64,000 nt of DNA from an uncultured delta proteobacterium (GTDB taxonomy: Bacteria; Desulfobacterota; Binatia; UBA9968). Under the pieces are notes generated by a model. The model was given only the letters and a program-made list of their open reading frames with translations. It was not told the DNA's origin and made no database searches. Location: the NCBI GenBank assembly GCA_963760795.1, contig CAVXEP010000029.1:320001-384000 (forward strand). Reading direction: 5' to 3'. The translations under genes were made by a program, and so were the position numbers. Shown here in pieces: positions 1 to 64,000 of this stretch (positions are counted from its first letter, which is position 1; every line of letters begins with the position of its first letter).

Positions 1-9
1 TTCGTCGCC

Positions 10-648
10 ATGTCCATTCTGGCTTGTATTCTCGCACAGGCAGTGGCGCCACTAGGTGCAACGCGCGCTCACGAGGGTGAGCCGGCGCAGGCGGCGACTC
101 AAAAATATGTCGATGCCGAAACCGCACAACGGCTTTTCCGAATTATGACGCCACTGCTGGGCGCGATGGAGCATTCGCTTGGCCCTCATCAGGTGAGCAT
201 AGGTATCGTTGCCGACGACGCTATCAACGCCGCGAATGGCGGCGGCGGCAAGTTTCTCGTTACCACTGGTTTATTGGATCGCGCTAATGACGAACAGTTG
301 CGCGGTGTGATGGCGCACGAAATTGCCCACGAAGATCTTGGTCATGTCACTAAGCTCAAGACATCGGCAACTGGCGCGAACATGGTCTTGCTCGAACAGT
401 TGGCGGCGGAAAGCAGCGCGTTAACACTGATTGAAGGACCGCTGATAACTTTGAGTTTCACCCGCTCCGAGGATTTCCACGCCGACCAGCAAAGTGTCGC
501 AATCCTGAAGCGCGCGGGGCATCCAAAAGAAGTGGTTATCGAGGCCCTAAGCTGGATAGCAAAAAATTCGGCGAAAGCCGGTGGATTTGTTGCTACGCAT
601 TTGGATATCGGCGAACGCATCAAAATCCTGCAGGCGATGCCGAGATAA
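10..648 (+). CDS. M48-family zinc metalloprotease (possibly degenerate)
   Basis: INAANGGGG..VTTGLL..DEQLRGVMAHEIAH (HExxH). The downstream 'RSEDFHAD' has D where the third Zn ligand Glu usually lies. Start is near the window edge. Confidence 0.75.
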   Translation: MSILACILAQAVAPLGATRAHEGEPAQAATQKYVDAETAQRLFRIMTPLLGAMEHSLGPHQVSIGIVADDAINAANGGGGKFLVTTGLLDRANDEQLRGVMAHEIAHEDLGHVTKLKTSATGANMVLLEQLAAESSALTLIEGPLITLSFTRSEDFHADQQSVAILKRAGHPKEVVIEALSWIAKNSAKAGGFVATHLDIGERIKILQAMPR

Positions 649-681
649 AAAGCGGGATAATCATGACTAGGGAGGCATATT

Positions 682-1006
682 ATGAAATCGGTCAGTGGTA
701 AAATACTGGCACCGTGATCGAGAGCGCAGCGCCAATCTGATCCGAGTGCAACAAAGCCGCCGTGATCGCGATCTGGCGCGAACGGGATCCGATATCAAAA
801 GAATCGAAGGCACGGTGGAGCGGATCGATTCGCGCGATTTGTTTGAATTGCGCGAACGCTCGGGGGCAAAGATCATCGTCTCACTCCCGCCGAATGCGCG
901 TCAATCGGTTGTCGCTAACGTCGAGCGCCTGCGCCGCGGCGATCACGTGTTAGGCGAAGGCCGGTATGTCAGCCGAGAGCGCTTCGAGTTGGAGAGTTTG
1001 CTCTAG
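682..1006 (+). pseudogene. Disrupted hypothetical protein with OB-like C-terminus
   Basis: RBS GGAGG + ATG at 682 gives MKSVSGKILAP*. A protein-like segment (IEGTVERIDSR..LRRGDHVLGEGRYVSRERFELESLL) continues in another frame (695-1006). Confidence 0.4.
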
Positions 1007-1123
1007 GCAGTACGACAAGGAGATCGGCATCGGAACGGTTTCGCTTGTCGACGAGCGTACTCTCATCACCGGCCGATTCCGAAAGTTGCATAAAATCTCG
1101 GACCTTCTAGGTAAGGAGAAAAC

Positions 1124-1201
1124 ATGGCCGAGCTCACTGCTTGGTTCGTCGCTGTGCCGATATCATTAATCGCTTTGTTTCGGGTTTTTGGAGTCATCTA
1201 A
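1124..1201 (+). CDS. 25-aa hydrophobic small protein (MAELTAWFVAVPISLIALFRVFGVI)
   Basis: AAGGAG RBS just upstream of the ATG; single TM-like helix; below ORF-track cutoff. Confidence 0.55.
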   Translation: MAELTAWFVAVPISLIALFRVFGVI

Positions 1202-1618
1202 AAACACCTTTGCACGGAGCGAGTGAGAGAGTTCCAGCTCGCAGGGCGAATGCAGTCGAACCTCAGGAGCATTCCTAATGCGCTGCGGCAGTTCGCGCGA
1301 CGTTCAATATTTGCTTAACCTTGTGCTGAAGCTATGCAACAGAGCAAAACGCATAACATTTCTCCACGCTCAAAAAACCTGCGACTGAAATCATCATAGC
1401 TGATGGCGGTCCAGCGAGATCGAAAGCGAGGGCGCAGGGACTGAGGTTCAAGATTCGAACATCCATCGATGAAAACTTTACACTTTCAAGCCCGCCAGCA
1501 GAGCGCTGTACGGAAAATTCCTTCTTAGCGGAATTTTTCCTCTCGCCGGTTCCTCTGCCATCGATCTTCAGCGGAGTGTTATCCTTTACGTTACGCAATT
1601 TCTCGTGCACATCACCGC

Positions 1619-1633
1619 TGGCATTCCGATTGC
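1619..1633 (+). promoter_or_regulatory. sigma54 -24/-12 promoter
   Basis: TGGCATTCCGATTGC (GG-N10-GC), 40 nt before ATG 1674. Confidence 0.8.
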
Positions 1634-1673
1634 GAATGAAACGATGCAGCGCAGTAATAAGGAGGTTCCAGAT

Positions 1674-1898
1674 ATGAAGACATTATTAGTTCTGTTGTTG
1701 ACGGCGGTGGTGACCCAATCGGGTTGCGCCTTTCTTGGCGGCGCGGCTACTGGTGTGCTCGCGACCGGAGCGGGGTATGAGATCCAGGCGAAGCGGCAAA
1801 TGGACAAACTAGACGAGGAATTTAGGGCTGAAAGGATATCGCGGCGCGAGTATGAGCAGCGCAAGCAGCAGATCGAGAGCGGTTCGATCATTTACTAA
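1674..1898 (+). CDS. Small lipoprotein
   Basis: AAGGAGGT RBS; signal MKTLLVLLLTAVVTQSG-C; Gly-rich segment and charged C-terminal helix. Confidence 0.75.
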   Translation: MKTLLVLLLTAVVTQSGCAFLGGAATGVLATGAGYEIQAKRQMDKLDEEFRAERISRREYEQRKQQIESGSIIY

Positions 1899-1952
1899 AA
1901 ATGGCAAACGGCGGATGACTCGATTACGCGATAAAAAAGAATCGGTGAATCT

Positions 1953-2123
1953 ATGTTAAGCTATGCGCTGACTTTTTTAATCATCGGCCTGATCGCCGGG
2001 CTTGTTGGTCTGGCGGGAGTGGCTGCCGTGGCGACTCAGGTCGGCTGGATTTTGTTTGTGGTCGGCCTTGTCCTGCTGATCCTACATGCGGCTGTTCGTG
2101 GACGTGTGCCGCCAGCCACTTAG
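1953..2123 (+). CDS. DUF1328 (YtjA-like) small membrane protein
   Basis: MLSYALTFLIIGLIAGLVGLAGVAAVATQVGWILFVVGLVLL...; paralog of 5897-6064; missed by ORF track. Confidence 0.85.
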   Translation: MLSYALTFLIIGLIAGLVGLAGVAAVATQVGWILFVVGLVLLILHAAVRGRVPPAT

Positions 2124-2430
2124 GCGCGAATTCCTCCGGTAGACGGACAATAAGGCGGCCCACTTCGAAATCCGCCAAGGTATCAATTGCCAGTATCCTT
2201 GCGCTCATACGGCTCTCGGTTCTTGGGGCGGATTAATTTAAAAAAGGCCCCGCTGGTCTCGAATTCGGACTTGAGCGTGAACTTGAGAACGATCATTCAG
2301 GAGTTCGAGCCCCGCGATTTTAGGTGTCTCAAAACCCTTTGCGGCAGCGGCAAAATTTTTCGTGCGTTTACGGAGTCAAAGTCATACATCACTCTTAACC
2401 CGCGCAGAACGTAATAAGGTTTGTTTATTG

Positions 2431-3879
2431 ATGAATACAGCAACTGCGAGTGCGGCTGAGCCGGAGTCGATTAGCGAAGATGGCGCAGCGGGAAAAATCC
2501 TGATCGTCGATGATGATCGAAATCTCGTCGAGCTGGTTAAGATGAGACTTCAGGCGGCGAAGTACGAAGTTGTCGCCGCGTTGGACGAAGGGCAAGCGCG
2601 CGCAGCGATCAACGATCATGACTTCGATTTGTCCATCGTCGATCTGAAATTGTCGAATACCAGCGGACTGTCTCTGATGGAGGAATTTCATGGACTGCGC
2701 CCTGAGATGCCGGTAATTATTCTCACGGGATTCGGCAGTATCGAAAATGCCGTCGATGCGATAAAGAAGGGCGCGTACGGTTACCTTACCAAACCTTTCG
2801 ATGGACATGAATTGCTCGTACAAATCAGCTGCGCCTTGGAAACCCGCCGGCTGACGGTGGAGAACCGCCGACTCAAGGGGCTCTTACAGGAGCATTTCGG
2901 CTTTGACAACATTGTCACGCGTAGCGAGAATATGCACCGCGTGCTGGAAACCGTCGCACGAGTGGCAAAAACTGACTCCACTGTTTATATCCATGGACAA
3001 AGCGGCACGGGCAAGGAACTGATCGCCAAAGCGATTCACCTGGAGAGTGTGCGCAAGGACAAACCGTTCGTGGCGATCAACTGTGCCGCCCTGCCCGAGA
3101 CCTTGTTAGAAAGCGAATTGTTCGGCCACGAAAAGGGCTCATTTACCGGCGCCGTGCGCAGCACCAAAGGTTTGTTCAGCCAGGCTCATGAGGGAACGAT
3201 TTTTTTAGATGAAATCGGCGAAATGCCGCTGTCCATCCAAGCAAAACTATTGCGCGTTCTTGAGACGCGGCTTTTTTATCCGATCGGCAGCGATAAGCCG
3301 GTTAAAGTCAATGTCCGGGTGGTGGTGGCAACTAACAAAGATTTGGCGGAGGAAGTTAAGAAGGGGACATTTCGTGAAGATCTATTCTATCGGATTCATG
3401 TGATTCCGATTCGCCTGCCGCCGCTGAAGGAGCGCAAAGAAGATATCCCCTGTTTGATCGACCATTTTTTGAAACGCATTTGCTACCGGAGTAAGAAACC
3501 GGTGAAGACCATAACCCCGCAGGCCCTGCAACGGTTGATGCTCCATGATTGGCCGGGCAACGTGCGCGAGTTGGAAAATACCATTGAATACGGCGTCGTA
3601 ATGGCTCCCGGCGATGTCGTCGGAGAAGATCTTATGCTAGCGGGACAGACGCTCAAAAATGAGGCTGCGCTTCATCGCTCGGAAAGCGAAGCGGCGCCTA
3701 AAAACCTGAAAGAAGCGCGCGCCGCCTTTGAAAAGGCCTACCTGATCGACCTGCTCGAGCAGTGCGACGGTAAAGCCGCACGGGCCGCCGAGATCGCCGG
3801 CAAGTACCGCGCCGACTTCTACGACCTGTTAAAGAAGCACGGTATCAAAATACAAGACTATAAATTCGCCAAGCAGTAG
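2431..3879 (+). CDS. sigma54-dependent response regulator (GlrR/NtrC family)
   Basis: Receiver (ILIVDDD, DLK, YLTKP); AAA+ GQSGTGKE, ESELFGHEKGSFTGA, FLDEIGE, WPGNVRELEN; C-terminal HTH AGKYRADFYDLLKKH. Confidence 0.95.
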   Translation: MNTATASAAEPESISEDGAAGKILIVDDDRNLVELVKMRLQAAKYEVVAALDEGQARAAINDHDFDLSIVDLKLSNTSGLSLMEEFHGLRPEMPVIILTGFGSIENAVDAIKKGAYGYLTKPFDGHELLVQISCALETRRLTVENRRLKGLLQEHFGFDNIVTRSENMHRVLETVARVAKTDSTVYIHGQSGTGKELIAKAIHLESVRKDKPFVAINCAALPETLLESELFGHEKGSFTGAVRSTKGLFSQAHEGTIFLDEIGEMPLSIQAKLLRVLETRLFYPIGSDKPVKVNVRVVVATNKDLAEEVKKGTFREDLFYRIHVIPIRLPPLKERKEDIPCLIDHFLKRICYRSKKPVKTITPQALQRLMLHDWPGNVRELENTIEYGVVMAPGDVVGEDLMLAGQTLKNEAALHRSESEAAPKNLKEARAAFEKAYLIDLLEQCDGKAARAAEIAGKYRADFYDLLKKHGIKIQDYKFAKQ

Positions 3880-3912
3880 CAGCGTATCCCAATCACACCG
3901 ATGCGCGCGGAG

Positions 3913-4392
3913 TCAACCCTCGACTTTGTGCTCTTGCGGCCGCAACAAACGCAGCGAAATCACCAGCGCAACGGCGAGTCCGGTGAGGATAGCGAGTTCC
4001 CAAAGCGCATGCTGAAAAACTTGCTCGTCCGCTTTGAGCAGTTTGGAAAGCTCCGCGGTGAGCACAATGATGCGCCGGCTAACCGCGATCACGGCGACGA
4101 TCAAGAAGGGTTGCGGCTCCAAAACATGTTCGCGAAACGATACTTTGACGGTGAAAAGCAGTTCAACGATGATAATGATCAAAAGCAGTTGATCGAGTAG
4201 CGGGACAATATTGTCGGCGAGGGCACCGTCAATGATAGTGCGCCAGAAGCCGACGGCTTCAACGACGAGAAAGGCCAAGGCACTAGCGGCGAGAAGCACG
4301 GCAAGGCCTATGTAAACGATGTCTTCCCCTCTGCTGATTATGGTGGTTAGCCACTGGCGAAGGTTGTTGTCGTCTTCGGAGCGTTGGGCCAT
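3913..4392 (-). CDS. Phosphate-starvation-inducible PsiE-family membrane protein
   Basis: Four TM helices; LDQLLLIIIIVELLFTV..PFLIVAVIAVSRRII pattern. Confidence 0.8.
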   Translation of the reverse strand: MAQRSEDDNNLRQWLTTIISRGEDIVYIGLAVLLAASALAFLVVEAVGFWRTIIDGALADNIVPLLDQLLLIIIIVELLFTVKVSFREHVLEPQPFLIVAVIAVSRRIIVLTAELSKLLKADEQVFQHALWELAILTGLAVALVISLRLLRPQEHKVEG

Positions 4393-4497
4393 TTTATCCC
4401 ATTCAAGACTCGATCGTCGAGTTCGCGCGCCGTCACTCCACCTACCTTATTATTTGGTTTCGGCGTTCCTCGCGGTAGCGCTTGTAAGCTATTAAAA

Positions 4498-4512
4498 GCA
4501 ATTTGAGTGCCC
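4498..4512 (-). promoter_or_regulatory. sigma54 -24/-12 promoter for PsiE-like gene
   Basis: Minus strand GGGCACTCAAATTGC. Confidence 0.7.
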
Positions 4513-5352
4513 TTAAACCGATGGTAGATTTACTCCGGTGGTTATCTAGGAGGGCATATGAAAGGCAACTAACCAAGATTGGGACGAAGCAATGACTAAC
4601 ACGTCCTTAAAATGGGACGGTTAAGATTTATGCCGGATACGCAGCTAGGCATTGCGAAAAACAGCGAATATCGGTGTTGATAGATTATCAGTTAGGAAGT
4701 TGCGAATACCGGGCGGGTGAAAGTTTTACTTCTGAGATCGCCGTAAATAGTTATTTCACAACGGAGATAGATGTGGGTTAGTTGGTACAACTCCCCATCG
4801 ATTAACCGCGCTGTAGACGGTTCCATATTGTATCCATTAGCTGGGCACCCTTGCGCAATGGCGCGCATCAAATGACGGTCACCGTGGCCGCTACCGGGAT
4901 CGGTATCGACGCTAAAGTCTTGCCCAGGATCTTCCTCGTTTTTCACCTCCAAGAAGAGATGTGGATTGGGATCGGGGCTGCCGATCTTGCGACCGCATCG
5001 TAAAATCACACAGTGCCAGAATTAAGGTGTCGAATGAGCACGGTGTTGAGCATCACAAAACAGTCACCTTGTTTTCCATCGATCTCGGTTACTTTACCAA
5101 ATGGCAAAGCAGAGATGCGTGCCTACAAGACTGCTTTGCTTCATTACCGCGTTGATGAATTTGTTAGCCTCCTGTGCTGTCCAGCACAGCGGCCAAATGA
5201 GACTGACGACATAGGTTTGTTCTGCAGCCGCTAGCGAAATTCCTACTAGGAAGAGAAATCCCGACAGTTTGCCGAGAAGATCTGCCGCTTGACTGACGAT
5301 AAAGTGGCGCAAGAGTCTTCTAACAAAAGAGAATTTCACCAGGGTGGTGTGA

Positions 5353-5367
5353 TGGCATGACGGTTGC
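5353..5367 (+). promoter_or_regulatory. sigma54 -24/-12 promoter
   Basis: TGGCATGACGGTTGC upstream of the RBS and ATG 5412. Confidence 0.8.
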
Positions 5368-5411
5368 ACTATAGCTCGAATGCGCATGAAGCGCTGCGAA
5401 CTCAGGAGGCA

Positions 5412-5600
5412 ATGACGATGACAATAACACTACCCCAGAAAACGACGCTAGGAGAGTTGATTGCGGCAGTGACTGATGAAGTATCGCGGCTCACTCAAGG
5501 GTCGGCCAATACGAATATTCTGGTCTCGTACATCATCAGCGATCTCTTAGCCAAGCGAAGAGTGCGGCCGGAAACACGGAGAATCCTAAAAGTCGCCTAG
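5412..5600 (+). CDS. Hypothetical small protein (62 aa)
   Basis: CAGGAGG RBS and sigma54 promoter; MTMTITLPQKTTLGELIAAVTDEV... Confidence 0.7.
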   Translation: MTMTITLPQKTTLGELIAAVTDEVSRLTQGSANTNILVSYIISDLLAKRRVRPETRRILKVA

Positions 5601-5896
5601 TATTGTAGTTTTATGAGAGGGACGGCTGAACGATTTATCGCCGGTAACCGAAATGCATGTGGAGTTTTAAGCCATGCAAATGTACGTCGCACTGCAGCCG
5701 TTAGTGGCGCTAATCGCGGGAATACTGATTCTAATGATTCCGAGGTTGTTGAATTACATCGTCGCCATCTATCTGATCGTGATCGGCATCTTGGGACTGG
5801 TGCGAATGTGACGGGGTGTTTAATTGCTCGACCGCGTCGGCGATCAAGCAAGCTCAGAAAAGCGAAAACAAATTTCGCGGAAAGGAGGACATGTCG

Positions 5897-6064
5897 ATGT
5901 TAAATTGGGCTGTAACTTTTCTTGTGATTGCGCTCATCGCCGGCCTGTTGGGCCTTAGCGGTGTGGCAGGTGCGGCGACTCAGATCGCCTGGATACTGTT
6001 TGTAGTGTTCTTGATCCTGTTTCTCGTGGGCTTGGTCATGAACCGAAGACCACCTGTCTCGTGA
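5897..6064 (+). CDS. DUF1328 (YtjA-like) small membrane protein
   Basis: AGGAGG RBS; [42 protein letters not shown]. Confidence 0.9.
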
Positions 6065-6128
6065 TAGCCACGAAAGGCACGACATGTGGAGGCTTAAGCC
6101 AAACCCTCGTAGCCACCAACTGCCCCAG

Positions 6129-6168
6129 GGTCCCGGTTTCCTCGCCGTTGGGCGATGAGATCGGGACC
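6129..6168 (+). terminator. GC-rich hairpin, possible terminator
   Basis: GGTCCCGGTTTC-cTCGCC-gttg-GGCGA-t-GAGATCGGGACC after the DUF1328 gene; weak U-tract. Confidence 0.45.
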
Positions 6169-6424
6169 TCCCTCCTTGATCGCTTAACTTACAAAAGGCG
6201 GTGAGATCCTAGTTGGTTGCTACGAGGAATATCTCAGACCCACAGAGCAAAGGATTTACAAAGACGAAAGCTAAAAACCTAAGTCCGTAATGTGCGTGCT
6301 TCATCAGGCTCGTCTGCGCCGTATCCGTTTCTTGTGTAAATAATGATCCTGCTATGACAAGTCATCCGACGAATCAAACTTTATAATTGCTAAATAAGCG
6401 ACCGCTTTATAAATCCGACACCCT

Positions 6425-6439
6425 TGGCATCGTATGTGC
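6425..6439 (+). promoter_or_regulatory. sigma54 -24/-12 promoter
   Basis: TGGCATCGTATGTGC upstream of PRC-barrel gene. Confidence 0.7.
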
Positions 6440-6510
6440 GTTTTACTGGTTGGTAGGAAGTAGCAGGCGTGACGGCGGCTAACAGTAATCGCGGAAAAGG
6501 AGCAGAGACC

Positions 6511-7257
6511 ATGCTACGAAAAATGAAAGATCTGAAGGGTTTAGCAATCGGCGCTAAAGACGGTGATATCGGTGAAGCAAACGACTTCATTTTCGACGAT
6601 AAGAACTGGACGGTTCGCTACTTAGTGGCGGATACAGATCGCTGGCTGCCTGGACGCAAAGTCTTGATCTCACCCATCGTCATTGATCGAGCCGATTGGG
6701 ATGGCAAAAGGCTTCCGGTTTTGCTGACCCAGGAGCAAGTAAAGAACAGTCCGGACATCAGTATGGACGAAAGCCTATCTGCGCAAGATGAAATTAAATA
6801 CTACGACTATTACGATTGGCCGTATTATTGGACGGGTGGAGAAATTTGGGGTCCCGTGACTTTGCCGCAAGACCTCATTGCCGAAGGAATTAACAGAAAG
6901 ATCGCGTTGACCGAAGAGATTAACCGGTCGCATTTGCGCAGCATGAAAGATGTGGCTGGGTATTCGATCCAGGCCACCGACGGGGAAATCGGACATGTCA
7001 ATGATTTCGTACTTGACGATGACAGCTGGACCATTCGTTACATAGTCGCCGACACACGCAATTGGTTACCAGGTAAAAAGGTGCTCATTTCTCCGCAGTG
7101 GATAGCGCACGTCGATTGGAAGGATTCCAACCTGTACGTCAATTTGTCTCGGCAGGCGATCAAGAGCGGTCCCGAGTACGACCCGGAAAGGCTCAATCGC
7201 TCGTATGAGACGGAACTCTACGGGCATTACGGTCAACCCAACTATTGGTGGTGTTGA
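6511..7257 (+). CDS. PRC-barrel domain protein (two tandem barrels)
   Basis: Internal repeat G..I.A.DG.IG...DF..DD..WT.RY.VADT..WLPG.KVLISP; AGGAG RBS. Confidence 0.9.
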   Translation: MLRKMKDLKGLAIGAKDGDIGEANDFIFDDKNWTVRYLVADTDRWLPGRKVLISPIVIDRADWDGKRLPVLLTQEQVKNSPDISMDESLSAQDEIKYYDYYDWPYYWTGGEIWGPVTLPQDLIAEGINRKIALTEEINRSHLRSMKDVAGYSIQATDGEIGHVNDFVLDDDSWTIRYIVADTRNWLPGKKVLISPQWIAHVDWKDSNLYVNLSRQAIKSGPEYDPERLNRSYETELYGHYGQPNYWWC

Positions 7258-7456
7258 GCAGGGGAAATATAGTCTAAAAAAATAACGAGGTTGAATTTAT
7301 AAAAGATGAATTCAAAGGGAGCTGACGAAAGTCCAGAAGTCGACGTAATCCAGAACTCAAATTTAAATGACAAACACCGAATAGCTGTGTCTTCGTCAGG
7401 GGACGGCATAATCCGCCGCCTCCCCGTGAGACCGCTTGGACAGAAGGAGTTGGAGG

Positions 7457-7684
7457 ATGGATAATAACCAATTCAAAACGAGCCGACGCGAGTATAAGGA
7501 AAACGTGAAGAGGCAGTGGGGTTGGTTCCCTGACAACGATCTCCTGGAAGGCGAGGAAGATTATGACAAATTCCTCGAAGATGGGCACGAACGCGACGGC
7601 GAACAGAACGAAGTAGAGCGCTGGGTGGAGGATTGGTGTGAACGAGGTGGCTGGCGGAACAATCGGTCGGCCCACCGAGATTGA
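7457..7684 (+). CDS. CsbD/YjbJ-like stress protein (diverged)
   Basis: MDNNQFK..REYKENVKRQWG.F.DNDLL..E.DYDKFL...ER.G resembles the CsbD pattern; AGGAG RBS. Confidence 0.55.
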   Translation: MDNNQFKTSRREYKENVKRQWGWFPDNDLLEGEEDYDKFLEDGHERDGEQNEVERWVEDWCERGGWRNNRSAHRD

Positions 7685-7886
7685 GATCGAGATCCCGATT
7701 GGATTCAGCAGGCGCGGTCTGCAGATTGGCCTCGTTTTTTTGCGCCATCTGTTTGACTTCCTTCAGTCGAGGCCCGGCTTAACGATGGACAGTTATTGCT
7801 AGAGCTTCCGCAAATGAACCAGCTTCCATAACGAGCCGCAGAGCAACGCGGTCGAGGCGCCCAAGTGAAAACCCTTTCGTCACGCT

Positions 7887-8189
7887 TCACGGTTCAATTT
7901 TAGTTGCGCTATGGGAAATTCCATCGGTCTCGTGCGGAAAACAATTCCCCACAGACTTGCTGGAAGACACAATCTCCACCTCATCCGGAAATACGTAAGC
8001 ACAAATACCATTTCCCCAATGCACCTGCAGAAGGTGACGGCCAAGGTTGTCGATCTCGGAAATTATCGTACCCACCGCGGACGGCCGCACATTTCCTGCA
8101 TGGGTCCGGATTTCCCTTCTTGCTCGGCAACGCACTACCGGCACGTTTGCGATTTTATTCAAACTCTCCTTCTCGAGCAACGGCCTCAT
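7887..8189 (-). CDS. Hypothetical protein
   Basis: GGAGG RBS and sigma54 promoter upstream; beta-rich GTIISEIDNLGRHLLQVHW..YVFPDEVEI. Confidence 0.65.
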   Translation of the reverse strand: MRPLLEKESLNKIANVPVVRCRARREIRTHAGNVRPSAVGTIISEIDNLGRHLLQVHWGNGICAYVFPDEVEIVSSSKSVGNCFPHETDGISHSATKIEP

Positions 8190-8299
8190 AATTCCTCCTT
8201 CTGTCTCTAACCTTGATGAAATCTCTTTTGAAATCTGAAACCGCCATCATTGACTGACTCAAATTTCGCGCCCCCGACCTAGGGTCCATGAAAACTCCC

Positions 8300-8314
8300 G
8301 CAAGGCGCGTGCCA
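8300..8314 (-). promoter_or_regulatory. sigma54 -24/-12 promoter
   Basis: Minus strand TGGCACGCGCCTTGC, a consensus match. Confidence 0.85.
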
Positions 8315-8688
8315 TACGCGTTGAGCGTATACGAAGAGTTAATTTTGGAGCGAAATTTGTTTTGATAATCTAGTTGAAACAGGTATTTGCCCAAAGACGT
8401 CAGATGGTATACGACGGCGGTTATCGGAGAGTTTGAAACACTATATTTTGAAGATGTCCACCTTGTGAAGTCCCAACAAAGGCACTGAAAATTAAGGTTT
8501 CTCCTATCGAGGCGCGCTGATGTAGCGCGTCCCAACATAGGGATTACAGAGGTTCCTTCTGCGTGATATCCAGAAGCTGGCAACGCTTCCAGACGGCGGA
8601 TAGCGCGTGGAACAAATTGACGAAATCAGCTAAGACTAAATGGCATTGAGATCATCGACAGCGATAGAAGATTTGCCAGAGGGTTGTT

Positions 8689-10101
8689 ATGTCCACGGGA
8701 AAAATTCTCGTCGTCGACGACGACCGCAATCTCCTCGAATTGGTTCGCACCAGGCTCGAAGCAGCCAAGTACGAGGTGGTAACGGCCGTCAAAGGCGAGG
8801 AGGCCAAAGAAGCACTCAACGGTGATAGCATTGATCTCTCCATTGTTGACTTGAAGCTTGCCGGCCAAGACGGCATGTCAATTATGGAGGAATTACATGC
8901 AATCAATCCCGCCCTGCCGGTGATTATTCTCACTGGCTATGGAAGTATCGAAGGCGCCGTAGAGGCCATCAAGAGAGGCGCCTACGGCTATCTTACCAAG
9001 CCCATCGATCCCACGGAGCTGCAATTGCAGATCGGCCGAGCGCTGGAAAATCGCCGGCTTGTCTCTGAGAACGTGCGGCTTAAGGAACTGCTCAAGGAAA
9101 AATACGATTTTACCAATATCGTAGCCAAGAGCGAGGTCATGCAGAAGGTGCTGGCGGGGGTTTCGCGAATCGCCCAGACCGAATCTACGGTCCATATTCA
9201 AGGCGAAAGTGGCACAGGCAAGGAGGTGATCGCCAAGGCTATTCATCTTGCCAGCGAGAGGAAAAATAAGCCCTTCGTGGCGATCAATTGCGCCGCCGTC
9301 CCTGAAGCATTGCTGGAGAGCGAACTGTTCGGTCACGAAAAGGGATCGTTCACCGGCGCGGTGCGCAGCACCAAGGGATATTTTGCGCAGGCTCATCAAG
9401 GCACTATTTTATTAGATGAAATTGGCGATATGCCGATGTCGATCCAACCTAAACTCCTGCGCGCGTTGGAGGAGCGGCAATTTTATCCCATTGGCAGCGA
9501 AAAGCCGATTCAAGTGGATGTCAGGGTTATTGTCGCCACCAAGAAGGATCTTGAAGAAGAAGTACGAAAGGGGCTATTTCGCGAGGATCTCTTCTACCGG
9601 ATTCATGTTATTCCGGTTCGTCTCCCGCCACTGCGGGAACGGAAAGAAGATATCCCACACCTGGTAAGCCATCTGCTGGAGAAAATCGCGCGGCAATCAA
9701 AAAAGGATGTGAAAAGTCTCACACCTCAAGCCATGAAGAAGCTGATGCTGCATGATTGGCCGGGCAATGTTCGCGAGCTCGAAAACACCTTGGAGTACGC
9801 CGTCACGATGGCCGAGGGGGAGGTGGTCACGGAAGAGCTTTTATTCGAAACCAGAGCCCAGACGGCTATCGGAGCGCAGGAGTCCGCTCTCCGATATGAC
9901 TTGCTACCGGTGGATGGCCCGCTCAAATCTCTCAAAGAAGCGCGGGCGGACTTTGAAAAAGCATACCTTGTCCGCTTGCTCCAGCACAGCAGTGGCAGTG
10001 CAGCAAAAGCCGCGGAGATTGCCGGGAAATACCGGGCCGATTTCTATGACCTACTGAAGAAACACGGCATCAATCTCCAAGCGTTTAAAAAGGCGAACTA
10101 G
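8689..10101 (+). CDS. sigma54-dependent response regulator (GlrR/NtrC family), paralog of 2431-3879
   Basis: Receiver + AAA+ (GESGTGKE, GSFTGA, LLDEIGD, WPGNVRELEN) + identical HTH AGKYRADFYDLLKKHG. Confidence 0.95.
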   Translation: MSTGKILVVDDDRNLLELVRTRLEAAKYEVVTAVKGEEAKEALNGDSIDLSIVDLKLAGQDGMSIMEELHAINPALPVIILTGYGSIEGAVEAIKRGAYGYLTKPIDPTELQLQIGRALENRRLVSENVRLKELLKEKYDFTNIVAKSEVMQKVLAGVSRIAQTESTVHIQGESGTGKEVIAKAIHLASERKNKPFVAINCAAVPEALLESELFGHEKGSFTGAVRSTKGYFAQAHQGTILLDEIGDMPMSIQPKLLRALEERQFYPIGSEKPIQVDVRVIVATKKDLEEEVRKGLFREDLFYRIHVIPVRLPPLRERKEDIPHLVSHLLEKIARQSKKDVKSLTPQAMKKLMLHDWPGNVRELENTLEYAVTMAEGEVVTEELLFETRAQTAIGAQESALRYDLLPVDGPLKSLKEARADFEKAYLVRLLQHSSGSAAKAAEIAGKYRADFYDLLKKHGINLQAFKKAN

Positions 10102-10344
10102 ACATTTACTGATCCTTGCCCCGTTCGGAATTCCCAATCGCAATCTCGCTGTTACTAATTGCCATCAACGTTTGTCGATTTCGATGGAGCGTGTGTCTAT
10201 GGTTGTAATTTCAAACAGCGAGGTCAAAAGGCCATAGCAATTCACAATTCAGCACTAGAAGATCATCCCCGGATTGGTTCCTGGTACCTGTGGATTTGAC
10301 GATGTTGATGCAATATCGCCTGGCTTGATTATGAATAGGCTGGC

Positions 10345-10650
10345 CTATGTGGGTTTGATGAAATGAACTATTCCTGCGATGACGAAGGACCCTATAAAAG
10401 CCGCGATCAAGTCGATAAGAATGCGCAGCCCCTGCAGGCTGTCGAGATATTCGCTAAGGTGAAAATAGTTAATTACGAAGTGACCGAGGACGAAACCGAT
10501 CGCGCCGATTATTGTGAAACCGATCACTCCCGGGCGGCGCTCGGCCGCGACCAGCCGCGTCGCCAGAAACCCGGCGATGAACGCCATCACCAAACTCGCG
10601 GCCAAGTTTGTTTCTATATGGGCGACGACTTGTTGAAGGGCTTCTGGCAC
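10345..10650 (-). CDS. GlsB/YeaQ/YmgE-like membrane protein
   Basis: AFIAGFLA..IIGAIGFVLG..LIAAFIGSFVI hydrophobic pattern; directly downstream of thiE. Confidence 0.6.
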   Translation of the reverse strand: MPEALQQVVAHIETNLAASLVMAFIAGFLATRLVAAERRPGVIGFTIIGAIGFVLGHFVINYFHLSEYLDSLQGLRILIDLIAAFIGSFVIAGIVHFIKPT

Positions 10651-10654
10651 GGTT

Positions 10655-11281
10655 TTACCTCGTGAGCAGCGCTAACAGCTGTTGCGCCGCTTGGTTGGGC
10701 TCATCGGCGCTCATGATTGCCGAAATCAGGGCCACGCCGCGGCTGCCCACTTTTTGGGTTTCCGGTAAATTTTCCAGCTTGATTCCTCCTATAGCATAAA
10801 CGTCTAGGGAAATCTTTGCGACAATTTTTCTTAGCGCGTTGAGCCCTTGTGGAGCCCCATAAGCGGCTTTGGATGGTGTGAAAAAAACCGGCCCGAACAC
10901 GATGAAATCGGCGCCTTCCCGTTCTGCTTTGCAAGCGCCTTCGAGAGAGTGGGTAGAAACACCGATGATTCGTTGCGTTCCCAAGAGCGTGCGGGCGGCC
11001 GGGACCGGCATGGAGCTTTCGCTAAGGTGCACCCCTGCGGCGTTCACCGCAAGCGCGACATCGACCCGATCATTGATAAATAATTGGGCTTGATAGCGGT
11101 GACATAGGTGCGAAACCCGCTCCGCGAGGCTAAACAGTTCTTTGCCGCTCAGATCCTTTTCGCGTAGTTGGACCGCTCTGACGCCACCGTCCAAGGCGCG
11201 CTCCAGCACCCAGAGAAGATCACGCCCGTGGGTAAGCTTGCGGTCGGTAACGAGGTATAGATCGAAATTCGGCTGGGGCAC
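10655..11281 (-). CDS. thiE: Thiamine-phosphate synthase
   Basis: LYLVTD, VQLREK, INDRVD, GVHL, GVSTHS, FFTPSK, AIGGI. Confidence 0.95.
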   Translation of the reverse strand: MPQPNFDLYLVTDRKLTHGRDLLWVLERALDGGVRAVQLREKDLSGKELFSLAERVSHLCHRYQAQLFINDRVDVALAVNAAGVHLSESSMPVPAARTLLGTQRIIGVSTHSLEGACKAEREGADFIVFGPVFFTPSKAAYGAPQGLNALRKIVAKISLDVYAIGGIKLENLPETQKVGSRGVALISAIMSADEPNQAAQQLLALLTR

Positions 11282-11290
11282 TTGCGTCAG

Positions 11291-12070
11291 CTAATTGAGC
11301 ATACCATCCAGCGGGCTCGAGGCGGTGGCGTAAAGTTTTTTGGCTATGCGGCCGGCGAGATAGGCTTTGCGGCCGGCTTCAACGCCCTGGCGCATCGCTT
11401 CGGCCATCAAGATTGGATCTTTGGCGCCGGCGATAGCGGTGTTCATTAAAACTCCGGCGCAGCCCATTTCCATAGCTACCGCCGCATCCGAGGCCGTGCC
11501 CACACCGGCGTCGACGATCACCGGCACTTTGGCGTGCTCCAAAATAATTCTGATGTTGTACGGGTTCCGAATGCCCAGCCCGGAGCCGATCGGCGCCGCC
11601 AACGGCATCACCGCGGCGCAGCCCATGTCTTCGAGTTTTTGGGCTGTGATGGGATCGTCGGTAATGTAGGGCAGGACGATGAAGCCCTCTTTGACTAGTG
11701 TCTTGGCGGCGTCGAGGGTCGCCGGCACATCGGGGAAAAGCGTTCTGTCATCGCCGATCACTTCGAGTTTGACGAGTTTACCCACGCCCGCTTCGCGGGC
11801 GAGCCGGCAGGTGCGCACGGCGTCATCGGCGTTATAGCAGCCGGCAGTGTTGGGCAGGATCGTGTATTTCTTGGGGTCGAGATAGTCGAGAAGATTTTCT
11901 TTGTTGGGATCCGTAATATTGACGCGGCGCACGGCCACGGTGACGATTTCGGCGCCAGAGACTTCGATGGCTTTTTTCGTTTCGGCGAAGTCTTTGTATT
12001 TTCCGGTGCCGACGATGAGCCGCGAACGGAACTTCGTGCCGGCTAGTTCAAAAAAGTCTTCCATGGTCAT
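11291..12070 (-). CDS. thiG: Thiazole synthase
   Basis: [40 protein letters not shown]. Confidence 0.97.
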
Positions 12071-12270
12071 CCTCCGCCCACGAAGTGGACGATTTCTAAT
12101 GTGTCGCTATCGTTGATCAATGTCGCGTTATAGCGATCGCGCGGGACGATCTCCCGGTTGCGCTCCACGACCACGCGGCCCGGCCGAATTTGCAGCGATT
12201 CCAACAGCGCGGTCAGCGTCAGGCCGTTGTCGAATTCCCGCTCTTCACCGTTAATTTTAACTTTCATCAC
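12067..12270 (-). CDS. thiS: Sulfur carrier protein ThiS
   Basis: 67 aa, [10 protein letters not shown]-terminal FVGGG. Confidence 0.95.
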
Positions 12271-12273
12271 AAT

Positions 12274-12325
12274 AAAAAAACCGCATTCGCACAGACCACC
12301 CGATTGTGGTCAGGGAATACGGTTT
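12274..12325 (-). terminator. Intrinsic terminator (TPP riboswitch expression platform)
   Basis: Minus strand AAACCGTATTC..GACCAC-loop-GTGGTC..GAATGCGGTTT followed by a U-run, between aptamer and thiS. Confidence 0.8.
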
Positions 12326-12368
12326 CAAGTGGGTTACGCCGAATCGACTTCGACGCGACTTTGACTTT

Positions 12369-12462
12369 CACGCTTCCCTACGCCGGTGCGACCCGGATCA
12401 GGTTCAAAGGGTTACCCGTTTTTCAGGCTCTCAGTCTGACTCTGGCAGACACCCCTAGCAAC
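12369..12462 (-). ncRNA. TPP riboswitch
   Basis: Minus strand AGGGGTG..CTGAGA..ACCC..GAACCTGATCCGGGTCGCACCGGCGTAGGGAAG, upstream of thiSGE. Confidence 0.95.
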
Positions 12463-12622
12463 GACAGCACCCTTAACAAAGCACTAGCTCCAAGTCAAAT
12501 TCGCCTCGCCGAATGCTTGATTCTAGAACTTTTGACGGAGCGGAGACTTCAACTGCCGAACGGTGGCCGGATAATCCTATCCGGCCACCGCTAATCGGAG
12601 TTGTTCTTGGCGAGTCAACGTA

Positions 12623-13569
12623 TTACGGCGCGACGATGTCGACATGGAGACTGCCGATGCCTTCGATTTCACCTTCGACCTTGTCGCCGGGATTGAGAAA
12701 CACCGGCGGCACGCGGGCGAAGCCGACGCCTGAAGGGGTGCCGGTGCTGATGATGTCGCCCGGCTCCAGCGTCATACCGCCGGAAAGCGATTCGATGATC
12801 GTCGGGATGTCGAAGATCATGTCCCGGGTATTGCCGTCCTGCATGACTTGGCCGTTGACTCGGCAGACGAGTCGCACTTGTTGCGGGTCGGGCATGGCGC
12901 TCTTGTGGACGATCCATGGTCCAAGCGGGCAAAGCGTATCGAGGGCCTTGCCTTTGAACCATTGGCCGTGGATTCGTTGCAGCTCGCGGGCGGTCATGTC
13001 GAGACAGATGGTGTAGCCAAACACGTAGTCATAGGCTTTGGCTTTGGGAATATCGCGGCCTTTTTTGCCGATGACCAAGGCCAACTCGACTTCCCAATCG
13101 AGCTTGTCAGTGACTTTATGTTTGATGACTTTGCCATACTGGCCGATGACGGAGGTGGCTGGTTTGGTGAAGAACACCGGATAGTCGGGATATTTAATAT
13201 CCAGTTGGCGCGCCCGGGCGCCTTCGTCGACATGCTCGCGGTAGTTGATGCCGAGCATGACGCAATTCTTTCTTGGCGTCGGAAGTCGGAGAAATGATCT
13301 TGGCCTGAGTTGGCTTTACCAGGGCACCTGCGGCGACGAGTTTTTTTTGCTCGTCGGGATTCTTGCCCGCCACATACTTTCCCGCGTTGCGCGCTACCTG
13401 CATCGCTTTGCCGCCGGCTTCGATGAACGCTTGCATGCTTGTCAGAGAACGGCGCGTTGCCGCCTTTGAGATAGCGCCGATTGACTTCGGCCAAATCGAT
13501 AATCTGATCCTGCGGCCCCATCAGGCCGACACGTTGCTGGTTCTTGCGCGTAAAAGTGACTAGTCGCAT
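12623..13569 (-). CDS. Fumarylacetoacetate hydrolase family protein (two +1 frameshifts, ~13445 and ~13287)
   Basis: MRLVTF..; GINYREH, FFTKP, DWEVEL, DMTARELQ, KGKALDT, GDIISTGTPSG spread over three frames. Confidence 0.85.
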
Positions 13570-13595
13570 GGCTCCTCCAGAAAAAATTGATCTAA

Positions 13596-14591
13596 CTAAA
13601 TGCCGATTCGCAACAGTTTACAAGCGTTGGCGCTGGCGATCTGCTCCAGGCTGGCGCGGTCAATGCGCGCCGCGCCCAGTGAGGCCACCGGTTCGGGATC
13701 GCCCATGTCATAGGGATAGTCGCTGCCCAACACCACATGATCGGCGCCGAAGTTGGCGACCAAATATTCCAGCGCCATGGTGCTATGGGTGATGGTGTCG
13801 AAGTTGAGCAGCTTGAGATATTCTCCCGGCGGCTTGGAAATTTTCGCTGTTGCCGAGTCTTGAATCCGATAGCCGCGGTCCAGTCGGCCCCAGGTATAAG
13901 GCAAGAAGCCGCCGGCGTGGGCGAGCAAGAGTTTTAGTCTCGGATAACGTTCGAGCACGCCGCTGAAAATCAGTTTGGCAATCGCCAGGGAAGTGTCGGT
14001 CGGATTGCCGATCAGGTTGGCGAGATTGAACTCCTTCATGCGATCGGCGCCGACCACCTGATTGGGGTGGACGAAGATCAATGCATCCAACGCTTGGGCC
14101 GCTTCCCAAAATGGATTGAATGCCGGATCGTCGAAGTAGCGGCCGTTGATATTCGACGCGATCTCGACGCCGCGCAGGCCGAGTTTACCCATCGCCCGTT
14201 CTAGTTCACCCACGGCCTTGGCGCTGTCCTGCATCGGAACGGACCCGAGGGCGACCAGGCGCTTAGGATGCTTAGCGACCGCTTCGGCCAAGCGATCGTT
14301 AAGCCACTGGGCGTATTCCAACGACTCTTCAGCGGCCATCCAGTAAAAAAAATAAGTACTCGCCGGCGACAGCGCCTGTATGTCGACCCCCTGGCTATCC
14401 ATAATCGACAGCCGCAGGTCGAGGTCGGAGAATTCGGCTTTGAGCTGGGTCAAATATGGCTTGCCATCGCGGCTGACGATCTCGCGTCCGCGCTCGTTTT
14501 TGTCGAGCTTCATGCCATGACGCTTGCCGATCTCGCTGGCGACTTTGAGACTGTCGGCGGGAACGAAGTGGGCGTGAATGTCGATATTCAT
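13596..14591 (-). CDS. Amidohydrolase_2 family (ACMSD-like decarboxylase)
   Basis: IDIHAH, FVHP, AHAGG, LGSDYPYDM. Confidence 0.9.
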   Translation of the reverse strand: MNIDIHAHFVPADSLKVASEIGKRHGMKLDKNERGREIVSRDGKPYLTQLKAEFSDLDLRLSIMDSQGVDIQALSPASTYFFYWMAAEESLEYAQWLNDRLAEAVAKHPKRLVALGSVPMQDSAKAVGELERAMGKLGLRGVEIASNINGRYFDDPAFNPFWEAAQALDALIFVHPNQVVGADRMKEFNLANLIGNPTDTSLAIAKLIFSGVLERYPRLKLLLAHAGGFLPYTWGRLDRGYRIQDSATAKISKPPGEYLKLLNFDTITHSTMALEYLVANFGADHVVLGSDYPYDMGDPEPVASLGAARIDRASLEQIASANACKLLRIGI

Positions 14592-14779
14592 GGGTTAGGC
14601 CGTGGTCAGACTCCCCGGACAGCTACCGGAGGGTCGGCTAATTGTCAAGTTAAACGGCGATCGTTGGCCTAGCATCGGCGCCTGGTTTCGGCTTAATCTA
14701 ACGAAATCATTGCCTGTGGAAATCGCCGGTGATAGCTTTGGCCATGGCCAGCAGGCGTAGAAGAGAAAATCAAGTAACC

Positions 14780-14977
14780 ATGCGTGAGGGCGACCGCATC
14801 CTCATCAACAAGGGCATCGCAAAAAAAATCATGATCATCGCGCGCACCGAGATTCCGCACTCGACGGAACGTATCTTCGTCACTAAATCGGGTGGCAAGT
14901 ACACCATCGGCTTGAAAGTATGGCGCTCGGATTACGCCTGGAGTGAAAAAAACCAGATGTGGGTGCCGAGGAATTAA
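14780..14977 (+). CDS. Hypothetical small basic protein
   Basis: Fills the intergenic gap; protein-like composition, ends WSEKNQMWVPRN. Confidence 0.6.
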   Translation: MREGDRILINKGIAKKIMIIARTEIPHSTERIFVTKSGGKYTIGLKVWRSDYAWSEKNQMWVPRN

Positions 14978-15059
14978 GCACGGGTCGAAATTTCTGACTT
15001 CGTGGCTCTGCTGGGCGCCATTCGCTCGATATCATAACTTCATTTGCCACTAACTCGCT

Positions 15060-16424
15060 GTGAAACGCGATCTACCCACCGTTATCGCCGAACTCAAAAG
15101 TGGCAAAGGATCGCAACTCTTGTTGCTCTTCGGTGACGATCTGCAAGTGCAAGAGACTTGCAAGCAAGTGGTCGATAGTTTGGTGCCGCAAGACCGAAGA
15201 GGTTTTAATTTCGAACGCTTCGATGGCCGGACGGTGAGCTGGGATCAAGTGGAGGGCTCGCTGATGACGCCGCCATTTTTTCCCGGCAAAAAAGTCTTGT
15301 GGGTGGAAAACGCGCCGTATTTTTTCTCACGTGAACAAAAAGGTGAGTTGGGCGAAAAGATTCTCGAGCTTTGGCGTGAGGGGCGGCGCGACGATGCCGC
15401 CAAATTGCTGGCGGATCTTTTAATTGTCGAAGGCTGGAACCAAGAGCGCTGGGAGCGGCTGGATACGGCGGCGTCACGCCAGCTCATGGGGCTGCTCGAT
15501 GTCGACGGCAGTGCGGCGCAGGAGGAAGTCGGCGTGCTGCTGGCTTATGCCAAGAGCCGCGATCTTGATCTGAGCAAACGCAAAGGCGCCGACGGCCATC
15601 GCTTGGGCGAATTGCTCGATGGCAAGTTGCCGGAATGGGCATTTTTACTGCTCTCCGCGGTGCAAGTCGACCGGCGGACAAAACTATTCAAACGTTTCGA
15701 AGAGTTGGGCGCGGCATTGTTTCTCGGCTTGGAGCGTGACCGCTACGGCAAAGTCGATCGCGACAGTCTGCTTAACTTCATCTCCCAACGGCTGCGTCAG
15801 GCGGGCAAGAATATCGAGCCCCATGCTCGCGACTTGATCGTCGCCCGTGCCGGCGACGATCTCCGTACTTTGCAACAGGAACTCGACAAGCTGCTGCTTT
15901 ATGCCGCCGAGCGGCCGGCAATTCAGCCGCAGGACGTCGAGGCGGTGGTTGCCGACCACGGCGAAGGCTGGATTTTCGATCTCACCCGCGCCATCGCTGA
16001 CCGCGATGCCCTGGGCGCGCTCGGGCAACTGTCCCGGTTGATGGGCCAGGGCGAACATCCGTTAAAGATTTTGGGCACCATCGCCGGCGAAGTGCGCCGT
16101 CTGCTCGCCGCCCGGCAGCTTTTGGACGGCGACCTGCGGCCCCATTGGAAACGCGGCATCAGCTACCAACAATTTCAGCAGATCGCCGCCAAGCAGGGAA
16201 GCGCTGCGCTGACGCGCAGTCCATACGCCGACTATATGTGCTTTCAACGCGCCGAACGGTTCGCCATGGCGGAGCTCGTTGTCCATATGGAATCCTTGTT
16301 CGAGGCCGACCTGCGGCTCAAGTCGAGCGGCGGCCAACCGCGGCTGGTGATGGAAAAGTTGATTCTCGGCATGTGTCTGGCCGCCCGCCGCACTCAGCCG
16401 CAAAGTGTCGTTCCAGCTAGGTAA
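15060..16424 (+). CDS. holA: DNA polymerase III subunit delta
   Basis: LLFGDD, FNFERFDG, PPFFPGKK, GDDLRTLQQELDKL, IFDLTRAI, DLRLKSSG..RLVMEKLIL; longer than usual. Confidence 0.85.
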   Translation: MKRDLPTVIAELKSGKGSQLLLLFGDDLQVQETCKQVVDSLVPQDRRGFNFERFDGRTVSWDQVEGSLMTPPFFPGKKVLWVENAPYFFSREQKGELGEKILELWREGRRDDAAKLLADLLIVEGWNQERWERLDTAASRQLMGLLDVDGSAAQEEVGVLLAYAKSRDLDLSKRKGADGHRLGELLDGKLPEWAFLLLSAVQVDRRTKLFKRFEELGAALFLGLERDRYGKVDRDSLLNFISQRLRQAGKNIEPHARDLIVARAGDDLRTLQQELDKLLLYAAERPAIQPQDVEAVVADHGEGWIFDLTRAIADRDALGALGQLSRLMGQGEHPLKILGTIAGEVRRLLAARQLLDGDLRPHWKRGISYQQFQQIAAKQGSAALTRSPYADYMCFQRAERFAMAELVVHMESLFEADLRLKSSGGQPRLVMEKLILGMCLAARRTQPQSVVPAR

Positions 16425-16426
16425 CT

Positions 16427-16960
16427 ATGCTTCGCCTGCTCGCCGCGCAGCTTCTTTGGCTCGCCCTTGTTCCCTCAGTCTGCGTGGCTGAAATGGTCGT
16501 GCAGGCTTGTTTCAGCCCCCAGGGCAAATGCTCGGCGCATATCCTGCGCGAGATCGACCAAGCTAAAAAAGAGTTGCTAGTGGCGGTCTACGCGTTCACC
16601 AACGACGACCTGGCCAGCGCGCTGGTGCAGGCGAAAAAACGCGGCGTCGCGGTCCAGGTCGTGATCGACCGCGACTTCGACACTCGCACGGAAAATTCCA
16701 AGGGAAAGTATTTCGAAGCGCATAAAGTACCGCTGCGCCGGCTGTCAGGGACAAAGTCCAAAAGTCAGGAGCGCGACGCCGGCTTGATGCACCAAAAGTT
16801 CGCCGTCATCGACCGCAAGACTGTTTTTACCGGTTCGTATAACTGGACCCATTCGGCGGAAAACGCCAACGACGAAAATCTCCTGCTCTTTCGTGACGCC
16901 GGGCCGCTTGCCGAGGACTATCGCCAAGCCTTCTTGCGCCTATGGGAGAGGAAGCCGTAA
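16427..16960 (+). CDS. Secreted single-HKD phospholipase D-family nuclease (Nuc-like)
   Basis: Signal peptide; FSP, VAVYAFT, MHQKFAVID..TGSYNWT..A..NDENLL. Confidence 0.85.
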   Translation: MLRLLAAQLLWLALVPSVCVAEMVVQACFSPQGKCSAHILREIDQAKKELLVAVYAFTNDDLASALVQAKKRGVAVQVVIDRDFDTRTENSKGKYFEAHKVPLRRLSGTKSKSQERDAGLMHQKFAVIDRKTVFTGSYNWTHSAENANDENLLLFRDAGPLAEDYRQAFLRLWERKP

Positions 16961-17502
16961 TGAGTCGCGCAGTGGGAACCGGTTTGCTCGTTGTGCTGGC
17001 TTTCGCCGCTGGCCTGTTCACTCATGGCTTGTACCAACGCTGGAATCCCTCGGCCAGCGACGCACCGCCGGCAAGGGGTTCACTGGCAGAATTGTCTGGT
17101 GAATCCACGGCAGCGACCGGGCTAGCTCATCGGGTGACCTACCTACCGATGGCGGAGCCGGCGCTACCAACCGAGAAGGCCGCTGAAGTTCCGACATTAG
17201 CGGCCCGAGATGTGGAGAAAATCCGCGCGCTTACCGGCCAGCAAGCGCGGGTGCGTGGCCGGGTGTTTCGGGTCGGCCATTCTGCCAAGAGCAATACCCA
17301 TTTTCTTAACTTCGGTCCCTCCCGGGAGGCGCTGACCGCGGTGATTTTTTCTTCGTCGGTGGAGATGTTTGAAAAGAACCAGCTGGAGCCGAAGAAACTT
17401 GAGAATAAGGAAATAGAAATCACCGGTCAGATCAAAGACCATCCGCAGTATGGCTTGGAGATGATTCTCGAGAATCCGAAGCAAGTGAAGATTATCAATT
17501 AG
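16960..17502 (+). CDS. Membrane-anchored OB-fold protein
   Basis: TAATG overlap with the nuclease; N-terminal TM; VRGRVFRVG..FLNFG..TAVIF..EIEITGQI. Confidence 0.7.
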   Translation: MSRAVGTGLLVVLAFAAGLFTHGLYQRWNPSASDAPPARGSLAELSGESTAATGLAHRVTYLPMAEPALPTEKAAEVPTLAARDVEKIRALTGQQARVRGRVFRVGHSAKSNTHFLNFGPSREALTAVIFSSSVEMFEKNQLEPKKLENKEIEITGQIKDHPQYGLEMILENPKQVKIIN

Positions 17503-17541
17503 CGGTTGAGCAAGATCGCCAATAAAGGAAAGGTGCCGTCC

Positions 17542-17721
17542 ATGGGCGAAGCCACTAAAAAATGCATGATCTGCGCAAAACCTTCTGAGGCCTTAAAGGG
17601 CGGCATTTGCCAGCCCTGCGAAGAGCGAATTCGCCGCGAGGCTTTGGGCGAGCAGGCCGGTGTTGCCGACCGCGCCGAGCGGGAAATCTCGCGCCAGGGA
17701 ATCGCGCCGACTAAAAAGTAA
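17542..17721 (+). CDS. Small CxxC-CxxC zinc-finger protein
   Basis: CMIC..ICQPC followed by a charged helix; purine-rich RBS. Confidence 0.6.
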   Translation: MGEATKKCMICAKPSEALKGGICQPCEERIRREALGEQAGVADRAEREISRQGIAPTKK

Positions 17722-18046
17722 AATCCACAGAGCTCTCGGGACTTCGCAGGTGAAAATTAATCGCGAGGCAGGCAAGCCCTGTCGCAGTGAAGCGAATGGC
17801 TTATGCTTCTCGTTCCTTGAATGCCGTGCGCCGGTAAAGCTGAGCTACGAAAAAAATGACTTTGCTACCAAATAGTTGGATTGCTTGATCGCTGCGGCCT
17901 AGTCTTGCTCAGGGATGGCCGTTTCCACCTAGGGAATTTTCGCGCAATTGCGGCAACTCCCGTCACGAACGGATAGCAGCCGGTGAAAAAACTCGTTTTT
18001 AATTGTCCTCCTTACCAAGGACATGTTATAAAACAATATTATCAGA

Positions 18047-19312
18047 TTGGTAGCCGAGATCCTTCTTGGCTTTGTACTTACAGCGATTGAGAGGGTAAAG
18101 GTTCTGCGCTGCCGTCAATTATTCCCCGCCGCGTTCAGCTTGGCTATTTTGGTTGTTTTCGCTTCGATCACGCCGCTCTGGTCGTTTACCCCGGAGGACG
18201 ATCTGACGGCAAAGTCAGCTCTGCTGATGGATGCCGCCACGGGCAGGATCCTGTTTCAAAAGGAGCCCGACCTGCGGCTGCCGCCGGCGAGCACGACCAA
18301 GGTCATGACCGCCATACTGGCTTTAGAAAGCGGCCGTAAGCTCAGCGAAAGCCTGACGGTTTCGAAAGACGCCACGCGCGTGCCGCCTTCCAAATTGTAC
18401 TTGCGCCCGGGGCAGACGATGCCGATCGAAGAGCTGCTCTACGCCATCATGCTCGCTTCGGCCAATGACGCCAGTGTGGTACTGGCTGAAGGGATCGGCG
18501 GATCGGTGGAACGGTATACCGATCTCATGACCAAAAAAGCCCATAGTTTGGGCGCCATCAACAGTCATTTTACTAATCCCCACGGTCTGACCGCGCCGGA
18601 TCATTATTCGACGACGCGCGATCTGGCGACGATTTTTCGCTACGCCATGAAGATTCCGTTGTTTCGTGAAATCGTCCAGACCAAGTTCAGTTCGGTGAAC
18701 TCGCTGGCGGTGGTAAAAAAGAAAGTCGTGCCGCGGCGCATCTCTGTACGTAACCATAACCGGCTGTTATGGGACTTTGAAGGCGCTCTGGGGGGTAAGA
18801 CCGGTTACACCCACGCGGCGCAACGCTGTTATGTCGGCGCGGTGCAGCGCGACGGCGCGACCTTGATCGTAGCTATCTTGGGCGCGACCAATATGTGGAG
18901 CGACGCCAAACATCTGCTCGCCTATGGCTTCGACAACTATGACATCCTTAAACCCGCGTCGCAGACCACTCAAAAGCCGGTATTCAGCGAAGGCTCGTCG
19001 CGCCAACGGACTTCGATGGTCATCTTACCCGGCAATAACGAGCGGCCTAAATCCGTCGAGGGCTTCGTACTGCAAGTTGGTTCGTTCCGTGAACGGGAAC
19101 GCGCCGAACTGCTGTCGCGGCAGATTAACGAGCTGGGTTTCGACGCGTTTGTCGATGTCGCCGTGGCGGTCGGACACGAACCCGCCTATCGCGTCCAGGT
19201 GGGCCCCTATGCCGAGCTGGTGGCCGCTCAGGAAGTCGCTCAAGTCCTCCTCGCCAAAAACGGCCAGCGGTCATTGATCCGGCAATTCCCGGCAGCGCGC
19301 GAGGCTAGCTGA
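18047..19312 (+). CDS. D-alanyl-D-alanine carboxypeptidase (S11) with C-terminal SPOR domain
   Basis: ASTTK (SxxK), SAND (SxN), NPHGL, KTG; LQVGSF..YRVQVGPY SPOR; true start may be downstream. Confidence 0.9.
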   Translation: MVAEILLGFVLTAIERVKVLRCRQLFPAAFSLAILVVFASITPLWSFTPEDDLTAKSALLMDAATGRILFQKEPDLRLPPASTTKVMTAILALESGRKLSESLTVSKDATRVPPSKLYLRPGQTMPIEELLYAIMLASANDASVVLAEGIGGSVERYTDLMTKKAHSLGAINSHFTNPHGLTAPDHYSTTRDLATIFRYAMKIPLFREIVQTKFSSVNSLAVVKKKVVPRRISVRNHNRLLWDFEGALGGKTGYTHAAQRCYVGAVQRDGATLIVAILGATNMWSDAKHLLAYGFDNYDILKPASQTTQKPVFSEGSSRQRTSMVILPGNNERPKSVEGFVLQVGSFRERERAELLSRQINELGFDAFVDVAVAVGHEPAYRVQVGPYAELVAAQEVAQVLLAKNGQRSLIRQFPAAREAS

Positions 19313-19325
19313 GCGAGAGCGCTGA

Positions 19326-20061
19326 CTAAAGCTCAAGCACCATTCCATCGTCGGCAACCACAGCCGATATTTCGTTTCTACGCGATAGCATTTCTTCGCC
19401 CAGGTGGGTGAGGACGAGCTGCTTGCAGCGCAAACGGTCGAGGTTGGCTGTTAAGGTCTGATAGTTGACATGCATGCCGGGCTGCTCGCGAAAAAACGAA
19501 CATTCACAGAGAAACAAATCGACGCCGCGGGCGTGCTCGATGAAACTCTCGGTCCATAGCGAATCGCCGGAAAACAAAATCTGCTTGCCGTCATAGCCGA
19601 CCTTCAAGGCTAACGAAATCTCGTCGGTTTGGTGCGGCACGCGAAATGGCACGACTTCAATGCCGTTGACGTTAACCGACTTCGTCAGGACGCAAGACCA
19701 CAAAGCGCGTCGGCGGAATCTCCTTGTCATTGGTCGTGCCGCCATACATCACCTGAAACAGCGAGCGGACTTTCGCTTCCGTTCCCGGCGGGCCGGCAAT
19801 CACCAGCGGTTCGAGTCTGGGCCGGAGATACAAATACTCGATGAAGAAAAACGCAATGCCGCCGAAATGATCGCCATGCAAATGGCTCAAAAGGATCGTA
19901 TCGATGCGCCGTGGATCGAAGCCGGCGCGCTTGAGCGCCAATAAAGTCGTCGGCCCGCAGTCGAGCAGAAATATCTTGTCCGCAGTTTCGACAAGGTAGC
20001 CGCTCTGATTGCGCCCGCCGCTGCCAAAGGCATCGCCACAGCCGAGAATGTGCAGTTTCAT
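19326..20061 (-). CDS. MBL-fold metallohydrolase (RNase Z-like), +1 frameshift at ~19682
   Basis: LGCGDAFGSGGR, LLDCG, SHLHGDHFGG, then FSGDS, LCEC, LTHLG in the next frame. Confidence 0.85.
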
Positions 20062-20200
20062 ACTGGCAGTTGAACTCCGCTTACACCGTACCTAACATCG
20101 CAACTGGCGCGTTAGCAATGCCGTGTAATGACCATCGCGGCTCGTTCGCTGCCCCAGGGATAAGTTGCTTTTTCGCCAGCGTGCGACTAAAGTCGCCGTC

Positions 20201-20653
20201 GTGGCAGAAGTCAAGCGGCCGTTTTTCACCTCTTATAGCACCAGCCTTTGGGTTCGTTTTCTCCGTTTTAGTTTGCGTTCGCACAAGAAGCTTGAGGACG
20301 ACTTGCAAGAATTAGGGCTGACACCGCCGCAATTCTACGTGCTGGCGACCATCGGTTATGCCGGCAGCCTGCCCTTCGGCGAGATCGGCGCGAAAATGTT
20401 GGTGACGGTGAGCAATCTCACCGGCATTGTCGACCGGCTTGAGGGTAAAAAATTCGTCGCGCGCAAGCGTGACGAGAAAGACCGCCGGGTCGTCCATGTG
20501 GTGCTGACCGACAAGGGCGCTAAACTATACAAGAGCACGATTCCGTTATTCGAAAAATGCGTCGGGGAGATTTTCGCCGGGCTGAGCGAGGCCAATCAGA
20601 AACAGCTGTCGGCGCTACTGCGGCAGCTCGATCATGAACCCGTGGCGAAGTGA
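20201..20653 (+). CDS. MarR-family transcriptional regulator
   Basis: GLTPPQFYVL..SNLTGIVDRLE..DRR..LTDKG. Confidence 0.9.
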   Translation: MAEVKRPFFTSYSTSLWVRFLRFSLRSHKKLEDDLQELGLTPPQFYVLATIGYAGSLPFGEIGAKMLVTVSNLTGIVDRLEGKKFVARKRDEKDRRVVHVVLTDKGAKLYKSTIPLFEKCVGEIFAGLSEANQKQLSALLRQLDHEPVAK

Positions 20654-20764
20654 CCGGCGGGCGGCGAGGCGCTAGCCGTAATCTCGCAATATCGATTCTT
20701 AGTTTTCATTGTTTAGAAGTTAGAGGTCGGTTTTCAGAGGTCAGACGGACGATGCTCCGTTTGA

Positions 20765-20809
20765 TTGACACCGAATATTGGCAAGTTATAACAGTTTAAA
20801 CGTTAACTA
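20765..20809 (+). promoter_or_regulatory. sigma70 promoter with adjacent palindromic operator
   Basis: TTGACA-N16-TATAAC followed by AGTTTA-AACG-TTAACT imperfect palindrome. Confidence 0.7.
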
Positions 20810-20831
20810 ATTTTCCTAGGCGTTAATTTCC

Positions 20832-22047
20832 ATGGCAGACGAAAACAACAAACCGCTGGGACTCGAACGAGTTAAAAAATGGCTTTATGCCAAGGGACTC
20901 GACGAGCGCGGCAGCGGCTGTGTGCTTTGCGGGTCGTGCTATGGCCATGGGCCGGCCAATCCGATGGAGGATGTGCCTGGGCCGAAAGAAAAATGTCCAC
21001 CTTATGAGTACTACAAATTTCAGCGTCACACGCCGAAATCGCGCTGGCTGATGGCGCAGCGGGTGTTTCATGGTCTCGATCCGATCACGCCGGAGCTGAA
21101 AGAGGTGATGTACGCCTGCACAAACTGTCTGATGTGCCAGGAACTCTGCGGCGTGCGCGGCGATGGTTACGGGCCATGGGATATCACGGTGGCGATGCGC
21201 GAGGAAATCACCGAAAAAGACGGTCCATTGCCGGCGCACCGGCCGATTTACGATGGACTCCAACGATATGACAGTCCTTGGGGGCAAACCACGCGCGGCG
21301 CATGGGCCGCTGGCTTGGGACTCAAACAACTCAGCGACGGCAAAGCTTCGACGTTACTATTTGCCGGCTGTTCGGCGGACCGCGCCAGCGGCAAGAGCGG
21401 CGCCATCGCACTGGCCAAGCTGATGCAAAAGGCCGGTGAGGATTTCGCGATACTCGGCGACCGGGAAAAATGCTGCGGACTGTACGCCTTCGATCTCGGT
21501 TTCCGCCGCGAGTACGAGCGTTTAAAAGACGCCAATCTGACGACGTTGACGCATGCAGGAGTCAAGAAAGTCATCATTGCTTGCGGCAGTTGCCAACGCA
21601 TCTGGCGCGAGTACGCCAAAGAAGCGAGCGGCTTTGAAAGTGATGCATGGCGTCGAGTTCGTCGCTCAGGCGGTCAAAGCTGGGCGGCTCAAGTTTATCA
21701 AGCCGATCGCCAAGAAAGTAACTTACCACGATTCTTGTCACCTCGGCCGCGGCTGCGGTATTTACGATCCGCCGCGGCAAATTCTCCGGGCGATTCCTGG
21801 CCTGCAACTGGTCGAGATGGAGCGCAACCGGCGCTGGGCCTGGTGTTGCGGCGGCGGCGGCGGCGTGCCGGAAGCCGATCCCGATTTAGCGCGGTGGAAC
21901 GCGGCGGACCGCATGCGCGAAGCGTGCGCCAGCGGCGCCGAGTTGATGCTGACCTCGAGCGCGCTGTGCCAACGGTCCTTCGGCGAATTGCCCGATGGCG
22001 GGCTGCCGACCGAAGATTTACTCGAATTTATTTTGCCGGCGCTTTAA
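20832..22047 (+). CDS. Fe-S / CCG-domain oxidoreductase (HdrD/GlpC/GlcF-like), +1 frameshift at ~21620
   Basis: CVLCGSC, CTNCLMCQELC, FAGC, EKCCG, CGSC; then YHDSCHLGR, WCCGGGGG in the second frame. Confidence 0.85.
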
Positions 22048-22058
22048 ATTTTTAATTT

Positions 22059-22793
22059 ATGGTCAAAGAACCGCACTTCACACCGCAACGGATGCTCAAT
22101 ATGCTCGGGCTCAAGTCGAACTCGCTGGGTCCCTACGCACTGCTCCCCGGTCCGAAGGAACGCAGTGAGATGATGTTGAAACTTTTGGAGGCGCCGCAAA
22201 AGAGTTTCACTTTCCTCGACTACGAGATGCACACCGGTGGGCTCGACGGCAAGCGCGTCAGCATCGGTAACGGCGGCCGCTACGCGCCGGACACCGCGAT
22301 TACCACCGAAATTCTTTGCGGCGCCGGCGCGGAATCTTTGATCCGTGTCGGCAGCTGCGGCTCGCTGCAAGACCACGTCAAGATCGGCGATCTGGTGATT
22401 GTCACCGGGGCCCTGCGCGGCGACGGCACCTCGCGCTACTACGTCGCTGAGAATTTTTCCACTGTGGCCGACGCGAGTATCGTCGCGGCCTTGACGCGGG
22501 CGGCGGAGGATTTAAAAGTCCGCTATCATCTTGGCTGGATCTTCACCACCGACGCATTGTTTCAAGAGACGCCGGAACTGATCGACCAACTGAACCAGCA
22601 AAACGTCTCGAGCATTGACATGGTGACCTCAGCCTTCTTGACCATCGCGCAGGTGCGCGGCAAAAAAGCCGGCGCGGTGCTGGCGGTGTCGGATGAATGT
22701 CTCTATGGCAAGTTCGGCTTTCGCGATCCGGGGTTTTTCGCAGCCGAGCAGAAGACCATCGAAGTGGCGCGCCAAGCACTCCAATACCTTTAG
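22059..22793 (+). CDS. Nucleoside phosphorylase (PNP/UDP family)
   Basis: LLPG..ER, LIRVGSCGSL, GDLVI..RGDGTS, TTDALF, DMVTSA, LAVSD. Confidence 0.9.
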   Translation: MVKEPHFTPQRMLNMLGLKSNSLGPYALLPGPKERSEMMLKLLEAPQKSFTFLDYEMHTGGLDGKRVSIGNGGRYAPDTAITTEILCGAGAESLIRVGSCGSLQDHVKIGDLVIVTGALRGDGTSRYYVAENFSTVADASIVAALTRAAEDLKVRYHLGWIFTTDALFQETPELIDQLNQQNVSSIDMVTSAFLTIAQVRGKKAGAVLAVSDECLYGKFGFRDPGFFAAEQKTIEVARQALQYL

Positions 22794-22819
22794 CCATCTC
22801 TTTTCATTGAGCTAAGAAA

Positions 22820-24337
22820 ATGAGCGTCGTCCAAAGTCCGCTGTTTGAACCGGTTCTCTGGCACGATGGCGGCTTCAAAATTCTCGATGAGATCCAAGTC
22901 CCGCAAAAACTCGAGTACATTGAAGTGACAGAGGTCGCCCAGGCGCTCGATGCCGTGCGCGAAATGAAGACCCGCGCCTTCGGCCAGGTGCTGACCTTTC
23001 TCTACAGCAATGCGCTGGTGGCGCAGCAATACCCGGGCGATGACCCGGCGCCGCTGCGCCTGCGGTTGGCGCAGTTAACCCAGCAATTTTGCGACGTCCG
23101 TCCGACCTTCGATTTTCGCAGTCTCGGCGGTTTCGTCGCTGAGTTTTTCGACAAGTTACCGGCTAATGGCCCAGTTGGCGAAACCATCGCGCGCCAGGCG
23201 CGCGAGTTCGGCGGGCAAATCACCCGGGCGCGCAGCGCCCGCGCTAAACGCACCGCCGCGATCCTGCCCAATCCGGCGCGGGTGTTGACTCATTGTAACA
23301 TCAGCGGCGAGTTGGTCGCGGTGGCGGCTTACTGCAAGGAGCTCGGCAAAGAGTTCTCCGTCATCGCCACCGAAACCCGGCCCTACTTGCAGGGCGCGCG
23401 GCTGACCGCCTGGGAGTTGGCTCAAGCTGGCGTGAAAGTTTCTTTGATCCCCGACTGCGCGGTGGCGCAGGTGATGGCCCAGGGCGAAGTCAACGCGGTG
23501 ATCGTCGGCGCCGACCGGGTGGCGCAAAACGGCGATGTCATCAACAAAGTCGGCACCTACCCCATCGCGCGCATGGCCAAAGTGTACGGCGTGCCGTTTC
23601 ACGCGCTGGTGCAAGATCCGCGTTCGCTCGCGCGCGGCGCCGATGTGGCCATCGAGGAGCGGCCGGCCGAGGAACTATTAGTCTATCATGGCCGCTCATT
23701 GGTCGCCGGCGAGCAAGCGCATCTCAAAGTGCGCTATCCATCGTTCGATCTGACGCCGCAGGAGTTTATCACCAACTATGTCGGCCTGGACGGTCTTTAC
23801 ACACCGGAAACCTTTCGGCTGAAATACCAGGCGGGAGCCGCGGTTGATGCGAGGGTGCCGCGCGCCGGCGCAAAATATTTGCTGATCTACGGCGTGCCGC
23901 CGCCGAGCCAATACGCTTTTTTGCTGAGCGCGTTGAAGGCGGAAAGAGCTGAGAGCTTCTTGGTTCCCGAAATGCGCCCGGAGCTGTGGGGCGCGCGCGT
24001 GATCGTAGCAGAATTGCTCAAGCGCAATGCCCCGACCACGGTGATTTCCGACAACATGATGGGCACGTTGTTCGCGCAGGGTGAGATTGGCAAGCTATGC
24101 TTTTTCTATGACAGTTTGGCGGCCGCGGGACCGCAGGGGATTTGCGGTTCGCTCTTGGCGGTGCAGCTGGCGCATTTGCATGGTGTCCCCATCGAGCTGT
24201 TTAGCGGCGAGAGCCGCAAAGAATCGACTCATGATAGCGATGTGACGACCTTTCTCGGCGAGCCGATTTGTCCGGCCGGCGTCGCGGTACGAGCCGTTGC
24301 GTCGGAAGTGGTGCCCTGGGGTTTATTCAAAAATTAG
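22820..24337 (+). CDS. MtnA-like ribose-1-phosphate isomerase with extra C-terminal eIF2B-like domain
   Basis: RPT, LTHCN, ETRPYLQGARLTAWEL, VGADRVAQNGDVINKVGTY, IEERP; degenerate second copy EMRPELWGAR..VISDN. Confidence 0.85.
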   Translation: MSVVQSPLFEPVLWHDGGFKILDEIQVPQKLEYIEVTEVAQALDAVREMKTRAFGQVLTFLYSNALVAQQYPGDDPAPLRLRLAQLTQQFCDVRPTFDFRSLGGFVAEFFDKLPANGPVGETIARQAREFGGQITRARSARAKRTAAILPNPARVLTHCNISGELVAVAAYCKELGKEFSVIATETRPYLQGARLTAWELAQAGVKVSLIPDCAVAQVMAQGEVNAVIVGADRVAQNGDVINKVGTYPIARMAKVYGVPFHALVQDPRSLARGADVAIEERPAEELLVYHGRSLVAGEQAHLKVRYPSFDLTPQEFITNYVGLDGLYTPETFRLKYQAGAAVDARVPRAGAKYLLIYGVPPPSQYAFLLSALKAERAESFLVPEMRPELWGARVIVAELLKRNAPTTVISDNMMGTLFAQGEIGKLCFFYDSLAAAGPQGICGSLLAVQLAHLHGVPIELFSGESRKESTHDSDVTTFLGEPICPAGVAVRAVASEVVPWGLFKN

Positions 24338-24350
24338 CTAAGATTTACCT

Positions 24351-25343
24351 GTGGCTAAAATTGACAGTGAAATAATACGCTGGGGCGAGCGGCTCTTCGA
24401 GCGCCGGCTGATCAGCGGCTGGGGCGGCAATCTGAGTTGCCGTGTCGGAGAAAACGATTTCCTCATCACCGGCCAGCATGCGCCGCTCGGTTTCTTAACG
24501 ACGAAAGATTTGGTGCGTATCGACGCCGACGGCAAACCGGTCAAGAAAAGCCAGCGCGCTTCGAGTGAAACGCCGATGCATTTGGCGGTCTACGCCGGCA
24601 CCGACGCTCAGGCGATCGTCCATGTGCACCCGCCGATGGTGCTGGCGTTCTCGTTGTCGCACGACAGCTTCGCGCCGCTCAGCTATGAGGAGAAGTACAC
24701 CATCGGCAAGGTGCCGGTGATTCCCCAGGACACGCCGACGGTGACCAAACCGCAAGCGGTGGTCGAGGCGCTTAAATATAATCCGGTCGCGATCATCAAA
24801 GGCCATGGCACGGTGGCGATCGGCAAAACTTTTCAAGAAGCGTTTCTTTACACCGACCTGCTCGAAGAAGCGGTGCATTGCCAATTCTTCCAAAGCGGCA
24901 TCGCCGGGGAACATAAACCGAATGGGCAAACTGATGCGCCGGTCGCGGCCGCCGCAGTGGGGAAAGTGTATGAGCTGTTCTCGCACGATCATATGGCCGC
25001 CCTGGTCGACAGTGCCAACGGCGACGGTGACTGTCGCCAGTTTGGCGGCGATACCAATCTGACGACATCGCTGACCTTGCACATGGAAGATAGCGATGCG
25101 GCGTGGACGGTGCAGTTCATTGCCGGCGAGATTACCGCGTTAACCGATAAATCCGACGGCGATTTTCTCATCAGCGGCAAGGCCGAATGGTGGCGCGCGG
25201 TGTTCAGCAATAAGATCGATGCATTTTTAGCGACGCAGCAGGGTAAATTGAAACTCAAACGAGGCGAACTGGCGCAGTTGTCGCGCTGGTACAAACCATT
25301 TCAGAGGGCATTTGCGCTATGGCAAACCATACCGATTCACTAG
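24351..25343 (+). CDS. Class II aldolase fused to SCP2-like lipid-binding domain
   Basis: GGNLS, SSETPMH, VHVHP, KGHG; C-terminus LFS....DFLISG..WW.AVF..IDAFLATQQGKLKLKRG. Confidence 0.8.
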   Translation: MAKIDSEIIRWGERLFERRLISGWGGNLSCRVGENDFLITGQHAPLGFLTTKDLVRIDADGKPVKKSQRASSETPMHLAVYAGTDAQAIVHVHPPMVLAFSLSHDSFAPLSYEEKYTIGKVPVIPQDTPTVTKPQAVVEALKYNPVAIIKGHGTVAIGKTFQEAFLYTDLLEEAVHCQFFQSGIAGEHKPNGQTDAPVAAAAVGKVYELFSHDHMAALVDSANGDGDCRQFGGDTNLTTSLTLHMEDSDAAWTVQFIAGEITALTDKSDGDFLISGKAEWWRAVFSNKIDAFLATQQGKLKLKRGELAQLSRWYKPFQRAFALWQTIPIH

Positions 25344-26848
25344 GTTTTTACGCCGCTGAAGTTTTACAGCGGACGGCGGCGCGCCAACCGGACAAGACCG
25401 CGATCATCGCCAAGGAAGAGGAGCTGACTTTCGCCGCGCTCAATCAGCGCGTGCAAGCGCTGGCCGGCCACTTGATCGCAGACGGCATCCGCCAGGGCGA
25501 TCGGGTCGGCGTGCTGCTGCCGAACTCCACGGCGATACCGCTCGCTTATTATTCAACCCAGAAGATCGGCGCCGTGACCGTGATCCTCGACGCGCGCTTG
25601 AAGGGCAAAGAGCTAGAAGGCGTGTTGCAGGACGCCGATTTGAAACTGTTGGTGGTGCACCAGACGCTTTATTCGGAGGTCGAAGAGATTTTTAAATCTA
25701 TCGCGCCGATACCGGTCTGGATCGCCGGTGGCACGGGCCAGCGCAGTTTCGAGCAACGTTTGAGCGCGGCCGCCGCGGTGACGGGCTTGCCCAACTTTAA
25801 CCCTGACGACGATGCCTTGATACTTTACACCTCGGGCACCACGGGTGAGCCGAAAGGCGTGGTGCTGACCTATCGCAATCTGCTGCAGTATCCCAAGGTG
25901 ATGGGCGCCATGAACGTCTGCGATGCCACGACGATACGCGGCTGCGTGTTGCCGATGTCGCATATCGTCGGTCCGGTGGTATGTAACGAGTTGGCGGAAA
26001 AGGGTTACACGCTGGTGATCTTCGACCAGATCAATCCAGTTACCTTACTCGAAGGCATTCAAAAATACCGGGTCAATGTTTTCGAAAGCGTGCCCATCGT
26101 GTTTCAGCTTTTGCTCGGCGTGAAAAACTTGGCTAGCTACGACACCAGCAGCATGAAGATCGCCGCGATGATGGGCACGAGCATTCCGATGCCGCTGTTG
26201 CGCGCGTTCCAAACCGCCCAGCCGCATATCAAAGTCATCCAAGGTTACGGTCTGACGGAAACTTCGCCGATGATCACGCTGGTCGAGCCGGGAAAAGCGG
26301 AAGCCAAGATGGGCAGCATCGGCCGCGCCGTACCAGGCGTAGAAGTGAAGATCGTCGATGACAACGACAACGAGGTTCCCATGGGCGAAGCCGGCGAGAT
26401 CATCACCCGCGGCCCCCATGTCATGAAAGGCTACTTTCGCCGCGTCGATGCGACGGCAGAACGCATCCGCAACGGCTGGCTCTACACCGGCGATGTCGGC
26501 AAGGTCGAAGCGGATGGCTACTACTATCATCTCGGCCGGCGCGACGACATGATCATCACCGGCGGTTTGAACGTCTATCCCGCCGAAGTGGAGAATCTGA
26601 TTTACACCTATCCTGGCGTGCAGGAGACCATCGTCTTCGCCATCCCCGATGCCAAGCGCGGCCAAGTGATCGGCGCCGCGATTGTACCGCGGCCGGGCGC
26701 GACGGTGGTCGAAAAAGAGCTGCTGAGTTTTCTGCGCGCCAACCTGGCCAATTTCAAAGCGCCCGACCAGATCGTTATCCGCGAGTCGCTGCCGCGCACC
26801 TCGTCGGGCAAGACGATCCGCGATGCGGCGACGCTGCTGGGGAACTAG
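25319..26848 (+). CDS. AMP-forming acyl-CoA synthetase (long-chain fatty acid-CoA ligase-like)
   Basis: YTSGTTGEPKG, GYGLTE, TGDVG, GRRDDMIITGGLNVYPAEVE, LPRTSSGK. Confidence 0.92.
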   Translation: MANHTDSLGFYAAEVLQRTAARQPDKTAIIAKEEELTFAALNQRVQALAGHLIADGIRQGDRVGVLLPNSTAIPLAYYSTQKIGAVTVILDARLKGKELEGVLQDADLKLLVVHQTLYSEVEEIFKSIAPIPVWIAGGTGQRSFEQRLSAAAAVTGLPNFNPDDDALILYTSGTTGEPKGVVLTYRNLLQYPKVMGAMNVCDATTIRGCVLPMSHIVGPVVCNELAEKGYTLVIFDQINPVTLLEGIQKYRVNVFESVPIVFQLLLGVKNLASYDTSSMKIAAMMGTSIPMPLLRAFQTAQPHIKVIQGYGLTETSPMITLVEPGKAEAKMGSIGRAVPGVEVKIVDDNDNEVPMGEAGEIITRGPHVMKGYFRRVDATAERIRNGWLYTGDVGKVEADGYYYHLGRRDDMIITGGLNVYPAEVENLIYTYPGVQETIVFAIPDAKRGQVIGAAIVPRPGATVVEKELLSFLRANLANFKAPDQIVIRESLPRTSSGKTIRDAATLLGN

Positions 26849-26857
26849 TTCGGAATT

Positions 26858-26960
26858 CACCACGAAGGACACGAAGAGCACGAAGGGCGGAGTTGTGGCC
26901 GCAAAGAACGCAAAAAAGAGTTGCGTCTTGTGCAAGGGGCGGGTTTCAAACCCGCCCCTT
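26858..26960. repeat. Cluster of short intergenic repeats including a REP-like palindrome
   Basis: CACCACGAAGGACACGAAGAGCACGAAG; CGCAAAGAACGCAAA; perfect IR AAGGGGCGGGTTT-C-AAACCCGCCCCTT (26934-26960). Confidence 0.75.
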
Positions 26961-27000
26961 GGCATCGCGTCTTAGTTCGAGGTCTTTCTAGGTGCGCCGA

Positions 27001-27333
27001 ATGAAAAAAACTACGGCTAAAGTCATCGACAGCGGCGAAGAGCTGCTGGCGACGTTCACGAGCGCGGCAGGGATCATTCTCGCTGTCACCGAGAACCGCA
27101 ATTGGATCGAAGTGTTTTTCGACGGTGTGATCATGCACACCGAGACCGTTAATCTGCCGGCGGGCAAGCTCTTCAATATCTACGTCGAAGAGATCGCGCA
27201 TAAGTCGACTGTTTACGAGCATCCGCGCACGATGATCTTTTTTGACGGACCGTACAATCTGCGCGTGACGCGCGACGGCGAGCGGGTGATTGTCACCGGC
27301 ACGCCCAACCCACGCGAGAACTTGGCGTGTTGA
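27001..27333 (+). CDS. Hypothetical protein (beta-rich)
   Basis: 110-aa ORF with coding-like codon usage between repeat clusters. Confidence 0.7.
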   Translation: MKKTTAKVIDSGEELLATFTSAAGIILAVTENRNWIEVFFDGVIMHTETVNLPAGKLFNIYVEEIAHKSTVYEHPRTMIFFDGPYNLRVTRDGERVIVTGTPNPRENLAC

Positions 27334-27349
27334 ATCGGAGAAGAAATCT

Positions 27350-27460
27350 CACCACAGAGATCACAGAGTAAAAGATTCGGAACCGGAAAATTAACCGCAA
27401 CGGGCGCAAAGAACGCAAAAAAGCTTGCCGAAATGTAGCGGCGGGTTTGAAATCCGCCCT
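27350..27460. repeat. Second short-repeat cluster
   Basis: CACCACAGAGATCACAGAG; AACCGCAACGGGCGCAAAGAACGCAAA; GTAGCGGCGGGTTTGAAATCCGCCC (REP-like, GTAG start). Confidence 0.7.
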
Positions 27461-27468
27461 CTGGGCTT

Positions 27469-28188
27469 ATGACAACGTGGCCACCACCGCCCGCTGAACT
27501 TCCGCCGCTCCATCGCACTGTCCATGTTTGGGCGGTGCCGTTAAATGACGCGCGCGTCGATCTCGACAGCGGGCGGGAGCTACTCTCGCCGGACGAGCGC
27601 GAACGCGCGGCGCGCTTTCACTTCGAGCAGCACCGGCGGCGCTATCTGATTGCCCATATCGCCCTGCAGCGGATTCTCAGCCGCTATTTACAGATTGACC
27701 CGGCGCAACTGTCCTTTGAACTTGGCAGTAACGGCAAGCCCAAGTTACCAGCGGCACTGGGCTCTAGTGGCATTGAGTTCAATCTCTCCCATTCCAACGA
27801 AATGGCTTTGCTCGCAGTCAACCTCATCGGTGAGGTCGGCGTCGACATCGAGTACATCAAACCCGACTTCAAGTTCGAGGAAATCGCCAAGGAATTTTTC
27901 ACGGCAAGAGAAGTCGTCGCGCTGCTCGGACTTCCATCCGAGCTGCAGCGCCAAGCGTTTTTCAAATGTTGGACCTGTAAAGAGGCCTTTCTCAAAGCTA
28001 AGGGCACCGGGCTGTCGGGCAAGCTGGATGAGGTGGAAATCACTCTTGGCGCTGCGGATCAAGTGCGGATCGGCGCAGATGTGCCGGGTTGGTCGCTCAC
28101 CGAATTGAATTCCATTGACGCTTACCAAGCCGCGCTCGTGGTCGCCGGCTCCTCGGTACCCATCCGTTACTATCTCTGGCAGCCGTAA
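27469..28188 (+). CDS. Sfp/HetI-type 4'-phosphopantetheinyl transferase
   Basis: LSPDERERAARF, GKP, FNLSHS, VGVDIE, WTCKEAFLKAKGTGL. Confidence 0.93.
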   Translation: MTTWPPPPAELPPLHRTVHVWAVPLNDARVDLDSGRELLSPDERERAARFHFEQHRRRYLIAHIALQRILSRYLQIDPAQLSFELGSNGKPKLPAALGSSGIEFNLSHSNEMALLAVNLIGEVGVDIEYIKPDFKFEEIAKEFFTAREVVALLGLPSELQRQAFFKCWTCKEAFLKAKGTGLSGKLDEVEITLGAADQVRIGADVPGWSLTELNSIDAYQAALVVAGSSVPIRYYLWQP

Positions 28189-28217
28189 TAAGTTATCCGG
28201 TTCGGATCGGGATATTT

Positions 28218-28314
28218 CTCGCGCCAAGACGCAACGCGCGGCACGCGACGGGCCGAAGTTCGTCATTCCGGGCGGCGACCCGGAATCCAGGTTCATGGGT
28301 AGGGCGGGTTTCAG
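28218..28314. repeat. Third short-repeat cluster
   Basis: CGCCAAGACGCAA; GTCATTCCGGGCGGCGACCCGGAATC hairpin; GTAGGGCGGGTTTCA half-REP. Confidence 0.6.
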
Positions 28315-28527
28315 GCGATTTTCTTTCCGGCGCCAGAACGTCCGGCAGCGATAACAATTCCGAGGTAGCCATCCCTCAGTTTCATAAGCTACTGCGCAAA
28401 CCGAAGTCTGTATGTTACCCCCGCTAGGAGTATCAAAACGACTACGCGGTGTAGCAAGCTTGCGACATTTAGAAGATCTAACGAAGAATCTCGCGGCGTA
28501 GGACATTTCCGCATTCAATCCCTCTCA

Positions 28528-29421
28528 TCAAGATTCCACGACCACGAATCTGGCGAACGCCGGCTGAAAATCGAAAGCCAACTTGCCTCTCTCGCCGCCA
28601 CGATTTTTGACGATGTGCAGCGTCAGTGATTGATTGGGTTCGGTGAGCTTTTCGGTTCTTGCTAGATCTTTCTCCATGACCATGATGACATCGGCGCTGG
28701 CTACTTTGTCGGCCCATGCATGCGGCTGGGTTTGATTGGTGGAGCTGACATCCGGCCAGATTACGAGCAGGGGTAGTTTCAAATTCACGGCAAGTTCTTG
28801 CAGTTGTTCGACAATGATGGGCATGCGCACATCCAGGGATTCATTGGCGTCGCCAAGACGCTGGCAGTCATCGATGACGACGAACGGCGGGCCGTCGATT
28901 TGGCGAATCTGGGTTTCGATTTTTTTCAGCGTCGTACTGCGATCACACTCCACTAAGTAGATTTGATCGAGCCAGCTCTTCGCTTCTTCAGCGCAGCGTC
29001 GGAGTTTTTCCCAGCTCGGCGCGAGCTCATCGGCGCTGGCATGGTGCGCTTTGGGCACGCCGTACCAGTGCAGGAGATATGCGCTGCCGCGCCTGATCTC
29101 GCGATTTTCCATGGCACTCAAGCGCGCGAACGTTTTGATACGCAGTTCGATTACACTATCGCTGAAGCTGAAAAAGATCCCCGGTTGATGGTTACGTTGG
29201 GCCACTTGGTCGAGCAGTTGTTTGGCAAAGCTGGTTTTGCCGCAGGCGGGCGCGCCGATGAGCAAGTAAAGGCCGGGCAGGATGCCGTCGAGGGCGCGAT
29301 TGAGATTGGCGAAGCCGGTTTGCCAACCGCTGATCTCTTTTACCTGGCTTTGTCGCTCAAGGGCGTCGAGTGTCTCGGCGAGCTGTTCACCTTCGGAGCG
29401 TAGTGGGGATTGGTCGGCCAT
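28528..29421 (-). CDS. DnaB-like helicase C-terminal (RecA-fold) domain protein
   Basis: GWQTGFANLNRALDGI, Walker A GAPACGKT, VVIDD, ADVIM, IVKNRGGERG; no DnaB N-terminal domain. Confidence 0.8.
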   Translation of the reverse strand: MADQSPLRSEGEQLAETLDALERQSQVKEISGWQTGFANLNRALDGILPGLYLLIGAPACGKTSFAKQLLDQVAQRNHQPGIFFSFSDSVIELRIKTFARLSAMENREIRRGSAYLLHWYGVPKAHHASADELAPSWEKLRRCAEEAKSWLDQIYLVECDRSTTLKKIETQIRQIDGPPFVVIDDCQRLGDANESLDVRMPIIVEQLQELAVNLKLPLLVIWPDVSSTNQTQPHAWADKVASADVIMVMEKDLARTEKLTEPNQSLTLHIVKNRGGERGKLAFDFQPAFARFVVVES

Positions 29422-29555
29422 GGGTTTGCGTCGGAGCTTAGCGAGTTTGCCTGGGTCGAGCAAGGCACATATTTCCATTGACAGCCTCGGGCTTTCCGTT
29501 TAAGCCTTGGCCATTCCCAGCATCGATCGGATCGGAGCCAAGGAGGTTTGCGGCC

Positions 29556-30173
29556 ATGAAGGATGAAAACACAGGCAAAGTCTCACGCCGAGCGTTTCTC
29601 AAAGGCCTCGGTGGCGGCGCCATCGGCACGGCGGTGATTTCCACCGGATTGATTAAAGCTGATCCAGCTGAAGCCTACTCGCCTGAGAGCTCGGGCGGAG
29701 TTGGTATGAGGAAAACGCTCAATCTCAAGGTCAACGGCAAGAGCTACAAAGTAGAAGTCGAGCATCGCAACACGCTGGCTGAAGTGTTGCGTGATCAGCT
29801 CGGGCTCACCGGCACCAAGATCGGTTGCGACCGCGGCGAGTGCGGCGCCTGCACGGTGATCATCGGCGGGCGCAATATGTATTCGTGCAGCCAACTGGCG
29901 GTGTGGATGGAGGGGAAAGAGATTCTCACCATTGAAGGATTAGCCAAGGGCGACAAGCTCGATCCCTTGCAAGAAGCGTTTATCGAACATGACGGACCGC
30001 AGTGCGGCTTCTGCACTTCGGGACAGATCATGTCGGGCAAGGCGTTGCTGATGAAGAACGCGAAACCCAACGAAACACAGGCGCGCCGCGGCTTGTCGGG
30101 GAATCTCTGCCGCTGCGGCAACTACAATCGCGAGGTCGCGGCGGTTTTAGCCGTGGCGGCTAAGGCGCGCTAG
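29556..30173 (+). CDS. Tat-exported 2x[2Fe-2S] subunit (PaoA/YagT-like)
   Basis: SRRAFLK twin-Arg signal; GCDRGECGACT, QCGFCT, GNLCRC; AGGAGG RBS. Confidence 0.92.
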   Translation: MKDENTGKVSRRAFLKGLGGGAIGTAVISTGLIKADPAEAYSPESSGGVGMRKTLNLKVNGKSYKVEVEHRNTLAEVLRDQLGLTGTKIGCDRGECGACTVIIGGRNMYSCSQLAVWMEGKEILTIEGLAKGDKLDPLQEAFIEHDGPQCGFCTSGQIMSGKALLMKNAKPNETQARRGLSGNLCRCGNYNREVAAVLAVAAKAR

Positions 30174-30180
30174 GAGGGCG

Positions 30181-32400
30181 ATGGCGATGGCACAGGCACA
30201 AAAAGAATATTCCATTGTCGGCAAGAGAATCACCCGCATCGACGCCTATGAGCGCGTTACGGGTCAGGCGCAGTACACCGGTGATATCCAACTCCCTGGC
30301 ATGCTCTACGCGCGCGTCCTGCGTAGCCCGCATCCGCACGCGCGAATTCTTAGCATCGATACCTCAAAGGCCGAGAAACTGCCGGGCGTAAAAGCGATCG
30401 TTCATCACGAAAACGCTAAGGTGCCGTGGTCGAGCGGCGGACATACGCACCAGCGCTTTATCTTCAACAACCCAGTACGCTTCGTCGGTGACCCGGTGGC
30501 TGCGGTGGCGGCCACCGACCGCCACATCGCCGAGGATGCGTTGAAATTGATCGAGGTGAAGTACGAAAAACTTCCCCATGTGCTCGATCCCAACGAAGCG
30601 TTAAAGCCCGACGCGCCCAAGATCGCGCCGCAGGGCAACCTATCGGTGGGCAAAGGCAGTTTCAGCGCGCCAATTGAAGAGACTTGGGGCGACGTTGAAC
30701 AAGGTTTTAAGGAAGCCGATCGGGTCTTTGAAGATACTTACATTACCAAACATGTAAATAATGCCCAGATGGAACGGCGGGTGAGCGTAGCCAAATGGGA
30801 CGCCGGCAAGCTCACCGTATTCGCTTCGACCCAGGGTGTCTCCAACGCGCGCACCGACATCGCCAAGGATTTCAATCTGCCGCTGAGCAAAGTACGGATC
30901 GTCTGCAAGTACATGGGCGGTGGCTTCGGCAACAAGAATCAGGCGCAAGATTACGACTACATGGCGGCGGTATTGGCCAAGGCTGCCGGTCAGCCGGTGA
31001 AGTTGGAATTTACCCGCGAAGACGACTACATCGGCATGCATGGCCGCTGGTCATCGGAGCAACGCTACAAGATCGGCGTCAAGAAAGACGGCACGATTAC
31101 CGCCGTGTCGCTCGACGCCGTCACCAACATGGGCGCTTACCGCAAGCAGAGCGGCAATCTGAGCGGCACGGATTTCTACCAGATTCCCAATTTCCGCAAA
31201 CACATCAAACCGGTGCACACCAACACCGTGGTTGCAGCGAACTACCGGGCGCCGGCGTATCCGCAATCGGTGTTCGGCTTCGCGTCGTTCTTGGATCAGA
31301 TCGCCCATGAGATGGGTATCAATCCCGTCGATATGTTCATGCGTAACCGGATTCAAAAATACAAGAGCAAGATTCCCTTCACTTCGAACTATCTCGAGCA
31401 GTGCATTATCGAGGGTTCCAAGCAGGTAGGCTGGCAGGAGAAGTGGCATAAAGCCGGCGCAATGGGAGGACAGAAAAAACATGGCATCGGCATGGCGCTC
31501 GGCGGCTATCCGTTCCGCCCCGGACTTGGCGCGGCGACAATCCGCCTCAACCCCGACGGCACCGCGCATGTACTGGTCGGCGTCACCGATATCGGCACGG
31601 GTGCCAAGTCGACGATGGCGATCATCGCCGCGGAGGCTTTAGGCATTCCTCTCAACCAGATTCAGCTAACCAACGGCGACACTGACGTGACGCCTTACTC
31701 AGTCGGTGAGTCGGGCAGTCGCACCACGCCATTCACCGGCCCGGCGGTGATCGCTGCGGCGGAAGATGTGCGGCGGCAAATTTTCAATCTCGCCGCTGGG
31801 CAATTGAAAGTGAAGGCGGAGGAACTGGACCTACGCAACAGTGAAGTGTTCGTGAAGGCGGATCCAGCGCAAAAGCTGCCGCTGGATCGGATCGCTTCAC
31901 GGGCCGGCGAAATCATCGGCCGGGCGACGACCAATCCGTCGTTCAAGGATGTTGAAGGTAAAAGCTTCTCGGCGCATTTCGCCGAGGTGGAAGTGGATGC
32001 AATCACCGGGCATGTGAAAATTACCCGCTACGTGGCGGCGCATGACTCCGGCACGATCATCAATCGCTTGCCCGCCGAAAGCCAGATCAAAGGCGGCGTT
32101 ACCCAGGGTATCGGCATGGCGTTTAGCGAAGAGCTGATTATAGACAAACTGACCGGCATCCCGGTCAACCCCAATTATCGTGACGCCAAGGTGCCGACGC
32201 ACCTTGAGGTGCCGGAGGTCGAAGTTATTTTCATCGAACATGCTGACCCCTTCGGTCCGTTCGGCGGCAAAGTGGTCGGTGAACCGCCGATCACGTCGGC
32301 GGTGGCGACGATCGCCAACGCGATCTTTAACGCCACCGGCAAACGGATCAAAGAGTTGCCGATCACGCCGGATAAAATCTTGCAGGCGCGCCTGGTCTGA
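30181..32400 (+). CDS. Xanthine dehydrogenase/aldehyde oxidoreductase family Mo-binding subunit
   Basis: RSPHPHARI, MGGGFGNK, YRAP, DIGTG, SGSR, QIKGG..QGIG, VGEPP. Confidence 0.95.
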   Translation: MAMAQAQKEYSIVGKRITRIDAYERVTGQAQYTGDIQLPGMLYARVLRSPHPHARILSIDTSKAEKLPGVKAIVHHENAKVPWSSGGHTHQRFIFNNPVRFVGDPVAAVAATDRHIAEDALKLIEVKYEKLPHVLDPNEALKPDAPKIAPQGNLSVGKGSFSAPIEETWGDVEQGFKEADRVFEDTYITKHVNNAQMERRVSVAKWDAGKLTVFASTQGVSNARTDIAKDFNLPLSKVRIVCKYMGGGFGNKNQAQDYDYMAAVLAKAAGQPVKLEFTREDDYIGMHGRWSSEQRYKIGVKKDGTITAVSLDAVTNMGAYRKQSGNLSGTDFYQIPNFRKHIKPVHTNTVVAANYRAPAYPQSVFGFASFLDQIAHEMGINPVDMFMRNRIQKYKSKIPFTSNYLEQCIIEGSKQVGWQEKWHKAGAMGGQKKHGIGMALGGYPFRPGLGAATIRLNPDGTAHVLVGVTDIGTGAKSTMAIIAAEALGIPLNQIQLTNGDTDVTPYSVGESGSRTTPFTGPAVIAAAEDVRRQIFNLAAGQLKVKAEELDLRNSEVFVKADPAQKLPLDRIASRAGEIIGRATTNPSFKDVEGKSFSAHFAEVEVDAITGHVKITRYVAAHDSGTIINRLPAESQIKGGVTQGIGMAFSEELIIDKLTGIPVNPNYRDAKVPTHLEVPEVEVIFIEHADPFGPFGGKVVGEPPITSAVATIANAIFNATGKRIKELPITPDKILQARLV

Positions 32401-32412
32401 GGGAGAAACGCC

Positions 32413-33396
32413 ATGAAGTCATTCGAAAACATCGATGCAAAAAGCGTAAAAGAAGCGGTCGGGCTGCTGCAGAAATTTAACCAGCAGAAAAAGCTCGCGG
32501 CGGTGGTCGGCGGCGGCAGCGAATACTTGCAGCTGATGAAGGACCACGTCGTCGAGCCGGACTACGTGATCAACTTAAAGACCATTCCCGGCCTCGACTA
32601 CATTCGCGAGGAGCGCGGCGGCTTTCGCATCGGCGCCCTGGTGAAGTTGGCCGATATCGAGGAGCACGGGGCGGTTCGCGAGAAGCTTTTGATTCTGGCC
32701 GACGCCGCCGGCGACGCGGCATCGCCGCAGATTCGTAACGCCGGCACCATCGCCGGCAATATTTGCCAGCGGCCGTTCTGCTGGTATTTTCGTTCGTCCA
32801 ATTTCACCTGTCTGCGTAAAGGCGGACAGCTCTGTTACACCGTCACAGGCGACGGCCGCTTCCATGCAATCCTCGGCGCTGGGCCAAGTTATATCGTGCA
32901 CCCGTCCGATACCGCACCGGCGTTGGTGGCGCTCGGCGCGCAGATCAAGATCGTCGGACCCGCGGGCGAGAAAACTATGCCGCTGGAAAAGTTTTTCGTT
33001 CTACCGTCGGTGGATTATAGACGTGAGAATATTCTCAACCCCGGCGAAATCGTCACGGAGATTTTCGTGCCGACGCCCAAAGCTGGCAGCAAGGGTTTTC
33101 ACCACAAAGTGCGCGAACGCTTGGCTTGGGACCATGCCATCGTCGCCGTCGACACCATCGTCGAAGGTAGCGGCGGCGTGGTGCGACATGCCAGTGTGGT
33201 CATGGGCGGGGTCGCGCCGATTCCCTGGCGCGCGCAGAAGGCCGAGGAGTTTCTCCGCGGTAAACGGCTCGACGAAGCGACGGCTAAACAAGCCGGCGAG
33301 ATCGCTCTCGAAGGCGCCAAGCCGCTCAAAGATAACGTCTACAAAATCAAATTGGCCCAGGAACTAATTCAGCGAGGACTGCTGGCTTCGATCTAG
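32413..33396 (+). CDS. FAD-binding subunit with [4Fe-4S] insert (PaoB/YagS-like)
   Basis: GGGSE, ASPQIRNAGTIAGNICQRPFCWYFR..C..C, HPSD. Confidence 0.92.
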   Translation: MKSFENIDAKSVKEAVGLLQKFNQQKKLAAVVGGGSEYLQLMKDHVVEPDYVINLKTIPGLDYIREERGGFRIGALVKLADIEEHGAVREKLLILADAAGDAASPQIRNAGTIAGNICQRPFCWYFRSSNFTCLRKGGQLCYTVTGDGRFHAILGAGPSYIVHPSDTAPALVALGAQIKIVGPAGEKTMPLEKFFVLPSVDYRRENILNPGEIVTEIFVPTPKAGSKGFHHKVRERLAWDHAIVAVDTIVEGSGGVVRHASVVMGGVAPIPWRAQKAEEFLRGKRLDEATAKQAGEIALEGAKPLKDNVYKIKLAQELIQRGLLASI

Positions 33397-33547
33397 ACTG
33401 CCGTGATCGAAGTCCGATAATTTCCCCAAGGCTCACTGTTAAATCGAGTCGGCTTCGTACTTGAAAGAAGTACAGCTGGCAAGCAATCCGGTTGGCGGGC
33501 AATTTCGACTTGACCTGTCTATGCCGAGCCCTTACACTTTTGGCTTC

Positions 33548-34318
33548 ATGCTCGCCGAGGCTTTAAAGAATCGCTATTTGATTGCCGGCGCGGCGTTGTT
33601 TCCCGTCGCGCTGATGTTGATCCTGTTCGTCAGCGGACGTGAGAATCTTCGTCTGCCTTGGATGCAGAGTAGTATCAGCATTGAGCCTTCGGGCGCCGAT
33701 GCTATTGCGCAGATGAGAGAATTTCTCGCCAAGGAGCAGCGCCAGCTTGGCCAGTTCGAGCGCGAACAGTCGACGCTTCGTGCCGAGGTTATTCGCCAGC
33801 GCAAGCTGTTGCAGGAAGGCCAGCTTTCTAAGGAACAAGTTAAACAGACCGAGCTGTTGTTCGTCGCGGCGCTCAAGCGCGTTCACGAGATGCGTTATAC
33901 GGTGACGGAAACCGACATCGCTATCACCGAAGCGGTTCTCGGTGAAAAGGTTTTGCGCATGCCGACCTTGCCAATCGGTGGATTTAGCCAGACGGCGGAG
34001 TTGACGCGCTTCAATGGGCCGTTCAAATGGTCGATCGGCGAAGCGCCAAGGGTGGAGAAATTCTTCTCGCAAACCTTCGGCCGCCGGCTGCCGATAACGG
34101 CATTGGGGCAGTCAGATATTCATAATCGTTTAAGGTTCGATCACCGCGATGCGATGGATATCGGACTCCATCCTGATAGCGGCGAGGGTAGGGCGCTGGT
34201 CGGTTATCTACGCAAGTCCGGTATTCCCTTTCTCGCTTTTCGCAGTGCGATTCCAGGTGCCGCCACTGGGCCGCATATTCATATCGGCCGCCCGTCGGGA
34301 CGGCTCGCCCGCCAGTAA
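33548..34318 (+). CDS. Membrane-anchored coiled-coil protein with putative LAS/M15-like metallopeptidase C-domain
   Basis: N-terminal TM, coiled coil, RFDHRDAMD (HxxxxD) and GPHIHIG (HxH); paralog of 35083-35829. Confidence 0.7.
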   Translation: MLAEALKNRYLIAGAALFPVALMLILFVSGRENLRLPWMQSSISIEPSGADAIAQMREFLAKEQRQLGQFEREQSTLRAEVIRQRKLLQEGQLSKEQVKQTELLFVAALKRVHEMRYTVTETDIAITEAVLGEKVLRMPTLPIGGFSQTAELTRFNGPFKWSIGEAPRVEKFFSQTFGRRLPITALGQSDIHNRLRFDHRDAMDIGLHPDSGEGRALVGYLRKSGIPFLAFRSAIPGAATGPHIHIGRPSGRLARQ

Positions 34319-34462
34319 ACCGGATTTTACATCTATCGAATGGCGGGCAACTCCGCCCGTCAACTTTGTCAGTCCTGTCAAACGGGAATTTTGGCTCGTG
34401 AACTTCCCATGGTTTCTCCGGCTACGGCCGATCTTGTTATGGCTTTGCCTCGATTTCGCTCG

Positions 34463-34477
34463 CGGCATCTTGATTGC
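34463..34477 (+). promoter_or_regulatory. sigma54 -24/-12 promoter of Flp pilin
   Basis: CGGCATCTTGATTGC. Confidence 0.7.
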
Positions 34478-34532
34478 TTGGCTGAGCCCAGTAACCGACG
34501 ACTAATTTAGAAAAAATCACCGAGTGGGCAAC

Positions 34533-34721
34533 ATGGATCTGATAAAGAAACTCTTGCGGGAAGAAGATGGCCAGGGACAAGTCGAGTACACCTTGCTTGT
34601 ACTCGTCGTCGCACTGCTATTCTGGATGGGCGTGCGCGATACCGACATCGGCACTAGCATGACTGACGGTTGGTCCAAAATTTCCGATTGCGTGTTCTCG
34701 CCATTTTCCTGCGGTCCCTAG
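34533..34721 (+). CDS. Flp/Fap type IVb pilin
   Basis: LLREEDG/QGQVEY + hydrophobic helix; 62 aa with a C-terminal Cys pair. Confidence 0.8.
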   Translation: MDLIKKLLREEDGQGQVEYTLLVLVVALLFWMGVRDTDIGTSMTDGWSKISDCVFSPFSCGP

Positions 34722-35082
34722 CTTGGTCGGCCGCGCTGGCGCAGCGGCGCCTATTTTGGCCGACTACTCGGACACGACAAGACCCCGCGCCCAGGAATCT
34801 TCCAGACCACGTCGCGTTGACGGCACTCGCCAGAGCAATTTGTTAGTTTCATTCGATGCCTTGTTGCCGCGTCTCTTGCGACCTGAAATTCACGCCTATC
34901 AGCGGTTTATGGTTGGCCACTTACACGGTCATACCTGCGAGTCGGCGATCGGCCGCTCTGGCAAACTTCTGGGTCGGGAGAGAAGTGTCCAGTGGCGATA
35001 AGAGATTTCGAGAACTGTCGGACTTGACCGCTAATTGCATACTTCATAGACTTGCGGGACAGTGTCGAGTTGTGCCAGCGCT

Positions 35083-35829
35083 ATGGAAACCTGCCGAAGA
35101 ACGATCTTGCTAATATTTGCTGTGGCATTGTTGGCGCCGGTGTTGGGCTTGGGCCAGGGCGCGCCAGGAGGCTCCCGTTCCACTCCGACCGATTCCGAGC
35201 TCGCGCGCTCGCGCAACGACGTGATCCAAAAAACCAAGGAGACCCGTGCCGGCGCGGAAACGCTCTTGGCGTTGCACGAGGCGGAAGTCAAGCGCATCAC
35301 CGCGGAATTCGAGCGCCGGCGCGAACTTTACCACCAGGGGTTAATTTCCCGTACTGAAATGATTCAGGCGGAGCAAGCGGTGGCGCAGGCCGTGTTGCGG
35401 CTCGAGGACGACAAACGCTTTCTTGCCGAAACCGATACCGCTCTCACTGAATTCGCCATGCGCGATGAATTGCTGCGGCTCCCCGGTTTGGCCCTGGGCG
35501 GCTACAGCGAAACCAATACTTTACTGCGCTTCAACGGCGCGGCGGGATTTACTTTGGCGGAGTTCGCGAAAATCGAAAGATTTTTTTCGCAATCCTTTGG
35601 CCGCGGGATGCCGATCAGTGCTCTGGGCCAGACGGCGACCCATGAGCGCATGAGATTCGATCATCGCAACGCGGTCGATGTGGCGCTCCACCCCGAAAGC
35701 GCCGAAGGCCGGTCGGTGCTCAACTATTTACGTCAGGCGGGTATTCCATTTATCGCATTTCGCGGCGCCGTCGCCGGCGCCGCCACCGGAGCGCATATTC
35801 ATATTGGCAAGCCATCGCCCCGTTTGTAG
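35083..35829 (+). CDS. Secreted coiled-coil protein with putative LAS/M15-like metallopeptidase C-domain
   Basis: Signal peptide; RFDHRNAVD and GAHIHIG; clear paralog of 33548-34318. Confidence 0.7.
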   Translation: METCRRTILLIFAVALLAPVLGLGQGAPGGSRSTPTDSELARSRNDVIQKTKETRAGAETLLALHEAEVKRITAEFERRRELYHQGLISRTEMIQAEQAVAQAVLRLEDDKRFLAETDTALTEFAMRDELLRLPGLALGGYSETNTLLRFNGAAGFTLAEFAKIERFFSQSFGRGMPISALGQTATHERMRFDHRNAVDVALHPESAEGRSVLNYLRQAGIPFIAFRGAVAGAATGAHIHIGKPSPRL

Positions 35830-35906
35830 AGGATCTGCGGCGCATTCGGACTGGTAGTTTTCCGCCGCAGCTACAGCCGCGCCGGGGTTTAGCTAAGTCA
35901 CTAACT

Positions 35907-36650
35907 ATGGCACCGCCAACCTCACCCATGCCCGCATCGACGGTCGTCTTGGCGCGACCGAGCGAAAAGGGCGCATTTGAAATTTTTATGAACCGGCGTC
36001 CAGAAAAAATGGACACCTACGCGGGAGTCTATGTTTTTCCCGGCGGGCGGGTGGAAAGTACGGATTGGTCGTCGCCCATGCTCAGTTTGGTGCGCGGGGT
36101 CACGCCCGCGGACGCGCAGCAAAAGCTTGGCAGCGCGGCCGGACCGGAAGTTTGTCTGGGCTATTGGGTCGCCGCGGTGCGGGAGTTGTTTGAAGAGGCG
36201 GGCATCCATTTTTTCGTGCGGCAGAACTATGAACCGGCGATCATGGATGCGACCGACCTTAGCGCGCGGCTGGCGCAAAAGCGCGCCGAACTGCAACAGG
36301 GCAAATACGATTTGCCTACGCTGATGGCCGCTGAGCGATTATATTGCGATGTCGGGAGGCTCAGCTATTTTTTTCATCGGGTTACCCCGGAGCATTATCC
36401 GGTGCGCTTCGACACCCGCTTCTATTTGGCAGCTTTACCCGAGGGACAAAACCCCTTGCACAGCTCTGAAGAGGTGGCCGAGAGTCTTTGGGTTGCGCCT
36501 AAAGCGGCACTCGACCATGGCCAAGCCGGTAACTTTCCGATGATGCCGCCGACCATCGCGGTTTTGCGCACTCTCGCCGCGCACGACTCGTGGAATTCTC
36601 TGTGTAAAGCTTTTCAACTATGTGAGCCTTACGCCGCCGTGCCAAACTGA
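35907..36650 (+). CDS. NUDIX hydrolase (Nudt19-like split motif)
   Basis: YVFPGGRVE..AAVRELFEEAGI, RFDTRFY, MMPPT. Confidence 0.88.
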   Translation: MAPPTSPMPASTVVLARPSEKGAFEIFMNRRPEKMDTYAGVYVFPGGRVESTDWSSPMLSLVRGVTPADAQQKLGSAAGPEVCLGYWVAAVRELFEEAGIHFFVRQNYEPAIMDATDLSARLAQKRAELQQGKYDLPTLMAAERLYCDVGRLSYFFHRVTPEHYPVRFDTRFYLAALPEGQNPLHSSEEVAESLWVAPKAALDHGQAGNFPMMPPTIAVLRTLAAHDSWNSLCKAFQLCEPYAAVPN

Positions 36651-36747
36651 CAAACCCGTCACCAAATTACCTAATCGAGCAACAAAATAGGCCAAAGCTT
36701 TACGCTAAGGTCTGCGCGTTTTCAGCTAGTTATCGCAGACTGCCCGC

Positions 36748-36762
36748 AGGCACCGAGTTTGC
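36748..36762 (+). promoter_or_regulatory. sigma54 -24/-12 promoter upstream of glucan phosphorylase
   Basis: AGGCACCGAGTTTGC. Confidence 0.6.
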
Positions 36763-36805
36763 GTTAAGGCTACCGCAGAGGGACCAGGAATCGATGGACG
36801 TAGAA

Positions 36806-36834
36806 TTGCCCGACACTATCGATGGTGCTATAAT
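36806..36834 (+). promoter_or_regulatory. sigma70 promoter (extended -10)
   Basis: TTGCCC-N17-TATAAT with TG at -15/-14. Confidence 0.65.
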
Positions 36835-36923
36835 CGTCAAAACTTATCGGAATATCCAGAAACTGACTCCTACCCCCTACGCCATCAATGCCCCGTTAGC
36901 CGTTTGCTCGTAAAATTCGTCAA

Positions 36924-38663
36924 ATGAGAGTGGATATGACAGATGTATCGCCCAAAGAGGGAACCATTGCTTACTTCTCAATGGATGTCGCGGTGGATTC
37001 CAATATCCCAACTTATAGCGGCGGCTTGGGCGTCCTGGCCGGCGACATGTTGCGTTCCGCGGCCGATCTGCAGCTGCCGATGGTAGCGGTTTCATTACTG
37101 CACCGTAAAGGCTATTTCGATCAGCGCCTCGACTCTCGCGGCAATCAAATGGAAAGTCCGGTTAAGTGGTCGCCGGAGCGGCATTTGCAACGGTTGACGG
37201 AGCGGGTGACGCTGATTATCGGCAGTCATCCCGTACAGATCGGCGCTTGGCAATATCTATTCACCGGTGTTACCGGCCACACCGTGCCGTTGATCTTTCT
37301 CGACACCGACTTGGCGGAAAACGATTCCAGCGATCGCAGCTTGACTGACTTTCTCTACGGCGGCGATGAACGCTACCGGCTCTGCCAAGAAACGATATTA
37401 GGAATCGCCGGCGTGCTCATGCTGCGCGCCCTCGGTCACAAGGACATTCGCGTGTTTCACATGAACGAGGGCCATTCGGCGCTGGCGACGCTGGCGCTCT
37501 TGGAAGAACATACCGGCGCGGTGCGTGAACGGCGTTATTCGGATAACCAAGTGGAGTCGGTGCGGCGCCAGTGCGTTTTTACCACGCATACGCCAGTAGC
37601 GGCGGGCCATGATCGATTTAATAGCGAATTAGTGTGCCAAGTTTTGGGCGACACGCGTGCCGGTGTGCTCAGCGATCTCCAGGTCATGAACGGTGCGCTC
37701 AATATGACCGAGCTGGCCCTGCGTTTTTCGGGATACGTCAACGGCGTGTCGATGCGCCATGGCGAAGTGTCCCGCGACATGTTTCCCAATCAGCCTATCG
37801 AAGCGATCACCAACGGAGTTCACGCCGCCACCTGGAGCGCGGCGCCGATGGCCGCGTTGTTCGATCGCACTCTACCCAAGTGGCGCGAAGACAACTGTTT
37901 TTTGCGCTACGCTGTGGGGATTCCTTTGCCCGAGTTGCGTCTGGCGCACGCCCAGGCCAAACGGGAGTTGCTACGCCAGGTGCGCTGGCTCACCGGTAGC
38001 CAGCTCGATGATCAAGTTTTCACCCTGGGTTTCGCCCGGCGCGCGACCGGTTACAAGCGCGGCGATTTGCTGTTCACCGATATCGCGCGGCTGAAAAAAA
38101 TTAGCCAACAAGCGGGACCGATCCAGCTTATCTACGCCGGCAAGGCCCATCCGCGGGACGACGGCGGCAAGGCGATCATTCGGCGCATCTTCGAAGCCGC
38201 GGCGTCACTCGCCAACGACGTGCGCGTGGTTTACCTCGAGAACTATGACATGGCGCTGGGGAAAACGCTTTGTTCCGGCGTCGATGTTTGGCTCAATACG
38301 CCGCTGCGACCCCAAGAAGCCTCGGGTACCAGCGGCATGAAGGCCGCGCTCAACGGCGTGCCGAGCTTTAGCGTGCTCGACGGTTGGTGGATCGAGGGCC
38401 ATATCGAAGGCGTGACCGGCTGGTCCGTCGGCGATGCCGCCAACTCGGATAACGATTCCGCTGCGGAAGCGCTCTCGCTGTACCATAAGCTCGAACAGGT
38501 GATCTTGCCGCTCTATTATCGTGAGCCGGATAAATTCGCTCAAGTGATGCGCTCCTCCATCGCCCTCAACGGTTCGTTCTTCAACACTCAGCGCATGTTA
38601 TCCCAATATATGCGTAATGCCTACGCGCCATTGAGCGCCGCCACTGCCAAAGCCTTCGATTGA
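36924..38663 (+). CDS. glgP: Alpha-glucan phosphorylase
   Basis: [48 protein letters not shown]. Confidence 0.93.
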
Positions 38664-38713
38664 TCCAAAGCTGCTGGTTCGCGCTTGGCTGACGATTCCG
38701 ATTCAAAAAAACT

Positions 38714-39574
38714 CTAGCGAGGGGTTTGGATAAAACTCCTGAGCCGCTCATAGTAGCCATCGCCGCCGGCGATGAAGGTGTCGTTATGGCCCGCGCCCTT
38801 GATCGGATAAAATTGCTTGGGGTGACGTGCGGCGGCGAAGACTCTCTGGCCCTGCTCGAAGGGAATGATCTCATCCTGGTCGCCGTGCAACACGAGCAGC
38901 GGCGCGGTTATCTTCCCAACCTTGTCGATGACGTCAAATTTTGCGCTCAGCATCGGTCCGATCGGCAAAGCGGGTAACATCGCTTTGACCATTTCTCCTA
39001 TCGACGCGAAGGGACTTTCCAAGATGACTGCTCGACTATCGTGGCGGCTCGCCATCTCCGCGGCGACCGCGGCGCCCAGGGAGCGACCGAAGATCACGAG
39101 ATTATTGCTCTCGACCTTCAATTGCCTGCGGACGAATTTCATGGCGGCTTCGCCGTCGAGATAGGTTGTTGTTTCCGAAGAACTGCCGGGGCTGCGGCCG
39201 TAGCCGCGGTAGTCAAAGATAAAAATGCTGATGCCAGTCTTGTCGTGTAGGAGCTTGATGTTGTCCACCCGATCGCCGATGTTGCCGGCGTTGCCATGAA
39301 ACCAAATCATCGTCGCGCTGGCCTGGAGGTGGGGAATGAACCAGCCGTTGAGACGGACATTGTCGGCGGTGGTGAAGTAGAGATCCTGGTATTCGAGTCC
39401 GACATCGCTCGGCGTGCGCGCGATCTCGATCGTGGGATGAAAGATCAGCCGGTTCTCCAAGCCGCAACCGGTTAGCAAGCAGAGCATTACGATTAGAAAA
39501 TTGCCGGCGCCAATGCGTTGCCGCGCCGCCGATTGGCGGTATTTAACTTGGTAGTTCTGAATCAGTCGGACCAA
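38714..39574 (-). CDS. Alpha/beta hydrolase (Bem46/ABHD13-like), possible lipoprotein
   Basis: FHGNAGN, DYRGYGRS, GRSLG, HGDQD, GAGHND; start likely downstream near MLCLLTGC. Confidence 0.88.
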   Translation of the reverse strand: MVRLIQNYQVKYRQSAARQRIGAGNFLIVMLCLLTGCGLENRLIFHPTIEIARTPSDVGLEYQDLYFTTADNVRLNGWFIPHLQASATMIWFHGNAGNIGDRVDNIKLLHDKTGISIFIFDYRGYGRSPGSSSETTTYLDGEAAMKFVRRQLKVESNNLVIFGRSLGAAVAAEMASRHDSRAVILESPFASIGEMVKAMLPALPIGPMLSAKFDVIDKVGKITAPLLVLHGDQDEIIPFEQGQRVFAAARHPKQFYPIKGAGHNDTFIAGGDGYYERLRSFIQTPR

Positions 39575-39613
39575 GGCGGGTCATCCCAGTGAAACTGTGC
39601 CGCGCACCTGGTT

Positions 39614-40129
39614 TCAGTGCTTGTGCTCGCCGCGGAGTTTCCACTCCAGGCCGTCGATGATGCACTCGACGCTCGCCTGCAAAATATCGGCGGCGACACC
39701 GACGGTACCCCAGCGTTCGTTGCCGTCGGCGAAGATCGCCAGCACCCGCACCAGCGCACCGGCGCCGGTTTCCTCTTCATCGCCGGCAACGCCATGCAAC
39801 AGGCGCACGTCGAACTCCTCCAGCGTCACCTCTGACAATTGCGGATAATGTTTCTCAAGGATCTTGCGCATGGCGTTATCGACGGCGTGCACCGGACCCC
39901 GGCCGTGGGCGGCGACCAGCTCTTCGTCGCCGAAAACTTCGATGAGCACGGTAGCCTCAGTGTGGCTGCGATGGCTTTCGATCGCCTGAAAGTCCACTTG
40001 ATCGTCGATCTTGCAGCGCAAGACCCGAAAGGGTTTCAGATAGTCCTGACGGCGCCGGATCGACATCAGTTCAAAAGACGCCCAGGCACCCTCAAGCCGA
40101 AAAAAGTCTTCTTTCAAGTCTCTCGCCAT
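39614..40129 (-). CDS. Stand-alone LeuA/CimA C-terminal allosteric domain
   Basis: EGAWASFEL, EATV, GRGPVHAVDNAMRK..YPQL, VRVL..GNERWGTVGV..ILQAS..DGLEWKL; no catalytic barrel. Confidence 0.8.
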   Translation of the reverse strand: MARDLKEDFFRLEGAWASFELMSIRRRQDYLKPFRVLRCKIDDQVDFQAIESHRSHTEATVLIEVFGDEELVAAHGRGPVHAVDNAMRKILEKHYPQLSEVTLEEFDVRLLHGVAGDEEETGAGALVRVLAIFADGNERWGTVGVAADILQASVECIIDGLEWKLRGEHKH

Positions 40130-40283
40130 GATTGACTCCCGCAATCCCGTTTACGCCATTGACCGTGTGCGCCATTATATTCCTCAAGGTAAAAACTGCC
40201 AGGCCGATCCCGCGCGTCTCGTTATTCAAACTGATCGAGGGAAAAACTTTGCAGTAACGCGCAAGTCTGGTATCCTTTTCCCG

Positions 40284-40859
40284 ATGCCGATGGAAATCAA
40301 GGTACCGGAGAATAGCTTACAGGGGTATTTTCTCCAAGTGGTGCGCCAGAGCTTTTGGCAAGTGGGGATTTATGACGCGACGGTCGCTCAGTATGTCGCC
40401 GACGTCTTGGCCGACTTTGCGCGGACCGACAATCTCTACCAAATGCGCGGCCGGGGCGGACGTAAGATCGACAGCGTCGTCGAGATGCTGGCGCAAGCGC
40501 CGGCGGTGCCGGCCGACGAGGCCGATGTCTTGCGCCAGCGCAGGTTGCGAAAGTACGTGGGCGATTATGCGCTGTTCATGAGCGGGATTTTTCGCAAGTA
40601 CATCGAAGGCAAGGGTTCCCTGGATTATTACATTCAAGAGGGCAGCCGGTCCTATTGGACTGTTTCCGAACTCGATCTTGCGCTCTACCGCACCGGTTAT
40701 TATCTCTACCAGGAGCTTTCGACAAAGTTCGAGTACTATTCCGGCGCGCTCGACTTCATACGCAAGACTCACTTCGCGGCGGCGCCGGGCGAAGACCCAT
40801 TCGCGGGTTTCCTTCGGCAAATTAGAGGCTGGATGAAAATCCACGTGAGCGAGAATTGA
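40284..40859 (+). CDS. Conserved hypothetical protein
   Basis: YVADVLADF..RKYVGDYALFMSGIF..YY..G..SY; coding-like. Confidence 0.75.
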   Translation: MPMEIKVPENSLQGYFLQVVRQSFWQVGIYDATVAQYVADVLADFARTDNLYQMRGRGGRKIDSVVEMLAQAPAVPADEADVLRQRRLRKYVGDYALFMSGIFRKYIEGKGSLDYYIQEGSRSYWTVSELDLALYRTGYYLYQELSTKFEYYSGALDFIRKTHFAAAPGEDPFAGFLRQIRGWMKIHVSEN

Positions 40860-40907
40860 GCACTCTTAACCGGTAATCGCTCCGCTCCAGTCACGGAACT
40901 TGCAAAG

Positions 40908-41948
40908 TTGAAAATCCTCCGCACCGTACTGCTTGCCACGGCGTTGGCTCTGCCGCTGTCAGTGGGGCTGTTCTTCTACAACATTTATTATTCCCGGCCT
41001 GCCAGCGGTACCTATCCAACCGAGGTCAGAGTTGAGTCCGGCGATTCATTCGCCACCGTGACGCGCAAGTTGCGCGAGCAACAGGTGATATCCAACGGTT
41101 TATTTTTTTCCTTATGGGCTCGTTTTAACGGCTCGGAGAAAAAAATTCACCAGGGGCTGTATCGCTTCGAGAACAGTGTCGCACCTTGGGAAGTCTTAGA
41201 ACGGTTGGTGGCCGGCAAAGGGATCTTTCATAGCGTAACCATCCCCGAAGGACTGACGATCAAGGAGATCGCCGAGCTCTTAGACAAGATGCAAATCGCC
41301 GATAAGGCGAAATTTCTCGCCGCCGCCGCCGATTCCAGTGTGCTCACCGCGCTCGGCCTTGGCGATAAAGGTCTCGAAGGATATTTATTCCCCAGCACCT
41401 ATCATTTTACGCCGGCAACGCCGGAACGGGAAATTATCATTGCAATGGCCGAACAGTTCCGCAGATCGGCCCAACCACTATTGGCTAAAACGGCAATGAC
41501 GGCGCAGTTCTCCACGCATGAGCTGCTGACGTTGGCATCGATCGTCGAGAAAGAGACTGGCGTGGAAGCGGAGCGCGGTCGGGTCGCTGCGGTGTTTCAC
41601 AACCGGCTCAAGCGCCAGATGCCGCTGCAGAGCGACCCGACGGTGATTTACGGCCTCAAGGATTTCAACGGCGATTTGACCAAGAAAGACTTGCGCGACG
41701 ACAATCCCTATAACACCTATCGGATCACGGCGTTGCCACCGGGACCGATTTGTAATCCGAGTCTGTCTTCGATTAAGGCGACTCTCAACCCCGCGGATGT
41801 TCCATATATCTATTTCGTCTCGAAGAATGATGGCACTCATGCGTTTTCGGAAACCATCGAAGAGCATAATCAAGCGGTAAAAACCTACCAGCCGGCGCGT
41901 GAAACGCCGCGCCGACAAGTCAAAAACGCCTCGGCGAAACAGCGCTAA
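40908..41948 (+). CDS. mltG: Endolytic transglycosylase MltG
   Basis: TIPEG, LEGYLFPSTY, LASIVEKE, NRL..MPLQSDPTV, PYNTY..LPPGPICNP, YFVS. Confidence 0.95.
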   Translation: MKILRTVLLATALALPLSVGLFFYNIYYSRPASGTYPTEVRVESGDSFATVTRKLREQQVISNGLFFSLWARFNGSEKKIHQGLYRFENSVAPWEVLERLVAGKGIFHSVTIPEGLTIKEIAELLDKMQIADKAKFLAAAADSSVLTALGLGDKGLEGYLFPSTYHFTPATPEREIIIAMAEQFRRSAQPLLAKTAMTAQFSTHELLTLASIVEKETGVEAERGRVAAVFHNRLKRQMPLQSDPTVIYGLKDFNGDLTKKDLRDDNPYNTYRITALPPGPICNPSLSSIKATLNPADVPYIYFVSKNDGTHAFSETIEEHNQAVKTYQPARETPRRQVKNASAKQR

Positions 41949-41992
41949 GCGCGCATTTCAGCTATCATCGACGAGATGTTATAGTTCCCACG

Positions 41993-43387
41993 ATGTTGTC
42001 TCCAAGCCATGGCCCCGAGGGTGAGAGAGCGGAAAATTTGGTTACTCGTGTGGCGGCCCGCTTGGGCAGCCATGTGCTGTGGGATTCACTGTTGATTTTC
42101 ATGCCGGCGGTGCTGGCGGCGCTCTTCATAGCGGTTTCCTTATATCGCGCCGCCTGGATATCGCCGCTGGTTTTTTGGCTCATTGCATCTTGCCTGGCGG
42201 CGGTGGGCCTTTTCTCTGTGATCTTACGCTATAGACCCTTGGTCCCATCGGTGCGGGCAGCGGCCGAGCTGATCGACCGGCAGGCAGTATCCAAGGATCG
42301 CTTTCTTACCTTGGCGACGCTTGAAAGCTCGGCGCAACCGGCGAACTTTGTCGCGCGCTTGCGCCAAGAAACCTTGGGTTTTGGCGAACGCATCCAGTTT
42401 GGCCGCGATTTTCCCTATAAACTAAAACGATCGTTCTATCGCTCGTTGGCGGTGTCGATAGTAGCGGTGGTTTTGTTTCATTTGCTACTTCCGCTAGCCG
42501 AGTCGGTCATCGGGCCGGTGAGCGTGCAACAGAAACTGCGCCAAGTCGCTGAAAAAATGGCCGGGAAAGAATCTCTCAAGCCCCTCGCGCAAGAATTAAA
42601 AGCGCTGGCGGCTAAGCTCGACGACCCGAAAGCGACGCCGGAGGAAAAACAAGCGGCGGCCGAGGAGCTTGAGAAAAAGATCGAGGAGCAAAAAAAGAAA
42701 GAAGAAGAAAAAGAGAACCGCGATCTGCTCAGTCAAGCGGCTAACTCGCTCAAGGGCACCGAGCAGCAGCAACCGGCCAGCGGTGAAGAACAGAAGAAAG
42801 ATCAAGATAAGGGCGCCGGCGGCATTCAGAGCAATGCGCCGCAGGACGGCAAAGGGGAAGGGAAGAAAAGCGAAGGCGGCGGTTCAGACAGCAAGGGCGA
42901 ACAGAGCGCGCAGATGAGCAATGACATGAAGCAGGGCAATGCCGCGCAGGGCAATCCTAAGGAAAAAGGCGAAGAGAAAAACCAACAGTCACAAGGCGAA
43001 GCCAAGAGCGACCAGCGCGACCCCAATCAGCCGGGCAAAGAACAGAACAACGAAAAGACCGGTAAAAACCAAGGCGCTGCGAAAGAGGGAGCGGGAAAAA
43101 ACCAATCGTCGGAAGAGCCGCCCCAAGGGGCGCCGCCGGCGGAGCGATTTTATAAAGCCGGCGAGGGCAAGGAAGGCATCAAAGGGGCGGGTTATGTCAC
43201 GGTGCAGTTACCGGAGGACGTGGTGGCGGACAGCAAGGCCGAGGGCAAACCGACCAAGGCGGGTGGCACTGGCAACCGGACGCGCCCCCAGGTGCCGGTG
43301 AGTAACGCGCCATTGCCCGCGCACGTGCCCAACGCGCCCACGGAAAAACAGCAGATGCCAATCGAATATCGCGGCATCATTCGTTGA
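41993..43387 (+). CDS. Membrane protein with Q/K/E/G-rich low-complexity tail (MoxR-associated)
   Basis: TM helices, AAELIDR..KDRFLT, long polar tail; 12 nt upstream of moxR. Confidence 0.75.
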   Translation: MLSPSHGPEGERAENLVTRVAARLGSHVLWDSLLIFMPAVLAALFIAVSLYRAAWISPLVFWLIASCLAAVGLFSVILRYRPLVPSVRAAAELIDRQAVSKDRFLTLATLESSAQPANFVARLRQETLGFGERIQFGRDFPYKLKRSFYRSLAVSIVAVVLFHLLLPLAESVIGPVSVQQKLRQVAEKMAGKESLKPLAQELKALAAKLDDPKATPEEKQAAAEELEKKIEEQKKKEEEKENRDLLSQAANSLKGTEQQQPASGEEQKKDQDKGAGGIQSNAPQDGKGEGKKSEGGGSDSKGEQSAQMSNDMKQGNAAQGNPKEKGEEKNQQSQGEAKSDQRDPNQPGKEQNNEKTGKNQGAAKEGAGKNQSSEEPPQGAPPAERFYKAGEGKEGIKGAGYVTVQLPEDVVADSKAEGKPTKAGGTGNRTRPQVPVSNAPLPAHVPNAPTEKQQMPIEYRGIIR

Positions 43388-43399
43388 TGGAAAGGGAGT

Positions 43400-44386
<987 letters not shown>

Positions 44387-44424
44387 TCCGAACCTCAAAA
44401 TTGAACGTTAACCGCGCGGTAACC

Positions 44425-44596
44425 ACAAGTATTCTGCAGTGAAGCCATGGGTCTCTACCGCTGAGCAGTGATTAAACTTTGGTCTGTCCCGTCAGCTCGG
44501 GTGGAAAGCGATCGAGTGGAGGGAATAAGACGCTGCGACCGTATCGCAGTGTGGCGTCACTGCTCCGGACTTGCCACTTGCCGAGTAGACTGCCGT
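44425..44596. repeat. Copy A of diverged structured non-coding repeat (candidate ncRNA)
   Basis: Ungapped blocks match 46567-46642 (53/76) and 46684-46720 (26/37), counted by eye; nested stems. Confidence 0.65.
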
Positions 44597-44618
44597 ATTT
44601 CAATTGCGGATTTCAGGA

Positions 44619-45515
44619 TTATTTCATCTTGTTCTTTATCGCTGGGATCGATTTCAAGTAATCGGCGATCGCTAGGACATCCTCTTTGGTCATGTCTTTG
44701 TATCCGTGAGTCGTGCCCCGAATCACCTCTTCCATGAGACCCTGAACGTTATCGAAGTCGGGTTTAACTCCCGTTAGCAACAATTCCGCGATTTCTTCGC
44801 GTTTCCAGTCGCCGATGCCGGTTTCTTTGTCCGGCGTGATGTTAGGAACCAGTTCGCCGATCGGGCCATCTTTGGGCGAGCCTGCCATGTAGAGCGATTG
44901 GTTGGGCACGCCGAATGAGTTTCGCGGTGTGTGGCAATCGCCGCAGATGGCGACATGATTCGCCAGATATTTTCCCCGCTGGATGCCGCTTTTGGGGGCC
45001 AGGGCCGGTGAATCGTAAAAAATACCGAAGGCTTTGAGCCATAACTCGGTGACGACGCTGCGCATAAAGGGTGTAGAGGTCGTCAACTCCGGTGTCGCTT
45101 TTTTGACTGGCTTGAGCGACCTGAGATAGGCCACCAGCGCTTTCAAATCCTCCTGTGCCATGCCGGAGTATAGGGTGTAAGGCATGAGCGGCAGCTGTCG
45201 GCTGCCGTCTTTGCGCAGGCCCTTGATGATTGCATCGATGATCTGTTGATCGGTCCAACTACCCAGACCGGTTTCGTTGTCCGAGGTGAGATTGGTACTG
45301 TAGACTGTGCCGAGCGGGATCTTAAACGGGCGCGCGCCGGCGTTATGGACGCCCTTGGGCTCGGTATGGCAAGCGCAACCGCCGGAGACGGCGAAGATAT
45401 ATTGTCCGCGGGCGACTAATTCTTTTTGACTCCCCTGGGCGTAAGCCGACGGCGTGGCGCATAGAAAGAATAGCCAAAGCAATAGCAGGATTTTTTTGCT
45501 TGTTATCACCGGCAT
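44619..45515 (-). CDS. Periplasmic diheme c-type cytochrome
   Basis: Signal peptide; RGQY..GGCACH (CxCH), NLT..ETGLGSW, MPY; RGKYL..CGDCHTPR, PNITPD..TGIG.W. Confidence 0.88.
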   Translation of the reverse strand: MPVITSKKILLLLWLFFLCATPSAYAQGSQKELVARGQYIFAVSGGCACHTEPKGVHNAGARPFKIPLGTVYSTNLTSDNETGLGSWTDQQIIDAIIKGLRKDGSRQLPLMPYTLYSGMAQEDLKALVAYLRSLKPVKKATPELTTSTPFMRSVVTELWLKAFGIFYDSPALAPKSGIQRGKYLANHVAICGDCHTPRNSFGVPNQSLYMAGSPKDGPIGELVPNITPDKETGIGDWKREEIAELLLTGVKPDFDNVQGLMEEVIRGTTHGYKDMTKEDVLAIADYLKSIPAIKNKMK

Positions 45516-45524
45516 GAAGTCTCC

Positions 45525-46454
45525 TTAGGGGTTGAGTTGCGCGCGAATTCTTTGATCTAAAAACTTGAGCGTGGCATAAAATACTTGATTGATCGGCGCC
45601 ATGGTTCCGGCTCGTCGCAGCATTTGCACCACTATGCCATTGAAGGCTTCGTATTCAAGCGGTTTGCCGGCTTCCAGATCCTGCAGCATGGAGGGTTTGA
45701 ATGCGCCGAGGGTGCGCGAAAACGCCATGATCTCATCGAACTGTTCACGGCGCAGTTCGATGTTGCGCGTGCCTGCGGCCGTTTGCACCTCGGCCATGCA
45801 GTCGAGCGCAAGCGCGGTCAAAGACTCCGATTCGACAATCTGTTTGACGTTGGCGTAGGCCAAACAGCTGATGGCGCAAAACGGTGCATTCCACAGCAGT
45901 TTGGTCCATTGAATTTTTTGAATATCAGCGGTGATCTCACAGGGGATGCCGGCATTGCTGAGGACTTGCCGCAGCGATTTACTCGATTCGCTGACGCCGC
46001 CATTGATCTGCCCAAAGATTATCCGGCCGCCGTTGGCATGGGTGACGACTCCCGGGGCGGTGAGTTGCGCGCCGACATAGACAACTGCCGGCAAGATTTG
46101 ACCAGGGTCAAAAACACGAGCCAGCTTGTCCGGATTATCGACGCCGTTTTGCAGGGAGAGAATTAGCGTTTGGTCGCTTACCAGCTGTTTGATCTGTTCA
46201 GCGGCTACTTCAGTATCGTAGGATTTGACGCAAAAAAGAATCGCATCGACATTGCCAATCGTGGCGGTATCTTTGGTGAACTGCGCCTTGTCGATCTGCA
46301 AGTTGCCATTCTGGCTCGTGACCCGAAGGCCGTTTTCCCTGAGTGCCTGCAAGTGTCGGCCGCGGGCGATGAAGGCTAGCTGATGGCCTGCGGCTGCGAG
46401 TTTCGCGCCGAAATAACCGCCGACAGCACCTGTGCCCATGACAGCGATACGCAT
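45525..46454 (-). CDS. panE: Ketopantoate reductase (PanE/ApbA family)
   Basis: IAVMGTGAVGGYFG, VKSYD, LQNG, WTKLLWN, SMLQDLEAGKPLE. Confidence 0.88.
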   Translation of the reverse strand: MRIAVMGTGAVGGYFGAKLAAAGHQLAFIARGRHLQALRENGLRVTSQNGNLQIDKAQFTKDTATIGNVDAILFCVKSYDTEVAAEQIKQLVSDQTLILSLQNGVDNPDKLARVFDPGQILPAVVYVGAQLTAPGVVTHANGGRIIFGQINGGVSESSKSLRQVLSNAGIPCEITADIQKIQWTKLLWNAPFCAISCLAYANVKQIVESESLTALALDCMAEVQTAAGTRNIELRREQFDEIMAFSRTLGAFKPSMLQDLEAGKPLEYEAFNGIVVQMLRRAGTMAPINQVFYATLKFLDQRIRAQLNP

Positions 46455-46527
46455 AGTGAAAATCCTACTCTGGAGCGACTGTAAGCTCGACCCGGGAGCT
46501 TGTCAATTTAACCCGAAAAGCGCAGCT

Positions 46528-46720
46528 ACAAGTTCACTGTGGGTGGAGGGCAAGCCCCTCAGCGGTGGGCCTCTACCTCTGAGCACTAAATTGACGATGG
46601 TGCGTTCAGTGAGCTCTGTGGGAAAGTGATGGGTCGGAGCGATGGATGGAACCGGACTTTGTGGCCGCCGTCGGAAGGCCGCACCGTTCCGGGCTCACCC
46701 CTCGTCGAAGAGACTGCGGT
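46528..46720. repeat. Copy B of diverged structured non-coding repeat (candidate ncRNA)
   Basis: See copy A; apical hairpin TGTGGCC-loop-GGCCGCA; extra 5' hairpin GGTGGAGG..CCTCTACC. Confidence 0.65.
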
Positions 46721-46809
46721 TTCTGGACAGAAGAGTTTGGAGTTCGGTTCAGTGCACAAGGCCCGTGGGCAGTTTAAGCTTGCCGGGCGCTATGTTATAG
46801 AAATCGGTC

Positions 46810-47010
46810 ATGGAAAAGATCGATCCCCAGCCGGATCATTCAAGTCTTGAGCGCTATCGACCGGGCGCTCAAGTTACTTTTAAAGGCAAGCTCTACTCAA
46901 TTCAGCGCCGCACTACCCTAGCTTCGGGTGAAGCTGCCGTCGTACTGCAGAACGATAGCGAGCAGTTCGTCGTCGGCGCCACTCAGTTTCTTGCCGCCGT
47001 CAGTGCTTAA
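46810..47010 (+). CDS. Hypothetical small protein
   Basis: 66 aa, preceded by TGnTATAGA extended -10; beta-rich. Confidence 0.6.
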   Translation: MEKIDPQPDHSSLERYRPGAQVTFKGKLYSIQRRTTLASGEAAVVLQNDSEQFVVGATQFLAAVSA

Positions 47011-47042
47011 CTTCGCCAATATCTATCGAACAGGAGTTCATC

Positions 47043-48035
47043 ATGGGTAAAATTCGGTTGACATTATCTTGCTGGGACTATGACCGCACCCGTGCTTTGC
47101 AAGACGGGCGCGTCGAGGTCGAGGGCGTCGATCTGACCTACTTGCCGCTGCGCGTGGAGGAGACGTTTTGGCGTATGTTACGCTACGGTGAATTCGATGT
47201 CGCCGAGATGTCTACCGGTTCTTTCTTAATGTCGCGCGACAAGGGCGCGCCCAGACTGATCGGTATTCCAGTCTTTCCGTCGAAGACTTTTCGCCACTCA
47301 TGCATTTACATCAACACCGACTCGGGCATCAAAAAACCGGCGGACATGGCGGGCAAGCGCGTCGGCGTTCCCGAATATCAGATTACCATGGCGACCTGGG
47401 CGCGCGGCATCTTGCAGCATGAATACGGCGTGTTGCCGGAAAAAATGCAATGGTTTACCGGCGGCGAGGAAACCCCTGGACGCCAGGACAAGGTGCAGCA
47501 TAAGCTGCCGCCCAACATAGACATTCAACCTATCCCGGGCGACAAGACGCTGTCCGGCATGCTCGAGCGCGGCGAGATCGACGCGATGATCTCGGCGCAT
47601 ATGCCATCACCGTTTGTGCGCCGTCATCCCAAAGTGCAGCGGCTGATCCCCAACTTCCGTGAAGTGGAAGCCGACTATTTCAAGCGCACGAAGGTTTTTC
47701 CAATCATGCACACCATCGTGATTCGCGAAGAGTTTTACGAACAGCATCCATGGATCGCCCAGAGCTTGTTCAAAGCCTTCAACGAATCCAAACGGATCTG
47801 CCAGGAAGCGATGTACGAGTTTTCTGCCCTTAAATATATGATGGCTTGGTCCATCGACGAGATGGAAAAGGAGCGGGAAGCTCTTGGGCCCGATCCCTGG
47901 GCCTATGGTCTGGAAGCCAATCGCCATATTCTCGAAACTTTAGTGCAGTACACCCACGAGCAAGGTTTGATTAGCAAAAAGCTTGACGTCGATGCGCTGT
48001 TTGCCAAGAGCACGCTGGAGGATTTCAAGATTTAG
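47043..48035 (+). CDS. 4,5-dihydroxyphthalate decarboxylase-like / PBP2-fold protein
   Basis: DYDRT, ETFWRM..FDVAEMS, PVFPS..FRHS, GVPEYQ.T, FPIMH, WAYGLEANR. Confidence 0.85.
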   Translation: MGKIRLTLSCWDYDRTRALQDGRVEVEGVDLTYLPLRVEETFWRMLRYGEFDVAEMSTGSFLMSRDKGAPRLIGIPVFPSKTFRHSCIYINTDSGIKKPADMAGKRVGVPEYQITMATWARGILQHEYGVLPEKMQWFTGGEETPGRQDKVQHKLPPNIDIQPIPGDKTLSGMLERGEIDAMISAHMPSPFVRRHPKVQRLIPNFREVEADYFKRTKVFPIMHTIVIREEFYEQHPWIAQSLFKAFNESKRICQEAMYEFSALKYMMAWSIDEMEKEREALGPDPWAYGLEANRHILETLVQYTHEQGLISKKLDVDALFAKSTLEDFKI

Positions 48036-48071
48036 GCTTGTCTCCGCGTATCCATCAGTTAGACTAAAAGT

Positions 48072-48602
48072 ATGGCCGACGAAAAACCTCCCGCATTCGA
48101 AGAAACCAAATGGTGGATCGACCGCCGGGCGGTCAAGGAGCGCGACAAGTCCGCGGCTCCACCGGTCAGAGGCATCATCGAGAAATGGGCCGTCGACCTG
48201 CTAGAAAACTACAATCAGGACGAGGCGGCGAAGAATCTCGTCGATATCAACCTGAAAATTTTCAAGGAGCTCAAGGTCGAGCCTGGCCAGTGGGGCTACT
48301 ACTCTCTCGATATCGGCAAGTATCCGCCGGATAAATTGGAGAAGATCAAAGCGGCGCTGCCGCTACCGCCCGGAGCGCGCGGCATCGTCATCGATGCCGG
48401 CTACTCGGTGCGCGTCATGATCACCGCCGAGCCGGTGGGCGAGCGCTACGTCGACATCAATTTTGTCGATGCGCCGTCACTCGATTATTGGGTCAAAGCG
48501 CAGTTGATTGAAGAACGCGTGTTCGGCAACGTCGGCGAAGCGCTCAAGCGCATCCGTCCCGATTTACTGCGCTATATGACTCCATCTGAAGACTCCGTGT
48601 GA
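48072..48602 (+). CDS. Hypothetical protein
   Basis: 176-aa ORF with coding-like codon usage. Confidence 0.75.
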   Translation: MADEKPPAFEETKWWIDRRAVKERDKSAAPPVRGIIEKWAVDLLENYNQDEAAKNLVDINLKIFKELKVEPGQWGYYSLDIGKYPPDKLEKIKAALPLPPGARGIVIDAGYSVRVMITAEPVGERYVDINFVDAPSLDYWVKAQLIEERVFGNVGEALKRIRPDLLRYMTPSEDSV

Positions 48603-48744
48603 GGAGCTGCCGGACAGTGAGGCTGCGATCGGCTAGTTGCCGATCTGCCAAAGCCGATGATCGAGGATCGAAGATAGATCCTCCTCCCGCCCTTAGCGAA
48701 ATGTCCAATACAGTTTTTTGTCGGTAAGTTTGCCCGACCGCTTG

Positions 48745-48955
48745 CTAGTGGCAGCCGCAAGTATGTGGCGTGCCTGTGCAGGCGCCGCCATTTGGCGCGG
48801 TGTCGCCGGTGGCTGCCGGGGCGCTAAAGAATGGCAGTTGCTTATCGATCTTCTTGCTGTTGCATTTGGGACTGCTGATTTTTTTCCATGTCGATAAGAA
48901 AAATGGTCTAAAAATGCCGGTCGCAGCTGCGGCAGTTGTATTCGAAGACCGGCAT
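48745..48955 (-). pseudogene. FmdB-family zinc-ribbon protein pseudogene
   Basis: MPVFEYNCRSCDRHF* (in-frame stop), a frameshift, then SPKCNSKKIDKQL..F..GGAC..CGCH. Confidence 0.7.
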
Positions 48956-49006
48956 TTGTCTTCTCGCTTTGCTCGGAATCTCAAATTGTAAATTCCACAT
49001 CACACC

Positions 49007-50185
49007 CTAGGCATGTTTGGCTTTAGCCTTGGGGTTTTTGGCGGTGATGTGCAGGGGATTTTCTCTTGGGATCGGTACCAATGACGTCACTTCCAAACCG
49101 TAGCCGCGCAGACCGACGAGATGTTTCTTGTTGTTGGTCAGCAGACGCATCTTGCGCACGCCCAAGTCGCGCAGGATTTGCGCGCCGATGCCGTATTCCT
49201 TGAAATCCGCCTGATATACGAACGACGCATTCATGCCTTTTTGCTGCTTACCTTCGACTTTCGGATAGGCGACCATCGCCGGGTGATGCGCCTTTATTTT
49301 GGGCTGCAAATATAAGATCACACCTTTGCCCGCTTTGGCGATCAACTCCATGGAGCGCTGAATCACCGCGCCAGTGTTGAGCAGTTCGAAGCCGAAAACA
49401 TCGCCGGGGATATACTTGGTATGCACCCGCACCAGGGTTTCTTCATTGGGCGAAATCTGTCCCTTGATCAACGCCAGGTGCTCGCTTTCGTCGACATGGG
49501 TGTTGTAGACGATGGCTTGAAACTCGCCGCCAATGCGGGTCGGCAGCGGCGCCGATGCGGCTTTGTAGACCAGCGAGTCGTAGTTCAACCGGTGTTGGAT
49601 CAGATCGGCGTTGGTGACCACCTTGAGCTTGTGCTTTTTGGCGAAGCGCATGAGGTCGGGCTGGCGTGCCATGGTGCCGTCGTCTTTCATAATCTCGCAA
49701 ATCACGCCAGCGGGCTTGAGGCCGGCTAGGCGGGCGAGATCGACCGAGCCTTCGGTCTGGCCGGCGCGCACAAGCACGCCGCCGTTGCGCGCGCGCAACG
49801 GAAAGATATGACCAGGCGTCGCGAGATCCTGGGGCTTGGCGTCGTCAGCGATGGAGTCGAGAATCGTCTTGGCGCGGTCGGCGGCGGAAATCCCCGTGGT
49901 GATGCCCTGGGCCGAGTCGATGGAAACGGTGAAGGCGGTGCCAAACGGCGAAGTATTGTCCGACACCATCATGGCCAGTCCTAAATGGCGGACCCGTTCT
50001 TCAGTCAAGGTCAGGCAGATCAAACCGCGTCCATGGGTCGCCATGAAGTTGACCGCTTCGGGCGTGACCTTTTCGGCCGCCATGCACAGGTCCCCTTCGT
50101 TCTCACGGTCCTTGTCATCGGTGAGGATGACCATACGGCCGCGGCGAATCTCGTCAATCGCTTCTTCGATGGTCGCTAGTGGCAT
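49007..50185 (-). CDS. ribB: DHBP synthase fused to degenerate GTP cyclohydrolase II (RibBX-type)
   Basis: DRENEGDL, GLICL, TAFTVS, TGISAADR, PGHIFPL, CEIM; C-domain VRVHTKYIPGDVFGFELLNTG lacks the Zn-binding Cys residues. Confidence 0.9.
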   Translation of the reverse strand: MPLATIEEAIDEIRRGRMVILTDDKDRENEGDLCMAAEKVTPEAVNFMATHGRGLICLTLTEERVRHLGLAMMVSDNTSPFGTAFTVSIDSAQGITTGISAADRAKTILDSIADDAKPQDLATPGHIFPLRARNGGVLVRAGQTEGSVDLARLAGLKPAGVICEIMKDDGTMARQPDLMRFAKKHKLKVVTNADLIQHRLNYDSLVYKAASAPLPTRIGGEFQAIVYNTHVDESEHLALIKGQISPNEETLVRVHTKYIPGDVFGFELLNTGAVIQRSMELIAKAGKGVILYLQPKIKAHHPAMVAYPKVEGKQQKGMNASFVYQADFKEYGIGAQILRDLGVRKMRLLTNNKKHLVGLRGYGLEVTSLVPIPRENPLHITAKNPKAKAKHA

Positions 50186-50391
50186 GGCCGGTTAATTTAT
50201 CACCTTGCGTGGTGGGGTCAACCGGCCGGGAGACCAGACGGAGATAGAGAATTGAGACCGAGATCCGAAGATCGTGGCATAGCTGGGTTAACGACAATTA
50301 TTGCCGCGGCGCCGTTGCTATGAAATGGCGCCCCTTCGTGCAACGAATAGGTACTACGCTAGATTGGCTCGATCTGTGGCGGTTGATATTC

Positions 50392-50769
50392 ATGAGCGCG
50401 ATTTTTTTGGTGGGAACAGGCGGTTTTATTGGATCGATACGCACTACTTGATCTCTGGCTTGGTATTTCTACTTTTGGATAAGCCCTGGTTTCCGGGCTG
50501 GGACGTAAGCGGTTATCGTTCTCGGCTGCTTAGTCATCGGAATACTCGGCGGGATCGCTGAACAGCGGCGAATTTTCGCTCCCGAGTTCAGGTTATTCGT
50601 GTTCATCGGTATTCTCGGTGGCTTTACCACTTATTCCGCCTTTGCGGATGAAACTGCCTCTCTGGTCCATAATGGTCATGGCGCGGCAGCGTTACTGAAC
50701 ATCGCGCTAACGGTCATGGTGGCGCTATTCGCCGTCTGGCTGGGTGGTCTCCTGGCGCGATTTGCCTGA
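50392..50769 (+). pseudogene. crcB: Fluoride channel CrcB/FluC pseudogene
   Basis: LVGTGGFIGS, FP.GT*AV.VLGC..IG, GILGGFTTYSAF..E; two frameshifts plus an in-frame TAA. Confidence 0.85.
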
Positions 50770-50812
50770 CCTTTGACGGCCTGGCATCCGCTCAAGAATT
50801 TCTTAAAATTTT

Positions 50813-50841
50813 GGAACCTTGGGTAACTCTGGGACGTCTAA
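50813..50841 (+). promoter_or_regulatory. ECF (sigmaE-like) promoter
   Basis: GGAAC-N17-CGTCTAA. Confidence 0.7.
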
Positions 50842-50862
50842 CCAACTCAGGGGAGGTGTTTT

Positions 50863-51318
50863 ATGGGGAGAAAACCAGCGAAGGCTTCGACATCTAAAGA
50901 CATTCGTGAGCGCCAGCCATTCTGGGTCAAAGACAATAACGGGCCACGCATGCAGCTCGACGAGCGCGCGATGGCGATCTTTCAGCCGGATGTGCTGATC
51001 GAGAGCCAGTACTTAGCGACCCAGACACGCCGGATACACTTGGATGCCGAGCGGGTTTTGATGTTCGCCGTGCTGCGCGATGCGGTTAGCTGTTTTCAAG
51101 ATAACGTCGGCTCGAGTTGTAAGCGTAAGCAGGCGATGCACCGCGATGCCGAGGAATGGATCCTCGACAAAGACCGATCCCATTTATTTTCCTTCGACAA
51201 TGTTTGTGAAATTCTTGGTCTAGATCCGGAATATATGCGTGCTGGGTTGCTGCGCTGGAAGGAAGCCGCGCTTCACGGGCGACCACTCAAAGTGCGGGCT
51301 CAGTCGCTCGCCGGCTAA
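50863..51318 (+). CDS. Hypothetical protein, paralog of 60132-60512
   Basis: GGAGGT RBS; QPDVLIESQY..LMFAVLRDAV.C..A.EWI..FSF.NVCEILGLDPEYMR. Confidence 0.85.
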   Translation: MGRKPAKASTSKDIRERQPFWVKDNNGPRMQLDERAMAIFQPDVLIESQYLATQTRRIHLDAERVLMFAVLRDAVSCFQDNVGSSCKRKQAMHRDAEEWILDKDRSHLFSFDNVCEILGLDPEYMRAGLLRWKEAALHGRPLKVRAQSLAG

Positions 51319-51355
51319 CCGTGCTATCGACGCGGACCTATGGGCAACATCAAAT

Positions 51356-51383
51356 GGAACCAATCGTCTGTGGCCGCGTCTAA
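51356..51383 (+). promoter_or_regulatory. ECF (sigmaE-like) promoter of degP
   Basis: GGAAC-N16-CGTCTAA. Confidence 0.75.
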
Positions 51384-51407
51384 TGTCAGCAGAGGAAGAA
51401 AAAAACT

Positions 51408-52880
51408 ATGTCTCGGTCCTCAGACCAGCAGTCAACTCGTTCAAGAATGACCCCCTTCGTTGGTGCTTGTGCGATCGCCGTCTTGGCAGGCATGGCGGGA
51501 TTAAGCATCATCGAGCAGTATAATGGTGGTCGCCAGCCGGCCCATGCCGCAAGCAGCCCGATTGCGACGGCGCAGGGTTTACCGGACTTCATCAGCTTGG
51601 CTAAGAAACTGGGACCTTCGGTTGTAAATGTCTCGACCAGCAGAATCCGCGGCGCGGCGGAGGAAGCACCCTCACCTTTTGGTGGCAACGATCCCGGGGA
51701 AGAGTTCTGGAAGCGATTCTTTGGCGGGCGCACCCCCCGTGGGCCGCAGCGCCAGAGTGGCGTCGGTTCGGGCTTCATCGTCGATGGCAACGGCACGATC
51801 TTAACCAACTACCATGTCGTCGACGGCGCGCAGAAACTTTCCGTGACACTGTCTGACGGCAAGAACTATGACGCGAAAGTAATCGGTAAGGACCAGAAGA
51901 GCGACATCGCGGTGATCAAGATCGAAGCTGGTCGCGACTTACCCGCGGCAGCTCTGGGCGACTCGGACCGGCTCGAAGTCGGCGAGTGGGTCATGGCGAT
52001 CGGCAATCCGTTCGGCCTCGACCACACGGTTACTTCCGGTATCGTCAGCGCCAAGGGGCGCAATATCGGCCAAGGGCCGTACGACAACTTTATTCAGACT
52101 GATGCTTCGATCAATCCAGGTAACTCGGGCGGCCCGTTGCTCAATCTACGCGGCGAAGTCGTGGGCATCAACACCGCGATCTTTAGCCAGTCCGGCGGCA
52201 ATATCGGCATCGGCTTTGCCATCCCTTCCAACTCCATCAAAGAACTGTTGCCGCAGTTACGCGACAAGGGCAAAGTCGTGCGTGGCTTCATTGGTGTGTC
52301 GGTGCAAAAGGTCACCCCAGAAATTGCCGAATCCTTGGGTATCAATCCAGCGCGTGGCGCCTTGGTCGGCGACCTGGTCAAAGGGGGACCGGCAGAGCGT
52401 GCCGGGGTGAAAACCGGCGATGTCATCATTGAGTTCGACCGCCGGCCGATCAAAGACTCCGCCGACCTGCCGCAGCAAGTGGCGCGAGTGGCGCCGGGTG
52501 CAGCGGTGCAAATCAAAGTGATTCGCGATGGCAGGGAAACCGCAATGCCGCTGACCATCGGCGAGATGAAGGAAGCCGAAGTCACTGCTGCCGCGCAGGA
52601 GGGTGAACTCGGCTTGACCGTTCAACCGCTGACTCCGCAATTGGCTGAAACCCTCGGTTTAGAGAGGGGCACCGGCTTGGTCATTTCGGCAGTGAAGCCG
52701 GGGAGCGCCGCGGAAGATGCGGGCTTACGCTCCGGTGACTTGCTGGTCGAGATCAATCGCCGGCCGGTGAAAAATCTCGCCGACTACAACCGGGAGATCG
52801 CCGGCAACGATAAAGCTAAATCAGTCCTGTTTTTGGTGCGCCGCGGTCAGAGTAGTTTGTTCCTGGCATTGAAGCGCTGA
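51408..52880 (+). CDS. degP: HtrA/DegP serine protease with two PDZ domains
   Basis: GSGFI, TNYHVV, SDIAV, AIGNPFGL, QTDASINPGNSGGPL. Confidence 0.93.
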   Translation: MSRSSDQQSTRSRMTPFVGACAIAVLAGMAGLSIIEQYNGGRQPAHAASSPIATAQGLPDFISLAKKLGPSVVNVSTSRIRGAAEEAPSPFGGNDPGEEFWKRFFGGRTPRGPQRQSGVGSGFIVDGNGTILTNYHVVDGAQKLSVTLSDGKNYDAKVIGKDQKSDIAVIKIEAGRDLPAAALGDSDRLEVGEWVMAIGNPFGLDHTVTSGIVSAKGRNIGQGPYDNFIQTDASINPGNSGGPLLNLRGEVVGINTAIFSQSGGNIGIGFAIPSNSIKELLPQLRDKGKVVRGFIGVSVQKVTPEIAESLGINPARGALVGDLVKGGPAERAGVKTGDVIIEFDRRPIKDSADLPQQVARVAPGAAVQIKVIRDGRETAMPLTIGEMKEAEVTAAAQEGELGLTVQPLTPQLAETLGLERGTGLVISAVKPGSAAEDAGLRSGDLLVEINRRPVKNLADYNREIAGNDKAKSVLFLVRRGQSSLFLALKR

Positions 52881-52895
52881 CCCCAACGGCGGGTG

Positions 52896-52951
52896 AAAAC
52901 CGCTCAGCTTGCCATGCCTCCCAGCAGCCTCCCGGCAAGTGAGCGGTTTTT
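52896..52951 (+). terminator. Intrinsic terminator-like hairpin
   Basis: AAAACCGCTCA-g-CTTGCC-20 nt loop-GGCAAG-TGAGCGGTTTT, then T-rich. Confidence 0.75.
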
Positions 52952-53194
52952 AACTTTTTCCCTCATAGTTCTTGCAACAGTTAAAGCGTCGTTCCAAGTC
53001 CATTTGATCTAGCTCTGGCGCGGCCGTCGACCGCCAGTTGCGGCGTCCCCCGGCGTCCAGTCACGCCCTGTCGTTCTGGGAGCCCTAAATGCTGCGCGAT
53101 GAATATGCCGTTTTGTGGATTGAGCAGCTAGCGAGAATCGTCTAATATCCGCCACTGCAGATAGCCGGATTAGGGTTCATGCGAGGTCTCCTAA

Positions 53195-54262
53195 ATGGGT
53201 CAGGGATTGGCAACGATCAAACGTTTCACTTGGCATGTCGGATTGCGCAACTTACTGGTTCAGCCATTGGCGCTGCTCTCGCTGCCTCTTATTATTGTCA
53301 GCACCGCGTTCGCCCAGGTTAATCCTTATCTCGCCCGTCCCAGCGAACGGCCCATGAGCATCCGTATCGCGACTTGTGCTGTGTCCGGTGGGTTCGCCCA
53401 TCTCTACACCGCGCTGGAAAACGATCTTTTCGACAAATACGGATTCAAAGTGGAGCATGTGTTTATCCGCGGCAGTAGGCCGGCGCTGGCCGCTCTGATG
53501 GCCGACGAGATCCAATTTCTCTACTGCGCCGCCGATGCGACGCTGCCATCGCTGGCGGCCGGCATCGACGTTAAATTGATTGCCGCGCCTCTAGTTAAAC
53601 TGCCCTACGTCTTGGTCACCCGCAAGGAGATCCGCCGCATGGAGGATCTCAAAGGCAAGGCGCTGGGCGTGGCAAGGGCCGGCGATTTGAGCGACCGGTT
53701 GTCCCGTGCCATGGTCAAGCGTTTTAACGTTGCGGACGTGTTGATGCGACCTGTCGGCGGCAGTCAAAATGAGCGTTACCAGGCGTTAGTGGCGAACCTG
53801 GTGCAAGGCGTCGTCATCACTCCGCCCATCGATGTGCGCGCTAAAAACGAGGGTTACAACGTGCTGTACCGCCTGATCGACATGGACTTTCCATTTATTT
53901 ACAGTTCCTTACATGCGACCGCGCGCACCGTGCGCGACCGGCCCGAAATGGTCCAGCGCATGGTCGCGGCATTTGCCGAAGCGATTCACTACGTCGATAA
54001 GAATCCGATCAAAACTAAATCTGCCATCGCTAAAATCATGCGTACGAAAGACAACGAAGCTTTACAGGTGTCGTACAACGTCTATACCAAAGACATCGTC
54101 GATCGGCGCATGATCGTGCCGGGGCAAGCTGTGAACGACTCACTTGAACTCTATCGTTCGTTGGGCATGCCGATTAAACGTAAGGCCGAGGACATTTACG
54201 ATAACAGCTTCGTCAGTCACTTGGAGAAAAGCGGTTTTCAGAGAGAGCTTTGGGGCCGATAA
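53195..54262 (+). CDS. NMT1/THI5-like ABC substrate-binding protein
   Basis: Signal peptide; LFDKYG, DLKGK.LG, VITPP, YDNSFV.HLEKSGF..ELWG. Confidence 0.85.
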   Translation: MGQGLATIKRFTWHVGLRNLLVQPLALLSLPLIIVSTAFAQVNPYLARPSERPMSIRIATCAVSGGFAHLYTALENDLFDKYGFKVEHVFIRGSRPALAALMADEIQFLYCAADATLPSLAAGIDVKLIAAPLVKLPYVLVTRKEIRRMEDLKGKALGVARAGDLSDRLSRAMVKRFNVADVLMRPVGGSQNERYQALVANLVQGVVITPPIDVRAKNEGYNVLYRLIDMDFPFIYSSLHATARTVRDRPEMVQRMVAAFAEAIHYVDKNPIKTKSAIAKIMRTKDNEALQVSYNVYTKDIVDRRMIVPGQAVNDSLELYRSLGMPIKRKAEDIYDNSFVSHLEKSGFQRELWGR

Positions 54263-54280
54263 GGCGGTAAGGAGTAAGGC

Positions 54281-55321
54281 GTGAGGAGCAAGTTGCGAGA
54301 CGAAATTTTCTGTTCCGCCAAGTATCGTTTCCTAATTTTGGCGGTTTCGCTCTGTTCCTGGTTTGAGATCGCCCACTCTAATCCTTACATCGCCAAGCCC
54401 GGCGAAGCGCCGCTTCGTCTGCGGATTGCAACCTGTTCGGTCACCGGCGGATTCGTGCATCTTTACACGGCCCTGGAAAACAATCTTTTCGACAAATACG
54501 GTTTCAAGCTCGAACATATCTACATCCGCGGTACCGGACCGTCATTGGCAGCCCTGTTGGCCGATGAGATTCAGTTTCTCTATTGCGCCGCGGAGGCGAC
54601 GATCCCCGCTCTGGTCAGCGGCATCGACGCCAAGATTGTCGCTGCGCCATTGGTGAAGATGCCCTTTGTTCTAGTCACCCAGAAAGAGATACGCCGGCTC
54701 GAAGATCTCCGCGGTAAGTCCCTCGGCATCGTGCGTCCCGGCGACCTCAGCGATCGGCTCTCGCGCCAGCTGGTCAAGCGTTTCAATGTCGCGGATGTCA
54801 CCATGCGTCCCATCGGCGGCAGTCAATCGGAACGCTACCAAGCGATGGCGGCGAACTTGGTTCAAGGCGTCGTGATTACGCCGCCCCTCGACGTTCGAGC
54901 AAAAAACGACGGCTACAATGTTGTGTATCGTTTGATCGACATGGATTTGCCGTTTGTTTATAGCTCTCTGCATACCAGCTCGCGGATGATTCGCGAGCGC
55001 GGCGAGGTGGTGCAACGGATGGTTGCCGCATTTGCCGAAGCGGTGCAGTTTGCCGAGAGGAACCCGGCGAAATCCAAAGCGGCAATGGCTAAAGTGATGC
55101 AAACCAAAGACGAAGAAGCGCTCAACGTTTCTTATAATGTCTACGCCAAAGAAATCGTCGACCGGCGCATGATGGTGCCAAGCCACGCGGTCAGCGAGTC
55201 GGTTGAACTCCACCGGGCTTCCGGCTTGCCGGTGAAACGAAAGGCGGAAGATATTTTCGATAACACTTTCGTCCTTAACCTAGAGAAGAGCGGGTTTCAG
55301 AAAGAGCTGTGGGGCAGATAA
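54281..55321 (+). CDS. NMT1/THI5-like ABC substrate-binding protein (tandem paralog)
   Basis: Colinear, high similarity to 53195-54262. Confidence 0.85.
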   Translation: MRSKLRDEIFCSAKYRFLILAVSLCSWFEIAHSNPYIAKPGEAPLRLRIATCSVTGGFVHLYTALENNLFDKYGFKLEHIYIRGTGPSLAALLADEIQFLYCAAEATIPALVSGIDAKIVAAPLVKMPFVLVTQKEIRRLEDLRGKSLGIVRPGDLSDRLSRQLVKRFNVADVTMRPIGGSQSERYQAMAANLVQGVVITPPLDVRAKNDGYNVVYRLIDMDLPFVYSSLHTSSRMIRERGEVVQRMVAAFAEAVQFAERNPAKSKAAMAKVMQTKDEEALNVSYNVYAKEIVDRRMMVPSHAVSESVELHRASGLPVKRKAEDIFDNTFVLNLEKSGFQKELWGR

Positions 55322-55373
55322 GATGGTAAGGGGTAAGGGGTAAGACATAAGTTCGCCTTTTGCCACATTCAAA

Positions 55374-55604
55374 TTGCTGCTGAAATATATACTGGTCCTA
55401 CTCGCGACTTCGAATTTCTGGATTGGTCTTGCCCACGCTAATCCTTATCTTGCCAAGCCGGGGGAAGCGCCGATTCGATTGCGCATCGCCACTTGCGCGG
55501 TCTCTGGCGGCTTCATGCATCTCTACGCGGCGCTGGAGAAAGGGCTGTTCAACAAATACGGTATCACCTTCGAGCATATCCATATCCAAGCTTCGGCACG
55601 GTGA
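55374..55604 (+). pseudogene. Truncated third substrate-binding protein copy
   Basis: NPYLAKPGEAPIRLRIATCAVSGGFMHLY..LFNKYGITFEHIHI, then similarity stops. Confidence 0.8.
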
Positions 55605-55774
55605 GCGATTTTTCAGCCGCAACAATCTCTCGCGATTCATTCGAGTCCGCTAAAATAAGATTTCTCTCGCTGGTCGAAATGACAATCTGATTTTCTGTTC
55701 GCAGCTTGTCTTAATATTCTTCATTTGTTAGTCCTGCCACTGATTCGCACTTCAATCTGGGAAAGGCACGGGCA

Positions 55775-57217
55775 ATGAAAACACTTATCCAAGGCGGCTG
55801 GGTCGTCGGCTTCGACGGCAACGAACATGAAATCATCAAAGAGGGCGTCGTCGTTTACGACGGCAACCTCGTCGAGTTCGTCGGCAAAGAATATTCGCAA
55901 GCGGTCGACAAAAAGATCGACGCCAAGGGCTGTTTGGTTTCGCCTGGATTCATCGACACCCACTTTCACTCCGGCATCAACGCCAGTGACTACATTCTTG
56001 CCGACTCGACTAAGACGGACTTCTTCGCGTCGAATTATCTCGCTCATGGCGGGCCGACCCGCGAGGGCGCGCACTCGGCGCATCTAAAAGATGTCGACAT
56101 TGGTCAGCGGTTTTCAATGATTCACGTTCTGAAAAGCGGTGTGACCACGACCTTCGACATTGGCGGCGCCGGCGGCGAGCCGGCGCGCTATGTTGACATG
56201 ATTGATCAGGTCGGCATTCGCTGCGTCGCCGGGCCGAGCTACAAGAATGTCGCCTTCTTTCACGATAAAGACGGCCGGTTGGAATACGATTGGAACGACG
56301 AACGCGGAAGCAAAGGATTACAAACCGCCGTCGATTTCGCCAAGAAATACAATGGCGCGTGCAGTGGTCGCATGACTGCGATGTTGTTTCCCGGCCATGT
56401 CGACTCGTGCACACCGGCGTTGCTGAAGGAAACCAAAACCGCCGCTAAGGATGCCGGCGTCGGCATTCAGATTCATGCGACGATCAATCTGTTCGAGTTT
56501 CACACGGTCATGCAGCGCGAACGTTGCACCCCCATCGAGCTATTAAAAAAAATCGGCTTCCTCGCGCCTGAAGTTTCATTGTCGCACTGCATCTTTGTCA
56601 GCGGCCATAGCTGGCTCGCCTATCCCTACGGCGACGATCTTAAAATTATCGCCGACTCCGGCGCGTCGGTGGCCTATAGCCCGCTCAAATATTTAAAGTT
56701 GGGTATTCTCATGGAATCCTTCGACCGTTACCGCCAGGCCGGTATCAACATGGGCATCGGCACAGACACTTTCCCCAAAGACATTCTCTCCGACATGCGC
56801 TACGCCGGCATCGCCTCGCGCATCGCCGACAAGAGCTTTCTCGCCGGTCAGCCGCGAGATGTCTTCAATTCCATCACCCTCGGCGGCGCCAAGATGATCG
56901 GCCGCGACGACATCGGCCGGCTAGCCAAGGGCGCCAAGGCCGACATCGCCATTGTCAATCTGCGCGACATTGCCTTCGGCGCCGTGCACGATCCGATCCG
57001 TTCGTTGATGGAAACCGCCGTTAGTCGCGACGTGCGCACGGTCATCGTCGACGGCAAAATCCTGGTCGACAACGGCATATTTCTGCGCCTAGACGAACAG
57101 GAGCTGCTCGACAAAGTTCAGACCAAGGGCGAACAGGTCTGGGACAGCGTCGCTAAATGGCACTGGACCGGCAAACCGATCGACGAAGTCGTGCCGCCGA
57201 GTTTTCGGATGAAGTAA
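55775..57217 (+). CDS. Metal-dependent amidohydrolase (chlorohydrolase/deaminase subtype)
   Basis: PGFIDTHFH, QIHA, SHC, GIGTD, IGRL..GAKADI. Confidence 0.88.
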   Translation: MKTLIQGGWVVGFDGNEHEIIKEGVVVYDGNLVEFVGKEYSQAVDKKIDAKGCLVSPGFIDTHFHSGINASDYILADSTKTDFFASNYLAHGGPTREGAHSAHLKDVDIGQRFSMIHVLKSGVTTTFDIGGAGGEPARYVDMIDQVGIRCVAGPSYKNVAFFHDKDGRLEYDWNDERGSKGLQTAVDFAKKYNGACSGRMTAMLFPGHVDSCTPALLKETKTAAKDAGVGIQIHATINLFEFHTVMQRERCTPIELLKKIGFLAPEVSLSHCIFVSGHSWLAYPYGDDLKIIADSGASVAYSPLKYLKLGILMESFDRYRQAGINMGIGTDTFPKDILSDMRYAGIASRIADKSFLAGQPRDVFNSITLGGAKMIGRDDIGRLAKGAKADIAIVNLRDIAFGAVHDPIRSLMETAVSRDVRTVIVDGKILVDNGIFLRLDEQELLDKVQTKGEQVWDSVAKWHWTGKPIDEVVPPSFRMK

Positions 57218-57291
57218 TAGCCTGCGAGAGCGGGCTTATCGGAGCTATCAAATCTGTTGCACGAATCCCAGTGCGAGGAATTCAGCATTGT

Positions 57292-59079
57292 TTAGATCAG
57301 TGAATGCAACTTCCTAACTAACACACTGATCTCCTCAAACCCCTTCTGCCAAAACTCTCGCTGGTGAATATCGACGCCGAGTGGCTTGAGTAACGCATCC
57401 GGCGTGTCCGAGCCTCCAGCTTCTAGTAGTGCAACATACTTGGGCACGAAGCTTTTGCCCTCGTCTTTATACATTCGATACAAGGCTAGGACCAACAACT
57501 GGCCGAAGACGTAGCTGTAGCAATAAAAGCGCGAGTGGATGAAGTGAGGGATATAGCTCCAGCCCCAGCAGTAGCTTTCAGGCATGGTGACGGCGTCGCC
57601 GTAGTACTGGCCGTTGGCTTGGAGCCAGAGGTGGCCTAATTCCTCCGGTGTCAGACGTTTTCCTTGTCTTGCCGAGAAAGCGAGTTCCTCGAAGCGGGTC
57701 AGGACATTTTGCCGGAAAACGGTGGCGAAGATGTCTTCGATCTTGCCGGCCAAGAGCGCGATCTGCACTTCTCGATCGCTTTGCCGCTCAAGTAAATAAT
57801 CGAACACCAACATTTCGCCGAACACCGAGGCGGTCTCGGCTGTTGTGAGGGGGGTGTCGTAGTTGAAATAATTCTGCTTGCGGCTCAGACAGCCGTGCAG
57901 GCCATGGCCTAACTCATGGGCGACGGTCATGACATCGCGCAGGTTGTCGTCGTAGTTGCACAGGACATAGGGATGGAGCTGTGGCGAGGGCGAGGCGCAG
58001 AAGGCGCCGCCGCGTTTGCCTTTACGGATTTCCGCGTCGATCCAATTGTTGGCGAAAAATTCGCCGGCGAGGGCGCGAAAGTTCGGGTCGAAGGCTGCGA
58101 AGGCGTTAAGTATCGCTTCCTGCGCTTTATCGTAAGGGAATGGCCTGACTTCCTTGCCGACAGGCGCGTACTGGTCGTAGAGTGCGAGCTGCGGCAATTC
58201 GAGCAGCTTCGCTTTCAAGCGAAAGTAGTCATGGGCCAAGGGATAATTCTTTTCGCTGACCTCCATCATAGTTTTTACGGCGGCGCCGTCGATTTCATTA
58301 GATAAATTGCGCTGCTCCATCGGGTGTCGATAACTGCGCAAGCGGTCCACGGTCAGGTTGTCCTGGATCAGAGTATCGTAGATGAACGTCAGCACCTGGC
58401 CATGTTGCGACAGTTCCTGGTAAACCGTCTCCATGGCGCGTTGGCGCAGGCTGCGATCCGGCTCATGCAGCAACGAGAGGATCTGACTCAAGTTCAGCTC
58501 TTCGGTCTTGCCGTCCTTTTCCAGTTTGAAAACCAGCGACGAAGTAATTTCCGAAAACAGCCGGCCGAAGGCGTTGCGGCCAGTGTTGTCTTTTTCGTTG
58601 ATGAGTTTCTCTTCCAGTTCGGACAGCGTGTGCGGGCGATAGCGGCGCAGGCTGGTGAGATAATGTTGGTAAGGTTTGAGTTGCTCATCCTGGATCAACT
58701 TGCCAGCGATGTCGTCTTCGACCTTGAGCCAGGCCAACTCGAAGAACAGCAGCAGGTTTCTTATTTCTGTACTGCGCTGCTCGACTCGCTGGTCCAGGTC
58801 TTGATACTCTGGCTTGGCGGTGTCGGCGGCGTAAAGCAGACCGGAGTAACTGCCGACCCGACCGAGGGCTTCGTAGATAACCGCTAATTCTTGTAGGGCG
58901 TCGACCAGGGTTGCAGCGCTCAGCGTCGGTGGATTCTCCAGCGCCGGCCGATAGCGCTCGGCAAACTCCAGCGCCCGAGTGCGGCAGTCGTTTAGGGTCG
59001 TTGCTATTTTTTCGTCGTCATGGGCGGCAAAAAGGTCGCTTAAGTCCCAGCGGATTCCCGCCGCGCTGTTGTTGGCCAT
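57292..59079 (-). CDS. pepF: M3B oligoendopeptidase F
   Basis: WDLSDL, GKRGGAFC, AHELGHGLH, AETASVFGE, PHF..FYCYSYVFG. Confidence 0.92.
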   Translation of the reverse strand: MANNSAAGIRWDLSDLFAAHDDEKIATTLNDCRTRALEFAERYRPALENPPTLSAATLVDALQELAVIYEALGRVGSYSGLLYAADTAKPEYQDLDQRVEQRSTEIRNLLLFFELAWLKVEDDIAGKLIQDEQLKPYQHYLTSLRRYRPHTLSELEEKLINEKDNTGRNAFGRLFSEITSSLVFKLEKDGKTEELNLSQILSLLHEPDRSLRQRAMETVYQELSQHGQVLTFIYDTLIQDNLTVDRLRSYRHPMEQRNLSNEIDGAAVKTMMEVSEKNYPLAHDYFRLKAKLLELPQLALYDQYAPVGKEVRPFPYDKAQEAILNAFAAFDPNFRALAGEFFANNWIDAEIRKGKRGGAFCASPSPQLHPYVLCNYDDNLRDVMTVAHELGHGLHGCLSRKQNYFNYDTPLTTAETASVFGEMLVFDYLLERQSDREVQIALLAGKIEDIFATVFRQNVLTRFEELAFSARQGKRLTPEELGHLWLQANGQYYGDAVTMPESYCWGWSYIPHFIHSRFYCYSYVFGQLLVLALYRMYKDEGKSFVPKYVALLEAGGSDTPDALLKPLGVDIHQREFWQKGFEEISVLVRKLHSLI

Positions 59080-59209
59080 AGTGAAGTCCTTTCGCTTGAG
59101 CCTGTTATGCCTATTTCACGGTGAAACCGGCCGGAGTCAAGTTGCGACTTGGCTATTTCAGTGTATATGATGGCCGGAATTTTTCCGCTAATTTGAAAGG
59201 GGTATTTCC

Positions 59210-59920
59210 ATGGCTGAATTAACTGAACTCAAAAAGAAGCTGGCGATGTCGTCGCGCATGCTGTTTAACTCCGGGCTGGTCGATTACAGTGGGCATGTCA
59301 GCGTGCGCGTCCCCGGCTCCGATCACTTGCTAATTTTGCCGCATCCGGTGAGCCGCGCGACCGTTAAACCTGACGATATGGTGGTCACCGACTTTGACGG
59401 CAAAGTGATCGAAGGCAACTACAAAGCGCCGTCGGAAGTTTTTATGCACGCGCGCGCCTACAAAGCGCGCAGCGACATCCAGAGCGTGGCCCATCTGCAC
59501 AATCACATGGTGGCGACGCTGAGCATGGTCGATAAGCCATTTTATCCAGCTTCGTCCAATCCCGGCGCTTTCTTCGGTCCCGGCGCGTTGCCCAAGTACA
59601 TGGACCCGGCGCTGATTCATACCATTGAGCAGGGCGATGCCGTGGCCAAGGCGCTCGGCAAGGGCGATGCCTTGATGCTACGCGGCCATGGGTCAATGGT
59701 GGTAGCTCAATCGATCGAGTGGGTATTTGCCGCCTGCGTCGATCTCGAGGAAGCGGCGGCGCGCTTCTACAAGGCTGCGCTGCTGGGGCCGGTGCTGGTT
59801 TACAACGAAGATGAAACCCAGCGGGTCATGAAAGGCCGGCGCAAGGACTCGGTTGTGCAAAAAGTTTGGGATCACAACGTGGCTAAGACTAAATTAGTCG
59901 GACTCTTGAACGGCATCTAA
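59210..59920 (+). CDS. Class II aldolase/adducin family protein
   Basis: SGHVSVR, PSEVFMH, AHLH, LRGHG. Confidence 0.88.
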   Translation: MAELTELKKKLAMSSRMLFNSGLVDYSGHVSVRVPGSDHLLILPHPVSRATVKPDDMVVTDFDGKVIEGNYKAPSEVFMHARAYKARSDIQSVAHLHNHMVATLSMVDKPFYPASSNPGAFFGPGALPKYMDPALIHTIEQGDAVAKALGKGDALMLRGHGSMVVAQSIEWVFAACVDLEEAAARFYKAALLGPVLVYNEDETQRVMKGRRKDSVVQKVWDHNVAKTKLVGLLNGI

Positions 59921-59953
59921 ACTAAGTTCACAAATCCGCTATTTACCCACATC

Positions 59954-59994
59954 ACCGGCTCCGGTCTGGGCTTCGCTCAGCTACCGGGGCCGGT
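59954..59994 (+). terminator. Hairpin, possible terminator
   Basis: ACCGGCTCCGGT..ACCGGGGCCGGT stem; no clear U-tract. Confidence 0.45.
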
Positions 59995-60131
59995 AAATCG
60001 CCGCCACTCTGGAACATTCTCGAACGCCGGTTCTCAATGGGGAACCCCAGCCAATTGGGTTTTTTTTCTTGCGCGCCACTATACCCGGTGTTATAGAATA
60101 CGATTCAAATAAATGAGGAGTGCGTTCCGAA

Positions 60132-60512
60132 ATGTACGATGATTTTCTTGCGAGGATTTTAGAACCAGATATTTTTCTGCCATCGCAGTTCTACGGCAAT
60201 GGCGGGTTGTCGCGCAAACTTGAGGGCGAAAAACGCTTGATGATTGCGATCTTGAAAGACGCGGTGGAGTGCTTGGAAAAATACCGAGAATCGCGCAGTG
60301 ATACCGGCAAGATCAGCTATCAAAACGCCATCGAGTGGGTTGAAGATACCGACACTGAGTGGCTCTATTCATTTACTAACATCTGCGATTTGTTGGGATT
60401 TGACCCCCACTATCTGCGTGAACAGCTTCTCAAGCGGGAAAACCGTTATATTAAACCGCTGCGGATGAAAACCCTCTCGTTAGCCTCGATGAGTGCTAGC
60501 GCGGCCCAATAA
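60132..60512 (+). CDS. Hypothetical protein, paralog of 50863-51318
   Basis: EPDIFLPSQF..EKRLMIAILKDAVEC..A.EWV..YSFTNICDLLGFDPHYLR; sigma70-like TTGCGC-N17-TATAGA upstream. Confidence 0.85.
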   Translation: MYDDFLARILEPDIFLPSQFYGNGGLSRKLEGEKRLMIAILKDAVECLEKYRESRSDTGKISYQNAIEWVEDTDTEWLYSFTNICDLLGFDPHYLREQLLKRENRYIKPLRMKTLSLASMSASAAQ

Positions 60513-60514
60513 GA

Positions 60515-61984
60515 TTACCGTTTACGCTCTCTTAGGGTTTTCATCTCTTCTTTAATCACCTGTCCGCGCGGCGAGCTTTCGCCGACGATCTTGAGCGCTC
60601 GTTCGAAGTCGGCGAGCGCTCGCTCGTCTTCATCCTGAAGTAACTGTGCACGGCCCAGATAGTAATAACCATCCCCGAGCCGGTCGAGCTTGCCGTAGAC
60701 CTGACCCAAGCGAAATACCGGTTTGTCCCACAATGGCGCTAGGTTTTGGGCATTCAGATAGGCTCCGGCAGCGCTCCGCAAGTCGCCGGTTTTTTCGAGA
60801 AACTCCCCGAGATAATAGTAATTTAGCGGTTCGTTGGGTTCGAGCACGATGGCCCGGTCGAAGGCTTTGCGGGCCGATGCAAAATCGCCGGTTTGACTCG
60901 ACAGCCGGCCGATTTCGCGAAGCAAACCAATATGGTCGGGCCGCAGCCGCCATGATTTCTCGTAGTTTTTCTGCGCTGCTGAGAACAAGCCCATTTGGAA
61001 CTGAGCGAAGCCGAGCAGGTGCAGCAGCTCGGCGTTATCGGGATCCTTTTGCACCAACTTCTCATACTCAGCGACGACCGCTTCGCGATTGGTGCGCTCC
61101 ATACGGATCAGAATCTGAACTTTCTTTAAGGTTTCGTTGTCTTCCTGCCGCGGACTAATGGGGCCGAGGGATTTGACGACCAACTCAGCATTGGCGACCC
61201 GTTCCTGAGTGAGTGGATGGCTCAATATATAAGCCGGAACATCGATCGGGTTGAGCGCGCGCTCCTGTTCCATGGTTTTAAGAAACGCCAGCGTGCCACG
61301 CGGGTCGAAGCCGGCGGCGGCCATATAACGGGTCCCTAAAGTATCGGATTCCATCTCCAGTTGACGGCTGTAGGCGGCTTGGCGGGTGGCGGCGACCGCT
61401 TGCCCGACGATACCCGCGGCCTGTCCGCCCGAGCCACTGCGCGCCAACAACACGGTGGCGAGCAAGCTCAATACCGATATCGCGTCCGGTCCCGATGAAC
61501 GTGCCATATGACGACCTTTGATATGGACGATTTCATGGCCGAGCACGCCGGCGAGTTCGTCGGTGGACTTCGCCCGTTCGATGAGACCGGTGAAGAGATA
61601 GATCGATCCGCCGGGGACGGCAAAAGCGTTTAGCTGCTGGTCTTCGACGACAAAAAATCGATAGTCGAATGAGAGCGGACCGGTGGCGCTGAGAATTCGC
61701 CGGGCGATGCGATCGACATAGCGTTCAACTTCCGGCTGATTGAGAAACTTGAAATACTTTTTGGCCTCGCGGCGAAACTCGCGGCTGATTCTGACTTCTT
61801 CGTCTTCGGCGGGCGGACTGACTGAGGGCATCAGGGGCGCCACCGAGCGGCAGCCCGAGCCGAGCATGGCGATCAAAAATAGCGATACGCAGCATGCAGG
61901 CCACCGGCGAAGGTGGCGCGGTGTTGTCATCATCGGAGTATAGAGAGCGGGTTGCATCGGTTCAAGGTTCAACCCGGATTGCAT
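60515..61984 (-). CDS. M48 metalloprotease with TPR repeats (BepA-like)
   Basis: NAFAVPGG, LGHEIVH, YSRQLEMESD, SHP..ER, C-terminal TPRs; lipobox-like LGSGC, so true start likely downstream. Confidence 0.9.
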   Translation of the reverse strand: MQSGLNLEPMQPALYTPMMTTPRHLRRWPACCVSLFLIAMLGSGCRSVAPLMPSVSPPAEDEEVRISREFRREAKKYFKFLNQPEVERYVDRIARRILSATGPLSFDYRFFVVEDQQLNAFAVPGGSIYLFTGLIERAKSTDELAGVLGHEIVHIKGRHMARSSGPDAISVLSLLATVLLARSGSGGQAAGIVGQAVAATRQAAYSRQLEMESDTLGTRYMAAAGFDPRGTLAFLKTMEQERALNPIDVPAYILSHPLTQERVANAELVVKSLGPISPRQEDNETLKKVQILIRMERTNREAVVAEYEKLVQKDPDNAELLHLLGFAQFQMGLFSAAQKNYEKSWRLRPDHIGLLREIGRLSSQTGDFASARKAFDRAIVLEPNEPLNYYYLGEFLEKTGDLRSAAGAYLNAQNLAPLWDKPVFRLGQVYGKLDRLGDGYYYLGRAQLLQDEDERALADFERALKIVGESSPRGQVIKEEMKTLRERKR

Positions 61985-62147
61985 AGTCGGGAGGTAGCCG
62001 CGCGGCCAAGCACAAGTCCGCCGCGGTCAAACCGCTGGTCCTCTGCTCTTTCAATATCGTCGATCCTATCGTTGGCGTGGCGGTGGTTGACGACCTCTGT
62101 GCAAGTCCTTATTCTCGTTCATCGATAAACCATCCTGAGGAGCTGCG

Positions 62148-64000
62148 ATGACCAACCGCTTCGAGATAGCTGCCGATAAACTCACCTGGCGCTGTGAATT
62201 GACCCAGCTGCCTTTTACTTGCACGGCGGAAATGACGCCGCTGGAAGATTTTATCGGCCAGGATCGCGCCATTCGGGCGATCGAGTTCGGCCTAGGCGTC
62301 AACAAACCGGGCTTTAATATTTTCGTCACCGGACTGACCGGTACGGGCAAAACCAGCATCATCAAGGCGTTTCTCAAGAAAGTTAACGGTGCGATAGCGG
62401 CGCCGGCCGATGCGCCGACGCCCGAGGACTGGTGCTATGTTTACAACTTTGACGATCCCGACCGGCCCGCTGGCGTTGAAGCTCCGCCGTGGTGCTGGCA
62501 AAGCGCTCAAGAGCGACATGGAGCAATTAATACAAACTCTCCAGCGCGACGCGAAGAAACTCTTCGAGAGCGACGAGTTCGCGCACCAGCGCCAGGGGCT
62601 GATCGAACAGCTGCAAAAGAAACAGCAGGAGATGATGGAAGGTCTGATGGCGCAAGCCGGACAAGCCGGATTCGCCCTGCGCATGACGCCCTCCGGGGTC
62701 GTGCTACTGCCGACGAAAGACGGCAAGCCGATGCCGGAGGCGGACTATCTCGCGTTATCGCCAACCGAAAAAAAACAGTTGGAGGAGCGCCGCAGCGAAA
62801 TCGAGAAGCAAGTCGAAGATACCCTGCGCGACGGCAAGAAGCTCGAGCGCGAGATTGCCGCAAGACTGGAGACTATGGAGACCGAAGCCGGCGATTATTT
62901 GGTGCGCAATCCATTGACCGAGCTCAAACAAAAGTATCAGGACTATCCCAGGGTTGTGGCCTACCTCGACGGCGTGCGCGAACATATATTAAAAAATTTG
63001 CAGCGCTTCAAAGGCGAGGCGGCGGCGCCGGCCGGTCCCATGGGCGCGATGGCCTACGGCGAACCGCCGGGAGATCCATTTCTACCGTACCGGATCAATG
63101 TTTTCGTCGACAACGGCGATACGCAGGGGGCGCCGATCATCGTCGAAACCAACCCGACTTATCACAATCTTTTCGGCGTCATCGAGAAAAAACCGATCAT
63201 GGGCGGTTACACCACTGACTTTACGCTGATCAAAGCCGGTTCCATCAGTAAAGCTAACGGCGGCTATCTGGTGCTTTACGATCGCGAAGTGCTCGCCAAT
63301 TCCGGCTGCTGGGAAGCGCTGCAACGGGTCATTAAGAATCGCGAGTTGCGCATCGAGGAGCCGGGCGCCTTCTTTGGCTTCGTGCCGCCCCAGGGGCTGC
63401 GGCCGGAACCGATCCCCACCGATACTAAAGTGATCATGATCGGCGATCCTTCTCTCTATCGCATCCTGGCGACCGCTGATCCCGACTTCCGTGAGACGTT
63501 CAAGGTAAAAGCCGATTTCAATTTTGAAGTCGACCGCACCCAGGAAAATATCACGGCGTTCGCCTGTTTCATCAGCGACTATTGCAAACGGGAAGAGATC
63601 CGCCACTTCGATGCCGGCGGTGTTGCCAGGGTGATCGAGCAGTGCGCGCGCCAGGTCGAGGACCAGAATAAACTATCGACCCGCTTCAGCGACATGGTCG
63701 ATCTTTTGATCGAGTCCGATTACTGGGCGGGCAAGGAGAAGGCCGAACTGGTTTCCGGCAAGCATGTCGAGCGCGCCCTGGTGGAAAAAACCTTTCGCCT
63801 CAACTTGGTCGAGAAGCGCCTGCAAGAGCTGATCGCCGAAGGCACGGTGCTGGTGGCTGTCACCGGCGCGGCGGTCGGTCAGGTCAACGGCTTAGCGGTG
63901 TATCAGATGGGCGACTTTAGTTTTGGCAAGCCGTCGCGGATCACGACAAAGACTTTCATGGGCCGCAGCGGCATCGTCAACATCGAGCGCGAGGCGAAGA
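62148..64000 (+). CDS. Lon-like ATP-dependent protease (LonC/AAA_32 type), +1 frameshift at ~62467, runs off window
   Basis: IGQDRA..FG, GLTGTGKT, DWCYVYNF; next frame continues ETNPTY.NLFG, IKAGS..ANGGYL, VGQVNGLAV, FGKPSRIT. Confidence 0.88.

Follow-up and report, generated by a model that had tools for sequence, protein, structure and literature searches.

The window analysed here, a stretch of 64,000 nucleotides from an uncultured delta proteobacterium, carries five coupled genes, all on the + strand. They encode a CCG/Fe-S protein of the HdrD/TfrB/GlpC-like type (20832..22047), a PNP_UDP_1 nucleoside phosphorylase (22059..22793; PF01048 at 113.5 bits), an isomerase of the MtnA/IF-2B family (22820..24337; TIGR00512 at 219.9 bits), a class II aldolase fused to an SCP2 domain (24351..25343; PF00596 at 141 bits), and an AMP-forming acyl-CoA (or acyl-carrier) ligase (25319..26848; PF00501 and PF13193). 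Gaps of 11, 26, and 13 nt separate successive genes, and the last two, the aldolase and ligase genes, overlap by 25 nt. A co-directional gene for a MarR-family regulator lies upstream (20165..20653, + strand; PF01047 at E 3e-16), and a gene for an Sfp/HetI-type phosphopantetheinyl transferase lies downstream (27469..28188, + strand; PF01648 and PF22624; NF042922 at 220 bits, under the cut-off of 370).

Promoter, regulator, and first gene of the operon

Related loci were compared in two sets, a near set of 46 loci and a distant set of 79 metagenome loci with 30-45% identity, and the counts use the loci with enough flank. A sigma-70-like promoter was read from the sequence at 20765..20792 (+ strand), with TTGACA at 20765-20770 and TATAAC at 20787-20792 separated by 16 nt. 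A consensus scan reported no promoter here because the scanner demands T at the last base of the -10 element, which is C in this case. Both hexamers were kept in 13 of 14 related intergenic regions that elsewhere do not align, a conservation that, judged from the alignment, exceeds chance. The arrangement given by the first-pass annotation, a sigma70 promoter followed by five tightly coupled genes, was thus confirmed, with every gene where it had been placed.

Just 3' of the -10 element is an inverted repeat, GTTTAAACGTTAAC (20794..20807, + strand), whose GTTwA...TTAAC pattern was kept across the alignment of the 14 intergenic regions and which is a candidate MarR operator. The MarR gene was located upstream of the operon in all 35 near loci and was also present at a sister-family locus (L145), and its product is a candidate repressor that would probably act until an acid or acyl-CoA ligand appears. 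The phosphopantetheinyl transferase gene was observed 3' of the operon in 22 of the 32 near loci; it often follows the operon, though a connection between the two is uncertain. Contigs from the metatranscriptome run X16, with 92-99% likeness, covered 18 of 30 operon bins, a weak hint of expression because DNA carry-over is possible.

The product of the first gene consists of a 4Fe-4S dicluster and two CCG domains. Fer4_8 and the first CCG domain are encoded in frame 1 and the second CCG domain in the +1 frame (21628-22047), the 407-aa ORF being out of frame past about residue 266. The gene is broken by a one-base insertion in a T run at about 21633-21635; both halves share one frame in 34 of 35 related loci, and an intact ortholog (L009:4482-5693) encodes 404 aa. 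Contigs from runs X1 and X7 were one base shorter at 21632/21633, and X3 matched the window. The CCG gene was found in 37 of 38 near loci and was absent from L041, from the sister-family genome G242, and from all 79 distant loci; on these occurrences it is limited to one family. The proposal that it is a syntenic partner of the other genes therefore failed outside that family. PaoABC-like genes, which had been suggested to oxidise the released aldehyde, lay 3' of the operon in 11 of the 46 near loci, and their N-terminus is weakly TAT-like. They are a variable neighbour, and a role as partner is unlikely.

Properties of the phosphorylase, isomerase, aldolase, and ligase

Despite its PF01048 match, the phosphorylase scored below every NCBIfam cut-off, and its sequence places it in a divergent family of the hexameric (DeoD/Udp-like) type. 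Arg35, Arg96, and Asp212 were invariant in all 82 family members, and in all of them the canonical E-M-E ribose motif was replaced by D-M-V. The segment specific to uridine phosphorylases was missing in alignments with PDB entries, and the enzyme is probably purine-specific.

The TIGR00512 score of the isomerase was likewise under the cut-off of 279 bits. The protein is composed of an MtnA/IF-2B-family domain (aa 1-335) and a degenerate second IF-2B half-domain (aa about 340-505), which resembles the Rossmann half of the MtnA paralog; in the distant loci this half-domain has its own ORF, about 155 aa long and matching PF01008. The catalytic Cys and Asp were retained in 89 of 89 sequences. A 7-residue loop following the catalytic Cys, present in the genome's own MtnA, was missing in all 88 members of the isomerase family. 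Elsewhere the genome encodes a bona fide MTAP (321.7 bits) and a bona fide MtnA (443.5 bits), both over their cut-offs, and the phosphorylase and isomerase of the operon are therefore divergent second copies. Scores below the cut-offs, together with the family-wide D-M-V change and loop deletion, mark the operon as something other than the housekeeping route.

The fusion protein comprises a class II (metal-dependent) aldolase at aa 1-185 and an SCP2 lipid-binding domain at aa 207-328. His91, His93, His152, and Glu73 were invariant in all 25 fused relatives. In an AlphaFold model with a pLDDT of 92.6, the aldolase domain matched 2fk5 with a Z of 27.2, and its fold resembled FucA and the 5-deoxyribulose-1-P aldolase DrdA (6btd: Foldseek E 1.6e-12, target TM 0.82). 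The MtnB model also matched (66.9 bits), and aldol cleavage is deduced from the context because the family includes dehydratases and decarboxylases as well. The Pfam match of the SCP2 domain in the window's protein was sub-threshold (E 8.8e-4, 20.0 bits against a cut-off of 21.3). Residues 207-328 nevertheless superposed on Thermus SCP2 (2cx7) with a Z of 17.9 and an rmsd of 1.7 Å over 120 residues; Pfam detected SCP2 in 21 of the 25 fused relatives, and the fold was retained at 24-46% identity in about 23 clusters. The SCP2-like domain noted earlier is thus a true SCP2 fold, and it reasonably points to a hydrophobic 5' substituent. To this extent the earlier suggestion of a large, hydrophobic substituent held. 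Counting against it, G242 kept the MarR, phosphorylase, isomerase, aldolase, and ligase genes and lost the SCP2 domain, which is therefore dispensable in that genome.

The ligase scored 425.6 bits against PRK06187, under the cut-off of 476, and its closest solved relatives were feruloyl-CoA synthetase, FadD13, and FadD5. By sequence it is of the FadD/feruloyl-CoA synthetase type, and it could load a carrier protein rather than CoA.

Synteny, distant relatives, and the radical SAM partner

The isomerase (42/42), phosphorylase (40/40), and ligase (40/40) genes were present in every near locus counted, and the same was true of the distant loci (41/41, 36/36, and 21/21, respectively), in which, unlike in the near loci, the gene order is ligase-phosphorylase-isomerase-aldolase. 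The ligase is hence tied to the trio in two gene orders, as the first-pass annotation had supposed. The top match of the distant ligase in this genome was the operon ligase (272 bits, against 242 for the next). An aldehyde dehydrogenase gene lay directly 3' of the aldolase gene in 38 of 38 distant loci, which supports the proposed chain, in which phosphorolysis and isomerisation lead to aldol cleavage and the product is oxidised and then activated with CoA. Such a gene is absent from the present operon. The aldehyde is probably oxidised before CoA activation; this part of the earlier proposal gained support from the distant dehydrogenase, and the assignment of the oxidation to the CCG or PaoABC-like enzyme did not.

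Four of the operon's enzymes (phosphorylase, isomerase, SCP2-fused aldolase, and ligase) have orthologs in the distant form. Adjoining it are the aldehyde dehydrogenase, a B12-binding radical SAM enzyme, two ketosynthases, and a carrier protein, and the regulator is of the PadR type. In contrast, the form in the window is a stand-alone operon under MarR with a CCG/Fe-S gene and no dehydrogenase, and the radical SAM gene is on another contig. The carriers of the module are uncultured soil bacteria, and a crcB-DUF190 pair adjoins one distant sub-lineage (L125). Our literature searches found no description of the module.

Of 30 distant loci, 24 had the B12-binding radical SAM gene inside the cluster. 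The homolog of this gene in the present genome (G000:C17:84401-85912) showed 37% identity over the full length. In a class sample of 201 genomes, this genome included, the aldolase and the radical SAM gene occurred together in 13 genomes, the aldolase alone in one, and the radical SAM gene alone in one. In a phylum sample of 200 other genomes, 8 of 9 aldolase holders had the radical SAM gene and two genomes had it alone. Within-family contrasts (G242 against G308, G126 against G013) also bear on the co-occurrence, which rests on few gains and losses, kin not being independent. The fallback offered in the first-pass annotation, other radical-SAM adducts, was strengthened by this co-occurring family. 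Attachment of an adenosyl radical to a carbon acceptor is known for two radical SAM enzymes, HpnH and MqnE, both described in PMC13459092. The partner differs from them in having a B12 domain, which neither of them is known to possess. Its best scores, all far below cut-off, were to BchE, P-methyltransferases, and HpnJ. It may thus work at another point of the pathway, as a methylase or cyclase, which counts against the reading favoured below.

Comparison with known pathways and possible function

The resemblance of the trio to the DHAP shunt was borne out: in the account of PMC6079011, the shunt (MtnP or MtnN+MtnK/DrdK, MtnA/DrdI, and Ald2/DrdA) uses the same three superfamilies in the same logical order: a pentose 1-phosphate is formed, undergoes 1-P aldose-ketose isomerisation, and is split by a class II aldolase into DHAP and an aldehyde. 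The operon aldolase also matches DrdA in fold (6btd/6btg). However, the operon phosphorylase is DeoD/Udp-like rather than an MTAP, the isomerase lacks the 7-residue active-site loop and has an additional half-domain, the aldolase bears a fused SCP2 domain, a ligase is a fixed addition (joined in distant relatives by the aldehyde dehydrogenase), and the host keeps canonical MTAP and MtnA genes elsewhere. The closest known five-step analogue is the fluoroacetate pathway of Streptomyces cattleya and Nocardia brasiliensis (PMC3999930, PMC6079011). Its enzymes are FlA, the phosphorylase FlB, 5-FDRP isomerase, an aldolase, and fluoroacetaldehyde dehydrogenase, and the route turns a 5'-substituted 5'-deoxyadenosine into a substituted acetate by phosphorolysis, isomerisation, aldol cleavage, and then oxidation of the aldehyde (PMC3999930). 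Unlike the operon, that pathway has no ligase or SCP2 domain. No gene for a fluorinase accompanies the module; this genome has a single SAM_HAT-family gene, about 250 kb away, and the family is a common one, present in 8 of 14 control genomes. The hopanoid side-chain (HpnH, HpnG) and futalosine (MqnE) pathways provide a precedent, as described in PMC13459092, for a radical SAM enzyme joining the adenosyl C5' to a hydrophobic or aromatic acceptor, after which a PNP-family enzyme removes the base. The operon phosphorylase falls outside the HpnG family, most holders of the module have no hopanoid genes, and the hopanoid pathway keeps the ribose, which the isomerase and aldolase of the module would cleave. 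The futalosine pathway cyclises the ribose instead of cleaving it in this way.

Adenosylhopane itself had been proposed as the substrate, to be catabolised to a C32 hopanoic acyl-CoA. The chemistry fits in principle, since HpnH makes a C5'-linked adenosyl lipid from which adenine is taken off by a PNP homolog (PMC13459092); sterol-like lipids are ligands of SCP2 domains, and exogenous hopanoids may be taken up. The phosphorylase, however, scored 27 bits against the HpnG model (cut-off 187), and the module tracks the B12 radical SAM family instead of hopanoid genes. Neither squalene-hopene cyclase (shc) nor hpnH was over cut-off in this genome (89% complete). Of 61 genomes sampled from the order, only 6 gave an shc score above the cut-off; the sample contained 13 further carriers of the module, of which only 3 had such a score. 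This membrane lipid precursor is probably not the substrate, and we consider the proposal very improbable. A role in disposing of SAM by-products, in which 5'-deoxyadenosine (or MTA) from the radical SAM partner would yield DHAP and acetaldehyde (or methylthioacetaldehyde) and then, after oxidation, acetyl-CoA (or methylthioacetyl-CoA), is possible although rather unlikely. The DHAP shunt and the Drd pathway are described as doing so (PMC6079011, PMC10986504, PMC12632272), 5'-deoxyadenosine arises in every radical SAM turnover, a radical SAM gene adjoins or co-occurs with the module, and G242 manages without SCP2. Yet the genome already has its MTAP and MtnA, the SCP2 domain kept across deep divergence would have no role with acetaldehyde, the ligase is of a fatty-acid or aromatic-acid type rather than an acetyl-CoA synthetase type, and the tie is to one radical SAM family though such genomes encode many.

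B12 radical SAM enzymes such as OxsB, GenK, and Fom3 act on nucleotides or hydroxylated carbons. The partner might accordingly modify the nucleoside, for example by C-methylation at C5', and the module yield a short branched or 2-hydroxy acyl-CoA building block. B12-dependent methyltransferases among the partner's best matches, the distant cluster with its two ketosynthases, carrier protein, and reductase, and the frequent Sfp-type neighbour of near loci are in line with this idea. We nonetheless regard it as quite improbable, since it leaves the SCP2 domain unexplained, ketosynthase and carrier protein genes are absent from the window, and the scores against named methylase families were all far below cut-off. 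General purine nucleoside catabolism, with ribose 1-phosphate converted through ribulose 1-phosphate to DHAP and a glycolaldehyde that is oxidised and activated, would agree with the operon phosphorylase being the only PNP_UDP_1 phosphorylase of the genome besides MTAP, with the failure to find the phosphopentomutase DeoB in this 89% complete genome, and with a weak match to the haloarchaeal ribulose-1-P aldolase model (71 bits, cut-off 300). This reading would leave the co-occurrence with one radical SAM family unexplained; moreover, the ribose-binding motif is changed throughout the phosphorylase family, the SCP2 domain and fatty-acid-type ligase are ill-suited to glycolate, and 183 of the 201 class genomes had no match to the module, which is odd for a core pathway. 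It seems to us a poor prospect.

The reading we tentatively favour, with somewhat less than an even chance of being correct, is that a hydrophobic 5'-substituted nucleoside with a radical SAM link is cut down by the module, giving DHAP and an acyl-CoA. Gene content, catalytic residues, folds, synteny, and co-occurrence were directly observed, and from them we infer every reaction, its substrate, and its direction, building or degrading; the catabolic role assigned earlier is counted as not supported. The phosphorylase would free the base to leave a 5-substituted ribose 1-phosphate, the MtnA-like isomerase would convert this to the ribulose 1-phosphate, and the metal-dependent aldolase would split C3-C4 to give DHAP and an aldehyde X-CH2-CHO, where X may be a hydrophobic group held by the SCP2 domain. 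The aldehyde would then become an acid, a step that the aldehyde dehydrogenase would serve in distant relatives, and the ligase would form the thioester. The nucleoside may be made or modified by the co-occurring B12-binding radical SAM enzyme. The operon should thus be a DHAP-shunt-like route with a new ending, from a 5'-substituted purine nucleoside to a base, DHAP, and a CoA-activated acid, and its net effect may be to cut the adenosyl unit down to a two-carbon carboxymethyl extension.

Gene organization and the upstream region

The five co-directional plus-strand genes that the first-pass annotation had placed at 20765-26848 were all present, as judged by sequence and domain matches. They encode an Fe-S protein with 4Fe-4S dicluster and CCG domains (20832-22047), a PNP_UDP_1 phosphorylase (22059-22793), an IF-2B/MtnA-family isomerase of 505 aa (22820-24337), a 330-aa class II aldolase that matches SCP2 weakly (24351-25343), and an AMP-binding ligase (25319-26848). 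The intergenic gaps were 11, 26, and 13 nt, and the aldolase and ligase genes overlapped by 25 nt. A MarR gene was located ahead of the operon at 20165-20653.

The promoter proposed in the same annotation, TTGACA (20765-20770) and TATAAC (20787-20792) separated by 16 nt, held up on comparison, as the hexamers were kept in 13 of 14 related intergenic regions while the remainder of the spacer was unalignable across them. A consensus scan had missed this promoter because its rule demands T at the last -10 position. The alignment of the 14 regions also revealed an inverted repeat, GTTwA...TTAAC, downstream of the promoter at 20794-20807. From this alignment, we take the conserved hexamers to be a real promoter and the repeat to be a candidate MarR operator. 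No ketosynthase, carrier protein, or radical SAM genes were found among the 59 window ORFs scanned; the absence of ketosynthase genes here and the MarR control are compatible with either a catabolic role or one in a small regulon. Two sigma-54-dependent response regulators are also encoded near the window start (2362-3879 and 8689-10101, plus strand), less than 8 kb apart.

The 407-aa ORF of the CCG gene left its frame past approximately residue 266, and the second CCG domain was found in the +1 frame at 21628-22047. Both halves of the gene shared one frame in 34 of 35 related loci. The ortholog at one of these loci, L009, was intact (404 aa), with Fer4_8 and two CCG stretches; the HdrD/GlcF/GlpC-type layout of a dicluster and two CCG domains, complete in L009, is broken by the frameshift in the window. 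Assembled contigs from four sequencing runs were compared with the window; being contigs, they carry sequence information but none on transcript ends or levels of expression. Those of X1 and X7, DNA runs from different studies, had one base fewer at 21632/21633, which restored the frame, and those of X3 spanned the site and were the same as the window; where bins had no cover from X16, this gap is uninformative. The frameshift may be either a true strain variant or a homopolymer error. Against named equivalogs, the CCG protein scored far under every cut-off, the best being TfrB (137 bits vs 385).

Active sites and domains of the encoded enzymes

In PDB alignments, the phosphorylase was nearest to the hexameric uridine/purine nucleoside phosphorylases and to the Sulfolobus MTAP. 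It belongs to PF01048 and was under every NCBIfam cut-off, with the uridine phosphorylase model scoring best (137 bits vs 280). The MTAP model was absent from its NCBIfam matches, and the enzyme was accordingly not assigned to the MTAP-clade phosphorylases of the DHAP shunt. A phosphorylase of the same superfamily is nevertheless present, so that a step forming a 5-deoxypentose 1-phosphate is plausible. The uridine-phosphorylase-specific segment was missing, and the alignment continued to the '...VSD' motif of DeoD-type enzymes. Arg35, Arg96, and Asp212 were invariant in all 82 family members, in every one of which the canonical E-M-E motif was replaced by D-M-V. We take the E-M-E motif to be the one that touches the ribose hydroxyls, and Asp212 to be a mark of purine enzymes.

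The catalytic Cys and Asp were kept in 89 of 89 isomerase sequences, including the MtnA of the source genome (G000) itself. A 7-residue loop directly after the Cys was present in this MtnA and gone in all 88 members of the module family, and the same gap appeared in the PDB alignment. Against TIGR00512, the isomerase scored 219.9 bits (cut-off 279). Its residues from about 340 to 505 repeat the Rossmann half of IF-2B in degenerate form, and in distant relatives this half-domain is a separate ORF of approximately 155 aa.

In the aldolase, the class II metal triad (His91, His93, and His152) and Glu73 were invariant in 25 of 25 fused relatives. An AlphaFold model of the whole protein had a pLDDT of 92.6. 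Residues 1-189 of the model matched fuculose-1-P aldolase (2fk5) with a Z of 27.2, and the model also matched DrdA (6btd). Residues 207-328 matched the Thermus SCP2 protein (2cx7) with a Z of 17.9 and an rmsd of 1.7 A over 120 aligned residues; other SCP2 entries gave Z of 8-10, and UbiJ-SCP2 gave 6.9. These SCP2 matches came from an all-against-all VIA search, as Foldseek on the whole model returned aldolase-domain matches only. Pfam SCP2 was found in 21 of the 25 relatives. The modelled C-terminal domain has the SCP2 alpha/beta fold, and lipid binding is its putative function. Another stand-alone class II aldolase (236 aa) is encoded in the window at 59210-59920 (plus strand), and the aldolase query matched 17 times in the source genome, so that the set of paralogs is unusually large.

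The ligase matched PF00501 (283 bits) and PF13193 (64.7 bits), giving the ANL layout of an AMP-binding and a C-terminal domain. PDB and NCBIfam matches marked it as a generic FadD/feruloyl-CoA-synthetase/MenE-like ANL enzyme; they mix fatty, aromatic, oxalate, and malonate ligases, and acyl specificity is not readable from them.

Distribution of the module and its radical SAM partner

A scan of species-representative genomes gave 46 near loci, for which genes were counted where enough flank was available. The loci came from Binatia or 'delta proteobacterium' MAGs, with a few other submitter labels, and their aldolases were 60-88% identical to that of the window. The isomerase was kept in 42 of 42 loci, the phosphorylase and the ligase in 40 of 40 each, the MarR gene in 35 of 35, and the CCG gene in 37 of 38 (missing in L041), and an Sfp-type phosphopantetheinyl transferase lay downstream in 22 of 32. 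Because the unrelated flanking DD-carboxypeptidase and MBL-fold genes were nearly as well kept, synteny in this lineage alone proves little. Sequencing runs of soil, bog, and mine drainage from 13 studies contained near-identical DNA.

A search of 1.84 billion cluster representatives yielded approximately 23 clusters of full-length aldolase-SCP2 fusions, with identities of 24-46%. A metagenome scan, with an alignment of five distant fused aldolases as the query, returned 80 loci, of which one (L134) was near-type and the other 79 were counted as distant. Their usual gene order was PadR, ligase, phosphorylase, isomerase, small IF-2B protein, aldolase-SCP2, aldehyde dehydrogenase, and B12-binding radical SAM protein, followed by a small ORF, a PanE/ApbA-like reductase, often DUF4440, two FabF-like ketosynthases, and a carrier protein. 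In a sub-lineage (L125, L137, and L138), phosphorylase, isomerase, aldolase, and dehydrogenase genes came together and the ligase gene was farther downstream. Where they could be counted, the isomerase (41/41), phosphorylase (36/36), and ligase (21/21) were always present, an aldehyde dehydrogenase gene was directly 3' of the aldolase gene in 38 of 38 loci, and the radical SAM gene was present in 24 of 30. Some holders of this distant-type module fall in the same phylum as the source genome.

These comparisons bear on two earlier assignments. The ligase had been proposed as a partner of the phosphorylase-isomerase-aldolase trio, and it passes the synteny test because it was kept across the change in gene order, in the distant and the near loci alike. 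The CCG gene, likewise proposed as a pathway member, failed this test, being absent from all 79 distant loci, from L041, and from the sister-family genome G242. The CCG protein is a lineage-specific addition, for which we suggest no more than that it may pass electrons for some redox step.

A class sample of 201 genomes, including the source genome, contained 18 with an aldolase match. The fused aldolase was found in 12 of the 13 other genomes of the window's family. In G242 (locus L145), MarR and phosphorylase genes were accompanied by those for a fused isomerase of 502 aa, an aldolase of 197 aa that lacks SCP2, and a ligase, with no CCG gene. A third family was represented by 11 genomes, 4 of which retained only a short aldolase; at two of its loci, L144 and L146, this gene stood beside a seemingly decaying phosphorylase gene, with neither isomerase nor ligase. 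The two genes adjoin an AddA-type helicase gene (L144 9116-11850 and L146 8519-9882), and in L144 a DDE transposase gene lies between them. The sister-family forms therefore indicate that the module has been gained, trimmed, and lost, and that the SCP2 domain can be dropped.

The source genome contained one strong homolog of the distant B12 radical SAM protein, at G000:C17:84401-85912, with 37% identity over the full length and with B12-binding and Radical_SAM domains. In the class sample, this family was found in 12 of the 13 other genomes of the window's family, in G242, in none of the 11 from the family whose module has decayed, and in no other family. Thirteen genomes, the source genome included, carried both genes; G206 had the aldolase only, and G370 (87% complete) had the radical SAM gene only. 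Among 200 other genomes of a phylum sample, nine had a distant-type fused aldolase, eight of these with the radical SAM gene, and two had the radical SAM gene alone. The within-family contrasts, G242 vs G308 and G126 vs G013, were in the same direction. Kin genomes are not independent of one another, so the comparison is by raw counts. Together with the adjacency in distant loci, this co-occurrence is good evidence for a single process in which both the module and this radical SAM family take part.

The best family scores of the partner radical SAM protein were to BchE, a P-methyltransferase family, and HpnJ, all far under the cut-off. At G000:C17:79000-86000 (L143 5107-11139), its gene is followed by genes for an SDR, a FAD_binding_4 (GlcD/GlcE-like) protein, and a fusion of a heme-oxygenase-like iron enzyme with an O-methyltransferase. 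These neighbours were kept in one close relative (L150) and not in L151 or L152; L149 ends too early for the comparison.

Candidate substrates and significance

The module would act by phosphorolysis, isomerisation, and then aldol cleavage to DHAP and an aldehyde, X-CH2-CHO, which would be oxidised and then converted to a thioester. The constant aldehyde dehydrogenase of the distant loci supports the earlier proposal that the aldehyde is oxidised before activation. PaoABC-like genes in the window had also been considered as the aldehyde oxidase. They encode a complete three-subunit PaoA/PaoC/PaoB-type molybdenum hydroxylase (29478-33396, plus strand), with 2Fe-2S, molybdopterin, and FAD subunits (the last at 32413-33396). 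This candidate was rejected, since the genes were downstream in just 11 of the 46 near loci and the small subunit had a weak TAT-like start (23 bits vs 48); it probably oxidises or reduces aldehydes or heterocycles in the periplasm. Between the phosphopantetheinyl transferase and PaoA genes, at 28528-29478 (minus strand), lies a gene for a DnaB_C/KaiC-like P-loop ATPase of 316 aa that lacks the N-terminal part of the helicase; several related loci have kept this gene.

Among known pathways, the nearest three-step relative of the module is the DHAP shunt, or Drd pathway (PMC6079011). The nearest five-step parallel is the fluoroacetate route, which comprises 5'-fluoro-5'-deoxyadenosine phosphorylase, an isomerase, an aldolase, and fluoroacetaldehyde dehydrogenase (PMC3999930). 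In L125, genes for a crcB fluoride channel and a DUF190 protein (5511-6228) are immediately upstream of the phosphorylase gene, a curious placement in view of the formal resemblance of the module to the fluoroacetate route. A link to fluoride was set aside, as no SAM_HAT gene was present among the annotated ORFs of L125 and that of the source genome is distant from the operon: no PF01887 match was found in the window, and the sole one in the source genome was at C29:92.5 kb, approximately 250 kb from the operon. This match to SAM_HAT (DUF62, the SAM hydroxide adenosyltransferase/halogenase family), at G000:C29:92524-92963, is in two pieces in different frames or ORFs, and may be a second frameshifted gene in the assembly.

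The substrate favoured in the first-pass annotation was adenosylhopane. In the source genome (89% complete), neither squalene-hopene cyclase (TIGR01507) nor HpnH (TIGR03470) was found over the cut-off. Of 61 genomes sampled from the order, 6 had the cyclase gene, shc, over the cut-off, all of them in the window's own family; of the 13 other module holders common to both samples, only 3 had it (G215, G316, and G356). The phosphorylase scored 27 bits against the HpnG model TIGR03468 (cut-off 187). An endogenous hopanoid substrate is not supported by these results; use of an exogenous one is conceivable, but nothing points to it. The earlier interpretation is thus correct in its main lines, but wrong on the substrate that it favoured.

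Two other explanations bear on the same enzymes. If the operon disposed of 5'-deoxyadenosine or MTA as waste, it would be a modest variant of a known salvage route. The source genome separately encodes a bona fide MTAP on contig C32 (321.7 bits vs a cut-off of 274.85) and a bona fide 343-aa MtnA on C27 (443.5 bits vs 279); by sequence comparison, the phosphorylase and isomerase of the operon are second, divergent copies with family-wide changes at the predicted active sites. A general catabolic route through ribose 1-phosphate is possible, and the failure to find a DeoB phosphopentomutase in the source genome is in its favour, but it leaves the radical SAM link, the SCP2 domain, and the patchy distribution unexplained.

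We favour a hydrophobic group as X, which the partner radical SAM enzyme would help to install; the synthesis of adenosylhopane and of aminofutalosine (PMC13459092) provides the model for such a step. Tentatively, and with considerable doubt, we propose that the B12 radical SAM enzyme might join or remodel an adenosyl group on a hydrophobic acceptor, and that the module might then free adenine and DHAP to leave a carboxymethyl C2 extension as an acyl-CoA.

A search of full-text literature, mostly outside subscription journals, returned known DHAP shunt and hopanoid papers and no description of the module, which is also not mentioned in the Binatota abstracts returned. The new elements are the stand-alone form under MarR control, the isomerase fused to its half-domain, the CCG gene in the place of the dehydrogenase, the SCP2-less and decayed sister forms, and the co-occurrence of the radical SAM gene with the module even when unlinked. 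The stand-alone form indicates that the four-enzyme module is separable from the ketosynthase cluster and tied to a single radical SAM family though unlinked to it, and the operon is a compact, regulator-equipped unit that could be expressed for substrate finding.

If the proposed reading holds, SAM would be the donor of a two-carbon acid unit through adenosylation and DHAP-shunt-type trimming, a logic, biosynthetic or degradative, that the searched papers do not describe. Lipids and polyketide starters would then be lengthened or functionalised by two carbons from SAM in a way not known before, by a MarR-controlled regulon that stands alone in Binatia-type soil bacteria and by ketosynthase clusters that contain the module in distant lineages. 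Binatia-type holders are common in soils, and the product of the module may be an abundant environmental lipid or acid.
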